In this document: positions 1 to 30,821 of the stretch, one piece after another
Position numbering within the stretch: the first letter of the stretch is position 1
How the letters are laid out: each line of letters begins with the position of its first letter
Origin: an uncultured archaeon
GTDB taxonomy: Archaea > Asgardarchaeota > Thorarchaeia > Thorarchaeales > Thorarchaeaceae
DNA: 30,821 nucleotides
Assembly (NCBI GenBank): GCA_964610875.1
Contig: CAZSWP010000043.1
Span: 1-30,821 of the forward strand
Direction: 5' to 3'
Translations under genes and position numbers: made by a program
Notes under the pieces: generated by a model
The model's input: the letters and a program-made list of their open reading frames with translations, nothing else
The model's database searches: none
Told to the model about the DNA's origin: nothing

Positions 1-1
1 A

Positions 2-283
2 TCATGTGACGTGGCCAATTCGCCTCTAAATTCTTGTATTATTCTACAGAGCCCAATCCTTGGGTATACCATTGAAATTCTCACACTCGTCATTCTAGGA
101 ATTCTTGGGGTCTATGGTATTGCTAGCACGGCTGTACTAGTTATAAATCGTGGAAAAAAGGATGAAGATCTAGATTATTATCGTAAAGAGATCATCGATG
201 CTGCAAAAGGATGGTACATTGGAGCGGGAGCTGGTTTAGCTTTATCAATAACATATGTTATTCAGCAAATCTTAATGAGTTAG
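2..283 (+). CDS. Hypothetical membrane protein, probably the C-terminal part (frame is open to the window edge)
   Basis: Two hydrophobic segments separated by a charged loop; no in-frame stop upstream of the GTG at 11. Confidence 0.55.
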   Translation, partial: SCDVANSPLNSCIILQSPILGYTIEILTLVILGILGVYGIASTAVLVINRGKKDEDLDYYRKEIIDAAKGWYIGAGAGLALSITYVIQQILMS

Positions 284-339
284 AAAATGAAACGGGTTGA
301 TATAGAACGCTTCAACTCATTTCTCGAATAGTTCACAGA

Positions 340-602
340 TGTCATTTCTACTTAGCAAATCAATAACCAGTACATCGATATCAATTCAAACTCTATATCA
401 GCAGGTCCCCGATTCCAGTGGGGTTCAATTACTCTAAGTGATTTGAACCAAAAAGCGCTCGCTGTTCTGAAACTCGTTTAGGTGATAGACATATCTCTGG
501 GTCAACATCTATGATATCACTGATTCTCTCTATTTGCATGGTCCACTAAAAGGCGATATCTTCAAAGGGATCCCTTATCCTTTTGGGTGACACGGGATTC
601 AT
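340..602 (-). pseudogene. Degraded remnant of a P-type cation ATPase N-terminus
   Basis: GAGGTGA RBS, then MNPVSPKRIRDPFEDIAF*WTMQIERISDIIDVDPEICLSPKRVSEQRALFGSNHLE*LNPTGIGDLLI*; resembles the Cation_ATPase_N GLS...R..FGxN motif; stops at 546-548, 429-431 and 393-395. Confidence 0.4.
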
Positions 603-960
603 CTCATCACCTCTCAAACTAGTAGATCGATATTTTCCGCATTTCGTTTATCACTCCTATACCTCTTCAAGATATGCATAATGACTCCTGATTTTTCCTC
701 CCACAAATCTTATTCTCATAATTCGGAAAGTCTACTCTTTTTTGAAAACGCATATCCAATAGGAATCCAGAGAGGAATTGAAAATGATTTTGAAAATGTG
801 TAGCGTTAATGATAAAAAATCAAAAAGAAGATAGTGCGATTAACAAAAAAGCAGATTCCTCTCACAATGAACCCAATAGACAATCTTATTGTGTTATCAA
901 GCCAAGGTCTAAACTGACATTGATTTAATAAAAAAAAATACGAGACCTATCAAGAGAATA

Positions 961-1107
961 CTATTGCCCTTTAAGGTCCCTAATCTCATCTTTGATACAT
1001 CCCAAACGATGGATGATCTCAGACAAGCATTCCTCTAAATGAACTATTTGTTCTTCTCGATCCATCTCCTTGTGGTGTTCACCACTTTCGCATTTACATC
1101 GTGTCAT
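961..1107 (-). CDS. Small 48-aa Cys/His-rich coiled-coil protein (below the ORF-track cutoff)
   Basis: MTRCKCESGEHHKEMDREEQIVHLEECLSEIIHRLGCIKDEIRDLKGQ*; clear heptad pattern; divergent from the HxlR gene. Confidence 0.6.
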   Translation of the reverse strand: MTRCKCESGEHHKEMDREEQIVHLEECLSEIIHRLGCIKDEIRDLKGQ

Positions 1108-1156
1108 TGTTATCAATTCCATCTAAGGGTCAACTTGATATACCATATAACTTATC

Positions 1157-1175
1157 GCTACATCAGATGAAAGTA
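1157..1175. promoter_or_regulatory. Putative HxlR-family operator
   Basis: GCTACATCAGATGAAAGTA; 15/19 identical to the motif just upstream of the second HxlR paralog (28258-28276). Confidence 0.5.
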
Positions 1176-1193
1176 ACTACTGGTTGAGGAAGA

Positions 1194-1586
1194 ATGAACA
1201 ATCAAGAAGACTCGGAATCGCCATGTACACGACCCCTAGAAAGTGTTATCCGTTTGCTTGGTCGACAGTGGACAATCTCACTAATCTTATTGCTTGGAAA
1301 ATGGCATGAAAGCATAAGGTACTCAGTTATTAGAGATGAGCTTACTGAGGAATCAAATGACGTCATCAGCGATTCTACTCTCTCAAGGAAGTTGTCTGAA
1401 CTCACTAATTTAGGCATTGTAACGCGAAAAAGCTACGATGAGATTCCACCGAGAGTTGAGTATTCGCTTACTAATACAGGAATAACTCTGTATGATATTC
1501 TTAATCAAATAGCAGATTGGACACGAGAACAATGCCACAATGGAATGTTAAACATCACAAAAAGAAAAGCCCTAACGAACAAATGA
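1194..1586 (+). CDS. HxlR/DUF24-family winged-helix transcriptional regulator
   Basis: N-terminal Cys, LLGRQW, LSRKLSEL and RKSYDEIPPRVEYSLT signature. Confidence 0.92.
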   Translation: MNNQEDSESPCTRPLESVIRLLGRQWTISLILLLGKWHESIRYSVIRDELTEESNDVISDSTLSRKLSELTNLGIVTRKSYDEIPPRVEYSLTNTGITLYDILNQIADWTREQCHNGMLNITKRKALTNK

Positions 1587-1760
1587 AGTTAGAATATTAA
1601 TCAATTTTCATGGAAATCACCCAAGTGCAATAACATGCATGTGACACCCATTAGCTCTCGTCCCATATCTAGACCAATGATAAAAAGAAGAAATCCTAGA
1701 ATTAAAGTTAGCAAGTGCAATACCTTTTGATTTCAGAGGTCTGGAGAGATTTGTGATATT

Positions 1761-2060
1761 CTACTTCGATTTAACCTTTTTTTTGGCAACTTTACGAATT
1801 GTTTGTATGACCTGAAGTATTTCCGGACTACTTATGCTGTATATCTTCCTGACACCATCCCTCTTTACTTTTAATATGCCTGCTCTGACAAGTTGTGTAA
1901 GATATGAGGACACTGTAGATTGAGCAAGACCAATTTCAGGGAAAACATCGCATTGGCATAGCTCACTTTCAAGTAATAAATCGATGATTCTTAGTCGTTC
2001 ATTATTACTAAGAGCTTTGTGAAAGTTGGTTATCCATTCAGTTTGGTTATTGCTCATCAT
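1761..2060 (-). CDS. arsR: ArsR/SmtB-family repressor with an alpha3 CxC site
   Basis: KALSNNERLRII..ELCQCDV..LAQSTVSSYL..L..AG; CQCD resembles the ArsR CVCD As(III) site. Confidence 0.85.
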   Translation of the reverse strand: MMSNNQTEWITNFHKALSNNERLRIIDLLLESELCQCDVFPEIGLAQSTVSSYLTQLVRAGILKVKRDGVRKIYSISSPEILQVIQTIRKVAKKKVKSK

Positions 2061-2239
2061 CGGTATTGTTTCACTTCCTATGACTAAAGGAATATGAGAT
2101 AATAAAAACCATGCCTGAAATTGTTTTCATTATTTCTAGAATCTTAATCATATTCCGAAGGTTTTGTATTGTTACAGTTATGAATGTATATCTCGATAAA
2201 TCAATCTTTTCATTAAGATAGTTTTCATCCTCGATTCAA

Positions 2240-2641
2240 TTATTTGCTACTGACTCGTTTATACACCTTACCAGGTTTAATTGCCTCTGTCAACTCTGCA
2301 TATCCTCCATCAAGAATCCTCACAGACCTATAGCCTTCCTTCATCAAATAGACATAAGCAAGAGTAGACCTAAAATTGGATGAACAAAAAATTACAATGT
2401 TCTTATCTTCAGGAATCTCACTAATTCTCTGAGGAACTTCATTAACTGGGATATGCAGATATGCTATATTCTCAAAAATCTGCATTGGCATATTTAATAA
2501 GGCAAATTCCTCATTGGAACGAACATCTAAAAAGAGTACATCCTCAGTTCCAAACATATTCTCAGAATACAATTTGTGCTTGGATGTACCAAAGTATTCA
2601 AGCGTATGAAGTTTCAATATTTCTGCAAGTTCTTTTTTCAA
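2240..2641 (-). CDS. Single-domain rhodanese (sulfurtransferase)
   Basis: FLDVRSNEEF, active-site loop IFCSSNFRS, ILDGGY; start reassigned to TTG 2641 after an AAGGAGG RBS. Confidence 0.88.
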   Translation of the reverse strand: MKKELAEILKLHTLEYFGTSKHKLYSENMFGTEDVLFLDVRSNEEFALLNMPMQIFENIAYLHIPVNEVPQRISEIPEDKNIVIFCSSNFRSTLAYVYLMKEGYRSVRILDGGYAELTEAIKPGKVYKRVSSK

Positions 2642-2657
2642 TCGTTTTTCCTCCTTA

Positions 2658-3473
2658 CTAAGAAACAAAACCATAGGTGCTGATGAGGTTCAACAGTATC
2701 AACAGAGCGGCTAGCATATTACTTAGCGCAAATAGTTGCTTGAGGTTTTTTGGTCTTGATTTCAAAGCAAATCTACCTCCGAGAAATCCTCCTATCACTG
2801 CAAAAGTCATCAAAGGTAATCCTAAGAAGAGGTCGAAATGTCCCTGCAAAAAATGACCAAAGAAACCCATGAGTGCCGATACCGCAATCAACGGTGTGAC
2901 AATAGCTACACTAGATCTCATTGGTATATTGCATGCCACAACGAGCATTGGTACCAAGAATGAACCGCCTGATACACCAATCATTCCACTAAAGAAGCCT
3001 GTAAATAGTGAGATAGGCAAAACCAGCTTTAAATCGATTATAATTTCTCCATCAATTGAATCAATTCTCAATACTCCAAAATGGTTGTCCTCTAATTCTG
3101 CTTCTCGCTCAGAAAAAGGTACTATCATTATGATACCAGAAAGAACAAGCAGCCCGGCGAAAATCAACTTGAGTACAAACTCATCGAATAAATAGGAAAG
3201 AAAACCCCCTGTAAACGCTGAGACCGCAACCAGAACTCCTATGATAGATGCCAATTTCCAATTGATAGTTTTGTTTCGACCAAACACTATCATAGCCATA
3301 GATGCGGCAGCGAAGAGAATGAACTGCCCTATCGCAGCAGATTGGTGGATTGAAATTCCTGCAAAAATGAGTATCAAAACATAGAAATTTCCACCTCCTT
3401 TCCCAACCATCGTCATTGACACAGCTATTAAGAAGATCAAGAAATATAAAATAATATTCTCAATTGAAAACAT
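2658..3473 (-). CDS. TauE/SafE (TSUP) sulfite/sulfur-compound exporter
   Basis: About 8 TM helices, duplicated GxGGG motif (VGKGGGNF; IGVSGGSFLVP). Confidence 0.9.
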   Translation of the reverse strand: MFSIENIILYFLIFLIAVSMTMVGKGGGNFYVLILIFAGISIHQSAAIGQFILFAAASMAMIVFGRNKTINWKLASIIGVLVAVSAFTGGFLSYLFDEFVLKLIFAGLLVLSGIIMIVPFSEREAELEDNHFGVLRIDSIDGEIIIDLKLVLPISLFTGFFSGMIGVSGGSFLVPMLVVACNIPMRSSVAIVTPLIAVSALMGFFGHFLQGHFDLFLGLPLMTFAVIGGFLGGRFALKSRPKNLKQLFALSNMLAALLILLNLISTYGFVS

Positions 3474-3515
3474 GTTTCACCAGAGCACCATGATTTATTT
3501 TGTGTTGATGCACAT

Positions 3516-3548
3516 ATTATTAAATATTTAATAATTTGGATATATCCA
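3516..3548. promoter_or_regulatory. Two adjacent perfect palindromes upstream of the TSUP gene
   Basis: ATTATTAAATATTTAATAAT (3516-3535) and TGGATATATCCA (3537-3548). Confidence 0.45.
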
Positions 3549-3871
3549 TTTAAAGATCTTGAATTGATATGCTACTTCAGATGAATACAGAGAGATTGTG
3601 ATACCACAGGTACTCTCCAACAATTTCAAGACCAGCTTCATAGATGGTAAGTTACCAGCTGGCAAGATCATATAATTCTCAAAAAATGAAAATAATGATA
3701 TTGATAGACTAAAACTTTGATTCTATCCTATTATGGTAATTCTCAAAATCAGTCATCTAACTAACATGCATTCACCTACTGATTGTGCTTACAGATATTT
3801 GAAAATCGAAAACCAATTGATTAGTGGTAATCTTTCTCGATTTTTTTGCAGCTGTAGATGATTTCGATAAT

Positions 3872-4150
3872 TCATGATGCAATCTTAATACCTTGTTTCT
3901 CGATTTCCTTCAGGATAGCTCCTTCAATACTTGATTGTGTTGGATTGCTTCCGAGTGATCGTTCCCCGACGACAACACCTCGAAAACTGATATTGAATTG
4001 TTTGGCTAATTCACTTTCAGTTGAATACTCCTTGTAATCTATATATTCCCTATACTTCTTAACAGAACCATAGATACGCCCTAAAAAGGTGGTCTGACTG
4101 CAACCACATACTCCCACTGGCATGAACACTAAGAGTTGTACTTTCTCCAA
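3872..4150 (-). CDS. Small thioredoxin/ArsD-like protein with a GVCGC motif
   Basis: TTG start at 4150 after a GGAGGTG RBS; MEKVQLLVFMPVGVCGCS...; last gene of the operon. Confidence 0.7.
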   Translation of the reverse strand: MEKVQLLVFMPVGVCGCSQTTFLGRIYGSVKKYREYIDYKEYSTESELAKQFNISFRGVVVGERSLGSNPTQSSIEGAILKEIEKQGIKIAS

Positions 4151-4157
4151 TATATTT

Positions 4158-4565
4158 TCACCTCCATTCTTCTCTAAGTTTGTCAATTTGCTTTGCAATA
4201 TCCTTAGCAATTGTACTTACTATCTTTTTACTATCTTTAATTCTCCATCTCTCATCAGTCTTAACACATGACTCTTTCAGATAGTCTTCCACATTCATTT
4301 TTATAGAGGGTTCGCTGCTATACTTCGTTGTACCTTTTGCAGCGCAAAGCTTGCTACAACCATCAATTGTGATGGTAGGAAAGTTCTTTGCAAAATCACG
4401 CTCTCCTTGATCTCCTGCTAAGAATAGAGGGAGACATATTGTGACCGTATCATTTGGCTTGAGCTTATGTAGAACTTCAAGAGTTGCGGCACGAGAGATA
4501 TTCCCTCCATTACAAGCTTCACCACTACATGAAATCAAGCCAATTTTTGGTTTGAAAGTCATCAT
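4158..4565 (-). CDS. DGC-domain (putative zinc-binding) protein
   Basis: CSGEAC...TICL...IDGCSKLCA; ATGA overlap with the upstream gene. Confidence 0.88.
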   Translation of the reverse strand: MMTFKPKIGLISCSGEACNGGNISRAATLEVLHKLKPNDTVTICLPLFLAGDQGERDFAKNFPTITIDGCSKLCAAKGTTKYSSEPSIKMNVEDYLKESCVKTDERWRIKDSKKIVSTIAKDIAKQIDKLREEWR

Positions 4566-4954
4566 CTACCAGCTCCTGTACGATCTAAAATGAGATTCAT
4601 TATATCTCGTGCTAACAAGTGACCATTCTCGCCAATTTCTAGGATTGTTTCAGGTTTGTGTTCTTTGTTCTCAGCAAGAACTTTTGGGACAATTACCTCT
4701 AAAACAGGTTCGCCTCCTGCATATTTTACAAGCGCAGATGCACATTTTTTCGGACATCCGTCAATTGTGTAAACCTGCGATTCAGTCACAATTTGTTTTG
4801 ATTCTGCATCATCAGTCATCAATAATGGAAGACAGATTGTCACACACTCATCTGAGTATTCGCTGTCAGTTAAGAGATATGTTGCTTCTCTTGCTACAGT
4901 TCCAAATGCTTTCCCTATGCCACTACATGGAATAATTACCATCTTCATTTTCAT
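4562..4954 (-). CDS. DGC-domain (putative zinc-binding) protein
   Basis: IPCSG...TICL...IDGCPKKCA; ATGA overlap with the upstream gene. Confidence 0.88.
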   Translation of the reverse strand: MKMKMVIIPCSGIGKAFGTVAREATYLLTDSEYSDECVTICLPLLMTDDAESKQIVTESQVYTIDGCPKKCASALVKYAGGEPVLEVIVPKVLAENKEHKPETILEIGENGHLLARDIMNLILDRTGAGR

Positions 4955-5787
4955 TTCACCTTCTTTCCTATCTCTTCCTTTGCCTTTTCGATTGATTTTT
5001 CCAGATACTCAGATTCATCACTCAATAGTTCGAGTTCAGCAATATCATCCGGTTCAATTAGGTATATCCATCCTTTTTCATATGGGCTCTCATTGATGAA
5101 TTCAGGATTGTCTTCAAGTGATTTGTTGGATTCGATGATGGTTCCAGATACAGGTACTATTATTTCGATGAGGATTTTTGTTGACTCCATTGTACCAATA
5201 TCATCAAACATATCAACATGAGTACCCGGTTCGCCAAGCTCTACGAAGTACACGTCAGACATTATTTGTTGGAGGATATCAGAAACACCTACTCTTACAT
5301 ATTGGCCTTCTACTCGCACCCAGAAATCATTATCTGAATATTTGTGACCTTTGGCAACTCTAAGGGTAAACTTGTCAATCTTTTCTTCAATGTACTCAAT
5401 AGACTGCATTGATATCCCTAGATCTTGCTGTGATTCCTTTTCCATGGTTTCATCAAGAATTTGCGACAATGCGCCAACTACTTGTTTCACTTTCTTTTCA
5501 AAGTCCTCGTTTGAATTAGTAACTTCAGGTATGGGTACAATACTTGCCTTATCTTGTCCTTTTGAAGCAGCAAGTGCTGATGCACACTGTGTTCCACAAC
5601 CATCAAGACATATCACATCAGATGTTCTGAAGTCACTCATCTCGCCCGGTCGTTCTTTGTATAGAGCACCCATACTTCCTATGATGACATCATCACGAAT
5701 TCTTGCGAGTTCTTCTGCAGCAGCTCTTGACACGTTTCCACCTGGACGGTCATAACCTGCACAAGGTAAAACATATTTTTTTCTCAC
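4951..5787 (-). CDS. DGC domain fused to a glycine-cleavage H-like lipoyl carrier
   Basis: N-terminal LPCAG...LDGCGTQCA; C-terminal GcvH signatures WVRVEG..VRVGVSD, ESTK (Lys204), PVSG.I.E.N..L...PE.IN.SPY..GW; GTG start with GAGGTGA RBS. Confidence 0.88.
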   Translation of the reverse strand: MRKKYVLPCAGYDRPGGNVSRAAAEELARIRDDVIIGSMGALYKERPGEMSDFRTSDVICLDGCGTQCASALAASKGQDKASIVPIPEVTNSNEDFEKKVKQVVGALSQILDETMEKESQQDLGISMQSIEYIEEKIDKFTLRVAKGHKYSDNDFWVRVEGQYVRVGVSDILQQIMSDVYFVELGEPGTHVDMFDDIGTMESTKILIEIIVPVSGTIIESNKSLEDNPEFINESPYEKGWIYLIEPDDIAELELLSDESEYLEKSIEKAKEEIGKKVK

Positions 5788-5798
5788 TCTGAGTCACC

Positions 5799-6110
5799 TC
5801 ATTTCTTGGCTCGTTCTTCTTTGATGATCTTCAAGATGTCTGCTTTTGCAGGAAATGAGATTGCATCCTTTGGACACATTTTACTACATGCTGTACAAAA
5901 TACAACGCAATTGTATCGTTTCACAACTACAATTTTAGAAGTATCTTCTTGTGGTTCATATACCCTATGAGGACAGAACTTCAGACAATCATATTCTCCA
6001 TTACAACCATCACAGTTATCCACATCTATGAGCGGCCACCAGGGGATCTTCTCTCGATCCACGCCCATGAATGTGGTGCCAGGTCCCGACTCCTCATTCG
6101 ACATATCCAT
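5799..6110 (-). CDS. 2[4Fe-4S] ferredoxin-family protein
   Basis: CDGCNGEYDCLKFCP and CVVFCTACSKMCP motifs. Confidence 0.88.
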   Translation of the reverse strand: MDMSNEESGPGTTFMGVDREKIPWWPLIDVDNCDGCNGEYDCLKFCPHRVYEPQEDTSKIVVVKRYNCVVFCTACSKMCPKDAISFPAKADILKIIKEERAKK

Positions 6111-6465
6111 GTTTCTTTAGCTCCTCTGAAACCTTTTCCACAGCCTCATCGGTCGTTAGATCTCGTACATCAATCGGTACAAGATCCTTCTTCACATTTA
6201 GGCCCCTCTTCTCGAATGCATCACGAAAGAGCTTGTACTGCATTGCAGGAGCGCATCCACCAATGAACACTTTTTGTCCTGGTTGCAGTGTATCTTCAAG
6301 ATATGCATCTCCATCACTCTCACATAATTGAGGATGAATTATGCCATGTTTCACAGGAAGAATCATCCTCACTGTATTGATAAAATCCCAGATGTCCATC
6401 TTTTCAAAACCAGGACATTTACCAGTGCATACGCACATTATGAATGCAGGTTTGTCTGAAGTCAT
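6094..6465 (-). CDS. Stand-alone HdrA N-terminal-like (MvhD-fold) Cys-rich protein
   Basis: CVC...LC..DG...GGCAP....LFR...GLN.......R matches the HdrA N-domain pattern CHC...C..G...AACSP...FR...GLN...IRE; start ATG 6465 or TTG 6474. Confidence 0.7.
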   Translation of the reverse strand: MTSDKPAFIMCVCTGKCPGFEKMDIWDFINTVRMILPVKHGIIHPQLCESDGDAYLEDTLQPGQKVFIGGCAPAMQYKLFRDAFEKRGLNVKKDLVPIDVRDLTTDEAVEKVSEELKKHGYVE

Positions 6466-6486
6466 TAAACTCAATCCCTATACAAA

Positions 6487-6524
6487 ACATCGAACAATAT
6501 CGATATATCAATGTTTCTCTACAG
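6487..6524. promoter_or_regulatory. Tandem putative ArsR-type operators
   Basis: ACATCGAA-CAAT-ATCGATAT (6487-6506) and ATATCAAT-GTTT-CTCTACAG (6505-6524), variants of the acr3 operator. Confidence 0.6.
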
Positions 6525-7505
6525 TCATACTCGTCTTTGTTCTATTCGTGACAGCCATTTGTGAAAGCCAACTGCAGTGAGACTTTGTATGACGAATCCA
6601 ATTGCAATTGGAAATACGGTCAATGTCGCGAAAGAAGTGATTGCGACAGCCATAGCGATTGGGAGATTCTTCATCCCTGATGCATATGTCAATGCGATGC
6701 GAGTAGTTTTATTAAAGAAAGGACCAGTTATGAACCAAGCAAGGAAAAACAAGATGGGAAAGATGATTGCAGTTGAAACTAGAACGATTCCTGCTAATAA
6801 TGGGAACATAATAATGGTCGCAAATGAGCTGTTAATTGCCATGAACATAAGATACATTGCCATAATTCCTGATACTGCTGGAAAAACAGAGAGTTTCTCT
6901 TGCTTTTCCCTCTGAGTTCGAATCCTTAGAAGAATAGTTCTCTCTGCAATTGCTCTACAGAAAAGACCAAGCAGCAAGGGAATGAATAAAGTAAGTAGCA
7001 AATCAGTAAAGATCTGTTGGGTATTAATGATTACGACAGACCCAACTAACAGCCACATAAGCCATGGGATTAGAATGGGGGCTAGAAGCATTGTGCTTGC
7101 ATTGATAACAGCAGAAACAGAAATATCCCCGCTTAATAATCCTGTCCAAACTAAAGCCATTCCAGCACATGGTGTAACACCTATCAAAATCAACCCAATC
7201 ATAAGATCGGGTGAATCCTGTAGCAAGAGGTAAGCCACAGATAAGCAAATTAAGGGAGCAGTCACGAAATTAAGGGCTAACCCAAAGCCATTGCTTTTAA
7301 TATCCCTGAGTGCACCAATTAACTCTGGAGTTTGAATCATGAAGCTCATGGACCATATCATGAATCCAATGATTATAGGCGAAAAGCCCTTCATTGCAAC
7401 GCCAATTTGGGAAGTGAACAGACCAACGAAGAACCCCAGAACCATTGATAGGATAATTAGAAGAGAGTATTTTTCCTTGATTAACATTGCAGCTCGTATG
7501 AGCAT
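6525..7505 (-). CDS. Acr3-like / BASS-family secondary transporter
   Basis: About 10 TM helices; LNFVTAP, GVTPCAGMALVWT and GMKNLPIAMAVA motifs. Confidence 0.82.
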   Translation of the reverse strand: MLIRAAMLIKEKYSLLIILSMVLGFFVGLFTSQIGVAMKGFSPIIIGFMIWSMSFMIQTPELIGALRDIKSNGFGLALNFVTAPLICLSVAYLLLQDSPDLMIGLILIGVTPCAGMALVWTGLLSGDISVSAVINASTMLLAPILIPWLMWLLVGSVVIINTQQIFTDLLLTLFIPLLLGLFCRAIAERTILLRIRTQREKQEKLSVFPAVSGIMAMYLMFMAINSSFATIIMFPLLAGIVLVSTAIIFPILFFLAWFITGPFFNKTTRIALTYASGMKNLPIAMAVAITSFATLTVFPIAIGFVIQSLTAVGFHKWLSRIEQRRV

Positions 7506-7567
7506 TTGATGACCACCTTCTTGAGAATCATCAGTGTCATTTCTTTGTATTTATTCAACTACTGTTT

Positions 7568-7972
7568 TCAATCCATAGCATGGACAATCAATTCTGTAAC
7601 GTTTTCTAGTTCACCAGGGCTAATATACTCCATTATCGATTTTGGTTCATTATCTAGGTCTCTAGAGAAACTAATCTTTGCTATATCAGTATCACGAGTA
7701 ATGGTTATTGATGCTGTTGGCATATATCCAGCTTTTTCAACAAGTCGTTTTGCACATTCCTTAGGACATCCATCAACTGTGATAATCCGTTTAGCAGCCC
7801 GAGATTTCTCATGAGCCATCTCGTCACCACACGCAAGCGATGCTAGACACGAAATGCAAGCTTTTTTCAGACCAGCCTGTTTGACAGCTTCTAATGCAGC
7901 AAGCCCAGCAAGAAGCCCTGTATTTGATAAGCCTCCATAACAAGTGTAGATTAAGGATTCGTGAGTCATCAA
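7568..7972 (-). CDS. DGC-domain (putative zinc-binding) protein
   Basis: YTCYGGLSNTG...ISCL...VDGCPKECA. Confidence 0.88.
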   Translation of the reverse strand: MMTHESLIYTCYGGLSNTGLLAGLAALEAVKQAGLKKACISCLASLACGDEMAHEKSRAAKRIITVDGCPKECAKRLVEKAGYMPTASITITRDTDIAKISFSRDLDNEPKSIMEYISPGELENVTELIVHAMD

Positions 7973-8018
7973 TACTTCATCAACCTCAGAGTAGGACGTT
8001 TTATCTCTATATTTATAT

Positions 8019-8038
8019 ATATCGATGTTTCTATATAT
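8019..8038. promoter_or_regulatory. Putative ArsR-type operator next to a TATA box
   Basis: ATATCGAT-GTTT-CTATATAT; first 12 nt identical to the acr3 operator; minus-strand TATAAATA at ~8009-8016. Confidence 0.6.
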
Positions 8039-8175
8039 CTACCATTTCAACTCGTGTGTGATTATATTGTGATTTCATAGCAACATACTTCAAACTCATG
8101 GATATGCGGTCAAAGTAGACATCGAGATTTTCCAAGGATTCGCTGACTAACCCCCAGTTGCCTTGTAAGGTCAGA

Positions 8176-8700
8176 TCAATCAGCCTTGTATTTACTCAAA
8201 TCAATTGGGCACAACATTTTGAGTGGATTTGTTCTTGCATTACTATGTTTCCTCTTTTGCATTAATTTGCAGTCATCAACCTCCTTTGTTCCACTTAGAA
8301 GTCCAATTGCAAAAGCGAAACAGCCTGATTTACCACAATCAGATTTAGGTAAGAATTCACATAACTGCAGAGCATCGGCATCTTGTTTAATGAATAATAC
8401 ATCATCATCTGGAGGTCTATTGATTTTCAAGTAATCAAATGCCTGATATAATATCTCAGCAATGCTTTTCAAACAAATGATGGCTTCTTCCTTACTTGTT
8501 AGGAAGCTCATTGTGACCTTTCCACTTCCAAATATCGACGCAGTGTGCCCACACACTTTCGTGGTCACACAAGCCAACTCCTTTGAATAGTTTGCATTTC
8601 AGAAATGAAGGAATAGAAGCTCTAGTATTGGCGTGAGATCTGCATTGAACAATGCAATGACTCTTGATCTGCTATTATCTACTAGACATGGTCGGACTAA
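8176..8700 (-). pseudogene. Degraded (Fe-S)-binding protein (COG4871-like)
   Basis: Homology extends upstream of the ORF (RPCLVDNSRSRVIALFNADLTPILELLFLHF*NANYSKE) through an in-frame TGA at 8599-8601; cluster motif shortened (LPKSDCGKSGCFAFA); no clear start. Confidence 0.65.
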
Positions 8701-8796
8701 CAAATGAAGAAATAGATATAATGATATATTTATATAATTCGATATTATATGCATCCAACTTGAAATGCAATAGATTATGCAACGGGTGAAATCATC

Positions 8797-9033
8797 ATGA
8801 AAATCGAGATTCTGAGTAGGGGTTGCTCAAAGTGCGAAACACTTGAGATGATCGTTAGGGAAATAGTTGAAGAACGCGCATTGTCTGCAGAGATTGTCAA
8901 AGTGACCGATGTTAACAAAATGATCGATTATGGAGTCATGCTCACTCCCGGACTTATAGTTAATGGTGAAATCAAAGTCACTGGTCGTTTACCCTCAAGA
9001 ACCGAGATTGAGGAGATGTTAACTAGTAAATAA
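8797..9033 (+). CDS. MTH895-type small redox-active disulfide protein (thioredoxin family)
   Basis: MKIEIL..GCSKC...YGVMLTPGLIVNG...GRLP; GGTGA RBS. Confidence 0.92.
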   Translation: MKIEILSRGCSKCETLEMIVREIVEERALSAEIVKVTDVNKMIDYGVMLTPGLIVNGEIKVTGRLPSRTEIEEMLTSK

Positions 9034-9123
9034 ATCAAACACCAGAGATTCATGTTCTTGAATATTGCACTATCTATTTGTGCCGAGTCTTAAACTTGGG
9101 ATACGTATCATTTGAATTTCATG

Positions 9124-9813
9124 TTATCCAAATGGAAATATCCCAAATAATGGTAGTATCAAGACAATACCAAGAGTCACAAGCAACACACCAACAAAAA
9201 TCTGTACCTTGTGTGCTGACGCAGCCAGAGAACCAGTCATTCGAGTTCGCATCTCCTCAGATAGTAATGCAATTGCAATGTATGGTATCGAAATACCTAG
9301 TGCCATTGCGGTGAATGTCAACACTAATACTACAATTTCCGTTTGAGTACTCATGTAGAGAAGAAAACCTATCACTGCGGTTCCAGAACAAGGTGCTGCA
9401 AGCAATGAATAGAAAAGTCCAATTGTATAGACACCAAAAAGACTCCTAGGTGCTTCGGGTTGGGATTTAAAATTGAGAGATGTCAAACGAAAGAAATGTT
9501 GTAATGACTCAGATGCAGTAACTAATCCAAAGAATATTATTATGAAACCTAAAATTGCTTGAATCGTAATTTGGTTTTGAATTAGAAATAGTCCAATAAA
9601 TACTGATATCAGAGTATAAACCACTAGTGATGAAAGAATGCCTAGAACAAGCACCCCAGTTATAGCTACAGCTTTCTTTTTATTATCAGTAGATTGAAGC
9701 GAACTAATCAAAAACATGGGGAGGAGTGGGAACAGACAAGGTGAGATTGCGGCGTATAAACCGAGTGTGAATCCAAAACCGATATTCAAGAAGATTTGAA
9801 TAATACTCTGCAT
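9124..9813 (-). CDS. ccdA: CcdA/DsbD-type transmembrane disulfide reductase
   Basis: Six TM helices with two PC motifs (SPCLFP, AAPCSG). Confidence 0.87.
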   Translation of the reverse strand: MQSIIQIFLNIGFGFTLGLYAAISPCLFPLLPMFLISSLQSTDNKKKAVAITGVLVLGILSSLVVYTLISVFIGLFLIQNQITIQAILGFIIIFFGLVTASESLQHFFRLTSLNFKSQPEAPRSLFGVYTIGLFYSLLAAPCSGTAVIGFLLYMSTQTEIVVLVLTFTAMALGISIPYIAIALLSEEMRTRMTGSLAASAHKVQIFVGVLLVTLGIVLILPLFGIFPFG

Positions 9814-9825
9814 AAGATATCCACC

Positions 9826-10401
9826 TCATCTATCAAGAGTTGAAAGGGTTTCTGATATATCCTCGCTACTCCACACTCCAACATGAAGCCAACGAAAATA
9901 TCCGTCATCGTCTATGATTACCAAAGTTGGTACAGATCGAGCATTAAAATACGAACCAAACACTCCACCAGTATCTAATCCAACATACCATGAAATACTG
10001 TTATCCGATTTATAATTTTCAACTCTTTCTATTGTATCGCTTAAAACAAGACTCAAAGATATGATTTCCAAACGTCCTTCATAATCTTCGTATAGATTCT
10101 TTAGATGGGTTGTTTGTTGCTGACAGGGAATACATTCACCAGTTTGCATCAGATCAACAACAACAAAACTTCCTTGTAATGAGTGTAACTCCAAGACCTC
10201 TCCATCAGACATTAAAAGACCCCAATTAGGTGCAGCAAGTTCAAGCTCTAGGAGGTCAGTATCTTCAGTAATACTGCTTGTTGAATTGTCAGAAGTGTTG
10301 GATGAGCCAGGATCATATGTTAGAAATATTGCCGCGATGCCGACCCCGAGGATAATTAAAACACAAAAAAGTCCGGACATCAATTGCTGCCATGATTCCA
10401 T
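9826..10401 (-). CDS. Membrane-anchored TlpA/ResA-like thiol-disulfide oxidoreductase
   Basis: N-terminal TM helix, Ser/Thr linker, CIPC, cis-Pro motif SVPTLVIID. Confidence 0.85.
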   Translation of the reverse strand: MESWQQLMSGLFCVLIILGVGIAAIFLTYDPGSSNTSDNSTSSITEDTDLLELELAAPNWGLLMSDGEVLELHSLQGSFVVVDLMQTGECIPCQQQTTHLKNLYEDYEGRLEIISLSLVLSDTIERVENYKSDNSISWYVGLDTGGVFGSYFNARSVPTLVIIDDDGYFRWLHVGVWSSEDISETLSTLDR

Positions 10402-10525
10402 ATCAACACCAACCTTTTTTTAATGAGCTTCGTAAAACCGCATGTATTCATAGCTTTATTTAAATATAGTGATAATTTAAAGTGTTAGAATCACTTCTGA
10501 TTTTTCGTATCCAGTTAACATTACA

Positions 10526-11578
10526 TTAGGATAGACTAGGAGAATCGGACTCCCTCCAAAATCCTCTGATGTTGAGTTTCTTAGACAAATACACAAGCCC
10601 CAACATAACAGGTACTTCCCAGAAGAGTCCCATAGTAGTACCTAAGGCGGCAATCGAACCAACACCGTAGATAGCAATGGCGGTCGCGATTGCAATTTCA
10701 AAGTGACTGGAGGACCCAATTAGTACCGTAATCACACCCTCAGGATATGCAAGACCAGCAACCCGGGTGATGATTAGATTATATCCAACAACGATAGCAA
10801 ATCCGATTAAGAGAGGAATCGAAACAAGTAAGAGAAGATCTGGATTTTCAAGCATTACACCACCATTTAAAGAGAAGAGAACAATAAGAGTACTCAATAG
10901 AGCTATCAGTGCTATTTTTCCAACGAATGGACGATAACGGTTCTCAAACCACTCAACCCCCTTAGATTTCATCAAGTACTTTTTACTGACTATACCTATA
11001 ATGAGAGGCAGTCCGATGAATAAAAGGACTGAAACGAAAAGAAGCCATCGATCAAGGGGTATTGCGGATATCCCACTAAGGAGTGCTACAATTGGAGCAT
11101 ACAAGAACATGATAGTGGCAGTGTTAAGACTAGTATTTACGACATTTTGTTCCTGATTACCTTTAGCCAAATAGCCCCACACTAATACCATGGCTGTACA
11201 TGGACTTGAAGACAGAAGAATGATGGCGACAATGAGTTGTGGATTTCCTCCTAGAAAGATGTTTGCCAATGCAAATCCAACAATGGGAGCAATGATCCAA
11301 TTCGAGAATAATGTGAGAATGATGGGTTTGGGAGCGTTCCTAAGCTTCTGAAGTTCGGACATTTGGATGTTTAACATAGCAGGATACATCATGAAGAAAA
11401 GAAATATTCCAATCGGAATTGAAATTCCTCCCCACTGCAAGGAAGCAATTGCTTCGCTTACTCCGGGAAGGATTTGAGAGAGAATGATGCCAACTATCAT
11501 ACATACTGCTACCCATAATGGGAGATACTTTTCGAACATACTAAGATGCTTCTTTTCCTCTTTTTGGACTTCCTGCAT
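10526..11578 (-). CDS. acr3: Acr3 arsenite efflux transporter
   Basis: FEKYLPLWV, MMYPAM, NWIIAP, SPCTAMVLVW, SSHFEIAIA and WEVPVML motifs. Confidence 0.93.
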   Translation of the reverse strand: MQEVQKEEKKHLSMFEKYLPLWVAVCMIVGIILSQILPGVSEAIASLQWGGISIPIGIFLFFMMYPAMLNIQMSELQKLRNAPKPIILTLFSNWIIAPIVGFALANIFLGGNPQLIVAIILLSSSPCTAMVLVWGYLAKGNQEQNVVNTSLNTATIMFLYAPIVALLSGISAIPLDRWLLFVSVLLFIGLPLIIGIVSKKYLMKSKGVEWFENRYRPFVGKIALIALLSTLIVLFSLNGGVMLENPDLLLLVSIPLLIGFAIVVGYNLIITRVAGLAYPEGVITVLIGSSSHFEIAIATAIAIYGVGSIAALGTTMGLFWEVPVMLGLVYLSKKLNIRGFWRESDSPSLS

Positions 11579-11606
11579 ATCATCATCATCTCAAGTTACA
11601 TTTTGT

Positions 11607-11628
11607 AATATCGATGTTTATCGATATT
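11607..11628. promoter_or_regulatory. Perfect 9-4-9 inverted repeat, putative ArsR operator of acr3
   Basis: AATATCGAT-GTTT-ATCGATATT abutting a minus-strand TATAAATA (11626-11633); extra half-site ATCGATAT at 11636-11643. Confidence 0.75.
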
Positions 11629-11647
11629 TATATTTATCGATATATTC

Positions 11648-12265
11648 GTGATGGCTTCAAGTTTGTGGCTAAAGTCAACAGAGTATCAGATAAGTCAAGA
11701 TCTAGGTTTTAGTCAACAGCTTGTTTCATCACATCTAAAGATGATGGAAAAGGCGAATTTGGTTCAATCCGAATTTATACAAGGTTCTAATGGACCAAAA
11801 AGAAGGATATATTCATTGCATAGAAGTCTATTGTTGACATTCGAATTAGCCCCATTTCTCTTTAGAACAAGAATCTTATCCTTTTCCGAAAGACCTCGGA
11901 AAACTCGGCGTTCAAAAGAATCGAGTCAATTCCTGGAATTACTTGATTCTGTTACTGAATTGGAAATCGATAAGGAAAAAATCGGTTCGTATACTGACCT
12001 TTTGCAAGTGATTGATAAAAAATTAGACCAACTTGAAAATGAACGCGCTGCTTTACTTTATGCGAGAAATCGAGTTGTACAGGATGCATCAGATGTTGTA
12101 ATGAAAATAGATAATCTTGACTCAAGACGAGTTCTCTATTATATAATTAATAATCCAGATTATGATATAGACAATCTCTCTCGAAGATTGAATCTACGTG
12201 AAGAGACCATCAGACATGCATTGGACACATTAAAAGAAAACAACATCATTCCTAGAAAGATGTAG
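11648..12265 (+). CDS. Archaeal ArsR-family (COG1777-like) regulator, apparently 5'-truncated
   Basis: ISQDLGFSQQLVSSHLKMME..LV...GPKRRIYSL, coiled coil and C-terminal HTH; lacks the usual N-terminal LGNxTRRxIL helices. Confidence 0.7.
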   Translation: MMASSLWLKSTEYQISQDLGFSQQLVSSHLKMMEKANLVQSEFIQGSNGPKRRIYSLHRSLLLTFELAPFLFRTRILSFSERPRKTRRSKESSQFLELLDSVTELEIDKEKIGSYTDLLQVIDKKLDQLENERAALLYARNRVVQDASDVVMKIDNLDSRRVLYYIINNPDYDIDNLSRRLNLREETIRHALDTLKENNIIPRKM

Positions 12266-12396
12266 ATTACGATGATGGTGGTATCATTATAGTTTGATGC
12301 TATAATGTTGAATTGGTTTTGGAATAATCTATGTCTTCTAAATATACCCAGCTAGATACTCACCTTTATAGAAGGTGACGCAACATTACAAAAGGA

Positions 12397-13002
12397 ATGA
12401 ATATGCAAACACAAGTTGACAATAAACCGTACATCATCTATCTAATCATACTATTACTATACTTGATTCCCGGATTGAACGTTCTCTTATTGGGAGAATC
12501 AGATATCTATCTCAATATTATTCGTTTCTCTGCGTTGACTGGACTTGTTTCTCTGTTCATTTCAACAATATTATCCAACTATCTTAGAGAAGTTCGCAAG
12601 ATTTTCGGAAAGCCGTTCCTAAGAGTACATCATTGGTTTGCTGCACTTGGTCTTATCCTTATCACAATTCATCCTGTTGTGTTTGCTATATATACAGCAA
12701 GTGTATTGGTCTTCATTCCCGATTTCTCATCTTGGTATGCATTCTGGAGTCTTGCTGGAAGACCTGCATTATATCTAGCATATGTCGCAACTCTGGCGGG
12801 AATCCTGAGAAATAGGACACAGAAATACTGGAGATATATCCATGGAATTATGTATGTAGTATTAGGCTTTGCATTTGTTCATGGACTACTGATAGGTACA
12901 AATTTCGCCAATATGTTCATTGCAATCTTTTTCGCAATATTATTGTTAGTTTCATATTCACTAGCAGTCTTGAAACGTATTCGTGCATATAGATCCTCAT
13001 AG
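12397..13002 (+). CDS. Ferric-reductase-like (MsrQ-type) heme b membrane protein
   Basis: Six TM helices, His pattern VHHW..IHP...YIHG..VHG, WRYIH motif. Confidence 0.8.
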   Translation: MNMQTQVDNKPYIIYLIILLLYLIPGLNVLLLGESDIYLNIIRFSALTGLVSLFISTILSNYLREVRKIFGKPFLRVHHWFAALGLILITIHPVVFAIYTASVLVFIPDFSSWYAFWSLAGRPALYLAYVATLAGILRNRTQKYWRYIHGIMYVVLGFAFVHGLLIGTNFANMFIAIFFAILLLVSYSLAVLKRIRAYRSS

Positions 13003-13052
13003 ATGGATGGCTACATCAATTCATACCAGATTTCCATTATTGACACGAACAT

Positions 13053-15905
13053 CTATTCATCTATTTCGTCTTCTTCACAGATCTCTTCTTTATCATGACC
13101 TAGCAGTTTGTAGACTGGTGCTAGAAGTCCCACAAGACAGAGGACTAATATCAAAACCCATAGCTCCAAACCCAGTGCCATAGTACCGAAGGCTATTGAG
13201 AGTGGAGTGTAAAGCACCAGTAAAGTTAGGACGAATGAGAATAATACTGCGATGATAAGCGCCTTAGATTTTCTAATACATGTTCGCCAAACTGGGTGGA
13301 ACTCATCTCGGCAATTCCAGACCCATAAGAGCTGGAAAAGGACCATGGTAGTAAAAGTTGCAGTCTGTGCCATTTTCAGTACGTCTGAATACTGAGTCAA
13401 TTCCCAATCTACAGTAGGACCAGTTATTCCTGGGATGAAACCAATATTTGACCATAGTACAAAGAAGTATACGAAACTTGCTGCAAAGGTGGCAAGAATT
13501 CCCCCTATGAATATCATCCGAATCATGCCTTTGTCTAACATACGACTACCTGGCTTTCTCGGACATCTTGCCATGATATCCTCTGGAGGTGGGTCAAATC
13601 CAAGTGCAAGTGCAGGAGGGCCGTCAGTGACCAGATTGATCCACAGTATCATTACAGGTGTCAGTGGAATGGGTAAACCTATCATCGCCATCAGGAAGAC
13701 AAGTAGTACCTCTCCGGTATTTGCTGAAAGAAGGAATCTGACAAATTTTCGAATATTGGCATATATCTCTCTACCAACTTCTATTGCAGATACTATCGTG
13801 GCAAAGTTGTCATCCGTAAGAATTAGGTCTGATGATTCCTTTGTGACTCCTGCTCCTCGAATACCCATTGCAATCCCCACATCAGCAGTCTTTATTGCAG
13901 GTGCATCATTGACCCCATCACCTGTCATCGCCACAACTTGATTTTGACGTCGTAAAGATCGCACGATTCGCAATTTATGCTCGGGGGCTACTCGCGCAAA
14001 CACATCTCGCTCTCGAACCACTTTGTCTAACTCTTCATCAGTCATATCAGCTAGTTCTGCACCTGTGATTGCTGTGCTATCGGAATGCGTCAGGCCAACA
14101 CTCTTAGCAATTGAAGTTGCTGTGAGTGCATGATCTCCAGTTATCATAATAGGGCGGATTCCAGACTGTCGGGATTTCTTAATGGCATCTCTTACACCAT
14201 CTCTAGGTGGGTCTATCATGCCTACCAGCCCAATGAAGACGAGATTGTTTTCAACTTCTTCCTCATCCCATTCTCCTGAGTGGTCTTTGAGTTTTTTGTA
14301 AGCTAAAGCCAGTACTCTCATTGCACAACCTGCCATAGCTGCATTTGCCTCTAGAATTTCTTTTCTCATTTCGGGGTCCAATTGTTTTTCAGTTTGTTCA
14401 ACAAGAATCTTAGCAGACCTTTCCAGTATAATCTCAGGTGCACCTTTTGAGAAGGTCCAAAGCTGTCCCTCATTATCGCGATAGATGGAAGACATCCGTT
14501 TTCTCTTGGAATCGAATGAAAACTCTGTTATCTCTTCATAGTGTGATCGTGTATCATTGTAGCTGATTCCAGCTTTTTCAGCGGTGACGAGTAACGCACC
14601 TTCAGTGGGGTCACCCATGACTTTCCAGACGGATTCATTCTCAGGATTCTCAGATAATAAGGCATTTGAGCAGAGTTGTCCAGTCTTTAGTAACATCTCA
14701 AGTTCATTACTTTCCTTTACATCAAATGGATCGTTTATCTGGAACAAAGCCACGCAGCTTGCTGGTCGAGGTGCATTATGGAATTCACCTTTTTTGCGAT
14801 ATCCTGTTCCTGAAACAGTGATCTTAGCAGATGGAAGATACATATAACGCACAGTCATCTCGTTCCTCGTAATCGTACCCGTTTTATCAGAACAGATGAC
14901 GGTGGTGGATCCCAGGGTTTCAACGCTAGGTAATTTCCGTACTATCGCATTCCTCTGCACCATTCTACTTACACCAAGAGCAAGAGTCACAGTGACAACC
15001 GCTGGGAGACCTTCTGGTATTGCGGCCACCGCCACTGCTATTGAAACAAAAAGTGCTTCAGTCCAATCATACGATGTGTTAACAAAGACAAGCGAGATAA
15101 AGACAATAATTGATAGAACGAGGACAATACCTCCCAACTTTCTACCTAAATCTTGAAGGTCTACTTGCAATGGAGTCATATCATCATCGCTTTCTTGAAC
15201 CATTTGAGCAATCTTTCCAAATTCAGTTTTCATTCCTGTAGCTGTGACTACTGCAGTGCCTTTACCCTGCGTCACGACTGACCCTTGAAAGACGAGATTC
15301 ACCATATCGCCTACTACTGGTTTTTCAGTCGTTATTTTCTTGACACTTTTCTGAACTGCCATCGATTCTCCTGTTAGTGGAGCTTCATCCGTCGCTAGAC
15401 CAACTGCGTTCAGCAACCGTGCATCAGCTGGTACAATGTCGCCAGTTTCAATAGTGATGATATCTCCGGGGACAAGATCTCGTGCTTCAATCTCTTGTAA
15501 GTTGCCGCCACGCTTGACAATCGCCATCGGAGCTGAAAGATCTTTTAGTGCATCCAATGCTTTTTCTGACCTATATTCCTGCACAAATCCAAATAGAGCA
15601 TTGATTATTACAATCGCAGATATGACTATAGCATCAATGAAACCCTCTTCTTCATGACTACCATGAAGCACTACCGTCAGTATTGAAATGACAATAGCGA
15701 CTAACAGAATGAATACCATAGGATTCATGAATTGCTCCAGAAGCATTCTAAGTGGTCCTATACGTTCCACTTCTTCTATCTCGTTTGGGCCATATTCAGA
15801 CAGTCTCTGCTTAGCTTCTTCACTAGTCAACCCATCTTTTGAAGTGTTGAGTAATTCTAAGGTGTCATCAGGTGTTTCTCTGAACCATTCGTGCAGTTGA
15901 CTCAT
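13053..15905 (-). CDS. P2A-type cation (Ca2+)-transporting P-type ATPase
   Basis: TGES, PEGL, DKTGT, KGAPE, TGDH, TGDGVNDAP and WINLVTDG motifs; likely start ATG 15905 (ORF track starts at 15950). Confidence 0.93.
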   Translation of the reverse strand: MSQLHEWFRETPDDTLELLNTSKDGLTSEEAKQRLSEYGPNEIEEVERIGPLRMLLEQFMNPMVFILLVAIVISILTVVLHGSHEEEGFIDAIVISAIVIINALFGFVQEYRSEKALDALKDLSAPMAIVKRGGNLQEIEARDLVPGDIITIETGDIVPADARLLNAVGLATDEAPLTGESMAVQKSVKKITTEKPVVGDMVNLVFQGSVVTQGKGTAVVTATGMKTEFGKIAQMVQESDDDMTPLQVDLQDLGRKLGGIVLVLSIIVFISLVFVNTSYDWTEALFVSIAVAVAAIPEGLPAVVTVTLALGVSRMVQRNAIVRKLPSVETLGSTTVICSDKTGTITRNEMTVRYMYLPSAKITVSGTGYRKKGEFHNAPRPASCVALFQINDPFDVKESNELEMLLKTGQLCSNALLSENPENESVWKVMGDPTEGALLVTAEKAGISYNDTRSHYEEITEFSFDSKRKRMSSIYRDNEGQLWTFSKGAPEIILERSAKILVEQTEKQLDPEMRKEILEANAAMAGCAMRVLALAYKKLKDHSGEWDEEEVENNLVFIGLVGMIDPPRDGVRDAIKKSRQSGIRPIMITGDHALTATSIAKSVGLTHSDSTAITGAELADMTDEELDKVVRERDVFARVAPEHKLRIVRSLRRQNQVVAMTGDGVNDAPAIKTADVGIAMGIRGAGVTKESSDLILTDDNFATIVSAIEVGREIYANIRKFVRFLLSANTGEVLLVFLMAMIGLPIPLTPVMILWINLVTDGPPALALGFDPPPEDIMARCPRKPGSRMLDKGMIRMIFIGGILATFAASFVYFFVLWSNIGFIPGITGPTVDWELTQYSDVLKMAQTATFTTMVLFQLLWVWNCRDEFHPVWRTCIRKSKALIIAVLFSFVLTLLVLYTPLSIAFGTMALGLELWVLILVLCLVGLLAPVYKLLGHDKEEICEEDEIDE

Positions 15906-16158
15906 TCTCTCAGTACACCAAATCCTGTAATATGGTGCACAAATTCCCACGTTTATTATTGCTTCGATAGATACAGAAACAATATCTTTGATGCTCTATA
16001 ACCGATACAACGATTTCGATAACAGTAAAAACGAGTACTTCAAAGAACGGAAAAACTTTGAAAGCCATATAGAGTCATTTCAATAGATTACTACAATAGA
16101 TCTGATGAATAGGAGATTCAACGGATATTGGGTTCAAATGCAATGACATATTAGATAA

Positions 16159-16166
16159 TTTTATAA
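16159..16166 (+). promoter_or_regulatory. TATA box for the riboswitch-crcB transcript
   Basis: TTTTATAA about 25 bp upstream of the riboswitch 5' end. Confidence 0.55.
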
Positions 16167-16186
16167 GGACCCATTAAGAGAACCAA

Positions 16187-16240
16187 ATGGTGATGGAATC
16201 CACCATCAAAACTGCCCATCAGGCTGATGATTCCTACTTT
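16187..16240 (+). ncRNA. Fluoride (crcB) riboswitch
   Basis: GGTGATGGAATCCACC-ATCAAAACT-GCCCATCAGGC-TGATGATTCCTAC fits the consensus GGYGAUGG..RCC...UAAUGA..CCUAC; pseudoknot GGAAUC/GAUUCC; directly upstream of crcB. Confidence 0.93.
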
Positions 16241-16264
16241 TAGAAATCAAGTATCATCAGTGCA

Positions 16265-16717
16265 ATGGTGAGCAGAAAAGTGAAGACACAGAAAGCTAAA
16301 TTGTGGTTGGTAGTAGGACTTGCTGGCGTATTCGGCGCTATAAGCCGATGGAGTATCTATTTACTGCTAGAATCGTTAATGATGTCAAGCTCTGTTGTCA
16401 CTTTTATGATAAACATCTCTGGTTGTCTTGTGTTGGGCCTCGTACTTGGTTCTTGGTCGCAAAAGATAGATCATTTGAACCATATTGCATCAGGTTTTCT
16501 AGGGTCTTATACAACGTTCTCCACTGTTATGGTTGATTCATTTGTTCTATGGTCCAGTTCAAATCTCCTAGCCCCAGTTTTTTTATTTTTCAGTCAAACA
16601 CTCCTAGGATACATTGCTTTCAAGCTAGGTAAGAGCTTTGTAAGTTCAATCAATATGAAGATCAATGGCAACCTACAAGAGAATACATCACCCAGGAGTA
16701 AAGAACACATTGTTTGA
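16265..16717 (+). CDS. crcB: Fluc/CrcB fluoride channel subunit 1
   Basis: GVFGAISRW, INISGC, GFLGSYTTFST. Confidence 0.9.
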   Translation: MVSRKVKTQKAKLWLVVGLAGVFGAISRWSIYLLLESLMMSSSVVTFMINISGCLVLGLVLGSWSQKIDHLNHIASGFLGSYTTFSTVMVDSFVLWSSSNLLAPVFLFFSQTLLGYIAFKLGKSFVSSINMKINGNLQENTSPRSKEHIV

Positions 16718-17078
16718 TATATTCTTCATAGCTTTGGGGGCTTTTTTAGGAGCTATCATTCGGGTTGGAATTTCGCATCTGTCTGAGCGGTTTACATACA
16801 AAGGACTTCCCATCGCAACACTCACTGTGAATGTTGGTGGTTCTTTCCTTCTTGGTATTGTTATTACAATTTTAATCACTCCAACTGCTGTGTACCTATT
16901 TCTCGTCATTGGTTTTCTCTCATCCCTGACAACTTTCTCTACATTTGTGATGGAGTTAGATACTCTGTGGAATTCTAATAAGAAATATGCATTACAATAT
17001 GCTGTGCTATCATTGAGTCTCGGATTTCTTCTCCTACTCATTGGTCTTAATATGGGCCAATTACTGTCAGGAGCATAA
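16710..17078 (+). CDS. crcB: Fluc/CrcB fluoride channel subunit 2
   Basis: GAFLGAIIR, TLTVNVGGSF, GFLSSLTTFSTFVME; TTG start at 16710 after AGGAG, overlapping crcB1. Confidence 0.9.
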   Translation: MFDIFFIALGAFLGAIIRVGISHLSERFTYKGLPIATLTVNVGGSFLLGIVITILITPTAVYLFLVIGFLSSLTTFSTFVMELDTLWNSNKKYALQYAVLSLSLGFLLLLIGLNMGQLLSGA

Positions 17079-17398
17079 TGAACGTGATAGTGACAAGACT
17101 TAGTGCTGAGAGATATGAGAAACCTTGTTATCAAACTGGTCATCTAGGAATTCACAGAACAAATGAGAAATATGTCAAATGTAGAAATCATCCCGAGAAC
17201 AGCGAACGGTGAGCAAATTATCTGGTAGGTTCTTATAGAAGCCACTCTGGCATATTTTCATCATCTATTATCATAGATTCTAATGTTTCATCCATGTTAA
17301 TCACATGAATTTCAGAAAGGTACAACTAACAGGTTCAGCATTCGAATCATATTCAATAGAACGCAAGTGCTTTCATTGGAGCACTGTGATTGACCTTA

Positions 17399-20300
17399 CT
17401 AACTCTTCTTTCTCATTATCACTATGACTATTGTGACCACCACTGCCACTCCTGCAACTATGATGAAAATCAACACAATGAAGCCCCCATCGGTCGGAGT
17501 TGTGGTCGTTCCTGTAGTTGGGGTTGTTGTTGTTGGTGAGGTCATGGTAGTTGAGGGCTGTACTGTCACGAATACTTGATCAGTCACCGCATTTCCTGAA
17601 GTGTCTACTACACGAACAGTATAGTTCCATGTTCCGACATCCAAACCATCTACGGATATCTGAATAGTTTCTGTTGATGAGTTCCAATCACCTGATTCTA
17701 TGAGTGTACCATTTCTGAATACTTCATACTCCGAGGGGTGGTCATCATAAGGTGTCCATGCAATCAAGAAACCAGTTGCCCCTTCTGTATAGACGATATC
17801 CGTTGGATGATTTATGCTTGGGACTGTAGTATCTGAGATTACAAGCACCATAACTTGGTCTGAAACAGTGTTACCTCCAATGTCAACGACCAGTATCGTG
17901 AAGTTATGAGTACCGGAGCCCAAACCATCAACTGAGATAGTAATAGTTTCTTCAGTGGAGTTCCACAGCCCTGATTTCACAGTTGTACCATTCCGATAAA
18001 TTTCGAAATTGTCTGGATGAGAGTCTTCGGGATTCCATTCTATAACATTCCCAGTTTCTTCCGCATTATAACTGAAGTCATCGGGGTGGTCTATTGTCGG
18101 AGGTGTGCCATCATACACTGTCACAAAGACAATATCACTGACTGAAACACCCTTGGTGTTATTCACTATCAGAGTGTAATTATAGACTCCTAGACTAAGG
18201 CCATCTACATCAATCTCTATAGTTGAGCCATCCCAATCACCAGACTCAAGTTCTGTACCGTTTCGTAGTATTCGATATGAATCAGGGTTCGAATCTGTCG
18301 GAGTCCAAACAATACTAGATCCTGTTGAACCTTCACTGTATTCAATATCCGATGGATGATTAATCTCAGGTGCTGGGGGTTCAGTGACAGTGACCTGCAA
18401 GCTATCTGTTGAATAATAGCCAACCCTATCGTTTACCGTTATTGATATTGTGTTTATTCCAACATCCAGACCATCAACATTGATGATAATGTTAGATCCA
18501 TTCCAATCAGAATTAATCCAAGGTTCACCATTTAGAGTGACATTATAGTGGCTTGGCGTAAGTTCGCTTACCACCCATGTAACTGTGTGGCCAGTAGTAT
18601 CTACCTCGTATTCAAAGTCATCTGGAGATGAGATCTGGGGGACTGTTTCATCGTAATAGATTGTTATGTTGACCTCTCCAAGGTTGCCTACCTCATCCAT
18701 TGAACGGTGACAAAGGATGTAGCTTCTCTCATCACTCAAAGCCAGATTATAGAGCATATAATCAGTCTGACCTGAGGCAGACTCATTCTTCACAAGTGTG
18801 CCGTCAAGGTAGACCGCAATCCACAACAGGTTGGAGATATCGTCCGTGGCATCCACCCTCCAGCTTGGATTGCTATTACTCGTAGCAGTCCCATCTTCAA
18901 TTGAAGGCTCAAGAACGGGCCCTGTGTTGTCGATTATAATCACAATACTTTCAGTAAAGTCATTGACGGAGTTCACTGTGGCTGTTACATTCAACGTGTA
19001 TAGTCCGTCTGAGTGTTCAGTTGTATTGAGATCAAATTCTATCTGGCCCTCTCCCCCACTACCTATTTGTGTACCATTTAGAGTAATAATGGTCAATACT
19101 GAAATAGAACCCTCATAGTAGAAACCAGTTTCAATCTCAATAATGACAGATACATTTGCGAGTCCATTTAGTAATTCGTTGTCTTCAGGAGAGTATATGG
19201 TTATAATCACCGTGTATTCGAGGGGGTCGGTCATCAACGGTAAGTAGTCAGTTTCACCAGCACTCGTAACGCTGAACGGGTCGTCCCCAATGCCATCATC
19301 ATTTTCGTCCGTGCCGGTGTAGTCGTACCAATAGTTCCCATACTCAGTTCCATTAAGAGAGAAGTGGGTTACCTGCCACTCACCAATGAAATCATAATCT
19401 ATAAGGAAAGCATTTAGTGTGAAGGTAGCATTCTCCGTAGTTTCGATGAAATCAATCGTGACATTGTTGAATGTATTTCCTGTAAAGAGATAGTCATCAC
19501 CCACCATCGCGATGTTAGTGTTTATTGTCGAATTTGATACGGTGATATTTACTGAATCGAAGACTAGGAAGTCGTCTGTTCCATTCACTTCAAATCCTAC
19601 AACTGTGACGTTGCTGGATTTGATTACAGCTAGGGAGTATGTTTCATGACTGGATACCACTGCATCGGATATGTTAAAGTAGCAGTAGATTGGCAGTCCT
19701 TCGAGTGTGTTACTGGTGTCGATATCGAGTTTTAGGTCTGAACCATACCAAAGATCAGTGTACTCAAATGCTCCAGATATCATATCCGCAATCGAACAAT
19801 CTCTCATAATCAATGAGGGTTCATCCAGATGAATAGCCCAATCACCATTGGTTAGAATACTCTCATTCAGGTATATGTCTTCTACAGTAACTAAGTATAG
19901 TCCGTATGTGAAACTATCGAGAGTCATGTTAGATAGAGAAATGTTTCTGCAATGATCAATATAGACTCCATTACCTGAAGCACTGGTAATTGTTGTGTTT
20001 AGAATAGTGATGTTCTCGATCCATTCATATCCGTCAAGTTTGATACCATCAATGCATGATATCATTGTTTCATTTGCGATCGTAATGTCATACTGCGCAC
20101 TGCTTGATTCTGCATTCAGGACAATCGGGTAGTCTACGTTTGAATACAAGTTTCCTACTATAGTGCAATCGAAGAGGGCACCATCTGAAGAGTAGAATCC
20201 ATTGTCACAGTCATAGAATTCATTATCAATGATACTGGACCCATGCAAGTCAACAGCATTGATTGCTATGCCGCAGAATCTGAAAGTGTTTTTCTCTAGA

Positions 20301-23300
20301 AGAACAATAGCAAATGAATCTCCTATGAACCCTGTATCGCAATCATAGAACAGTGTTCCAGTTACGTTGAGCTCTCGGGTCTGGAATGTACTCTCAAGTT
20401 TAATACCCCTTGTGAAGTAGTAGAACTCACAATTTTCAATTGTGCCATTTGAAAGGTCATCGATAGTAATCCCGTTACTGCCATTTGAAGCATATGATTC
20501 TGATATCAAATACCAATCCGTTTCATCGATGGTGAAGGACTGTCCCGTATCAAACATCTCAAAATGAATATTTCTGATGGTCGCATTTTGAACATAATAG
20601 CAGAACACTCCGTTTACTGTTACATTATAGGCATTACAACCATCAACAAGTATGTTTTCTGCAGTGTGACCGCCAATTACTGTTCTGGCATTGTAGAAGT
20701 CAGAATTCAGTATATTCAGTGTTCCTGTAGCCTGATCATAATAGACACCGTCATTGCAGGTGTACACGATGATATTCTCAATTGTGACGTCTTCACCTCT
20801 TACTCTTATTGCTTCATCGACAGAATAGAACACCCAGTCACGGACTGTGATATTGCTATGAAACCCTATGTATAGTGCATATTGTGTGGCATTGTAAACA
20901 GTGCAATTCTCTAGTACAAGGTCTCTACCGCCAGATCCGGAGAGGCGGAGTCCATCTTGTATGTCTGTAAATGTAGTATTCAACAGCACAATGTTTGTTG
21001 TGAATGACTCATACCTGAAAAGACCAATCAGGTTGACACCGTATAGAGATACTGCTGAACCAGCGGCTGAGGACATCCCGAACTTGTAACTTGAGTTTAC
21101 CGCCATGAGGATTGCGCCATGAGCGGTTATGTTTCCTCCAACGTGTATGTTCACCGAATATTCGTTTAGCGAAGAGCAGTTAATCCACAACCTCGTATTG
21201 AACATCAATAGAGTGCTGTAGACTTCTGTATCTCCAGTTATTGTGTAGTTGGTGTCCAATGCAATAGTCGTCCGGTTTACAATCCAGCCAGTAGGTGTCG
21301 GCTGGTTTCCATAGACCATCATTGGGCAGTTATTAGTAATGTCTGAGATCGCTGATGAGTATGGAGTATCACCAACAAGATCCCCATCATCATCTCCACC
21401 ATCAAAGTCGAAGTAGAAGTTGCCATGAGTCCCATCATCGTATGTATTGCTTAGGGTGCCAACTTCCTCGATGTGATAAGTATTTTCAATGAAAGCATTG
21501 TAGAGGACATCATTTCCATTCGAGGCGATATATAGAGCGACACCTTCAATCTCTGCAAATATGTTGTCTTCAATCAGGTTATTATCTGAGGAGGAGTCAA
21601 GAACAAGTCCAAATGCAACACATCCAGTGAAATTATTCCTGAATATGTGACAATCAGTAGATGAGTTGAGCTGTATACCACTGCCAACATTGTCGAAGAA
21701 TAGATGGCTGATATTACAAAGTGTACAGCCCTGTATTCTTAGCCCAACGTCACAGTCGTAGAAGCTTACATTTGAAATCTCAAGTCCAATTTGATTCAGC
21801 TCCATGCCGAGTTTGGACTCATACACTCTCAGATGATTGAATGAAACAGAGGTGATATTGATTATGAATCCAGGATTTCCAGCGCCATATCCACATCTTC
21901 GAATCGATGAATTATATATGACTAAACTTGAACCAGTCCTGAGGACAAATCCATATGTTGCATCAGTCTGGTTTGCAGTGATAGTTGCTCCAGCTAATAG
22001 CCTGAGTTCTCCACCGTCCTCAATTATGATGGGCTGGACTGTTGAAGAATCGGATTGGAACTCGATTGTCGTACCAATGAGAGTACAATTCCCATCACTC
22101 CAGATCCACATATCTTCCTGAGGATATACTGTTGTATTCAGGACAATGAAACGGAACCCGATTATGAAATGAGTCTCGATAGTGTTTGGATAGTTCAGAA
22201 ATTCTAGCTGGTTATGCAACAACGGATAATTGTCATAAATTCCAGTATCTAACTGATATGACACGTCACCAATCCATGGGTTTCCTCCAGTATCATAGCT
22301 ATCACAGTATTCTGTCCGTCGTGACCCTGATGGACCCCAGAAGTTTCCGTAGGTTCCATTATCGAAAGTCATCCCGCCGGTTCGGTCTATATTGCCTTCA
22401 TCATTTTCGTATAGGAAGTTCAACCAGAACGTTGTTCCACTACACCCATCAGAATCAAATCCAAATCCAGCATTCAGAATCATAGTATTATTGTATACTC
22501 TGCTATTGCGAATACCAATGAGAGTGATACCGTTGCCACCGCATGACTCCACAATGTTGTGTGTAATATTGCTGTAGTAACTGTATTCTCCCAACTGACT
22601 TGAAATCTGCATTCCATAACTGCCAGCTGATTGTACATAATTATCCTTAACGATAGAGTAGTTGGAAAGCCCGTCTGCACGGATTCCATAACTACTACAG
22701 TTGGATATTCTATTCCCGTCAAGGACTACTTTCGACTCATAGGTGGTTACACGGATTCCTAATCCTGTTATGTTCTCAATAGTGTTTCCAGACACAACTG
22801 GATTCTTGCATTCTGAAAGGTTATCAATAATCTTTATTGCATCAGAGGCATTCACAATAGTGTTACCAACAACAGTTGCATTGTTTCCATCGACCGCAAT
22901 TGCAGTACCTCCAGCTAGACGGAAGAAGCTATTCTCTATTGTGACATTGTGTACGATTTGATTTGTGATGTCAATGCCAGTAAAGAACGTACATTCTGTG
23001 ACTTTCACGAATCTACAATTACTAGTTAGTAACCATGTCACACCATCGAATGTGCAATTATCGAAAGTAAGATAGTGACAGTTGCCTCCTGTTGAGCCGA
23101 TATCGATGAATCCTGATGAAAGGAATGATGTGTCTTCAAAGGTGATGTCATTCAATGGACCATCAAAATCGATACCACTATTGATAGTGCTTCCTGTGAA
23201 AGTACAACTACTACTATCTTCGAGTAATAACGCTCCATTGAAAGTGTTGTTGTCTGCTGTACCACTCGAAAGCCGATTCAAGTCTGTTGTCCCAATTATG

Positions 23301-25570
23301 ATATTATCATTGAGCACGAGATGAGCGTAACATTCCGTACTACCCCACATCAGACCTCCAGCTTGTATTCCTCCAGAATTGATAGTATTGCCAGACATAA
23401 ATACATCTGTGTCAGTGATCGCATTAAATCGTGAGTAAGCTATTATTCCCTCATCTACACCACAATCAGTGATATTTGCAATAGCATCACCGATTGCAGT
23501 AATATTGAGAGACGCGTTCACAACTGTGCAGTCCTGAGCTATTATGTATAGATCGTACGGATGGTCTGTCTGATAGTCAGAGTAGAGTTCCACTTTCTCT
23601 CCCGATGTCTTGCACTCAATAGAGTTATTCTTGAAAGTGAAATTGGGCCAATCAATCTGGATGGCATTGTCAGTCCCGATTGATTTCAAATCATTGATGA
23701 TATTGTTCTCAAATCTAAGTTTTCCGAAAGGCTCCCAGTCCTCTTCTGAGCTAACATAGTCGCTGTGTAGGGAAACTCTAATTGCAGGGATGTTACTCAC
23801 AGTGTTGTTATTGAAATCGATGAATCTTGATGTTATTGTAAAATCATTCTGACCGGATTGACTATGTATGTTGCTTATCGATGATGCCATTACACCGAAA
23901 TAGAATATATCATTGAAGTGGAAGTCACCCATTTCATCGGATGGGTTTGTTGTCGTAATCTCAGCATCTTGTAACCAAAGTACTGAGCTCTCTCCAAATG
24001 AGAAGGAGTTCCCTTGCCCACAACTCAGAACATTCGAGATGAGAAGGATTGAGCCTGTTGGGCCATCTACTTCGACATCTCCATTGATTGTAAGGTCATT
24101 TACAGAGAATAGGTTGGGGATATCTGTTACCCAATTTCCTGATGAACGGGGTAGTTCGCCAATCATGAAAGACGGGTAATCGTCAGTGATATTCACATGG
24201 GGACTGAAGGATGTTTCGCCGACCCAATCGTTGTCAGAATCCGTCCCGGTATAATTACTCCAGTAGTTTCCGTGTGTCCCATTGTCCCAATTTATTGGGT
24301 CATCACCGTCACCATCTTCTGCGTGTTGATCATTATCGATGAATGCATTGAGGTAAATCTGCTGACCATCTGCATCCTCATGGATTGATAGTCCAAGACT
24401 ATTAGAATAAAGTGCATTTCCATGGATAACACTACCATCTTCGTTTTGTTGCAGCTCAATAGCAATACGAGCACTGTCTATGATGGTATTCCATCTGATG
24501 GTATTGTTTCCATCATAGATTCTAATATCGGAGTCGACAGTATTGTTCCACAACAAATTCTTCTCAACAATTGTATCATTACAAGCCATTTCGATAATGT
24601 GTTGGTCTGTAAAGAGTCCAATATTATTGCTGAAGAACTTGTTTTCTGATACAACGCATCCATGATCAAATATACTAACGGGTGAAGACCCGCATCTAAT
24701 AAACCGGTTGCGCGAAACTGTTGAATTATCACTTACATAGCTGATATGTACAAGATATCCGGTTGGAGAGTTGACCTCATAAAACAGGCTTGAAAGCAAC
24801 TTGAAATCACCGGCGTAATTGAGTCCATATGCTATTCCCTCTGAAACGCTTGGGGGTGCCTGCGAATCGCTACCAAACCTACATTCCTCAATCATGATGT
24901 GACCAGGAAAACTGAATGATCCTCCACTAGTGTCAATTAGATAATCATGGGAGCAATCAATCTCATAGAAACTACAGCCAGTAAAACTAACAGCATGAGC
25001 GCGCTGTATACTCAGTTGTCCAGAGGAATAAGCAAAGTCGCAGTTGACAAAAGTCGCATTCAATGTGCTGTTGTTAATAATGACTTCATCAAAATGCCAG
25101 ATGTAGCCACCAGTCCATGAAACATTTCCATAGAACATAGCAGTGTACTGAGCTTCGACTACTGTACCCCCACCTTCTGATTGTAAATAAGAGTCTATAC
25201 CCACGAGATAACCGCCATCACTTACATTGAGTAAGGATCCGGTGACATTGAAATTGATGACTGAATTCTCAAGTGTAAGGGATCCACCGTCCTCGATTAA
25301 GACATCCCCGTTAACCACCAAGCTTAGATTGTCAGTATATACGGTTGGCTGAGTAATGACCCAGTCACCAGTTCCATCATATACATCGCCGCTTGTAGAA
25401 CCTAGCAGAGCGGGAGGTGTGTATAATAAGGGTGCAGTGTTTCTTTTATCGGCTTGTGTGCTCATATTCTGAGATGACATGGACAGAACTAAGATTAGAG
25501 TCAATGCAAAAAAGAACACGAGTTTTGTTTTCGTAAAACAACTACTCATTATGATGCGAAGCTTCCTCAA
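17399..25570 (-). CDS. Giant cell-surface glycoprotein: NosD/CASH beta-helix modules, Ig-like repeats, Thr-rich linker, C-terminal TM anchor
   Basis: Signal-like N-terminus (alternative start ATG 25549), parallel beta-helix repeats, four GN(Y/F)(W/Y)...GD/GE capping motifs, many NxS/T sequons, TM helix plus RKKS tail. Confidence 0.88.
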   Translation of the reverse strand: MRKLRIIMSSCFTKTKLVFFFALTLILVLSMSSQNMSTQADKRNTAPLLYTPPALLGSTSGDVYDGTGDWVITQPTVYTDNLSLVVNGDVLIEDGGSLTLENSVINFNVTGSLLNVSDGGYLVGIDSYLQSEGGGTVVEAQYTAMFYGNVSWTGGYIWHFDEVIINNSTLNATFVNCDFAYSSGQLSIQRAHAVSFTGCSFYEIDCSHDYLIDTSGGSFSFPGHIMIEECRFGSDSQAPPSVSEGIAYGLNYAGDFKLLSSLFYEVNSPTGYLVHISYVSDNSTVSRNRFIRCGSSPVSIFDHGCVVSENKFFSNNIGLFTDQHIIEMACNDTIVEKNLLWNNTVDSDIRIYDGNNTIRWNTIIDSARIAIELQQNEDGSVIHGNALYSNSLGLSIHEDADGQQIYLNAFIDNDQHAEDGDGDDPINWDNGTHGNYWSNYTGTDSDNDWVGETSFSPHVNITDDYPSFMIGELPRSSGNWVTDIPNLFSVNDLTINGDVEVDGPTGSILLISNVLSCGQGNSFSFGESSVLWLQDAEITTTNPSDEMGDFHFNDIFYFGVMASSISNIHSQSGQNDFTITSRFIDFNNNTVSNIPAIRVSLHSDYVSSEEDWEPFGKLRFENNIINDLKSIGTDNAIQIDWPNFTFKNNSIECKTSGEKVELYSDYQTDHPYDLYIIAQDCTVVNASLNITAIGDAIANITDCGVDEGIIAYSRFNAITDTDVFMSGNTINSGGIQAGGLMWGSTECYAHLVLNDNIIIGTTDLNRLSSGTADNNTFNGALLLEDSSSCTFTGSTINSGIDFDGPLNDITFEDTSFLSSGFIDIGSTGGNCHYLTFDNCTFDGVTWLLTSNCRFVKVTECTFFTGIDITNQIVHNVTIENSFFRLAGGTAIAVDGNNATVVGNTIVNASDAIKIIDNLSECKNPVVSGNTIENITGLGIRVTTYESKVVLDGNRISNCSSYGIRADGLSNYSIVKDNYVQSAGSYGMQISSQLGEYSYYSNITHNIVESCGGNGITLIGIRNSRVYNNTMILNAGFGFDSDGCSGTTFWLNFLYENDEGNIDRTGGMTFDNGTYGNFWGPSGSRRTEYCDSYDTGGNPWIGDVSYQLDTGIYDNYPLLHNQLEFLNYPNTIETHFIIGFRFIVLNTTVYPQEDMWIWSDGNCTLIGTTIEFQSDSSTVQPIIIEDGGELRLLAGATITANQTDATYGFVLRTGSSLVIYNSSIRRCGYGAGNPGFIINITSVSFNHLRVYESKLGMELNQIGLEISNVSFYDCDVGLRIQGCTLCNISHLFFDNVGSGIQLNSSTDCHIFRNNFTGCVAFGLVLDSSSDNNLIEDNIFAEIEGVALYIASNGNDVLYNAFIENTYHIEEVGTLSNTYDDGTHGNFYFDFDGGDDDGDLVGDTPYSSAISDITNNCPMMVYGNQPTPTGWIVNRTTIALDTNYTITGDTEVYSTLLMFNTRLWINCSSLNEYSVNIHVGGNITAHGAILMAVNSSYKFGMSSAAGSAVSLYGVNLIGLFRYESFTTNIVLLNTTFTDIQDGLRLSGSGGRDLVLENCTVYNATQYALYIGFHSNITVRDWVFYSVDEAIRVRGEDVTIENIIVYTCNDGVYYDQATGTLNILNSDFYNARTVIGGHTAENILVDGCNAYNVTVNGVFCYYVQNATIRNIHFEMFDTGQSFTIDETDWYLISESYASNGSNGITIDDLSNGTIENCEFYYFTRGIKLESTFQTRELNVTGTLFYDCDTGFIGDSFAIVLLEKNTFRFCGIAINAVDLHGSSIIDNEFYDCDNGFYSSDGALFDCTIVGNLYSNVDYPIVLNAESSSAQYDITIANETMISCIDGIKLDGYEWIENITILNTTITSASGNGVYIDHCRNISLSNMTLDSFTYGLYLVTVEDIYLNESILTNGDWAIHLDEPSLIMRDCSIADMISGAFEYTDLWYGSDLKLDIDTSNTLEGLPIYCYFNISDAVVSSHETYSLAVIKSSNVTVVGFEVNGTDDFLVFDSVNITVSNSTINTNIAMVGDDYLFTGNTFNNVTIDFIETTENATFTLNAFLIDYDFIGEWQVTHFSLNGTEYGNYWYDYTGTDENDDGIGDDPFSVTSAGETDYLPLMTDPLEYTVIITIYSPEDNELLNGLANVSVIIEIETGFYYEGSISVLTIITLNGTQIGSGGEGQIEFDLNTTEHSDGLYTLNVTATVNSVNDFTESIVIIIDNTGPVLEPSIEDGTATSNSNPSWRVDATDDISNLLWIAVYLDGTLVKNESASGQTDYMLYNLALSDERSYILCHRSMDEVGNLGEVNITIYYDETVPQISSPDDFEYEVDTTGHTVTWVVSELTPSHYNVTLNGEPWINSDWNGSNIIINVDGLDVGINTISITVNDRVGYYSTDSLQVTVTEPPAPEINHPSDIEYSEGSTGSSIVWTPTDSNPDSYRILRNGTELESGDWDGSTIEIDVDGLSLGVYNYTLIVNNTKGVSVSDIVFVTVYDGTPPTIDHPDDFSYNAEETGNVIEWNPEDSHPDNFEIYRNGTTVKSGLWNSTEETITISVDGLGSGTHNFTILVVDIGGNTVSDQVMVLVISDTTVPSINHPTDIVYTEGATGFLIAWTPYDDHPSEYEVFRNGTLIESGDWNSSTETIQISVDGLDVGTWNYTVRVVDTSGNAVTDQVFVTVQPSTTMTSPTTTTPTTGTTTTPTDGGFIVLIFIIVAGVAVVVTIVIVIMRKKS
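17560..18652 (-). repeat. Four tandem ~90-aa Ig-like protein repeats
   Basis: Each matches P.I..P.D..Y.....G..I.W...D..P..Y...RNG......W....I.I.VDGL..G..N.T..V.D..G....D.V.V.V. Confidence 0.85.
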
Positions 25571-25628
25571 CTATCCAAATATAGTCAACACCACTTAAAA
25601 GACTAAGGATATGTAAGATTATGCTCAA

Positions 25629-25646
25629 TATTGAAGGGCTTCAATA
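25629..25646. promoter_or_regulatory. Perfect 8-2-8 inverted repeat upstream of the surface-protein gene
   Basis: TATTGAAG-GG-CTTCAATA. Confidence 0.35.
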
Positions 25647-26057
25647 CAAGTTCTAGGCATTGTTAGTGCACAATTGAAATCAAGTATCGAAGAGCATCCT
25701 GACGTACTAGATACAGTCTACTTCAGCTATCTTTTGAGATCAATGAAGAGAACCCAATTTATCAGAAGCACCCTAGAAAGAATCGAGATAGTATTTCCTG
25801 CAAATATATAGAATTCATGATTATCTATGTAAAAGCATCAAGGAATAATCGAGAAGGTAATCAGTGTGATAACATTGAATGGAGGCATGTATATGACAGT
25901 GACGTTTGACAGAAATCAAGTTGAAGAGGATATAGTAAAGTTGGTAGTTGACAAGACACGGGGTTATCTTAGAGAACCAATATGAACCACCTACTATGTT
26001 TATATCAAGTGACAACCTACTTTGACTTTTGGAATCAGAGGTGAAATATTATTCTCA

Positions 26058-26795
26058 CTACTTCAAACTGCGTTTAAATATCAACTCGCACATTGCGAAT
26101 AGGAATAATAGGTATGTCGCTAAGGCTATGATGTTGACTACTGGAGCTAGGCTAGTCAGCGATTGAGATGTGGCAAGTCTGAAAGCGTTTACCGAATAGG
26201 TTGGAGGTAAGAGGTATGCAATGAACTGAAGTATCATTGGCATCTCATCAACTGGGAGAAAGATTCCGCATAGAAATACCATGGGAAATCTAAAGAAATT
26301 CGACAGAGTCTGAGCCTCAAAGACCTCCTTAACAGACACCGCCACAAGAGCACCTAGCGCAGACATTGATAATAGTGTCAAGACAAGAGCGCCTACAAAG
26401 AAAAGAAGGTCAGTGATTTGCATTCCAAAGAACACTACAGCAAGAATCACCATCAGGAATGATATTACTCCACCAAAGACCGCACCGCCAAATATCTTAC
26501 CCGCTAGTAATGCTCTTATCGATATCGGAGCCAGAAGAAGTCTTTCCAAAGAACCCTGACGCTTCTCAAAGGTTATAACTATTGCTTCCATGCTTGTTGT
26601 TCCAAATATGGCAGCCATTACTACAAGACCTGGTGCCAGTTCTTGGAGTCCTGTCGGGTCTCTAAGGATGAATGCCAATGCAAGAACAAGAGGGAAAAGA
26701 ATACCCCAACTTATGTTAGGAGCCTTGAAATAGTATGCTTTTAGGTCTTTCAGTAGAATGTAGTAAATACCACTTATCTCATTTTTCAGATTCAT
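26058..26795 (-). CDS. ABC-2 type exporter permease
   Basis: Six TM helices, EKRQGSLERLLLAP, FLCGIFLP; ATGA overlap with the ATPase gene. Confidence 0.9.
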   Translation of the reverse strand: MNLKNEISGIYYILLKDLKAYYFKAPNISWGILFPLVLALAFILRDPTGLQELAPGLVVMAAIFGTTSMEAIVITFEKRQGSLERLLLAPISIRALLAGKIFGGAVFGGVISFLMVILAVVFFGMQITDLLFFVGALVLTLLSMSALGALVAVSVKEVFEAQTLSNFFRFPMVFLCGIFLPVDEMPMILQFIAYLLPPTYSVNAFRLATSQSLTSLAPVVNIIALATYLLFLFAMCELIFKRSLK

Positions 26796-27751
26796 TTCTG
26801 AGCTGCCCCCTTCTCTGCTTGCATTCTTTCAGTCGATAGGCCTGTCAACCTAACAAACGCTTCCTCCAATGTGGGTCGTCCTGTTTCAAGTGATTCCACA
26901 GAAACTCCTTCTCGAGATGTAATGTTCACTAACCCTCTTAGAGAATCACTTATGTTTTGAACCACTAAACGGATGAAAGGACCTTCACACTCGAGAAGAC
27001 CAAGTGAGCTGAGTTGACTAAGTAGCGCGTTATCTGGTACTTTTGAGAGTTCTGCCCGGACTACTGACTGCATTTGGGATTGTTTCTTGATCTCTTCAGG
27101 TGTATCGGTGATAATGATCTTCCCCTGTACAAGTATGGCGATTCGATCACAGAGACGATCCGCTTCCTCAATATAGTGGGTCGTCAAGAAAACTGTGGTA
27201 TTCTCAGCACGAATCCGCTCTATGTATTCTCGCAGGGTGTTTGCACTTACTACATCAAGCCCAACAGTAGGTTCGTCTAAGAAGAGAATCTCTGGACTAT
27301 GAACTAGTGATGCAGCTATGACTGCTCGTCGCTTTAAACCCCTTGAGAGTTTGCCAAACTTAGTCGTTTTCCTATCTAGTATATCAAAAGACTGAAGGAC
27401 CTCTGTAATCCGGTCCTTACGTTCATGTACCGGTACATGATACAGCCGAGATATGAACACCAAGTTATCCCAAACAGTGAGTTCATCGTATAGATTCGAA
27501 ACCTCGGGTACCACACCTACACGACTCTTCACTTCAACGAGGTCTTCCGTGACACTGTATCCTGCTACCATTGCTGTGCCGCTGTTTGGAATCGAGAGAC
27601 CTACAAGCATTCTGATCGTGCTAGTCTTTCCAGCCCCATTCGGTCCAAGAAATCCAAAGACCTCTCCCGTATTGACTTCGAAGGATATATTGTCGACAGC
27701 TAAAAAATCATCATAGTACTTCGTAAGATTGTTTATTGCAATGGCTGACAT
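26792..27751 (-). CDS. ABC exporter ATP-binding protein (DrrA-like)
   Basis: GPNGAGKT, LSRG, LFLDEPT, TTH; start reassigned to ATG 27751. Confidence 0.92.
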   Translation of the reverse strand: MSAIAINNLTKYYDDFLAVDNISFEVNTGEVFGFLGPNGAGKTSTIRMLVGLSIPNSGTAMVAGYSVTEDLVEVKSRVGVVPEVSNLYDELTVWDNLVFISRLYHVPVHERKDRITEVLQSFDILDRKTTKFGKLSRGLKRRAVIAASLVHSPEILFLDEPTVGLDVVSANTLREYIERIRAENTTVFLTTHYIEEADRLCDRIAILVQGKIIITDTPEEIKKQSQMQSVVRAELSKVPDNALLSQLSSLGLLECEGPFIRLVVQNISDSLRGLVNITSREGVSVESLETGRPTLEEAFVRLTGLSTERMQAEKGAAQK

Positions 27752-27863
27752 TGTTTTATCACACAATCGCGAATTCCTTATTATGGTTTCCAAATGATTA
27801 CTAGCATTGGCTGTGATGCTTTGCCAAGGATTTGAAACGCATGATAAAATCAATCCAATTGAC

Positions 27864-28256
27864 TCAATGTGCCGCGCTAGAGGCGGACCGTTTGCGAATG
27901 TTGAAACCTCCACTATGACACTGTTCGCGGCTCCAGTCTGTTAGGTCATCAAGTATTGCAACGAGTCAGAGGCGGCTCTCTGTGAGCCCATAATCTACAC
28001 GAGGAGGAACTTCATCATAGCTTTTCCGTGATAGTAGACCTAGGATACAGAGTTCAGAAAGTTTCTTTGATAGAGTTGAGTCGCTGATTTCATTTTTTGT
28101 AGATTTGGCAAGATGATTCTTAATTTCAGAGTATCGAAGGTGAATATCCTGCGAACCTAATAAGAGAATAATGGGGATTGTCCATTTATGCCCAAGAAGT
28201 TTCACAACGTCTTCTAACGGTTTGAGACACGTCTGAAAATCTAATCTCTGCGACAT
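27864..28256 (-). pseudogene. HxlR-family regulator interrupted by an in-frame TGA
   Basis: Past the TGA at 27966-27968 the frame reads LVAILDDLTDWSREQCHSGGFNIRKR, matching the paralog's LYDILNQIADWTREQCHNGMLNITKR; 130 codons in total, same as the paralog. Confidence 0.8.
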
Positions 28257-28257
28257 A

Positions 28258-28276
28258 TACTCATATCGGATGTAGC
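28258..28276. promoter_or_regulatory. Putative HxlR operator
   Basis: Minus strand GCTACATCCGATATGAGTA immediately before ATG 28256. Confidence 0.5.
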
Positions 28277-28529
28277 ATACATTGATGATCAATCTTCTGT
28301 ATCAGTACCTGTGTTCTTTCTGGAATACTCATAGTATGAGCCTGTAAGAGTTCTGACATAAATTCAAAGATTCTAAAAAAAGAATTGAAGGGGATTGAAG
28401 TTTCTCTTTTTAAACGGATTTGATCATTTCATTCAGATTGAGAAATCATCAACATGACGTTTGTTTTTTCATCTAATCGAAGGATCCACCCATTATTCAA
28501 TCCCCGTGGGAATGATTCTGCTCGAAGTT

Positions 28530-29321
28530 CTATTTCATCATTTTTTGCTTCATATCAGCCTCTTCACTCCATTTGCTCTTGATTTTGATACTCAACCAAA
28601 AGAAGAATCCTATGAAGAGGACCAGAACAGCTGAATCTAGTACTGGTCCATAGAGGGTAATTCCTTCAAGTGCATATCTCAGCAAATCGTTTGCGTATGT
28701 AAGTGGCGAAAAAGCTGCAATAATCTGTCCCCATTCTGGCAAGCTTTCAATAGGTATGAATAAGCCACTAATGAATATCAAAGGCAGACGAACGAAATTA
28801 AGGAGCATCATGACATCTCCAGGATTTTCTGTGGGGATTGAACCAAACATTATGCCCATCATAGCGAAACAAAATGATGCAAGTATCAAGCCAGCTGCAA
28901 AGAATATGATACTAACGACTTGAACCTCAAACCATACAAGACCTATTATCAGCGGTAAAGTTCCTATGACCACACTAAAGAAAAATCCTCCGAGTGTTTT
29001 GCCGAATAATATTGAGTTAAACGATATCGGTGCAGACATGAGCCTTTCGAATGTTTTCACTCTTCTTTCAGTCGGAATGACCATGGGTCCAATTGAGGAA
29101 GAACTGAACAAGATTGTGATGGCTATTAGTCCCGGAATCAATGTGGCTACAGGTGCGTTTTTTCCCACAGCGAATGAAAGGAACATAAAGAGTGGGAACA
29201 ATATCGCGAACATGAGGGTACCGGGTTTTAGGTAATAGATTCGCGCGTCTTTCTTCATAATTGCCCATGAAGCCATTAGATTAGCTTTGAAATATGATAC
29301 GGTAGTATTAGAACTATTCAT
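28530..29321 (-). CDS. ABC-2 type exporter permease
   Basis: ERRVKTFERLMSAP, FISGLFIP, SPLTYAND. Confidence 0.9.
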   Translation of the reverse strand: MNSSNTTVSYFKANLMASWAIMKKDARIYYLKPGTLMFAILFPLFMFLSFAVGKNAPVATLIPGLIAITILFSSSSIGPMVIPTERRVKTFERLMSAPISFNSILFGKTLGGFFFSVVIGTLPLIIGLVWFEVQVVSIIFFAAGLILASFCFAMMGIMFGSIPTENPGDVMMLLNFVRLPLIFISGLFIPIESLPEWGQIIAAFSPLTYANDLLRYALEGITLYGPVLDSAVLVLFIGFFFWLSIKIKSKWSEEADMKQKMMK

Positions 29322-30274
29322 TTATTTGCCTCCTTCACATCAATTTCAGTAAGTCTGACAAAAACATCCTCAAGATTGGGACCATGTGTGTTGATTGCAA
29401 TAGGTCGCAAATTGCTGCCTCTAAGGTACTCCCACAAGTCCCAAAGAACTGTCGATGTATCATGGGTATACAACAGAAATTTGTTCCCGACTTTACGGAC
29501 CTTGTTCACCATCTGAATTTCTTCAAAGTGCTTAATACTCACAGATGAAGCGTCATTCAATTCGATTTCTATCGATTGAACGCTCTCAATTGTTTGCTTC
29601 AGTCTTTCGGGGCGATCTATTGCAGCTATCTTCCCCTTGTGAATGATGGCAACTCTATTGCAGGTCAAGCTTGCCTCTTCGATATCGTGTGTTGTTATGA
29701 ATATCGTCACACCTGATTCATTAAGCTGTTTAATCACATCCTTGATTATTAAGACGCTCTGGACATCAAGACCGGATGTTGGTTCGTCCAGGAAAAGTAA
29801 TTGTGGATTGTTTATTAGACCCATGGCGATTGTAAGACGCCGCTTCATTCCCTTCGAAAATTCTTTGGCTTTGTTTTTTCTTCGGTCATAAAGGTCAAAC
29901 ATCTCCAGGAGCTCTTCAGATCGCTTCTCTCTCTCAGGCTTACCAACTTGATAGAGCTCTCCAGTAAATAACATATTATCCCAAGCAGAGAGATCGTTAT
30001 AAACGTTGGAAATTTCTGGGACAATTCCCATGTATCTTTTAGCAGCAATTGTTGCATTTTGAATTTCATGTCCGAAGATATGAGCTGTTCCATTACTTGG
30101 TTGAGTCAGACCTGTGAACATCCTAATAGTCGTGGTTTTACCTGCTCCATTTGGTCCCAAAAAGCCAAAAATCTCACCCTTTTTGACTTCGAAAGTTATG
30201 TGGTCCACTGCCAAGAGCTTGCCATAGTATTTTGTCAGATTCTTAGTTTCAATCGCATTTTCCAAATTTCTCAT
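29318..30274 (-). CDS. ABC exporter ATP-binding protein (DrrA-like)
   Basis: GPNGAGKTT, FSKGMKRR, LFLDEPTSG, TTH; start ATG 30274 or TTG 30265. Confidence 0.92.
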   Translation of the reverse strand: MRNLENAIETKNLTKYYGKLLAVDHITFEVKKGEIFGFLGPNGAGKTTTIRMFTGLTQPSNGTAHIFGHEIQNATIAAKRYMGIVPEISNVYNDLSAWDNMLFTGELYQVGKPEREKRSEELLEMFDLYDRRKNKAKEFSKGMKRRLTIAMGLINNPQLLFLDEPTSGLDVQSVLIIKDVIKQLNESGVTIFITTHDIEEASLTCNRVAIIHKGKIAAIDRPERLKQTIESVQSIEIELNDASSVSIKHFEEIQMVNKVRKVGNKFLLYTHDTSTVLWDLWEYLRGSNLRPIAINTHGPNLEDVFVRLTEIDVKEANK

Positions 30275-30647
30275 CTCCTTCTTTTGCTTCTGCAAAGTGC
30301 ATATCGTAATATTGAACCAGACTATCCATCAATCGTCTTCTTAGTTTCACCATTTCCAACCCTTCCTGTAATACTCTCAGTCCACTCTCCGTTAATGTAT
30401 AGACCCTGCGATCTGCACCAGACTCCTTCTCTTTCCACTTTGATGTTACAAGTCCCCTTTTCTCCATCCTTCTGAGCATTGTGTAAATTGAGCCGGTTTC
30501 AGGTACATAATTCCCAAAGGTGATTCGCTCCAAGTCTTCCATAATCCGATATCCATGGGAAGGATTAGCATGCAATATTCGTAGTATTAGCAGCTGGATC
30601 AGCCCCCTGCCAGGATAATGACAGGAGCCATGTCGTGGTTCAAACAT
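30249..30647 (-). CDS. PadR-family transcriptional regulator
   Basis: RGLIQLLIL, HGY, GSIYTMLRRMEKRGLV, RRVYTLTESG; start ATG 30647 or 30656. Confidence 0.92.
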   Translation of the reverse strand: MFEPRHGSCHYPGRGLIQLLILRILHANPSHGYRIMEDLERITFGNYVPETGSIYTMLRRMEKRGLVTSKWKEKESGADRRVYTLTESGLRVLQEGLEMVKLRRRLMDSLVQYYDMHFAEAKEGDEKFGKCD

Positions 30648-30690
30648 ATATATCATTTATATATGTAACAATGATATGTATATAAATGAT
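30644..30690. promoter_or_regulatory. Overlapping inverted repeats at the padR start (autoregulatory operator)
   Basis: ACATATATA-N5-TATATATGT (30644-30666) and ATCATTTATATA-N15-TATATAAATGAT (30652-30690). Confidence 0.6.
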
Positions 30691-30821
30691 TTCTTTGTGA
30701 ACATAGCAGAAACAATACTAGATAGAAGACGTGAATCCAATCCAAGAATTCTTACTTTAGTTTCTCTTCGCTATCCTTTATTCAAATATGGAGGTACTTG
30801 GTTTGACAGTAAACAATATAC

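Follow-up and report, generated by a model that had tools for sequence, protein, structure and literature searches.

A conserved operon with a predicted lipoyl carrier and DGC proteins in an arsenic-resistance island of an Asgard archaeon

The presence of a block of small genes with lipoyl-carrier, ferredoxin and DGC-domain features beside arsenic-resistance genes, on a 30,821 nt stretch of DNA (hereafter the window) from an Asgard archaeon with a 3.75 Mb genome, raises the question of what such a block contributes to the island. The ORFs and the sequence were read as six genes in a single orientation (3872-6474, minus strand), which are translationally coupled and designated here g1 to g6 (Table 1). 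The overlap between g1 and g2 spans 17 nt (ATGGATATGTCGAATGA), ATGA overlaps form the g3/g4 and g4/g5 junctions, and the start of g3, preceded by GGTGA, lies 11 nt from the g2 stop. The conserved start of g6 is a TTG at 4150, positioned 7 nt past the g5 stop with GGAGG upstream, which yields a protein of 92 aa; the longer listed ORF (3872-4210), which would overlap g5, was rejected. The six ORFs, the two ATGA overlaps, the 17-nt overlap and the 7-11 nt spacings of the original prediction were all found in the sequence.

Table 1. Coordinates of the operon, its operator-like sites and neighbouring genes in the window (fractions of 80 refer to the best 80 of at least 549 cassette loci)
Feature	Position	Strand	Remarks
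g1	6094-6474	-	HdrA-N-terminal-domain-like (predicted), free-standing, 126 aa; listed ORF, ATG at 6465 is the likelier start
g2	5799-6110	-	Predicted 2x[4Fe-4S] ferredoxin, 103 aa, 8 Cys
g3	4951-5787	-	DGC-GcvH fusion; predicted lipoyl lysine K204 in MESTK motif
g4	4562-4954	-	DGC protein, PCSGIGK type
g5	4158-4565	-	DGC protein, SCSGExC type
g6	3872-4150	-	92-aa protein with invariant GVCxCS motif
Operator before g1	6487-6506	.	ATATCGA-N6-TCGATgT; overlaps TATA-like GATATAT
Two overlapping operator-like sites	8009-8038	.	Upstream of DGC/Acr3-like pair
Perfect operator and second overlapping copy	11608-11643	.	AATATCGAT-GTTT-ATCGATATT; between acr3 and divergent winged-helix gene
ArsR	1761-2060	-	HTH_5 E 7.5e-10; ELCQCD (CxC) box
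Rhodanese	2240-2674	-	Between operon and arsR; 2/80 best loci; putative regulon member
TauE/SafE anion exporter	2658-3473	-	Between operon and arsR; 9/80 best loci; putative regulon member
Acr3-like transporter, SBF family	6525-7505	-	SBF E 1.7e-21; acr3 model 66.9 bits, below cut-off
Fourth DGC protein	7568-7972	-	DGC E 1.4e-18, 67.4 bits; paired with Acr3-like transporter
PF04060 'putative Fe-S cluster' protein	8176-8577	-	Recurrent module neighbour, 13/80 best loci
Thioredoxin_3 protein (ArsE type)	8797-9033	+	E 2.9e-26; weak operator-like site 8726-8745
CcdA/DsbD-type membrane thiol transporter	9124-9813	-	Downstream of acr3
TlpA-like thioredoxin-fold protein	9826-10401	-	Downstream of acr3
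ACR3 arsenite efflux transporter, bona fide	10526-11578	-	TIGR00832 291.7 bits vs cut-off 282.8

The g1-g5 order was shown to be kept in seven further genomes of the family, with g6 usually included in Thorarchaeota, where the DGC-GcvH fusion occurs in ~100 protein clusters. The same order was observed, unfused, in some Bathyarchaeia and also in two bacterial lineages; in a Eubacteriaceae bacterium, the same five genes lie beside a split ArsP, ArsC (LMWPc) and ArsR. With its order shared by many genomes, the gene set does not represent a chance arrangement, and the proposed six-gene operon is real and conserved. Among GcvH-DGC-DGC(-OsmC) cassettes, a widespread type that in most cases includes an atypical OsmC, it represents the ferredoxin-fed form; such cassettes were found at 549 or more loci in many anaerobic phyla; Bathyarchaeia loci, for example, read ArsC-ArsR / ArsM-like / Acr3 - GcvH - DGC - DGC - OsmC. 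A neighbour census of the best 80 of these (at least 549) loci identified GcvH in 71, an OsmC-like gene (following the two DGC genes) in 59, ArsR in 53, Acr3 in 48, Thioredoxin_3 in 35 and an ArsC-type gene in 20. Within the subset of 47 of the 80 that extend over at least 12 kb, ArsR was present in 83 %, Acr3 in 72 % and a structural ars gene in 81 %. Two genomic findings had been named as counting against the original prediction, namely a gene order restricted to this locus and homologous operons never linked to ars genes; neither holds, since the order is conserved elsewhere and both archaea and bacteria have homologous operons next to ArsR, Acr3, ArsC, ArsM or ArsP. The arsenic link of the module is therefore well supported. 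A literature search found no paper on this gene combination, in line with the earlier statement that no functional description was known, and the module is apparently undescribed.

The frequency of OsmC in the cassettes bears on an alternative, thiol-redox defence, in which lipoyl-GcvH would carry electrons from ferredoxin or Lpd to peroxidase- or disulfide-reductase-like partners (OsmC elsewhere, DGC and g6 here) for repair of oxidised or arsenic-damaged thiols, and would merely be co-induced with ars. OsmC is a known lipoyl-dependent peroxidase, and the occurrence of an OsmC-like protein in the cassettes of most phyla points to redox defence rather than to As(III) trafficking. Furthermore, an Lpd-like flavoprotein gene and a lipoate ligase gene directly follow OsmC in 5 OsmC-type cassettes, where this flavoprotein appears to be the electron supplier, replacing ferredoxin and g1; the lipoyl arm is therefore expected to cycle between oxidised and reduced states. 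Lipoyl-dependent peroxidase relays, such as bacterial Ohr/OsmC with lipoylated proteins and the Lpd-DlaT-AhpD-AhpC relay of M. tuberculosis, likewise offer a parallel for a GcvH-type lipoyl protein as dithiol carrier outside glycine cleavage, and the OsmC-like gene of the wider cassette, sometimes with Lpd and lipoate ligase, adds to the likeness. A GcvH-like protein encoded beside OsmC in Hyphomicrobium has been interpreted as the OsmC electron donor, and the H protein, L protein and OsmC of Trichomonas act against peroxides (10.64898/2026.10.01.755906). The island also contains Thioredoxin_3, CcdA and TlpA-like genes. Conversely, neither OsmC nor Lpd is encoded in the window, by which a lipoyl-dependent OsmC/Ohr peroxidase system was rejected: the Thorarchaeota operon is without OsmC, all six OsmC genes of this genome lie outside the window, and no Lpd gene scored above the family cut-off in this genome. 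The cassette OsmC is itself atypical, with Cys at two positions ~21 residues apart and with the usual second-Cys motif reading KYSLVANS. The known relays also differ in having no DGC counterpart, and here electrons appear to be supplied by ferredoxin and an HdrA-N-like protein in a context of arsenic, not peroxide. In addition, the hosts are anaerobes, and As(III) itself would block a dithiol relay under the inducing condition. Thiol-redox defence is regarded as a possible but rather unlikely explanation.

The arsenic context was further defined by the operator. As had been anticipated, the six-gene operon possesses an operator of its own, located in the 50 nt that separate the Acr3-like gene from g1; in about a dozen Thorarchaeota loci, g1 is preceded by the same palindrome at a distance of 40-60 nt. 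Searching the whole window with the 20-mer, allowing up to three mismatches, returned six matches vs 0.38 expected, all of them in promoter gaps; copies of the palindrome ATATCGA-N6-TCGATAT lie before g1 and acr3 as well as before the DGC/Acr3-like pair. An operator common to the g1 and acr3 promoters likewise agrees with the proposed location inside an arsenic cluster. The candidate repressor of this regulon is the ArsR encoded in the window, whose CxC box is of the kind usual in As(III)/Sb(III)-sensing ArsR proteins; ArsR orthologues encoded directly behind g5/g6 in related loci all retain CQC(D/E). The genome contains two TIGR00832 matches, both in the window, of which only the bona fide Acr3 scores above the cut-off. 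The Acr3-like gene, a homologue of which immediately precedes g1 in many related loci, retains a P-C-x-x-M motif, as in the true Acr3 of the window. With a CxC-box ArsR, Acr3 and a shared operator, the six-gene operon is predicted to be a member of the ars regulon.

ArsR neighbours alone are no proof of arsenic, because the signals sensed by ArsR/SmtB regulators include persulfides and other metals. For some of the Thorarchaeota operons, moreover, no structural ars gene was found at a distance of up to 9 kb. In a further alternative, the operon would relay sulfur or persulfide, as LbpA/sHdr does, or would respond to other thiophilic metals (Sb, Cd or Zn, for instance), with an ArsR-type regulator that would sense persulfide or another metal. 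The rhodanese and TauE exporter genes just downstream of the operon, on the same strand, would suit sulfur chemistry, cysteine desulfurase-like genes adjoin some cassettes, and DGC proteins carry the NCBI name 'putative zinc-binding'. The sHdr pathway involves HdrA-like proteins, and LbpA resembles GcvH; the operon shares with sHdr-LbpA a GcvH-like lipoyl carrier and Hdr-related Fe-S proteins, and dedicated lipoate ligases occur near some loci. However, HdrB/HdrC (CCG-domain) subunits, DsrE and TusA were found neither among the ORFs of the window nor among the recurring neighbours of related loci, and g1 lacks the FAD-containing core of HdrA. The sHdr-LbpA sulfur-oxidation system was rejected for these missing components, the comparison being one of gene content. 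The recurring neighbours are Acr3, ArsC, ArsM and ArsP rather than sulfur-oxidation genes, and ArsR has an As(III)/Sb(III)-sensor box; antimony would use the same sensor and pump and is a possible metal here. A sulfur or other-metal function is considered very unlikely.

At the predicted electron-input end, the family of g1 is a rare one, with 126 representatives in a set of 1.84 billion proteins, and its members are nearly all stand-alone proteins of 110-135 aa. The best family match of g1 was a weak one to NCBIfam HdrA (E 2e-4; 19.1 bits, cut-off 1400). A Foldseek search with the AF2 model of g1 (pLDDT 83) returned HdrA chains as all of its top seven matches (E 1.2e-4 to 1.2e-2, probability 0.99-1.0), including 7bkb_A (E 1.2e-4, TMq 0.68), with residues 10-94 of which g1 shares a CxC, C, C pattern. 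The model thus predicts the fold of the HdrA N-terminal domain, in support of the HdrA-N-like assignment made earlier. Five Cys are invariant (C14, C16, C20, C51 and C74), and g1 is presumed to be a [4Fe-4S] protein with one extra Cys. A full HdrA (~650 aa) was ruled out, as g1 stops after 126 aa and contains neither the FAD-binding thioredoxin-reductase-like core nor ferredoxin domains. Compared with HdrA of the methanogen heterodisulfide reductase, onto whose N-terminal domain the model superposes with the same Cys pattern, g1 is therefore free-standing, carries the additional invariant C20 and is without the thioredoxin-reductase/FAD domain.

The product of g2 matched Fer4_9 (29.1 bits) and Fer4_7 (27.3 bits), both above the cut-off of 27, and its best NCBIfam matches, below cut-off, were HgcB-type ferredoxins. 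The eight Cys of the translation are arranged as CX2CX5CX3CP and CX3CX2CX3CP, from which g2 is predicted to be a 2x[4Fe-4S] bacterial-type ferredoxin. A ferredoxin gene follows g1 in all loci examined, and with this constant pair the ferredoxin and the HdrA-N-like protein are well supported as the putative electron-input end. Speculatively, g1 with its fixed 2x[4Fe-4S] ferredoxin partner may be a mechanistic, functional analogue of ferredoxin:thioredoxin reductase.

The recipient of these electrons would be g3, in which a DGC domain (PF08859, E 3.7e-9, 37 bits, cut-off 27) precedes a GCV_H domain (PF01597, residues 149-264, E 3.1e-32, 111.5 bits, cut-off 22.2). Scores against PRK01202 (114.1 bits, just below the cut-off of 117) and TIGR00527 (101.8 bits, cut-off 115.85) fell short of assignment. 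The DGC domain contains three Cys (C9, C64 and C68), without the second Cys of the DGC pattern. These three Cys and the lipoyl lysine K204, singled out in the original prediction, are invariant in 23 g3 fusion homologues, and the lysine is retained in 96 of 97 GcvH domains from cassette loci, which argues for the C-terminal domain being a GcvH-type lipoyl carrier. In a quick tree, DGC-linked GcvH formed a clade separate from housekeeping GcvH (SH-aLRT 97) and probably represents a specialised paralogue. Family searches matched none of the annotated ORFs of the window to gcvT, gcvP, gcvL, lipoate ligase or HdrBC, as had been noted from the sequence. A glycine cleavage role for g3 was rejected in view of the absent T, P and L proteins and the separate clade; housekeeping gcvT-gcvH and gcvP are located on contigs 32 and 15, respectively, of the same genome. 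Four lipoate ligase homologues are encoded, all on other contigs, and lipoate ligase genes adjoin the module in some related loci.

All four DGC domains of this genome are encoded within the window, and profile matches, together with the Cys pattern and its DGC motif in the centre, assign the N-terminus of g3, g4 (55.9 bits), g5 (63.6 bits; PF08859 cut-off 27 for both) and the fourth protein to this family. Invariant Cys number four in g4 (C10, C41, C67 and C71) and four in g5 (C13, C44, C70 and C74), in which Arg25 is also invariant. The AF2 model of g5 (pLDDT 85) exhibits a flavodoxin-like fold with each Cys at or just after a strand end, and structure comparisons returned no significant solved relative. 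These features bear on the possibility that DGC proteins are Cys-cascade reductases of flavodoxin/LMW-phosphatase-like fold for arsenate, methylarsenate or thioarsenate, fuelled by dihydrolipoyl-GcvH, such that the DGC/lipoyl system would replace or supplement thioredoxin-coupled ArsC. The window encodes ArsR and Acr3 without ArsC, the genome has a single LMWPc gene, which lies on a different contig, and 60 of the best 80 cassette loci have no ArsC-type gene within reach. In DGC proteins an invariant Arg comes after the Gly-rich loop that contains the first Cys, LMW phosphatases and ArsC are among the best, albeit weak, Foldseek matches to the DGC model (E 0.02-0.07, TM ~0.45), and ArsP, a methylarsenite permease, occurs in bacterial and Desulfovibrio-type contexts. 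However, these fold matches are not significant, an exhaustive aligner placed generic flavodoxin-like folds above them, a CX5R loop is absent from DGC proteins, and an ArsC-type gene does lie beside the cassette in the remaining 20 loci. Such a reductase function is quite unlikely.

Homologues of g6 come after g5 in most Thorarchaeota loci and share the invariant GVCxCS motif, which is a CxC and not a CxxC. Only its GVCG-like portion resembles the ArsD N-terminus; an ArsD metallochaperone (PF06953) was rejected, as that profile gave no match even at E 10. No Pfam family matched g6 at this same threshold, and no PDB sequence match was obtained. Language-model features placed g6 nearest to Thioredoxin_3 clusters (score 0.90), and hhalign against the Thioredoxin_3 proteins encoded in the neighbourhood was not significant (probability 0.9 %); g6 possibly adopts a thioredoxin-like fold, which is treated as a candidate lead.

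The preferred reading, to which a probability of about one half is assigned, is that the six genes are controlled by ArsR and serve the arsenic-resistance island as an accessory operon with a private lipoyl carrier, the ferredoxin-reduced arm of which would handle As(III). Dihydrolipoyl dithiols bind As(III) tightly, and ArsD, ArsR and ArsA bind As(III) via three Cys. Electrons would pass from reduced ferredoxin through the two [4Fe-4S] clusters of g2 to g1, an HdrA-N-terminal-type domain with four putative cluster-ligand Cys and one extra invariant Cys. In the manner of a ferredoxin:disulfide reductase, g1 would reduce the lipoyl disulfide of g3, either directly or via DGC Cys sites, and the dihydrolipoyl swinging arm thus formed would act as the working dithiol. 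In cells stressed by arsenite, this arm would bind As(III) and exchange it with the three- and four-Cys DGC sites and the CxC of g6, which would pass it to the adjoining Acr3-type exporters. In the original prediction, the six proteins would act as a soluble complex whose arm may also transfer sulfane sulfur, and the module may either feed Acr3 or protect further lipoylated enzymes of the cell. The same arm could also feed reducing equivalents to pentavalent arsenicals or oxidised thiols, so that its chemistry could be As(III) capture, arsenical reduction or a thiol-reducing relay. The Asgard operon may in this way turn lipoic acid, a classic target of arsenite, to arsenic defence.

With canonical ars operons the island shares a CxC-box ArsR, an above-cut-off Acr3, a common operator and, next to the pump gene, genes for small Cys-rich proteins. 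It differs from the ArsD-ArsA, ArsC-thioredoxin and ArsE (with ArsP) arrangements in that ArsD, ArsA and ArsC are absent from the window, the accessories instead being a predicted lipoyl carrier, three or four DGC domains and two putative Fe-S proteins. To our knowledge, none of these three kinds of protein has a described role in arsenic resistance. In Pseudodesulfovibrio mercurii, a DGC protein of unknown function is encoded in an ArsR-ArsP-ArsE operon, ArsE being the name given in that study to the Thioredoxin_3 family of ars operons.

The contig derives from a Thorarchaeota (Asgard) genome of 3.75 Mb that was assembled from the metagenome of a microbial mat, and the stretch was shown to be present in two DNA sequencing runs, both belonging to a single microbial-mat study; no RNA run was listed as containing it. 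Six tightly packed genes (designated here as g1 through to g6) occupy positions 3872 to 6474 of the minus strand. The original prediction had described their junctions as overlaps or short gaps, which was borne out by the ORF coordinates and the sequence. A longer listed ORF for g6 (start at 4210) was rejected; the start given in the table agrees with the homologues.

Coordinates of the six-gene operon and of other features of the window
Feature	Position	Strand	Details
Half-site	374-381		Exact ATATCGAT
Half-site	626-633		Exact ATATCGAT
ArsR	1761-2060	-	ELCQCD box
g6	3872-4150	-	GVCxCS protein; TTG start at 4150, 7 nt past g5, preceded by GGAGG
g5	4158-4565	-	DGC protein; ATGA overlap with g4
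g4	4562-4954	-	DGC protein; ATGA overlap with g3
g3	4951-5787	-	DGC-GcvH fusion, 278 aa; start 11 nt past g2
g2	5799-6110	-	Ferredoxin, 103 aa
g1	6094-6474	-	HdrA-N-like, 126 aa; 17-nt overlap with g2
Acr3-like gene	6525-7505		5' of g1; paired with DGC gene
DGC gene	7568-7972		Paired with Acr3-like gene
acr3	10526-11578		ACR3 arsenite efflux gene
Palindrome	11608-11627		Perfect copy ahead of acr3
Putative efflux genes	12397-15950, 26058-30656		Ferric-reductase-like membrane protein; 965-aa P-type cation ATPase; two ABC-2 exporter pairs
Fluoride riboswitch	16180-16243	+	Rfam RF01734, 54.1 bits, E 1.5e-12
crcB genes (two)	16265-16717, 16665-17078		Fluoride channels; overlapping, directly downstream of the riboswitch
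Giant protein	17399-25570	-	2723 aa; many right-handed beta-helix/NosD repeats, C-terminal PKD/E-set-like domains

The order g1 to g5 was found to be kept in another seven genomes belonging to the family, and the fusion protein encoded by g3 was represented by ~100 clusters, nearly all from Thorarchaeota or Sifarchaeia. In most of these loci g6 follows g5, and an Acr3 homologue often lies ahead of g1. The same five genes were also identified in a Eubacteriaceae bacterium, flanked by a radical-SAM/SPASM gene, a split ArsP, ArsC and ArsR, while a locus from a bacterial MAG (L102) exhibited the order ArsR-Thioredoxin_3-g1-ferredoxin-fusion-DGC-DGC, and some Bathyarchaeia carry an unfused g1-ferredoxin-DGC-DGC-DGC-GcvH arrangement.

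A scan with a g5 profile, using one genome per species, identified at least 549 loci. Among the neighbours of the best 80 of these, GcvH (71), OsmC-like (59), ArsR (53), Acr3 (48) and Thioredoxin_3 (35) proteins were the most frequent, followed by ArsC-type (20), g1 (19), PF04060 Fe-S (13) and ArsM-like (7) proteins. In the 47 of these 80 loci that span at least 12 kb, ArsR was present in 83%, Acr3 in 72% and some structural ars gene in 81%; for comparison, both Acr3-type genes of the 3.75-Mb genome are located in the window, as are all four of its DGC domains. Elsewhere, the usual form is GcvH-DGC-DGC-OsmC, which in Bathyarchaeia, for instance, is located directly after arsM-like and acr3 genes and opposite arsR-arsC. 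Relatives of Anaeromyxobacter or Desulfuromonadaceae are candidate culturable carriers of the OsmC-type version, and a DGC gene is also carried by Methanosarcina acetivorans, which served as a control. Compared with the OsmC-type form, the Thorarchaeota operon additionally encodes g1, a ferredoxin and a further DGC domain, its third, that is joined to GcvH, and it lacks OsmC. The Thorarchaeota operon is thus one version of an ars-island cassette with a wide distribution. Strict mutual exclusion of OsmC and g1/ferredoxin was rejected, as both were observed in two of the 80 loci.

In the common cassette (loci L052-L118; e.g. L032, 8497-8847), the OsmC-like protein was found to be atypical, with an invariant Cys in NTCxMMMF, a second Cys ~21 residues further on and KYSLVANS at the place of the usual C-terminal Cys motif. 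A radical-SAM (SPASM) gene was observed beside the module in seven of the 80 loci as well as in the Eubacteriaceae locus (L023, 6190-7206; L027, 9732-11267; also L044, L074, L078, L081, L097 and L118), and L023 additionally harbours a cysteine-desulfurase-like gene and a PF04060 Fe-S protein, divergently encoded.

The g3 product joins a DGC domain to a lipoyl carrier of the GcvH type, in which the lipoyl lysine K204 (MESTK) is invariant among 23 homologues; more broadly, this lysine was retained in 96 of 97 GcvH domains. In a quick maximum-likelihood tree, DGC-linked GcvH domains separated from housekeeping GcvH with an SH-aLRT of 97, with one sequence pre-labelled as housekeeping grouping with the DGC-linked domains. 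The housekeeping gcvT-gcvH pair and gcvP of the same genome are located on other contigs. Four lipoate ligase homologues are encoded in the genome, and ligase genes were observed 1-3 kb from the module in several related loci. The GcvH domain of g3 would be a dedicated lipoyl carrier.

In five loci (L063, L083, L098, L107 and L108), GcvH-DGC-DGC-OsmC is followed by an Lpd-like flavoprotein of ~465 aa, with a lipoate ligase homologue ~1 kb beyond the Lpd-like gene in all except L063. These cassettes look like self-contained lipoyl redox units, and, given the flavoprotein (and ligase) directly after OsmC, the lipoyl arm is evidently meant to undergo enzymatic reduction. No Lpd was detected at the family cut-off in the Thorarchaeota genome, and g2 and g1 were read as the putative reductant of the arm because they are the sole candidates in the Thorarchaeota form. 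As an alternative to arsenic handling, a role of the reduced arm in a redox-defence relay is favoured by the OsmC that accompanies the module in other phyla, as well as by the thioredoxin-type genes in the island.

Profile searches showed that g2 encodes a ferredoxin with two [4Fe-4S] motifs, whose closest curated models are HgcB-type ferredoxins, with scores under their cut-offs. No Pfam family was assigned to g1; the seven best Foldseek matches of its predicted model (pLDDT 83) were all HdrA chains, and its sequence aligns with residues 10-94 of a solved HdrA, with a CxC...C...C pattern common to both. C20 represents a fifth invariant Cys of g1. By analogy, an extra Cys beside the presumed cluster is what a ferredoxin:disulfide reductase would require, and g2 and g1 may form an input that depends on ferredoxin and reduces the disulfide of the lipoyl arm, either directly or via DGC sites. 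Among 1.84 billion proteins, the rare g1 family has 126 representatives, almost all of them stand-alone, and a ferredoxin gene was always found after g1, even in an unrelated context. Two metagenome contigs (L036 and L037) carry a diverged g1 homologue and a ferredoxin, with genes for a cupin and an ABC transporter ATPase next in line; as DGC and GcvH are absent from both, g1-ferredoxin was regarded as a portable two-gene unit. Remote homology between DGC and g1 was not significant (hhalign probability 0.5%).

The g4 and g5 products are distinct DGC paralogues with four invariant Cys residues each, three of which are kept in the DGC half of g3. The predicted model of g5 (pLDDT 85) exhibited a flavodoxin-like three-layer fold, in which the Cys residues are positioned where strands 1-3 end, or just past these points, and where the next helix begins, so that the four residues should jointly form one metal, cluster or metalloid site. 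Sequence searches of solved structures returned nothing significant for g5, g6 or the DGC profile, and Foldseek yielded no match to the DGC model at E <= 0.001. An exhaustive structural search with this model gave an uncharacterised Wolinella protein (3pu6; Z 9.0) as the best match, the remainder being generic flavodoxin-like folds, so that the g5 fold was uninformative on function in both structural searches. Weak fold echoes of LMW-phosphatase/ArsC, together with the frequent absence of ArsC, leave room for the module being a lipoyl-dependent arsenical reductase. For g6, in which the GVCxCS motif is invariant among homologues, no family was detectable by sequence; comparison with the Thioredoxin_3 neighbours was not significant (hhalign probability 0.9%), and a thioredoxin-like fold can be offered only as a lead.

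The 50-nt gap 5' of g1 carries ATATCGA-TATTGT-TCGATgT, and a perfect palindrome (ATATCGA-TGTTTA-TCGATAT) precedes acr3, with further copies ahead of the DGC/Acr3-like pair and a thioredoxin gene. Allowing up to three mismatches, six sites were identified in the window (0.38 expected), all of them in promoter gaps. In approximately a dozen related Thorarchaeota loci the palindrome is located 40-60 nt upstream of g1, overlapping a TATA-like GATATAT, which constitutes a phylogenetic footprint. In related loci, an orthologue of the window's ArsR, with CQC likewise, is encoded directly after g5/g6. The operon thus shares a regulon with the arsenite pump, with ArsR presumably pairing with this operator. 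The two additional half-sites near the left end of the window are located upstream of small ORFs.

Lipoic acid is the classical cellular target of arsenite. In a reading along the lines of the original prediction, dithiol-bound As(III) would be the functional intermediate, which DGC Cys sites and g6 exchange and then deliver to Acr3. Two points favour this reading: the operon would be switched on together with the arsenite pump, as suggested by the shared operator, and any ordinary dithiol relay would be blocked by As(III). A sulfur relay is the least supported explanation, since the module comes without HdrBC, DsrE or TusA genes. In the most far-reaching reading, to which we assign a probability of roughly 0.3, the module would be an arsenic-detoxifying machine of anaerobes with lipoic acid as its working part, in which a ferredoxin- or Lpd-driven reductase arms a dedicated lipoyl swinging arm, As(III) is captured or pentavalent/organic arsenicals are reduced, and the arsenic moves between DGC Cys sites until it reaches exporters (Acr3/ArsP).

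Despite decades of work on arsenic resistance, no role has been described for the gene set, although hundreds of uncultured anaerobes carry it in their ars islands, including Asgard archaea, Bathyarchaeia, Chloroflexota, Actinomycetota, Acidobacteriota, Deltaproteobacteria and others. The module is related to ars accessory thiol proteins and to lipoyl-protein thiol relays. A literature search, with subscription journals outside its coverage, returned no paper describing the module; in the literature covered, it has left a single trace, a DGC gene 'of unknown function' in an ArsR-ArsP-ArsE operon of Pseudodesulfovibrio mercurii. The chance that the module represents a new arsenic-handling principle is substantial. 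If the lipoyl arm handles arsenic, this would constitute a new detoxification principle, with DGC proteins as a new arsenic-handling family and g1 as a minimal ferredoxin:disulfide reductase of a new kind; a function would thereby be given to the DGC family, the free-standing HdrA N-terminal domain and 'orphan' GcvH paralogues, all of which currently lack one. If so, the module could also influence the speciation of arsenic in anoxic sediments, paddy soils and mats. A stand-alone, minimal HdrA N-terminal domain with a fixed ferredoxin partner also provides an easier experimental object for the role of that domain.

Elsewhere in the window, the giant beta-helix protein is probably a surface protein, and the remainder (the two regions of putative efflux genes in the table) looks like a detoxification/efflux island, in which one ABC-2 exporter pair is accompanied by an HxlR regulator and the other by a PadR regulator.

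Follow-up and report, generated by a model that had tools for sequence, protein, structure and literature searches.

A gene from an uncultured Thorarchaeaceae archaeon encodes an uncharacterized DGC domain (PF08859) joined to an H-protein-like lipoyl domain, and the fusion is the third gene of a five-gene cassette kept beside arsenic-resistance genes in archaea and bacteria. The stretch analyzed, here called the window, is 30,821 nucleotides long. Lipoic acid is a textbook cellular target of trivalent arsenic, and to our knowledge, no arsenic-resistance system uses a lipoyl protein. We propose that the fusion may be the lipoyl-carrier subunit of an ArsR-controlled iron-sulfur/thiol cassette that runs a ferredoxin-fed dithiol/disulfide relay in arsenic detoxification, a reading for which we consider the case evenly balanced. 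The fusion is the first functional handle on the DGC family, and the cassette suggests a flavoprotein-free route by which strict anaerobes might reduce the disulfide of a lipoyl group. Moreover, the fusion anchors a gene set of many uncultured anaerobes and at least one cultured acetogen, Acetobacterium malicum DSM 4132, and thus the question is open to bench testing.

The fusion and its lipoyl lysine

The fusion gene (positions 4951 to 5787, reverse strand) encodes 278 residues in a single open frame with a GTG start, a GAGGTGA sequence a few bases 5' of that start, and a stop codon that overlaps the ATG of the next gene, DGC2. Pfam matched residues 6 to 88 to DGC (37.0 bits; cutoff, 27) and residues 149 to 264 to GCV_H (PF01597; 111.5 bits; cutoff, 22.2). 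With both domains above cutoff in one frame, the predicted fusion is genuine, and a chance fusion is excluded because roughly 100 clusters at 90% identity and roughly 30 at 50% identity have the same architecture. The fused form was found in none of the PLSDB plasmids, which carry ordinary gcvH only. The original prediction also placed a linker between the domains, and one is present (5404 to 5433, reverse strand; about residues 119 to 128), but its flexible stretch is short: pLDDT falls below 50 at residues 117 to 127 of the full-length AlphaFold model, and residues 96 to 117 make up the helix that ends the DGC domain. The full-length model had a pTM of 0.56, at which the relative orientation of the two domains is unreliable.

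The GcvH domain (residues 129 to 278; 4954 to 5403, reverse strand) closely resembles canonical H-proteins (1htp, 1onl, and 3a8i), as its model superimposed on pea H-protein 1htp with a TM score of 0.94 and an rmsd of 0.8 Å, and it shares with them an E-S-x-K hairpin and an acidic surface (pI 4.4). It contains no cysteine. The lipoylation hairpin reads G-T-M-E-S-T-K-I-L, and Lys204 (AAA, 5176 to 5178), predicted at precisely this position to be an intact lipoyl lysine, aligned with the lipoyl lysines of the Thermus thermophilus, pea, and Escherichia coli proteins (1onl, 1dxm, and 3a8i). A lack of conservation among orthologs had been named as grounds to reject the prediction, but the lysine is invariant in 94 of 94 aligned orthologs, in 27 of 27 distant representatives, and in 22 further loci. 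The fusion differs from canonical H-proteins in the DGC domain itself and in an additional N-terminal beta-hairpin with an invariant D-K-F motif. Lipoylation of Lys204 is plausible from gene content. The genome has genes for several ligases of the LplA type and for LipS2/LipS1-like synthases; among 14 further Asgard loci, 5 have LplA-like genes in the neighborhood of the cassette; and in four Acidobacteriota loci, a lipoate ligase gene directly 3' of DGC3 ends the operon.

Could the protein simply be the H-protein of glycine cleavage or of the reductive glycine pathway, fused by chance to a zinc-binding domain? GCV_H is its strongest domain match, and several database records call its orthologs "glycine cleavage system H protein." The fusion is, however, not the only gcvH of the genome, as was also considered at the outset; a gcvT-gcvH pair resides on contig C32, and a further gcvH resides on contig C14. 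Moreover, the fusion scored below both NCBIfam cutoffs for GcvH (101.8 versus 115.85 bits for TIGR00527 and 114.1 versus 117 bits for NF002270), and the cassette lies beside gcvT or gcvP in none of the 25 loci examined. Finally, the GcvH domains of the fused cassettes and of a shorter, split module described below (19 rows) formed one clade (SH-aLRT, 98) apart from 68 GcvH proteins without DGC neighbors, including the genome's own gcvT-linked copy. We conclude that the fusion is not the glycine-cleavage H-protein, because the genome has its own gcvT-gcvH pair elsewhere and the fused GcvH domains form a separate clade. The ordinary H-protein reading is already contradicted, and we give it almost no credence.

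The fusion also fell short of the cutoffs for two other types of GcvH-like protein, GcvH_rel_desulf (NF045810; 41.5 versus 150 bits) and GcvH-L (TIGR03077, labeled "not_gcvH"; 59.8 versus 144.05 bits). GcvH-L belongs to the SirTM/macrodomain operon. Like the fusion, it is a GcvH paralog found outside glycine cleavage in a stress-response operon, and a GcvH-L structure (5a35) was the rank 22 structural match to the fusion. In addition to the score, the surroundings differ, as no sirtuin or macrodomain neighbors of the fusion were seen.

The DGC domains and their cysteines

The DGC domain of the fusion comprises residues 1 to 118 (5434 to 5787, reverse strand). Proteins of the family typically have four cysteines, one after strand 1, one after strand 2, and a C-x3-C pair after strand 3. 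The fusion contains the D-G-C motif within L-D-G-C-G-T-Q-C and retains Cys9 (5761 to 5763), Cys64 (5596 to 5598), and Cys68 (5584 to 5586), while Ser38 (5674 to 5676, in I-G-S-M-G) replaces the second cysteine. Thus, the original count of three of the four usual cysteines was accurate, although it overlooked Cys60 (5608 to 5610, in V-I-C-L-D-G-C), a residue shared by 87 of the 94 orthologs from the window's lineage. Ser38 occupies the place of the second cysteine in 93 of the same 94. The further proposal of a three-cysteine site suited to As(III) does not describe the fusion family, as most fusions have four cysteines and the Ser38 form is specific to the archaeal family of the window. All four are kept in bacterial fusions and in other Asgard families (C-P-V-L-L type), one locus (L110) has lost the second cysteine and shows two adjacent cysteines (C-C) at the place of the first, and a third subfamily has three cysteines only, with P-S at the place of the second. 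Judging from the alignments, loss of the second cysteine recurs and is often compensated, and it therefore says nothing yet about As(III) binding.

Three invariant cysteines sit where neighboring strands of the domain end C-terminally, and the AlphaFold model of the domain shows an alpha/beta flavodoxin-like fold with a pLDDT of 93. A sequence-profile search found no solved DGC structure, fold searches yielded alpha/beta proteins of a generic flavodoxin-like kind (best, 3pu6; Z, 9.4), and a search of the ESM Atlas returned DGC clusters only. Kinship with the LMWPc arsenate reductases (PF01451) was considered and rejected, as the hhalign probability was 0.7% and the domain lacks a C-x5-R P-loop. 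Chains of low-molecular-weight protein tyrosine phosphatases (LMW-PTP) did head the Foldseek list (E, 7e-3; TM, 0.49; VIA-align Z, approximately 7), but the loop after Cys9 is longer than the LMWPc P-loop and there is no arginine at the P-loop position; the likeness is a weak resemblance of fold. Our literature searches found no experimental work on any DGC (PF08859) protein, and searches that combined the DGC domain, PF08859, or COG4273 with arsenic returned nothing relevant, with "DGC" there denoting diguanylate cyclases. We note that all four DGC genes of the genome are located within the window.

A conserved cassette beside arsenic-resistance genes

All five cassette genes are on the reverse strand. 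Gene 1 (6094 to 6474) encodes a cysteine-rich protein of 126 residues that resembles the N-terminal domain of HdrA, with an NCBIfam HdrA match at positions 5 to 92 (E, 2.3e-4) and a weak colinear match to residues 10 to 94 of HdrA chain 7bkb_A. Gene 2 (5799 to 6110) encodes a ferredoxin of 103 residues with two 4Fe-4S motifs (Pfam Fer4_9 and Fer4_7). Downstream of the fusion, gene 4 (4562 to 4954; Pfam DGC, 55.9 bits) and gene 5 (4158 to 4565; Pfam DGC, 63.6 bits) encode the stand-alone DGC proteins DGC2, which has four cysteines, and DGC3, in which alignment revealed an extra cysteine in C-S-G-E-x-C. The order HdrA-N-like protein, ferredoxin, DGC-GcvH fusion, DGC, DGC was identical in 25 of 25 evaluable loci, with the HdrA-N-like gene immediately 5' of the ferredoxin gene in each; these loci come from several families of Asgard archaea and from Acidobacteriota, Bacillota (including the cultured A. 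malicum strain, whose fusion gene is at L025:9983-10831), and Vulcanimicrobiota, and related genomes among them are not independent samples. The cassette is conserved across archaea and bacteria and apparently so far undescribed, as literature searches found no paper on it and nothing relevant on ars operons with a lipoyl protein or H-protein.

A small protein with a V-C-G-C motif (3872 to 4210, reverse strand) that belongs to no Pfam or NCBIfam family is encoded 3' of DGC3 here and in most archaeal loci (12 of the 14 further Asgard loci, as well as L018 and L019). It matched no solved chain and had no BLASTP match to the Thioredoxin_3 proteins of the split modules. Its similarity to thioredoxin-like clusters in the Atlas, with a feature score of 0.84, offers a weak lead to a thioredoxin-like fold.

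The cassette usually adjoins genes for ArsR of the CxC type, ACR3, ArsC, ArsP, or ArsM, and ACR3, LMWPc-type ArsC, ArsP, and ArsM are each found adjacent to it in different phyla. Of the 14 further Asgard loci, 12 had ArsR and 9 had ACR3. In the window, an ArsR-family regulator (Pfam HTH_5) is encoded downstream on the same strand (1761 to 2060) and carries E-L-C-Q-C-D in helix alpha3, a CxC motif that recurs in the alpha3 helix of cassette-side ArsR proteins of other phyla. Upstream, acr3 (10526 to 11578, reverse strand; TIGR00832, 291.6 bits; cutoff, 282.8) is the sole bona fide ACR3 arsenite efflux gene found in the genome. A second TIGR00832 match reached 66 bits only and belongs to an ACR3-like SBF transporter (6525 to 7505), which is preceded by the gene for DGC4, the fourth DGC protein of the window (7568 to 7972, reverse strand; 67.4 bits).

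These genes share an operator word. The word lies in the promoter gap of the cassette (6487 to 6524), as ATATCAATGTTT at 6505 to 6516, upstream of the DGC4/ACR3-like transporter pair (8019 to 8038), and between acr3 and a divergent ArsR-type gene, in a perfect 9-4-9 palindrome (11607 to 11628). The 12-mer ATATCRATGTTT occurs three times in the window, where 0.03 copies are expected, and five times in the whole 3.75-Mb genome, such that the promoter gaps that precede the cassette, the DGC4 operon, and acr3 account for three of its five genomic copies. Gene context strongly supports the arsenic link of the fusion, and because both archaea and bacteria keep the cassette next to arsenic-resistance genes, the role of the fusion is probably in the handling of arsenic rather than in glycine cleavage. 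CxC sites and ArsR-family regulators sense other soft metals too. Moreover, the window encodes no ArsC, and the genome's single LMWPc gene resides on a different contig, so a role in As(V) reduction is not demanded by local context. We note that the gene string of the fusion also includes a rhodanese gene and a gene for a TauE exporter.

The proposed relay and its alternatives

Electron entry is suggested by the split module, which consists of ArsR, a stand-alone GcvH of the same clade, and two DGC proteins. In seven of seven loci, the split module lacks the fused DGC domain, the HdrA-N-like protein, and the ferredoxin, and instead carries genes for OsmC-like and Thioredoxin_3 proteins after the two DGC genes. 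One of these loci encodes an Lpd-type flavoprotein directly 5' of GcvH, and another locus (L021) encodes an AhpD-like CxxC protein. Therefore, the fused DGC domain and the two iron-sulfur proteins are inherited jointly as an alternative input unit, and that the extra DGC domain travels with both points to it as the electron entry site.

In the relay that we propose, Lys204 would be lipoylated by the LplA/LipS machinery of the cell, and the arm would alternate between disulfide and dithiol. Gene content suggests that in the anaerobic version, low-potential electrons would enter through the ferredoxin and the HdrA-N-like protein and would reach the lipoyl arm at the fused N-terminal DGC domain, such that these three components would replace the dihydrolipoamide dehydrogenase of aerobes. 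The reduced arm would then serve DGC2, DGC3, and the small V-C-G-C protein, whose target would be arsenic; most likely, they would provide the dithiol reducing power to reduce pentavalent arsenic or arsenic-thiol adducts ahead of export by ACR3. A bolder version, which we offer tentatively and consider doubtful, is that the fused DGC domain, the HdrA-N-like protein, and the ferredoxin constitute a flavin-free ferredoxin:lipoyl-disulfide reductase, an anaerobic counterpart of dihydrolipoamide dehydrogenase. The DGC domain might then represent a new family of disulfide reductase domains with a cysteine-ligated redox metal, probably an iron-sulfur center, and the cassette might be a previously unknown lipoic acid-dependent branch of arsenic detoxification that moved between archaea and bacteria.

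Alternatively, the cassette might bind arsenic rather than reduce it. Trivalent arsenicals have their classic high-affinity target in dihydrolipoyl groups, and the reduced arm and the DGC cysteines could directly capture As(III) and either sequester it or pass it to ACR3 or ArsP while the iron-sulfur proteins merely keep the arm reduced. This shuttle or sponge is the reading closest to the original prediction. The placement of the three invariant cysteines, the subfamily with exactly three, the adjacency of ACR3 or ArsP, and the operator word in common with acr3 are all consistent with it, but the four cysteines of most fusions and the frequent compensation of losses fit a four-ligand site better than an open one. 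Moreover, the OsmC-like, Thioredoxin_3, Lpd, and AhpD-like CxxC proteins of the split module are redox enzymes and not chaperones, and we know of no chaperone for ACR3. We consider an As(III) shuttle unlikely. The OsmC-like, Thioredoxin_3, and AhpD-like proteins might instead indicate that the arm feeds thiol peroxidase-type enzymes in a defense against metalloid-induced peroxide or disulfide stress, with no action on arsenic itself. Lipoyl-dependent thiol relays of this kind are known, both in the Lpd-DlaT-AhpD-AhpC system of Mycobacterium tuberculosis and in the lipoyl-dependent Ohr/OsmC peroxidases, where, as proposed here, a protein-bound dihydrolipoyl arm reduces small cysteine-based enzymes. 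Those relays, however, are fed by NADH and Lpd, whereas the fused cassettes occur in strict anaerobes with a ferredoxin-type input and an ArsR-controlled operon whose partners are uncharacterized DGC proteins. Furthermore, OsmC and AhpC are absent from the window and from all fused versions examined, and a peroxidase role would leave three DGC proteins without a function. We therefore regard peroxide defense as very unlikely.

Perhaps the arm carries or reduces persulfide sulfur, a role that has been proposed for LbpA, with the ars genes as neighbors solely through a common response to thiol-reactive stress. LbpA of the sHdr sulfur oxidation system offers a precedent (PMC6067878), being a GcvH-like lipoyl carrier outside glycine cleavage that works beside Hdr-type iron-sulfur proteins and is served by sLpl(AB) and LipS1/LipS2 lipoate assembly genes (PMC6067878, PMC10332631). 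Similarly, the cassette combines an HdrA-like piece with a ferredoxin and at some loci includes a dedicated ligase gene, and its host encodes LipS-type synthases. The rhodanese and TauE genes found downstream here recur in loci L049, L113, and L114, a cysteine desulfurase gene adjoins the bacterial cassette, and sulfane sulfur is sensed by some ArsR-type repressors (PMC12423496). LbpA, however, has conserved cysteines and basic surface regions (bioRxiv 10.64898/2026.10.01.755906), both of which the acidic carrier of the fusion lacks. The HdrA-N-like protein stands alone, as no CCG-domain (HdrB or HdrC), DsrE, or TusA match was found among the window open reading frames scanned and the shdr linkage (HdrA, B1, B2, C1, and C2) was not seen; three DGC domains stand where the Hdr catalytic subunits would be. 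Finally, the regulators have the CxC motif of As(III) and soft-metal sensors, and ArsC, ArsM, ArsP, and ACR3 recur across phyla, such that regulation and neighbors indicate arsenic and not sulfur oxidation. We find a sulfane-sulfur carrier quite improbable.

A thiol relay in arsenic detoxification would join a set of familiar accessory proteins. The ars systems include ArsC, whose partner is thioredoxin or glutaredoxin, and a chaperone pair formed by ArsD and ArsA. We know of no ars component with lipoic acid, DGC domains, or an Hdr-like iron-sulfur protein, and in all three the cassette is unlike them. What the cassette shares with the known accessory proteins is a supply of cysteine-rich helpers that are coregulated with the arsenite pump by an ArsR repressor.

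The fused GcvH domain

An ArsR-linked Fe-S/DGC cassette has the DGC-GcvH fusion as its core and predicted lipoyl carrier. The fusion is encoded by one open frame of 278 codons on the minus strand (4951-5787); GAGGTGA stands ahead of its GTG start codon, and its stop codon overlaps the ATG of the following gene. The original prediction of a fusion is confirmed, as a single frame contains both a DGC domain (residues 6-88, 37.0 bits against a Pfam cut-off of 27) and a GCV_H domain (residues 149-264, 111.5 bits against 22.2). The lipoylation hairpin reads G-T-M-E-S-T-K-I-L, and the codon of Lys204, the predicted lipoyl lysine, lies where it had been placed, at 5176-5178. In pairwise alignments, Lys204 coincides with the lipoylated lysine of the solved H-proteins 1onl, 1dxm, and 3a8i. 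In a full-length AlphaFold model built from 94 orthologs (mean pLDDT, 85), the C-terminal domain superimposed on pea H-protein 1htp with a TM score of 0.94 and an rmsd of 0.8 Å, the final DGC helix spanned residues 96-117, and the flexible linker was short (residues ~117-127).

In a 90%-clustered protein collection, both domains were found together in about 100 full-length clusters; almost all that carry a name come from Thorarchaeota, and there is also a single Sifarchaeia record and a single Eubacteriaceae cluster. When 50%-identity representatives were searched exhaustively with HMMER, about 30 more clusters, of 274-320 aa and spanning both domains, were added. Invariant in the 94-sequence alignment were Cys9, Gly63, Cys64, Cys68, Lys204, and D-K-F at 138-140, the motif of an extra N-terminal GcvH β-hairpin; Lys204 was also present in 27 of 27 distant representatives and at another 22 loci. 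The fusion is patchy in the Asgard phylum (45 of 301 genomes searched), as expected of an accessory module.

One alternative is that the fusion serves glycine cleavage, perhaps as the only gcvH of its genome. The genome (3.75 Mb, 95% complete), however, has two other gcvH genes, one of which directly follows gcvT on contig C32. Moreover, the fusion scored below the NCBIfam GcvH cut-offs (101.8 against 115.85 and 114.1 against 117) and far below those of GcvH-L and a Desulfovibrio-type GcvH relative. Finally, in a maximum-likelihood tree of 87 GcvH domains sampled by similarity to the fusion, 12 fused copies and 7 copies from a split module (stand-alone GcvH plus two DGC genes) formed a single clade (SH-aLRT, 98). 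The other 68 copies, "canonical" only in the sense of having no DGC neighbors, fell outside it, the gcvT-linked copy among them. We conclude from the separate gcvT-gcvH pair, the low scores, and the distinct clade that the fusion is not a glycine-cleavage H-protein.

The GcvH domain of the fusion is acidic (pI 4.4) and contains zero cysteines, and thus is GcvH-like rather than LbpA-like by the criteria of bioRxiv 10.64898/2026.10.01.755906. Lipoate-assembly genes are found at two other places in the genome. Contig C2 (122824-128750) encodes LipS2-like and LipS1-like proteins, an LplA with a DUF116-like Cys-rich tail, an FAD oxidoreductase, and a second LplA, and contig C31 (15147-16893) encodes a LipS2 above cut-off and a short LplA. 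Tanabe et al. describe a matching arrangement, lipS1-lpl(AB)-lipT-lipS2, and report LipS1/S2 to be common in Asgard archaea (PMC10332631).

Cysteines and fold of the DGC domain

Canonical DGC domains have four cysteines, as do the three stand-alone DGC proteins of the window. In the fusion, Ser38 replaces the second, and the claim that three of the four usual cysteines remain is correct. Among the 94 orthologs from the window's own archaeal family, 93 have G-S at this place and 87 have a new cysteine at position 60. Fusions of Acidobacteriota, Bacillota, Vulcanimicrobiota, and other Asgard families retain the second cysteine in a C-P-V-L-L context. In the fusion of locus L110, serine takes this place and the first position is a C-C doublet; a third subfamily has only three cysteines, with P-S at the second site. 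Such differences indicate that ligand loss recurs, is often compensated, and twice leaves serine. Judged by sequence comparison, substitution of the second cysteine is lineage specific, and the pattern would be explained no less well by a somewhat plastic metal or cluster site with four ligands than by a trigonal site designed for As(III). The proposed Cys3 site agrees with the usual cysteine positions of this protein but not with the fusions of bacteria and other Asgard families, which keep the second cysteine.

Modeled alone (pLDDT, 93), the DGC domain is a small α/β domain with conserved cysteines at the C-terminal ends of strands 1, 2, and 3. None of the solved chains matched it by sequence profile, and fold searches returned generic flavodoxin-like matches, with LMW-PTP/ArsC-type chains marginally top (Foldseek E, 7e-3) and the uncharacterized protein 3pu6 at a Z of 9.4. 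Kinship to ArsC found no support in a profile-profile comparison with ArsC proteins of the same loci (probability, 0.7%). DGC3 and its orthologs carry an extra conserved cysteine in C-S-G-E-x-C directly after strand 1, and DGC3 of Acidobacteriota and Chloroflexota is about 100 residues longer.

The cassette and its arsenic context

The window contains all four DGC genes of the genome. The fusion stands third in a compact minus-strand string, after a 126-aa Cys-rich protein that resembles the HdrA N-terminal domain (6094-6474) and a two-cluster ferredoxin (5799-6110), and before DGC2 (4562-4954), DGC3 (4158-4565), and a small V-C-G-C protein (3872-4210). The five genes from the HdrA-N-like gene to DGC3 kept an identical order in 25 of 25 loci with readable flanks, which include related, nonindependent genomes and represent at least four phyla and two domains: one Eubacteriaceae MAG, three Thorarchaeota loci, 14 further Asgard genomes of several families, Acetobacterium malicum DSM 4132, Vulcanimicrobiota, and four Acidobacteriota. 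Four Acidobacteriota loci have a lipoate-protein ligase gene that overlaps the DGC3 end, and 5 of the 14 further Asgard genomes have LplA-like genes within a few kb of the cassette. We found no description of an ArsR-linked Fe-S/DGC cassette in the literature.

ArsR genes beside the cassette carry an α3 C-x-C motif (E-L-C-Q-C-D in the window). Other neighbors at various loci are ACR3, LMWPc-type ArsC, ArsP, ArsM, and an AhpD-like CxxC protein. Of the 14 further Asgard loci, 12 have ArsR and 9 have ACR3. Moreover, the 12-mer ATATCRATGTTT occurs three times in the window, against 0.03 expected, and five times in the whole genome. The window copies lie in the cassette's promoter gap (6505), ahead of the pair formed by DGC4, the fourth DGC gene, and an ACR3-like gene (8019), and within a perfect 9-4-9 palindrome before acr3 (11608). 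Within the genome, only that acr3 exceeds the equivalog cut-off for ACR3 (291.6 against 282.8 bits). The genome yielded no PF03960 ArsC, and its single LMWPc gene sits on another contig.

Proposed function and neighboring genes

In Chloroflexota and Acidobacteriaceae, a shorter module consists of ArsR, a stand-alone GcvH, and two DGC genes, often followed by ACR3; OsmC-like and Thioredoxin_3 genes come after the second DGC gene. Its GcvH belongs to the same clade as the fused domain and has the D-K-F hairpin. The HdrA-N-like protein and the ferredoxin were absent from 7 of 7 such loci, and thus the fused third DGC domain appears to be coinherited with the two Fe-S proteins. At locus L037, an Lpd-type flavoprotein is encoded directly upstream of GcvH. 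By gene content, the fused DGC domain would occupy the place where the shorter variant can have Lpd. Coinheritance with Fe-S proteins and a place open to Lpd together suggest that the lipoyl arm may be redox-cycled, and ferredoxin electrons might reach the arm at the fused DGC domain.

The cassette most likely functions as a ferredoxin-fed lipoyl dithiol/disulfide relay for arsenic detoxification. Direct binding of As(III), carriage of sulfane sulfur, and peroxide defense remain rivals to such a relay. Thus far, the original observation is confirmed and its interpretation is supported in part.

Several further genes accompany the module. In the window, a second ars-linked string (6525-11578, minus strand) encodes acr3, a thioredoxin-like/AhpC-TSA protein, a DsbD_TM membrane protein, a PF04060 "FeS" protein, DGC4, and an SBF transporter that is ACR3-like but falls far short of the ACR3 cut-off. 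A distant fusion paralog (35% identity) in another Thorarchaeota MAG (L020) has the same Trx, DsbD, FeS, and ACR3 genes as neighbors. On a Vulcanimicrobiota contig (L021:489-740 and 4419-5117), DGC2 and DGC3 are not found in their usual place, ArsC directly follows the fusion, and the flanks encode an ArsM-type methyltransferase and an AhpD-like CxxC protein whose C-terminal tail is Cys-rich. Radical SAM/SPASM genes adjoin the cassette in a Eubacteriaceae MAG (L012:6190-7206) and a Thorarchaeota MAG (L016:9732-11267), and cysteine desulfurase and PF04060 FeS protein genes lie beside it in Eubacteriaceae and A. malicum. A rhodanese and a TauE/SafE exporter (2240-3473, minus strand) are inserted between the window's cassette and its ArsR, while in close relatives the VCGC gene is followed directly by ArsR; TauE, with or without rhodanese, is again found close to the module at L049, L113, and L114. 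Finally, the window contains an open frame of 2723 codons (17399-25570, minus strand).
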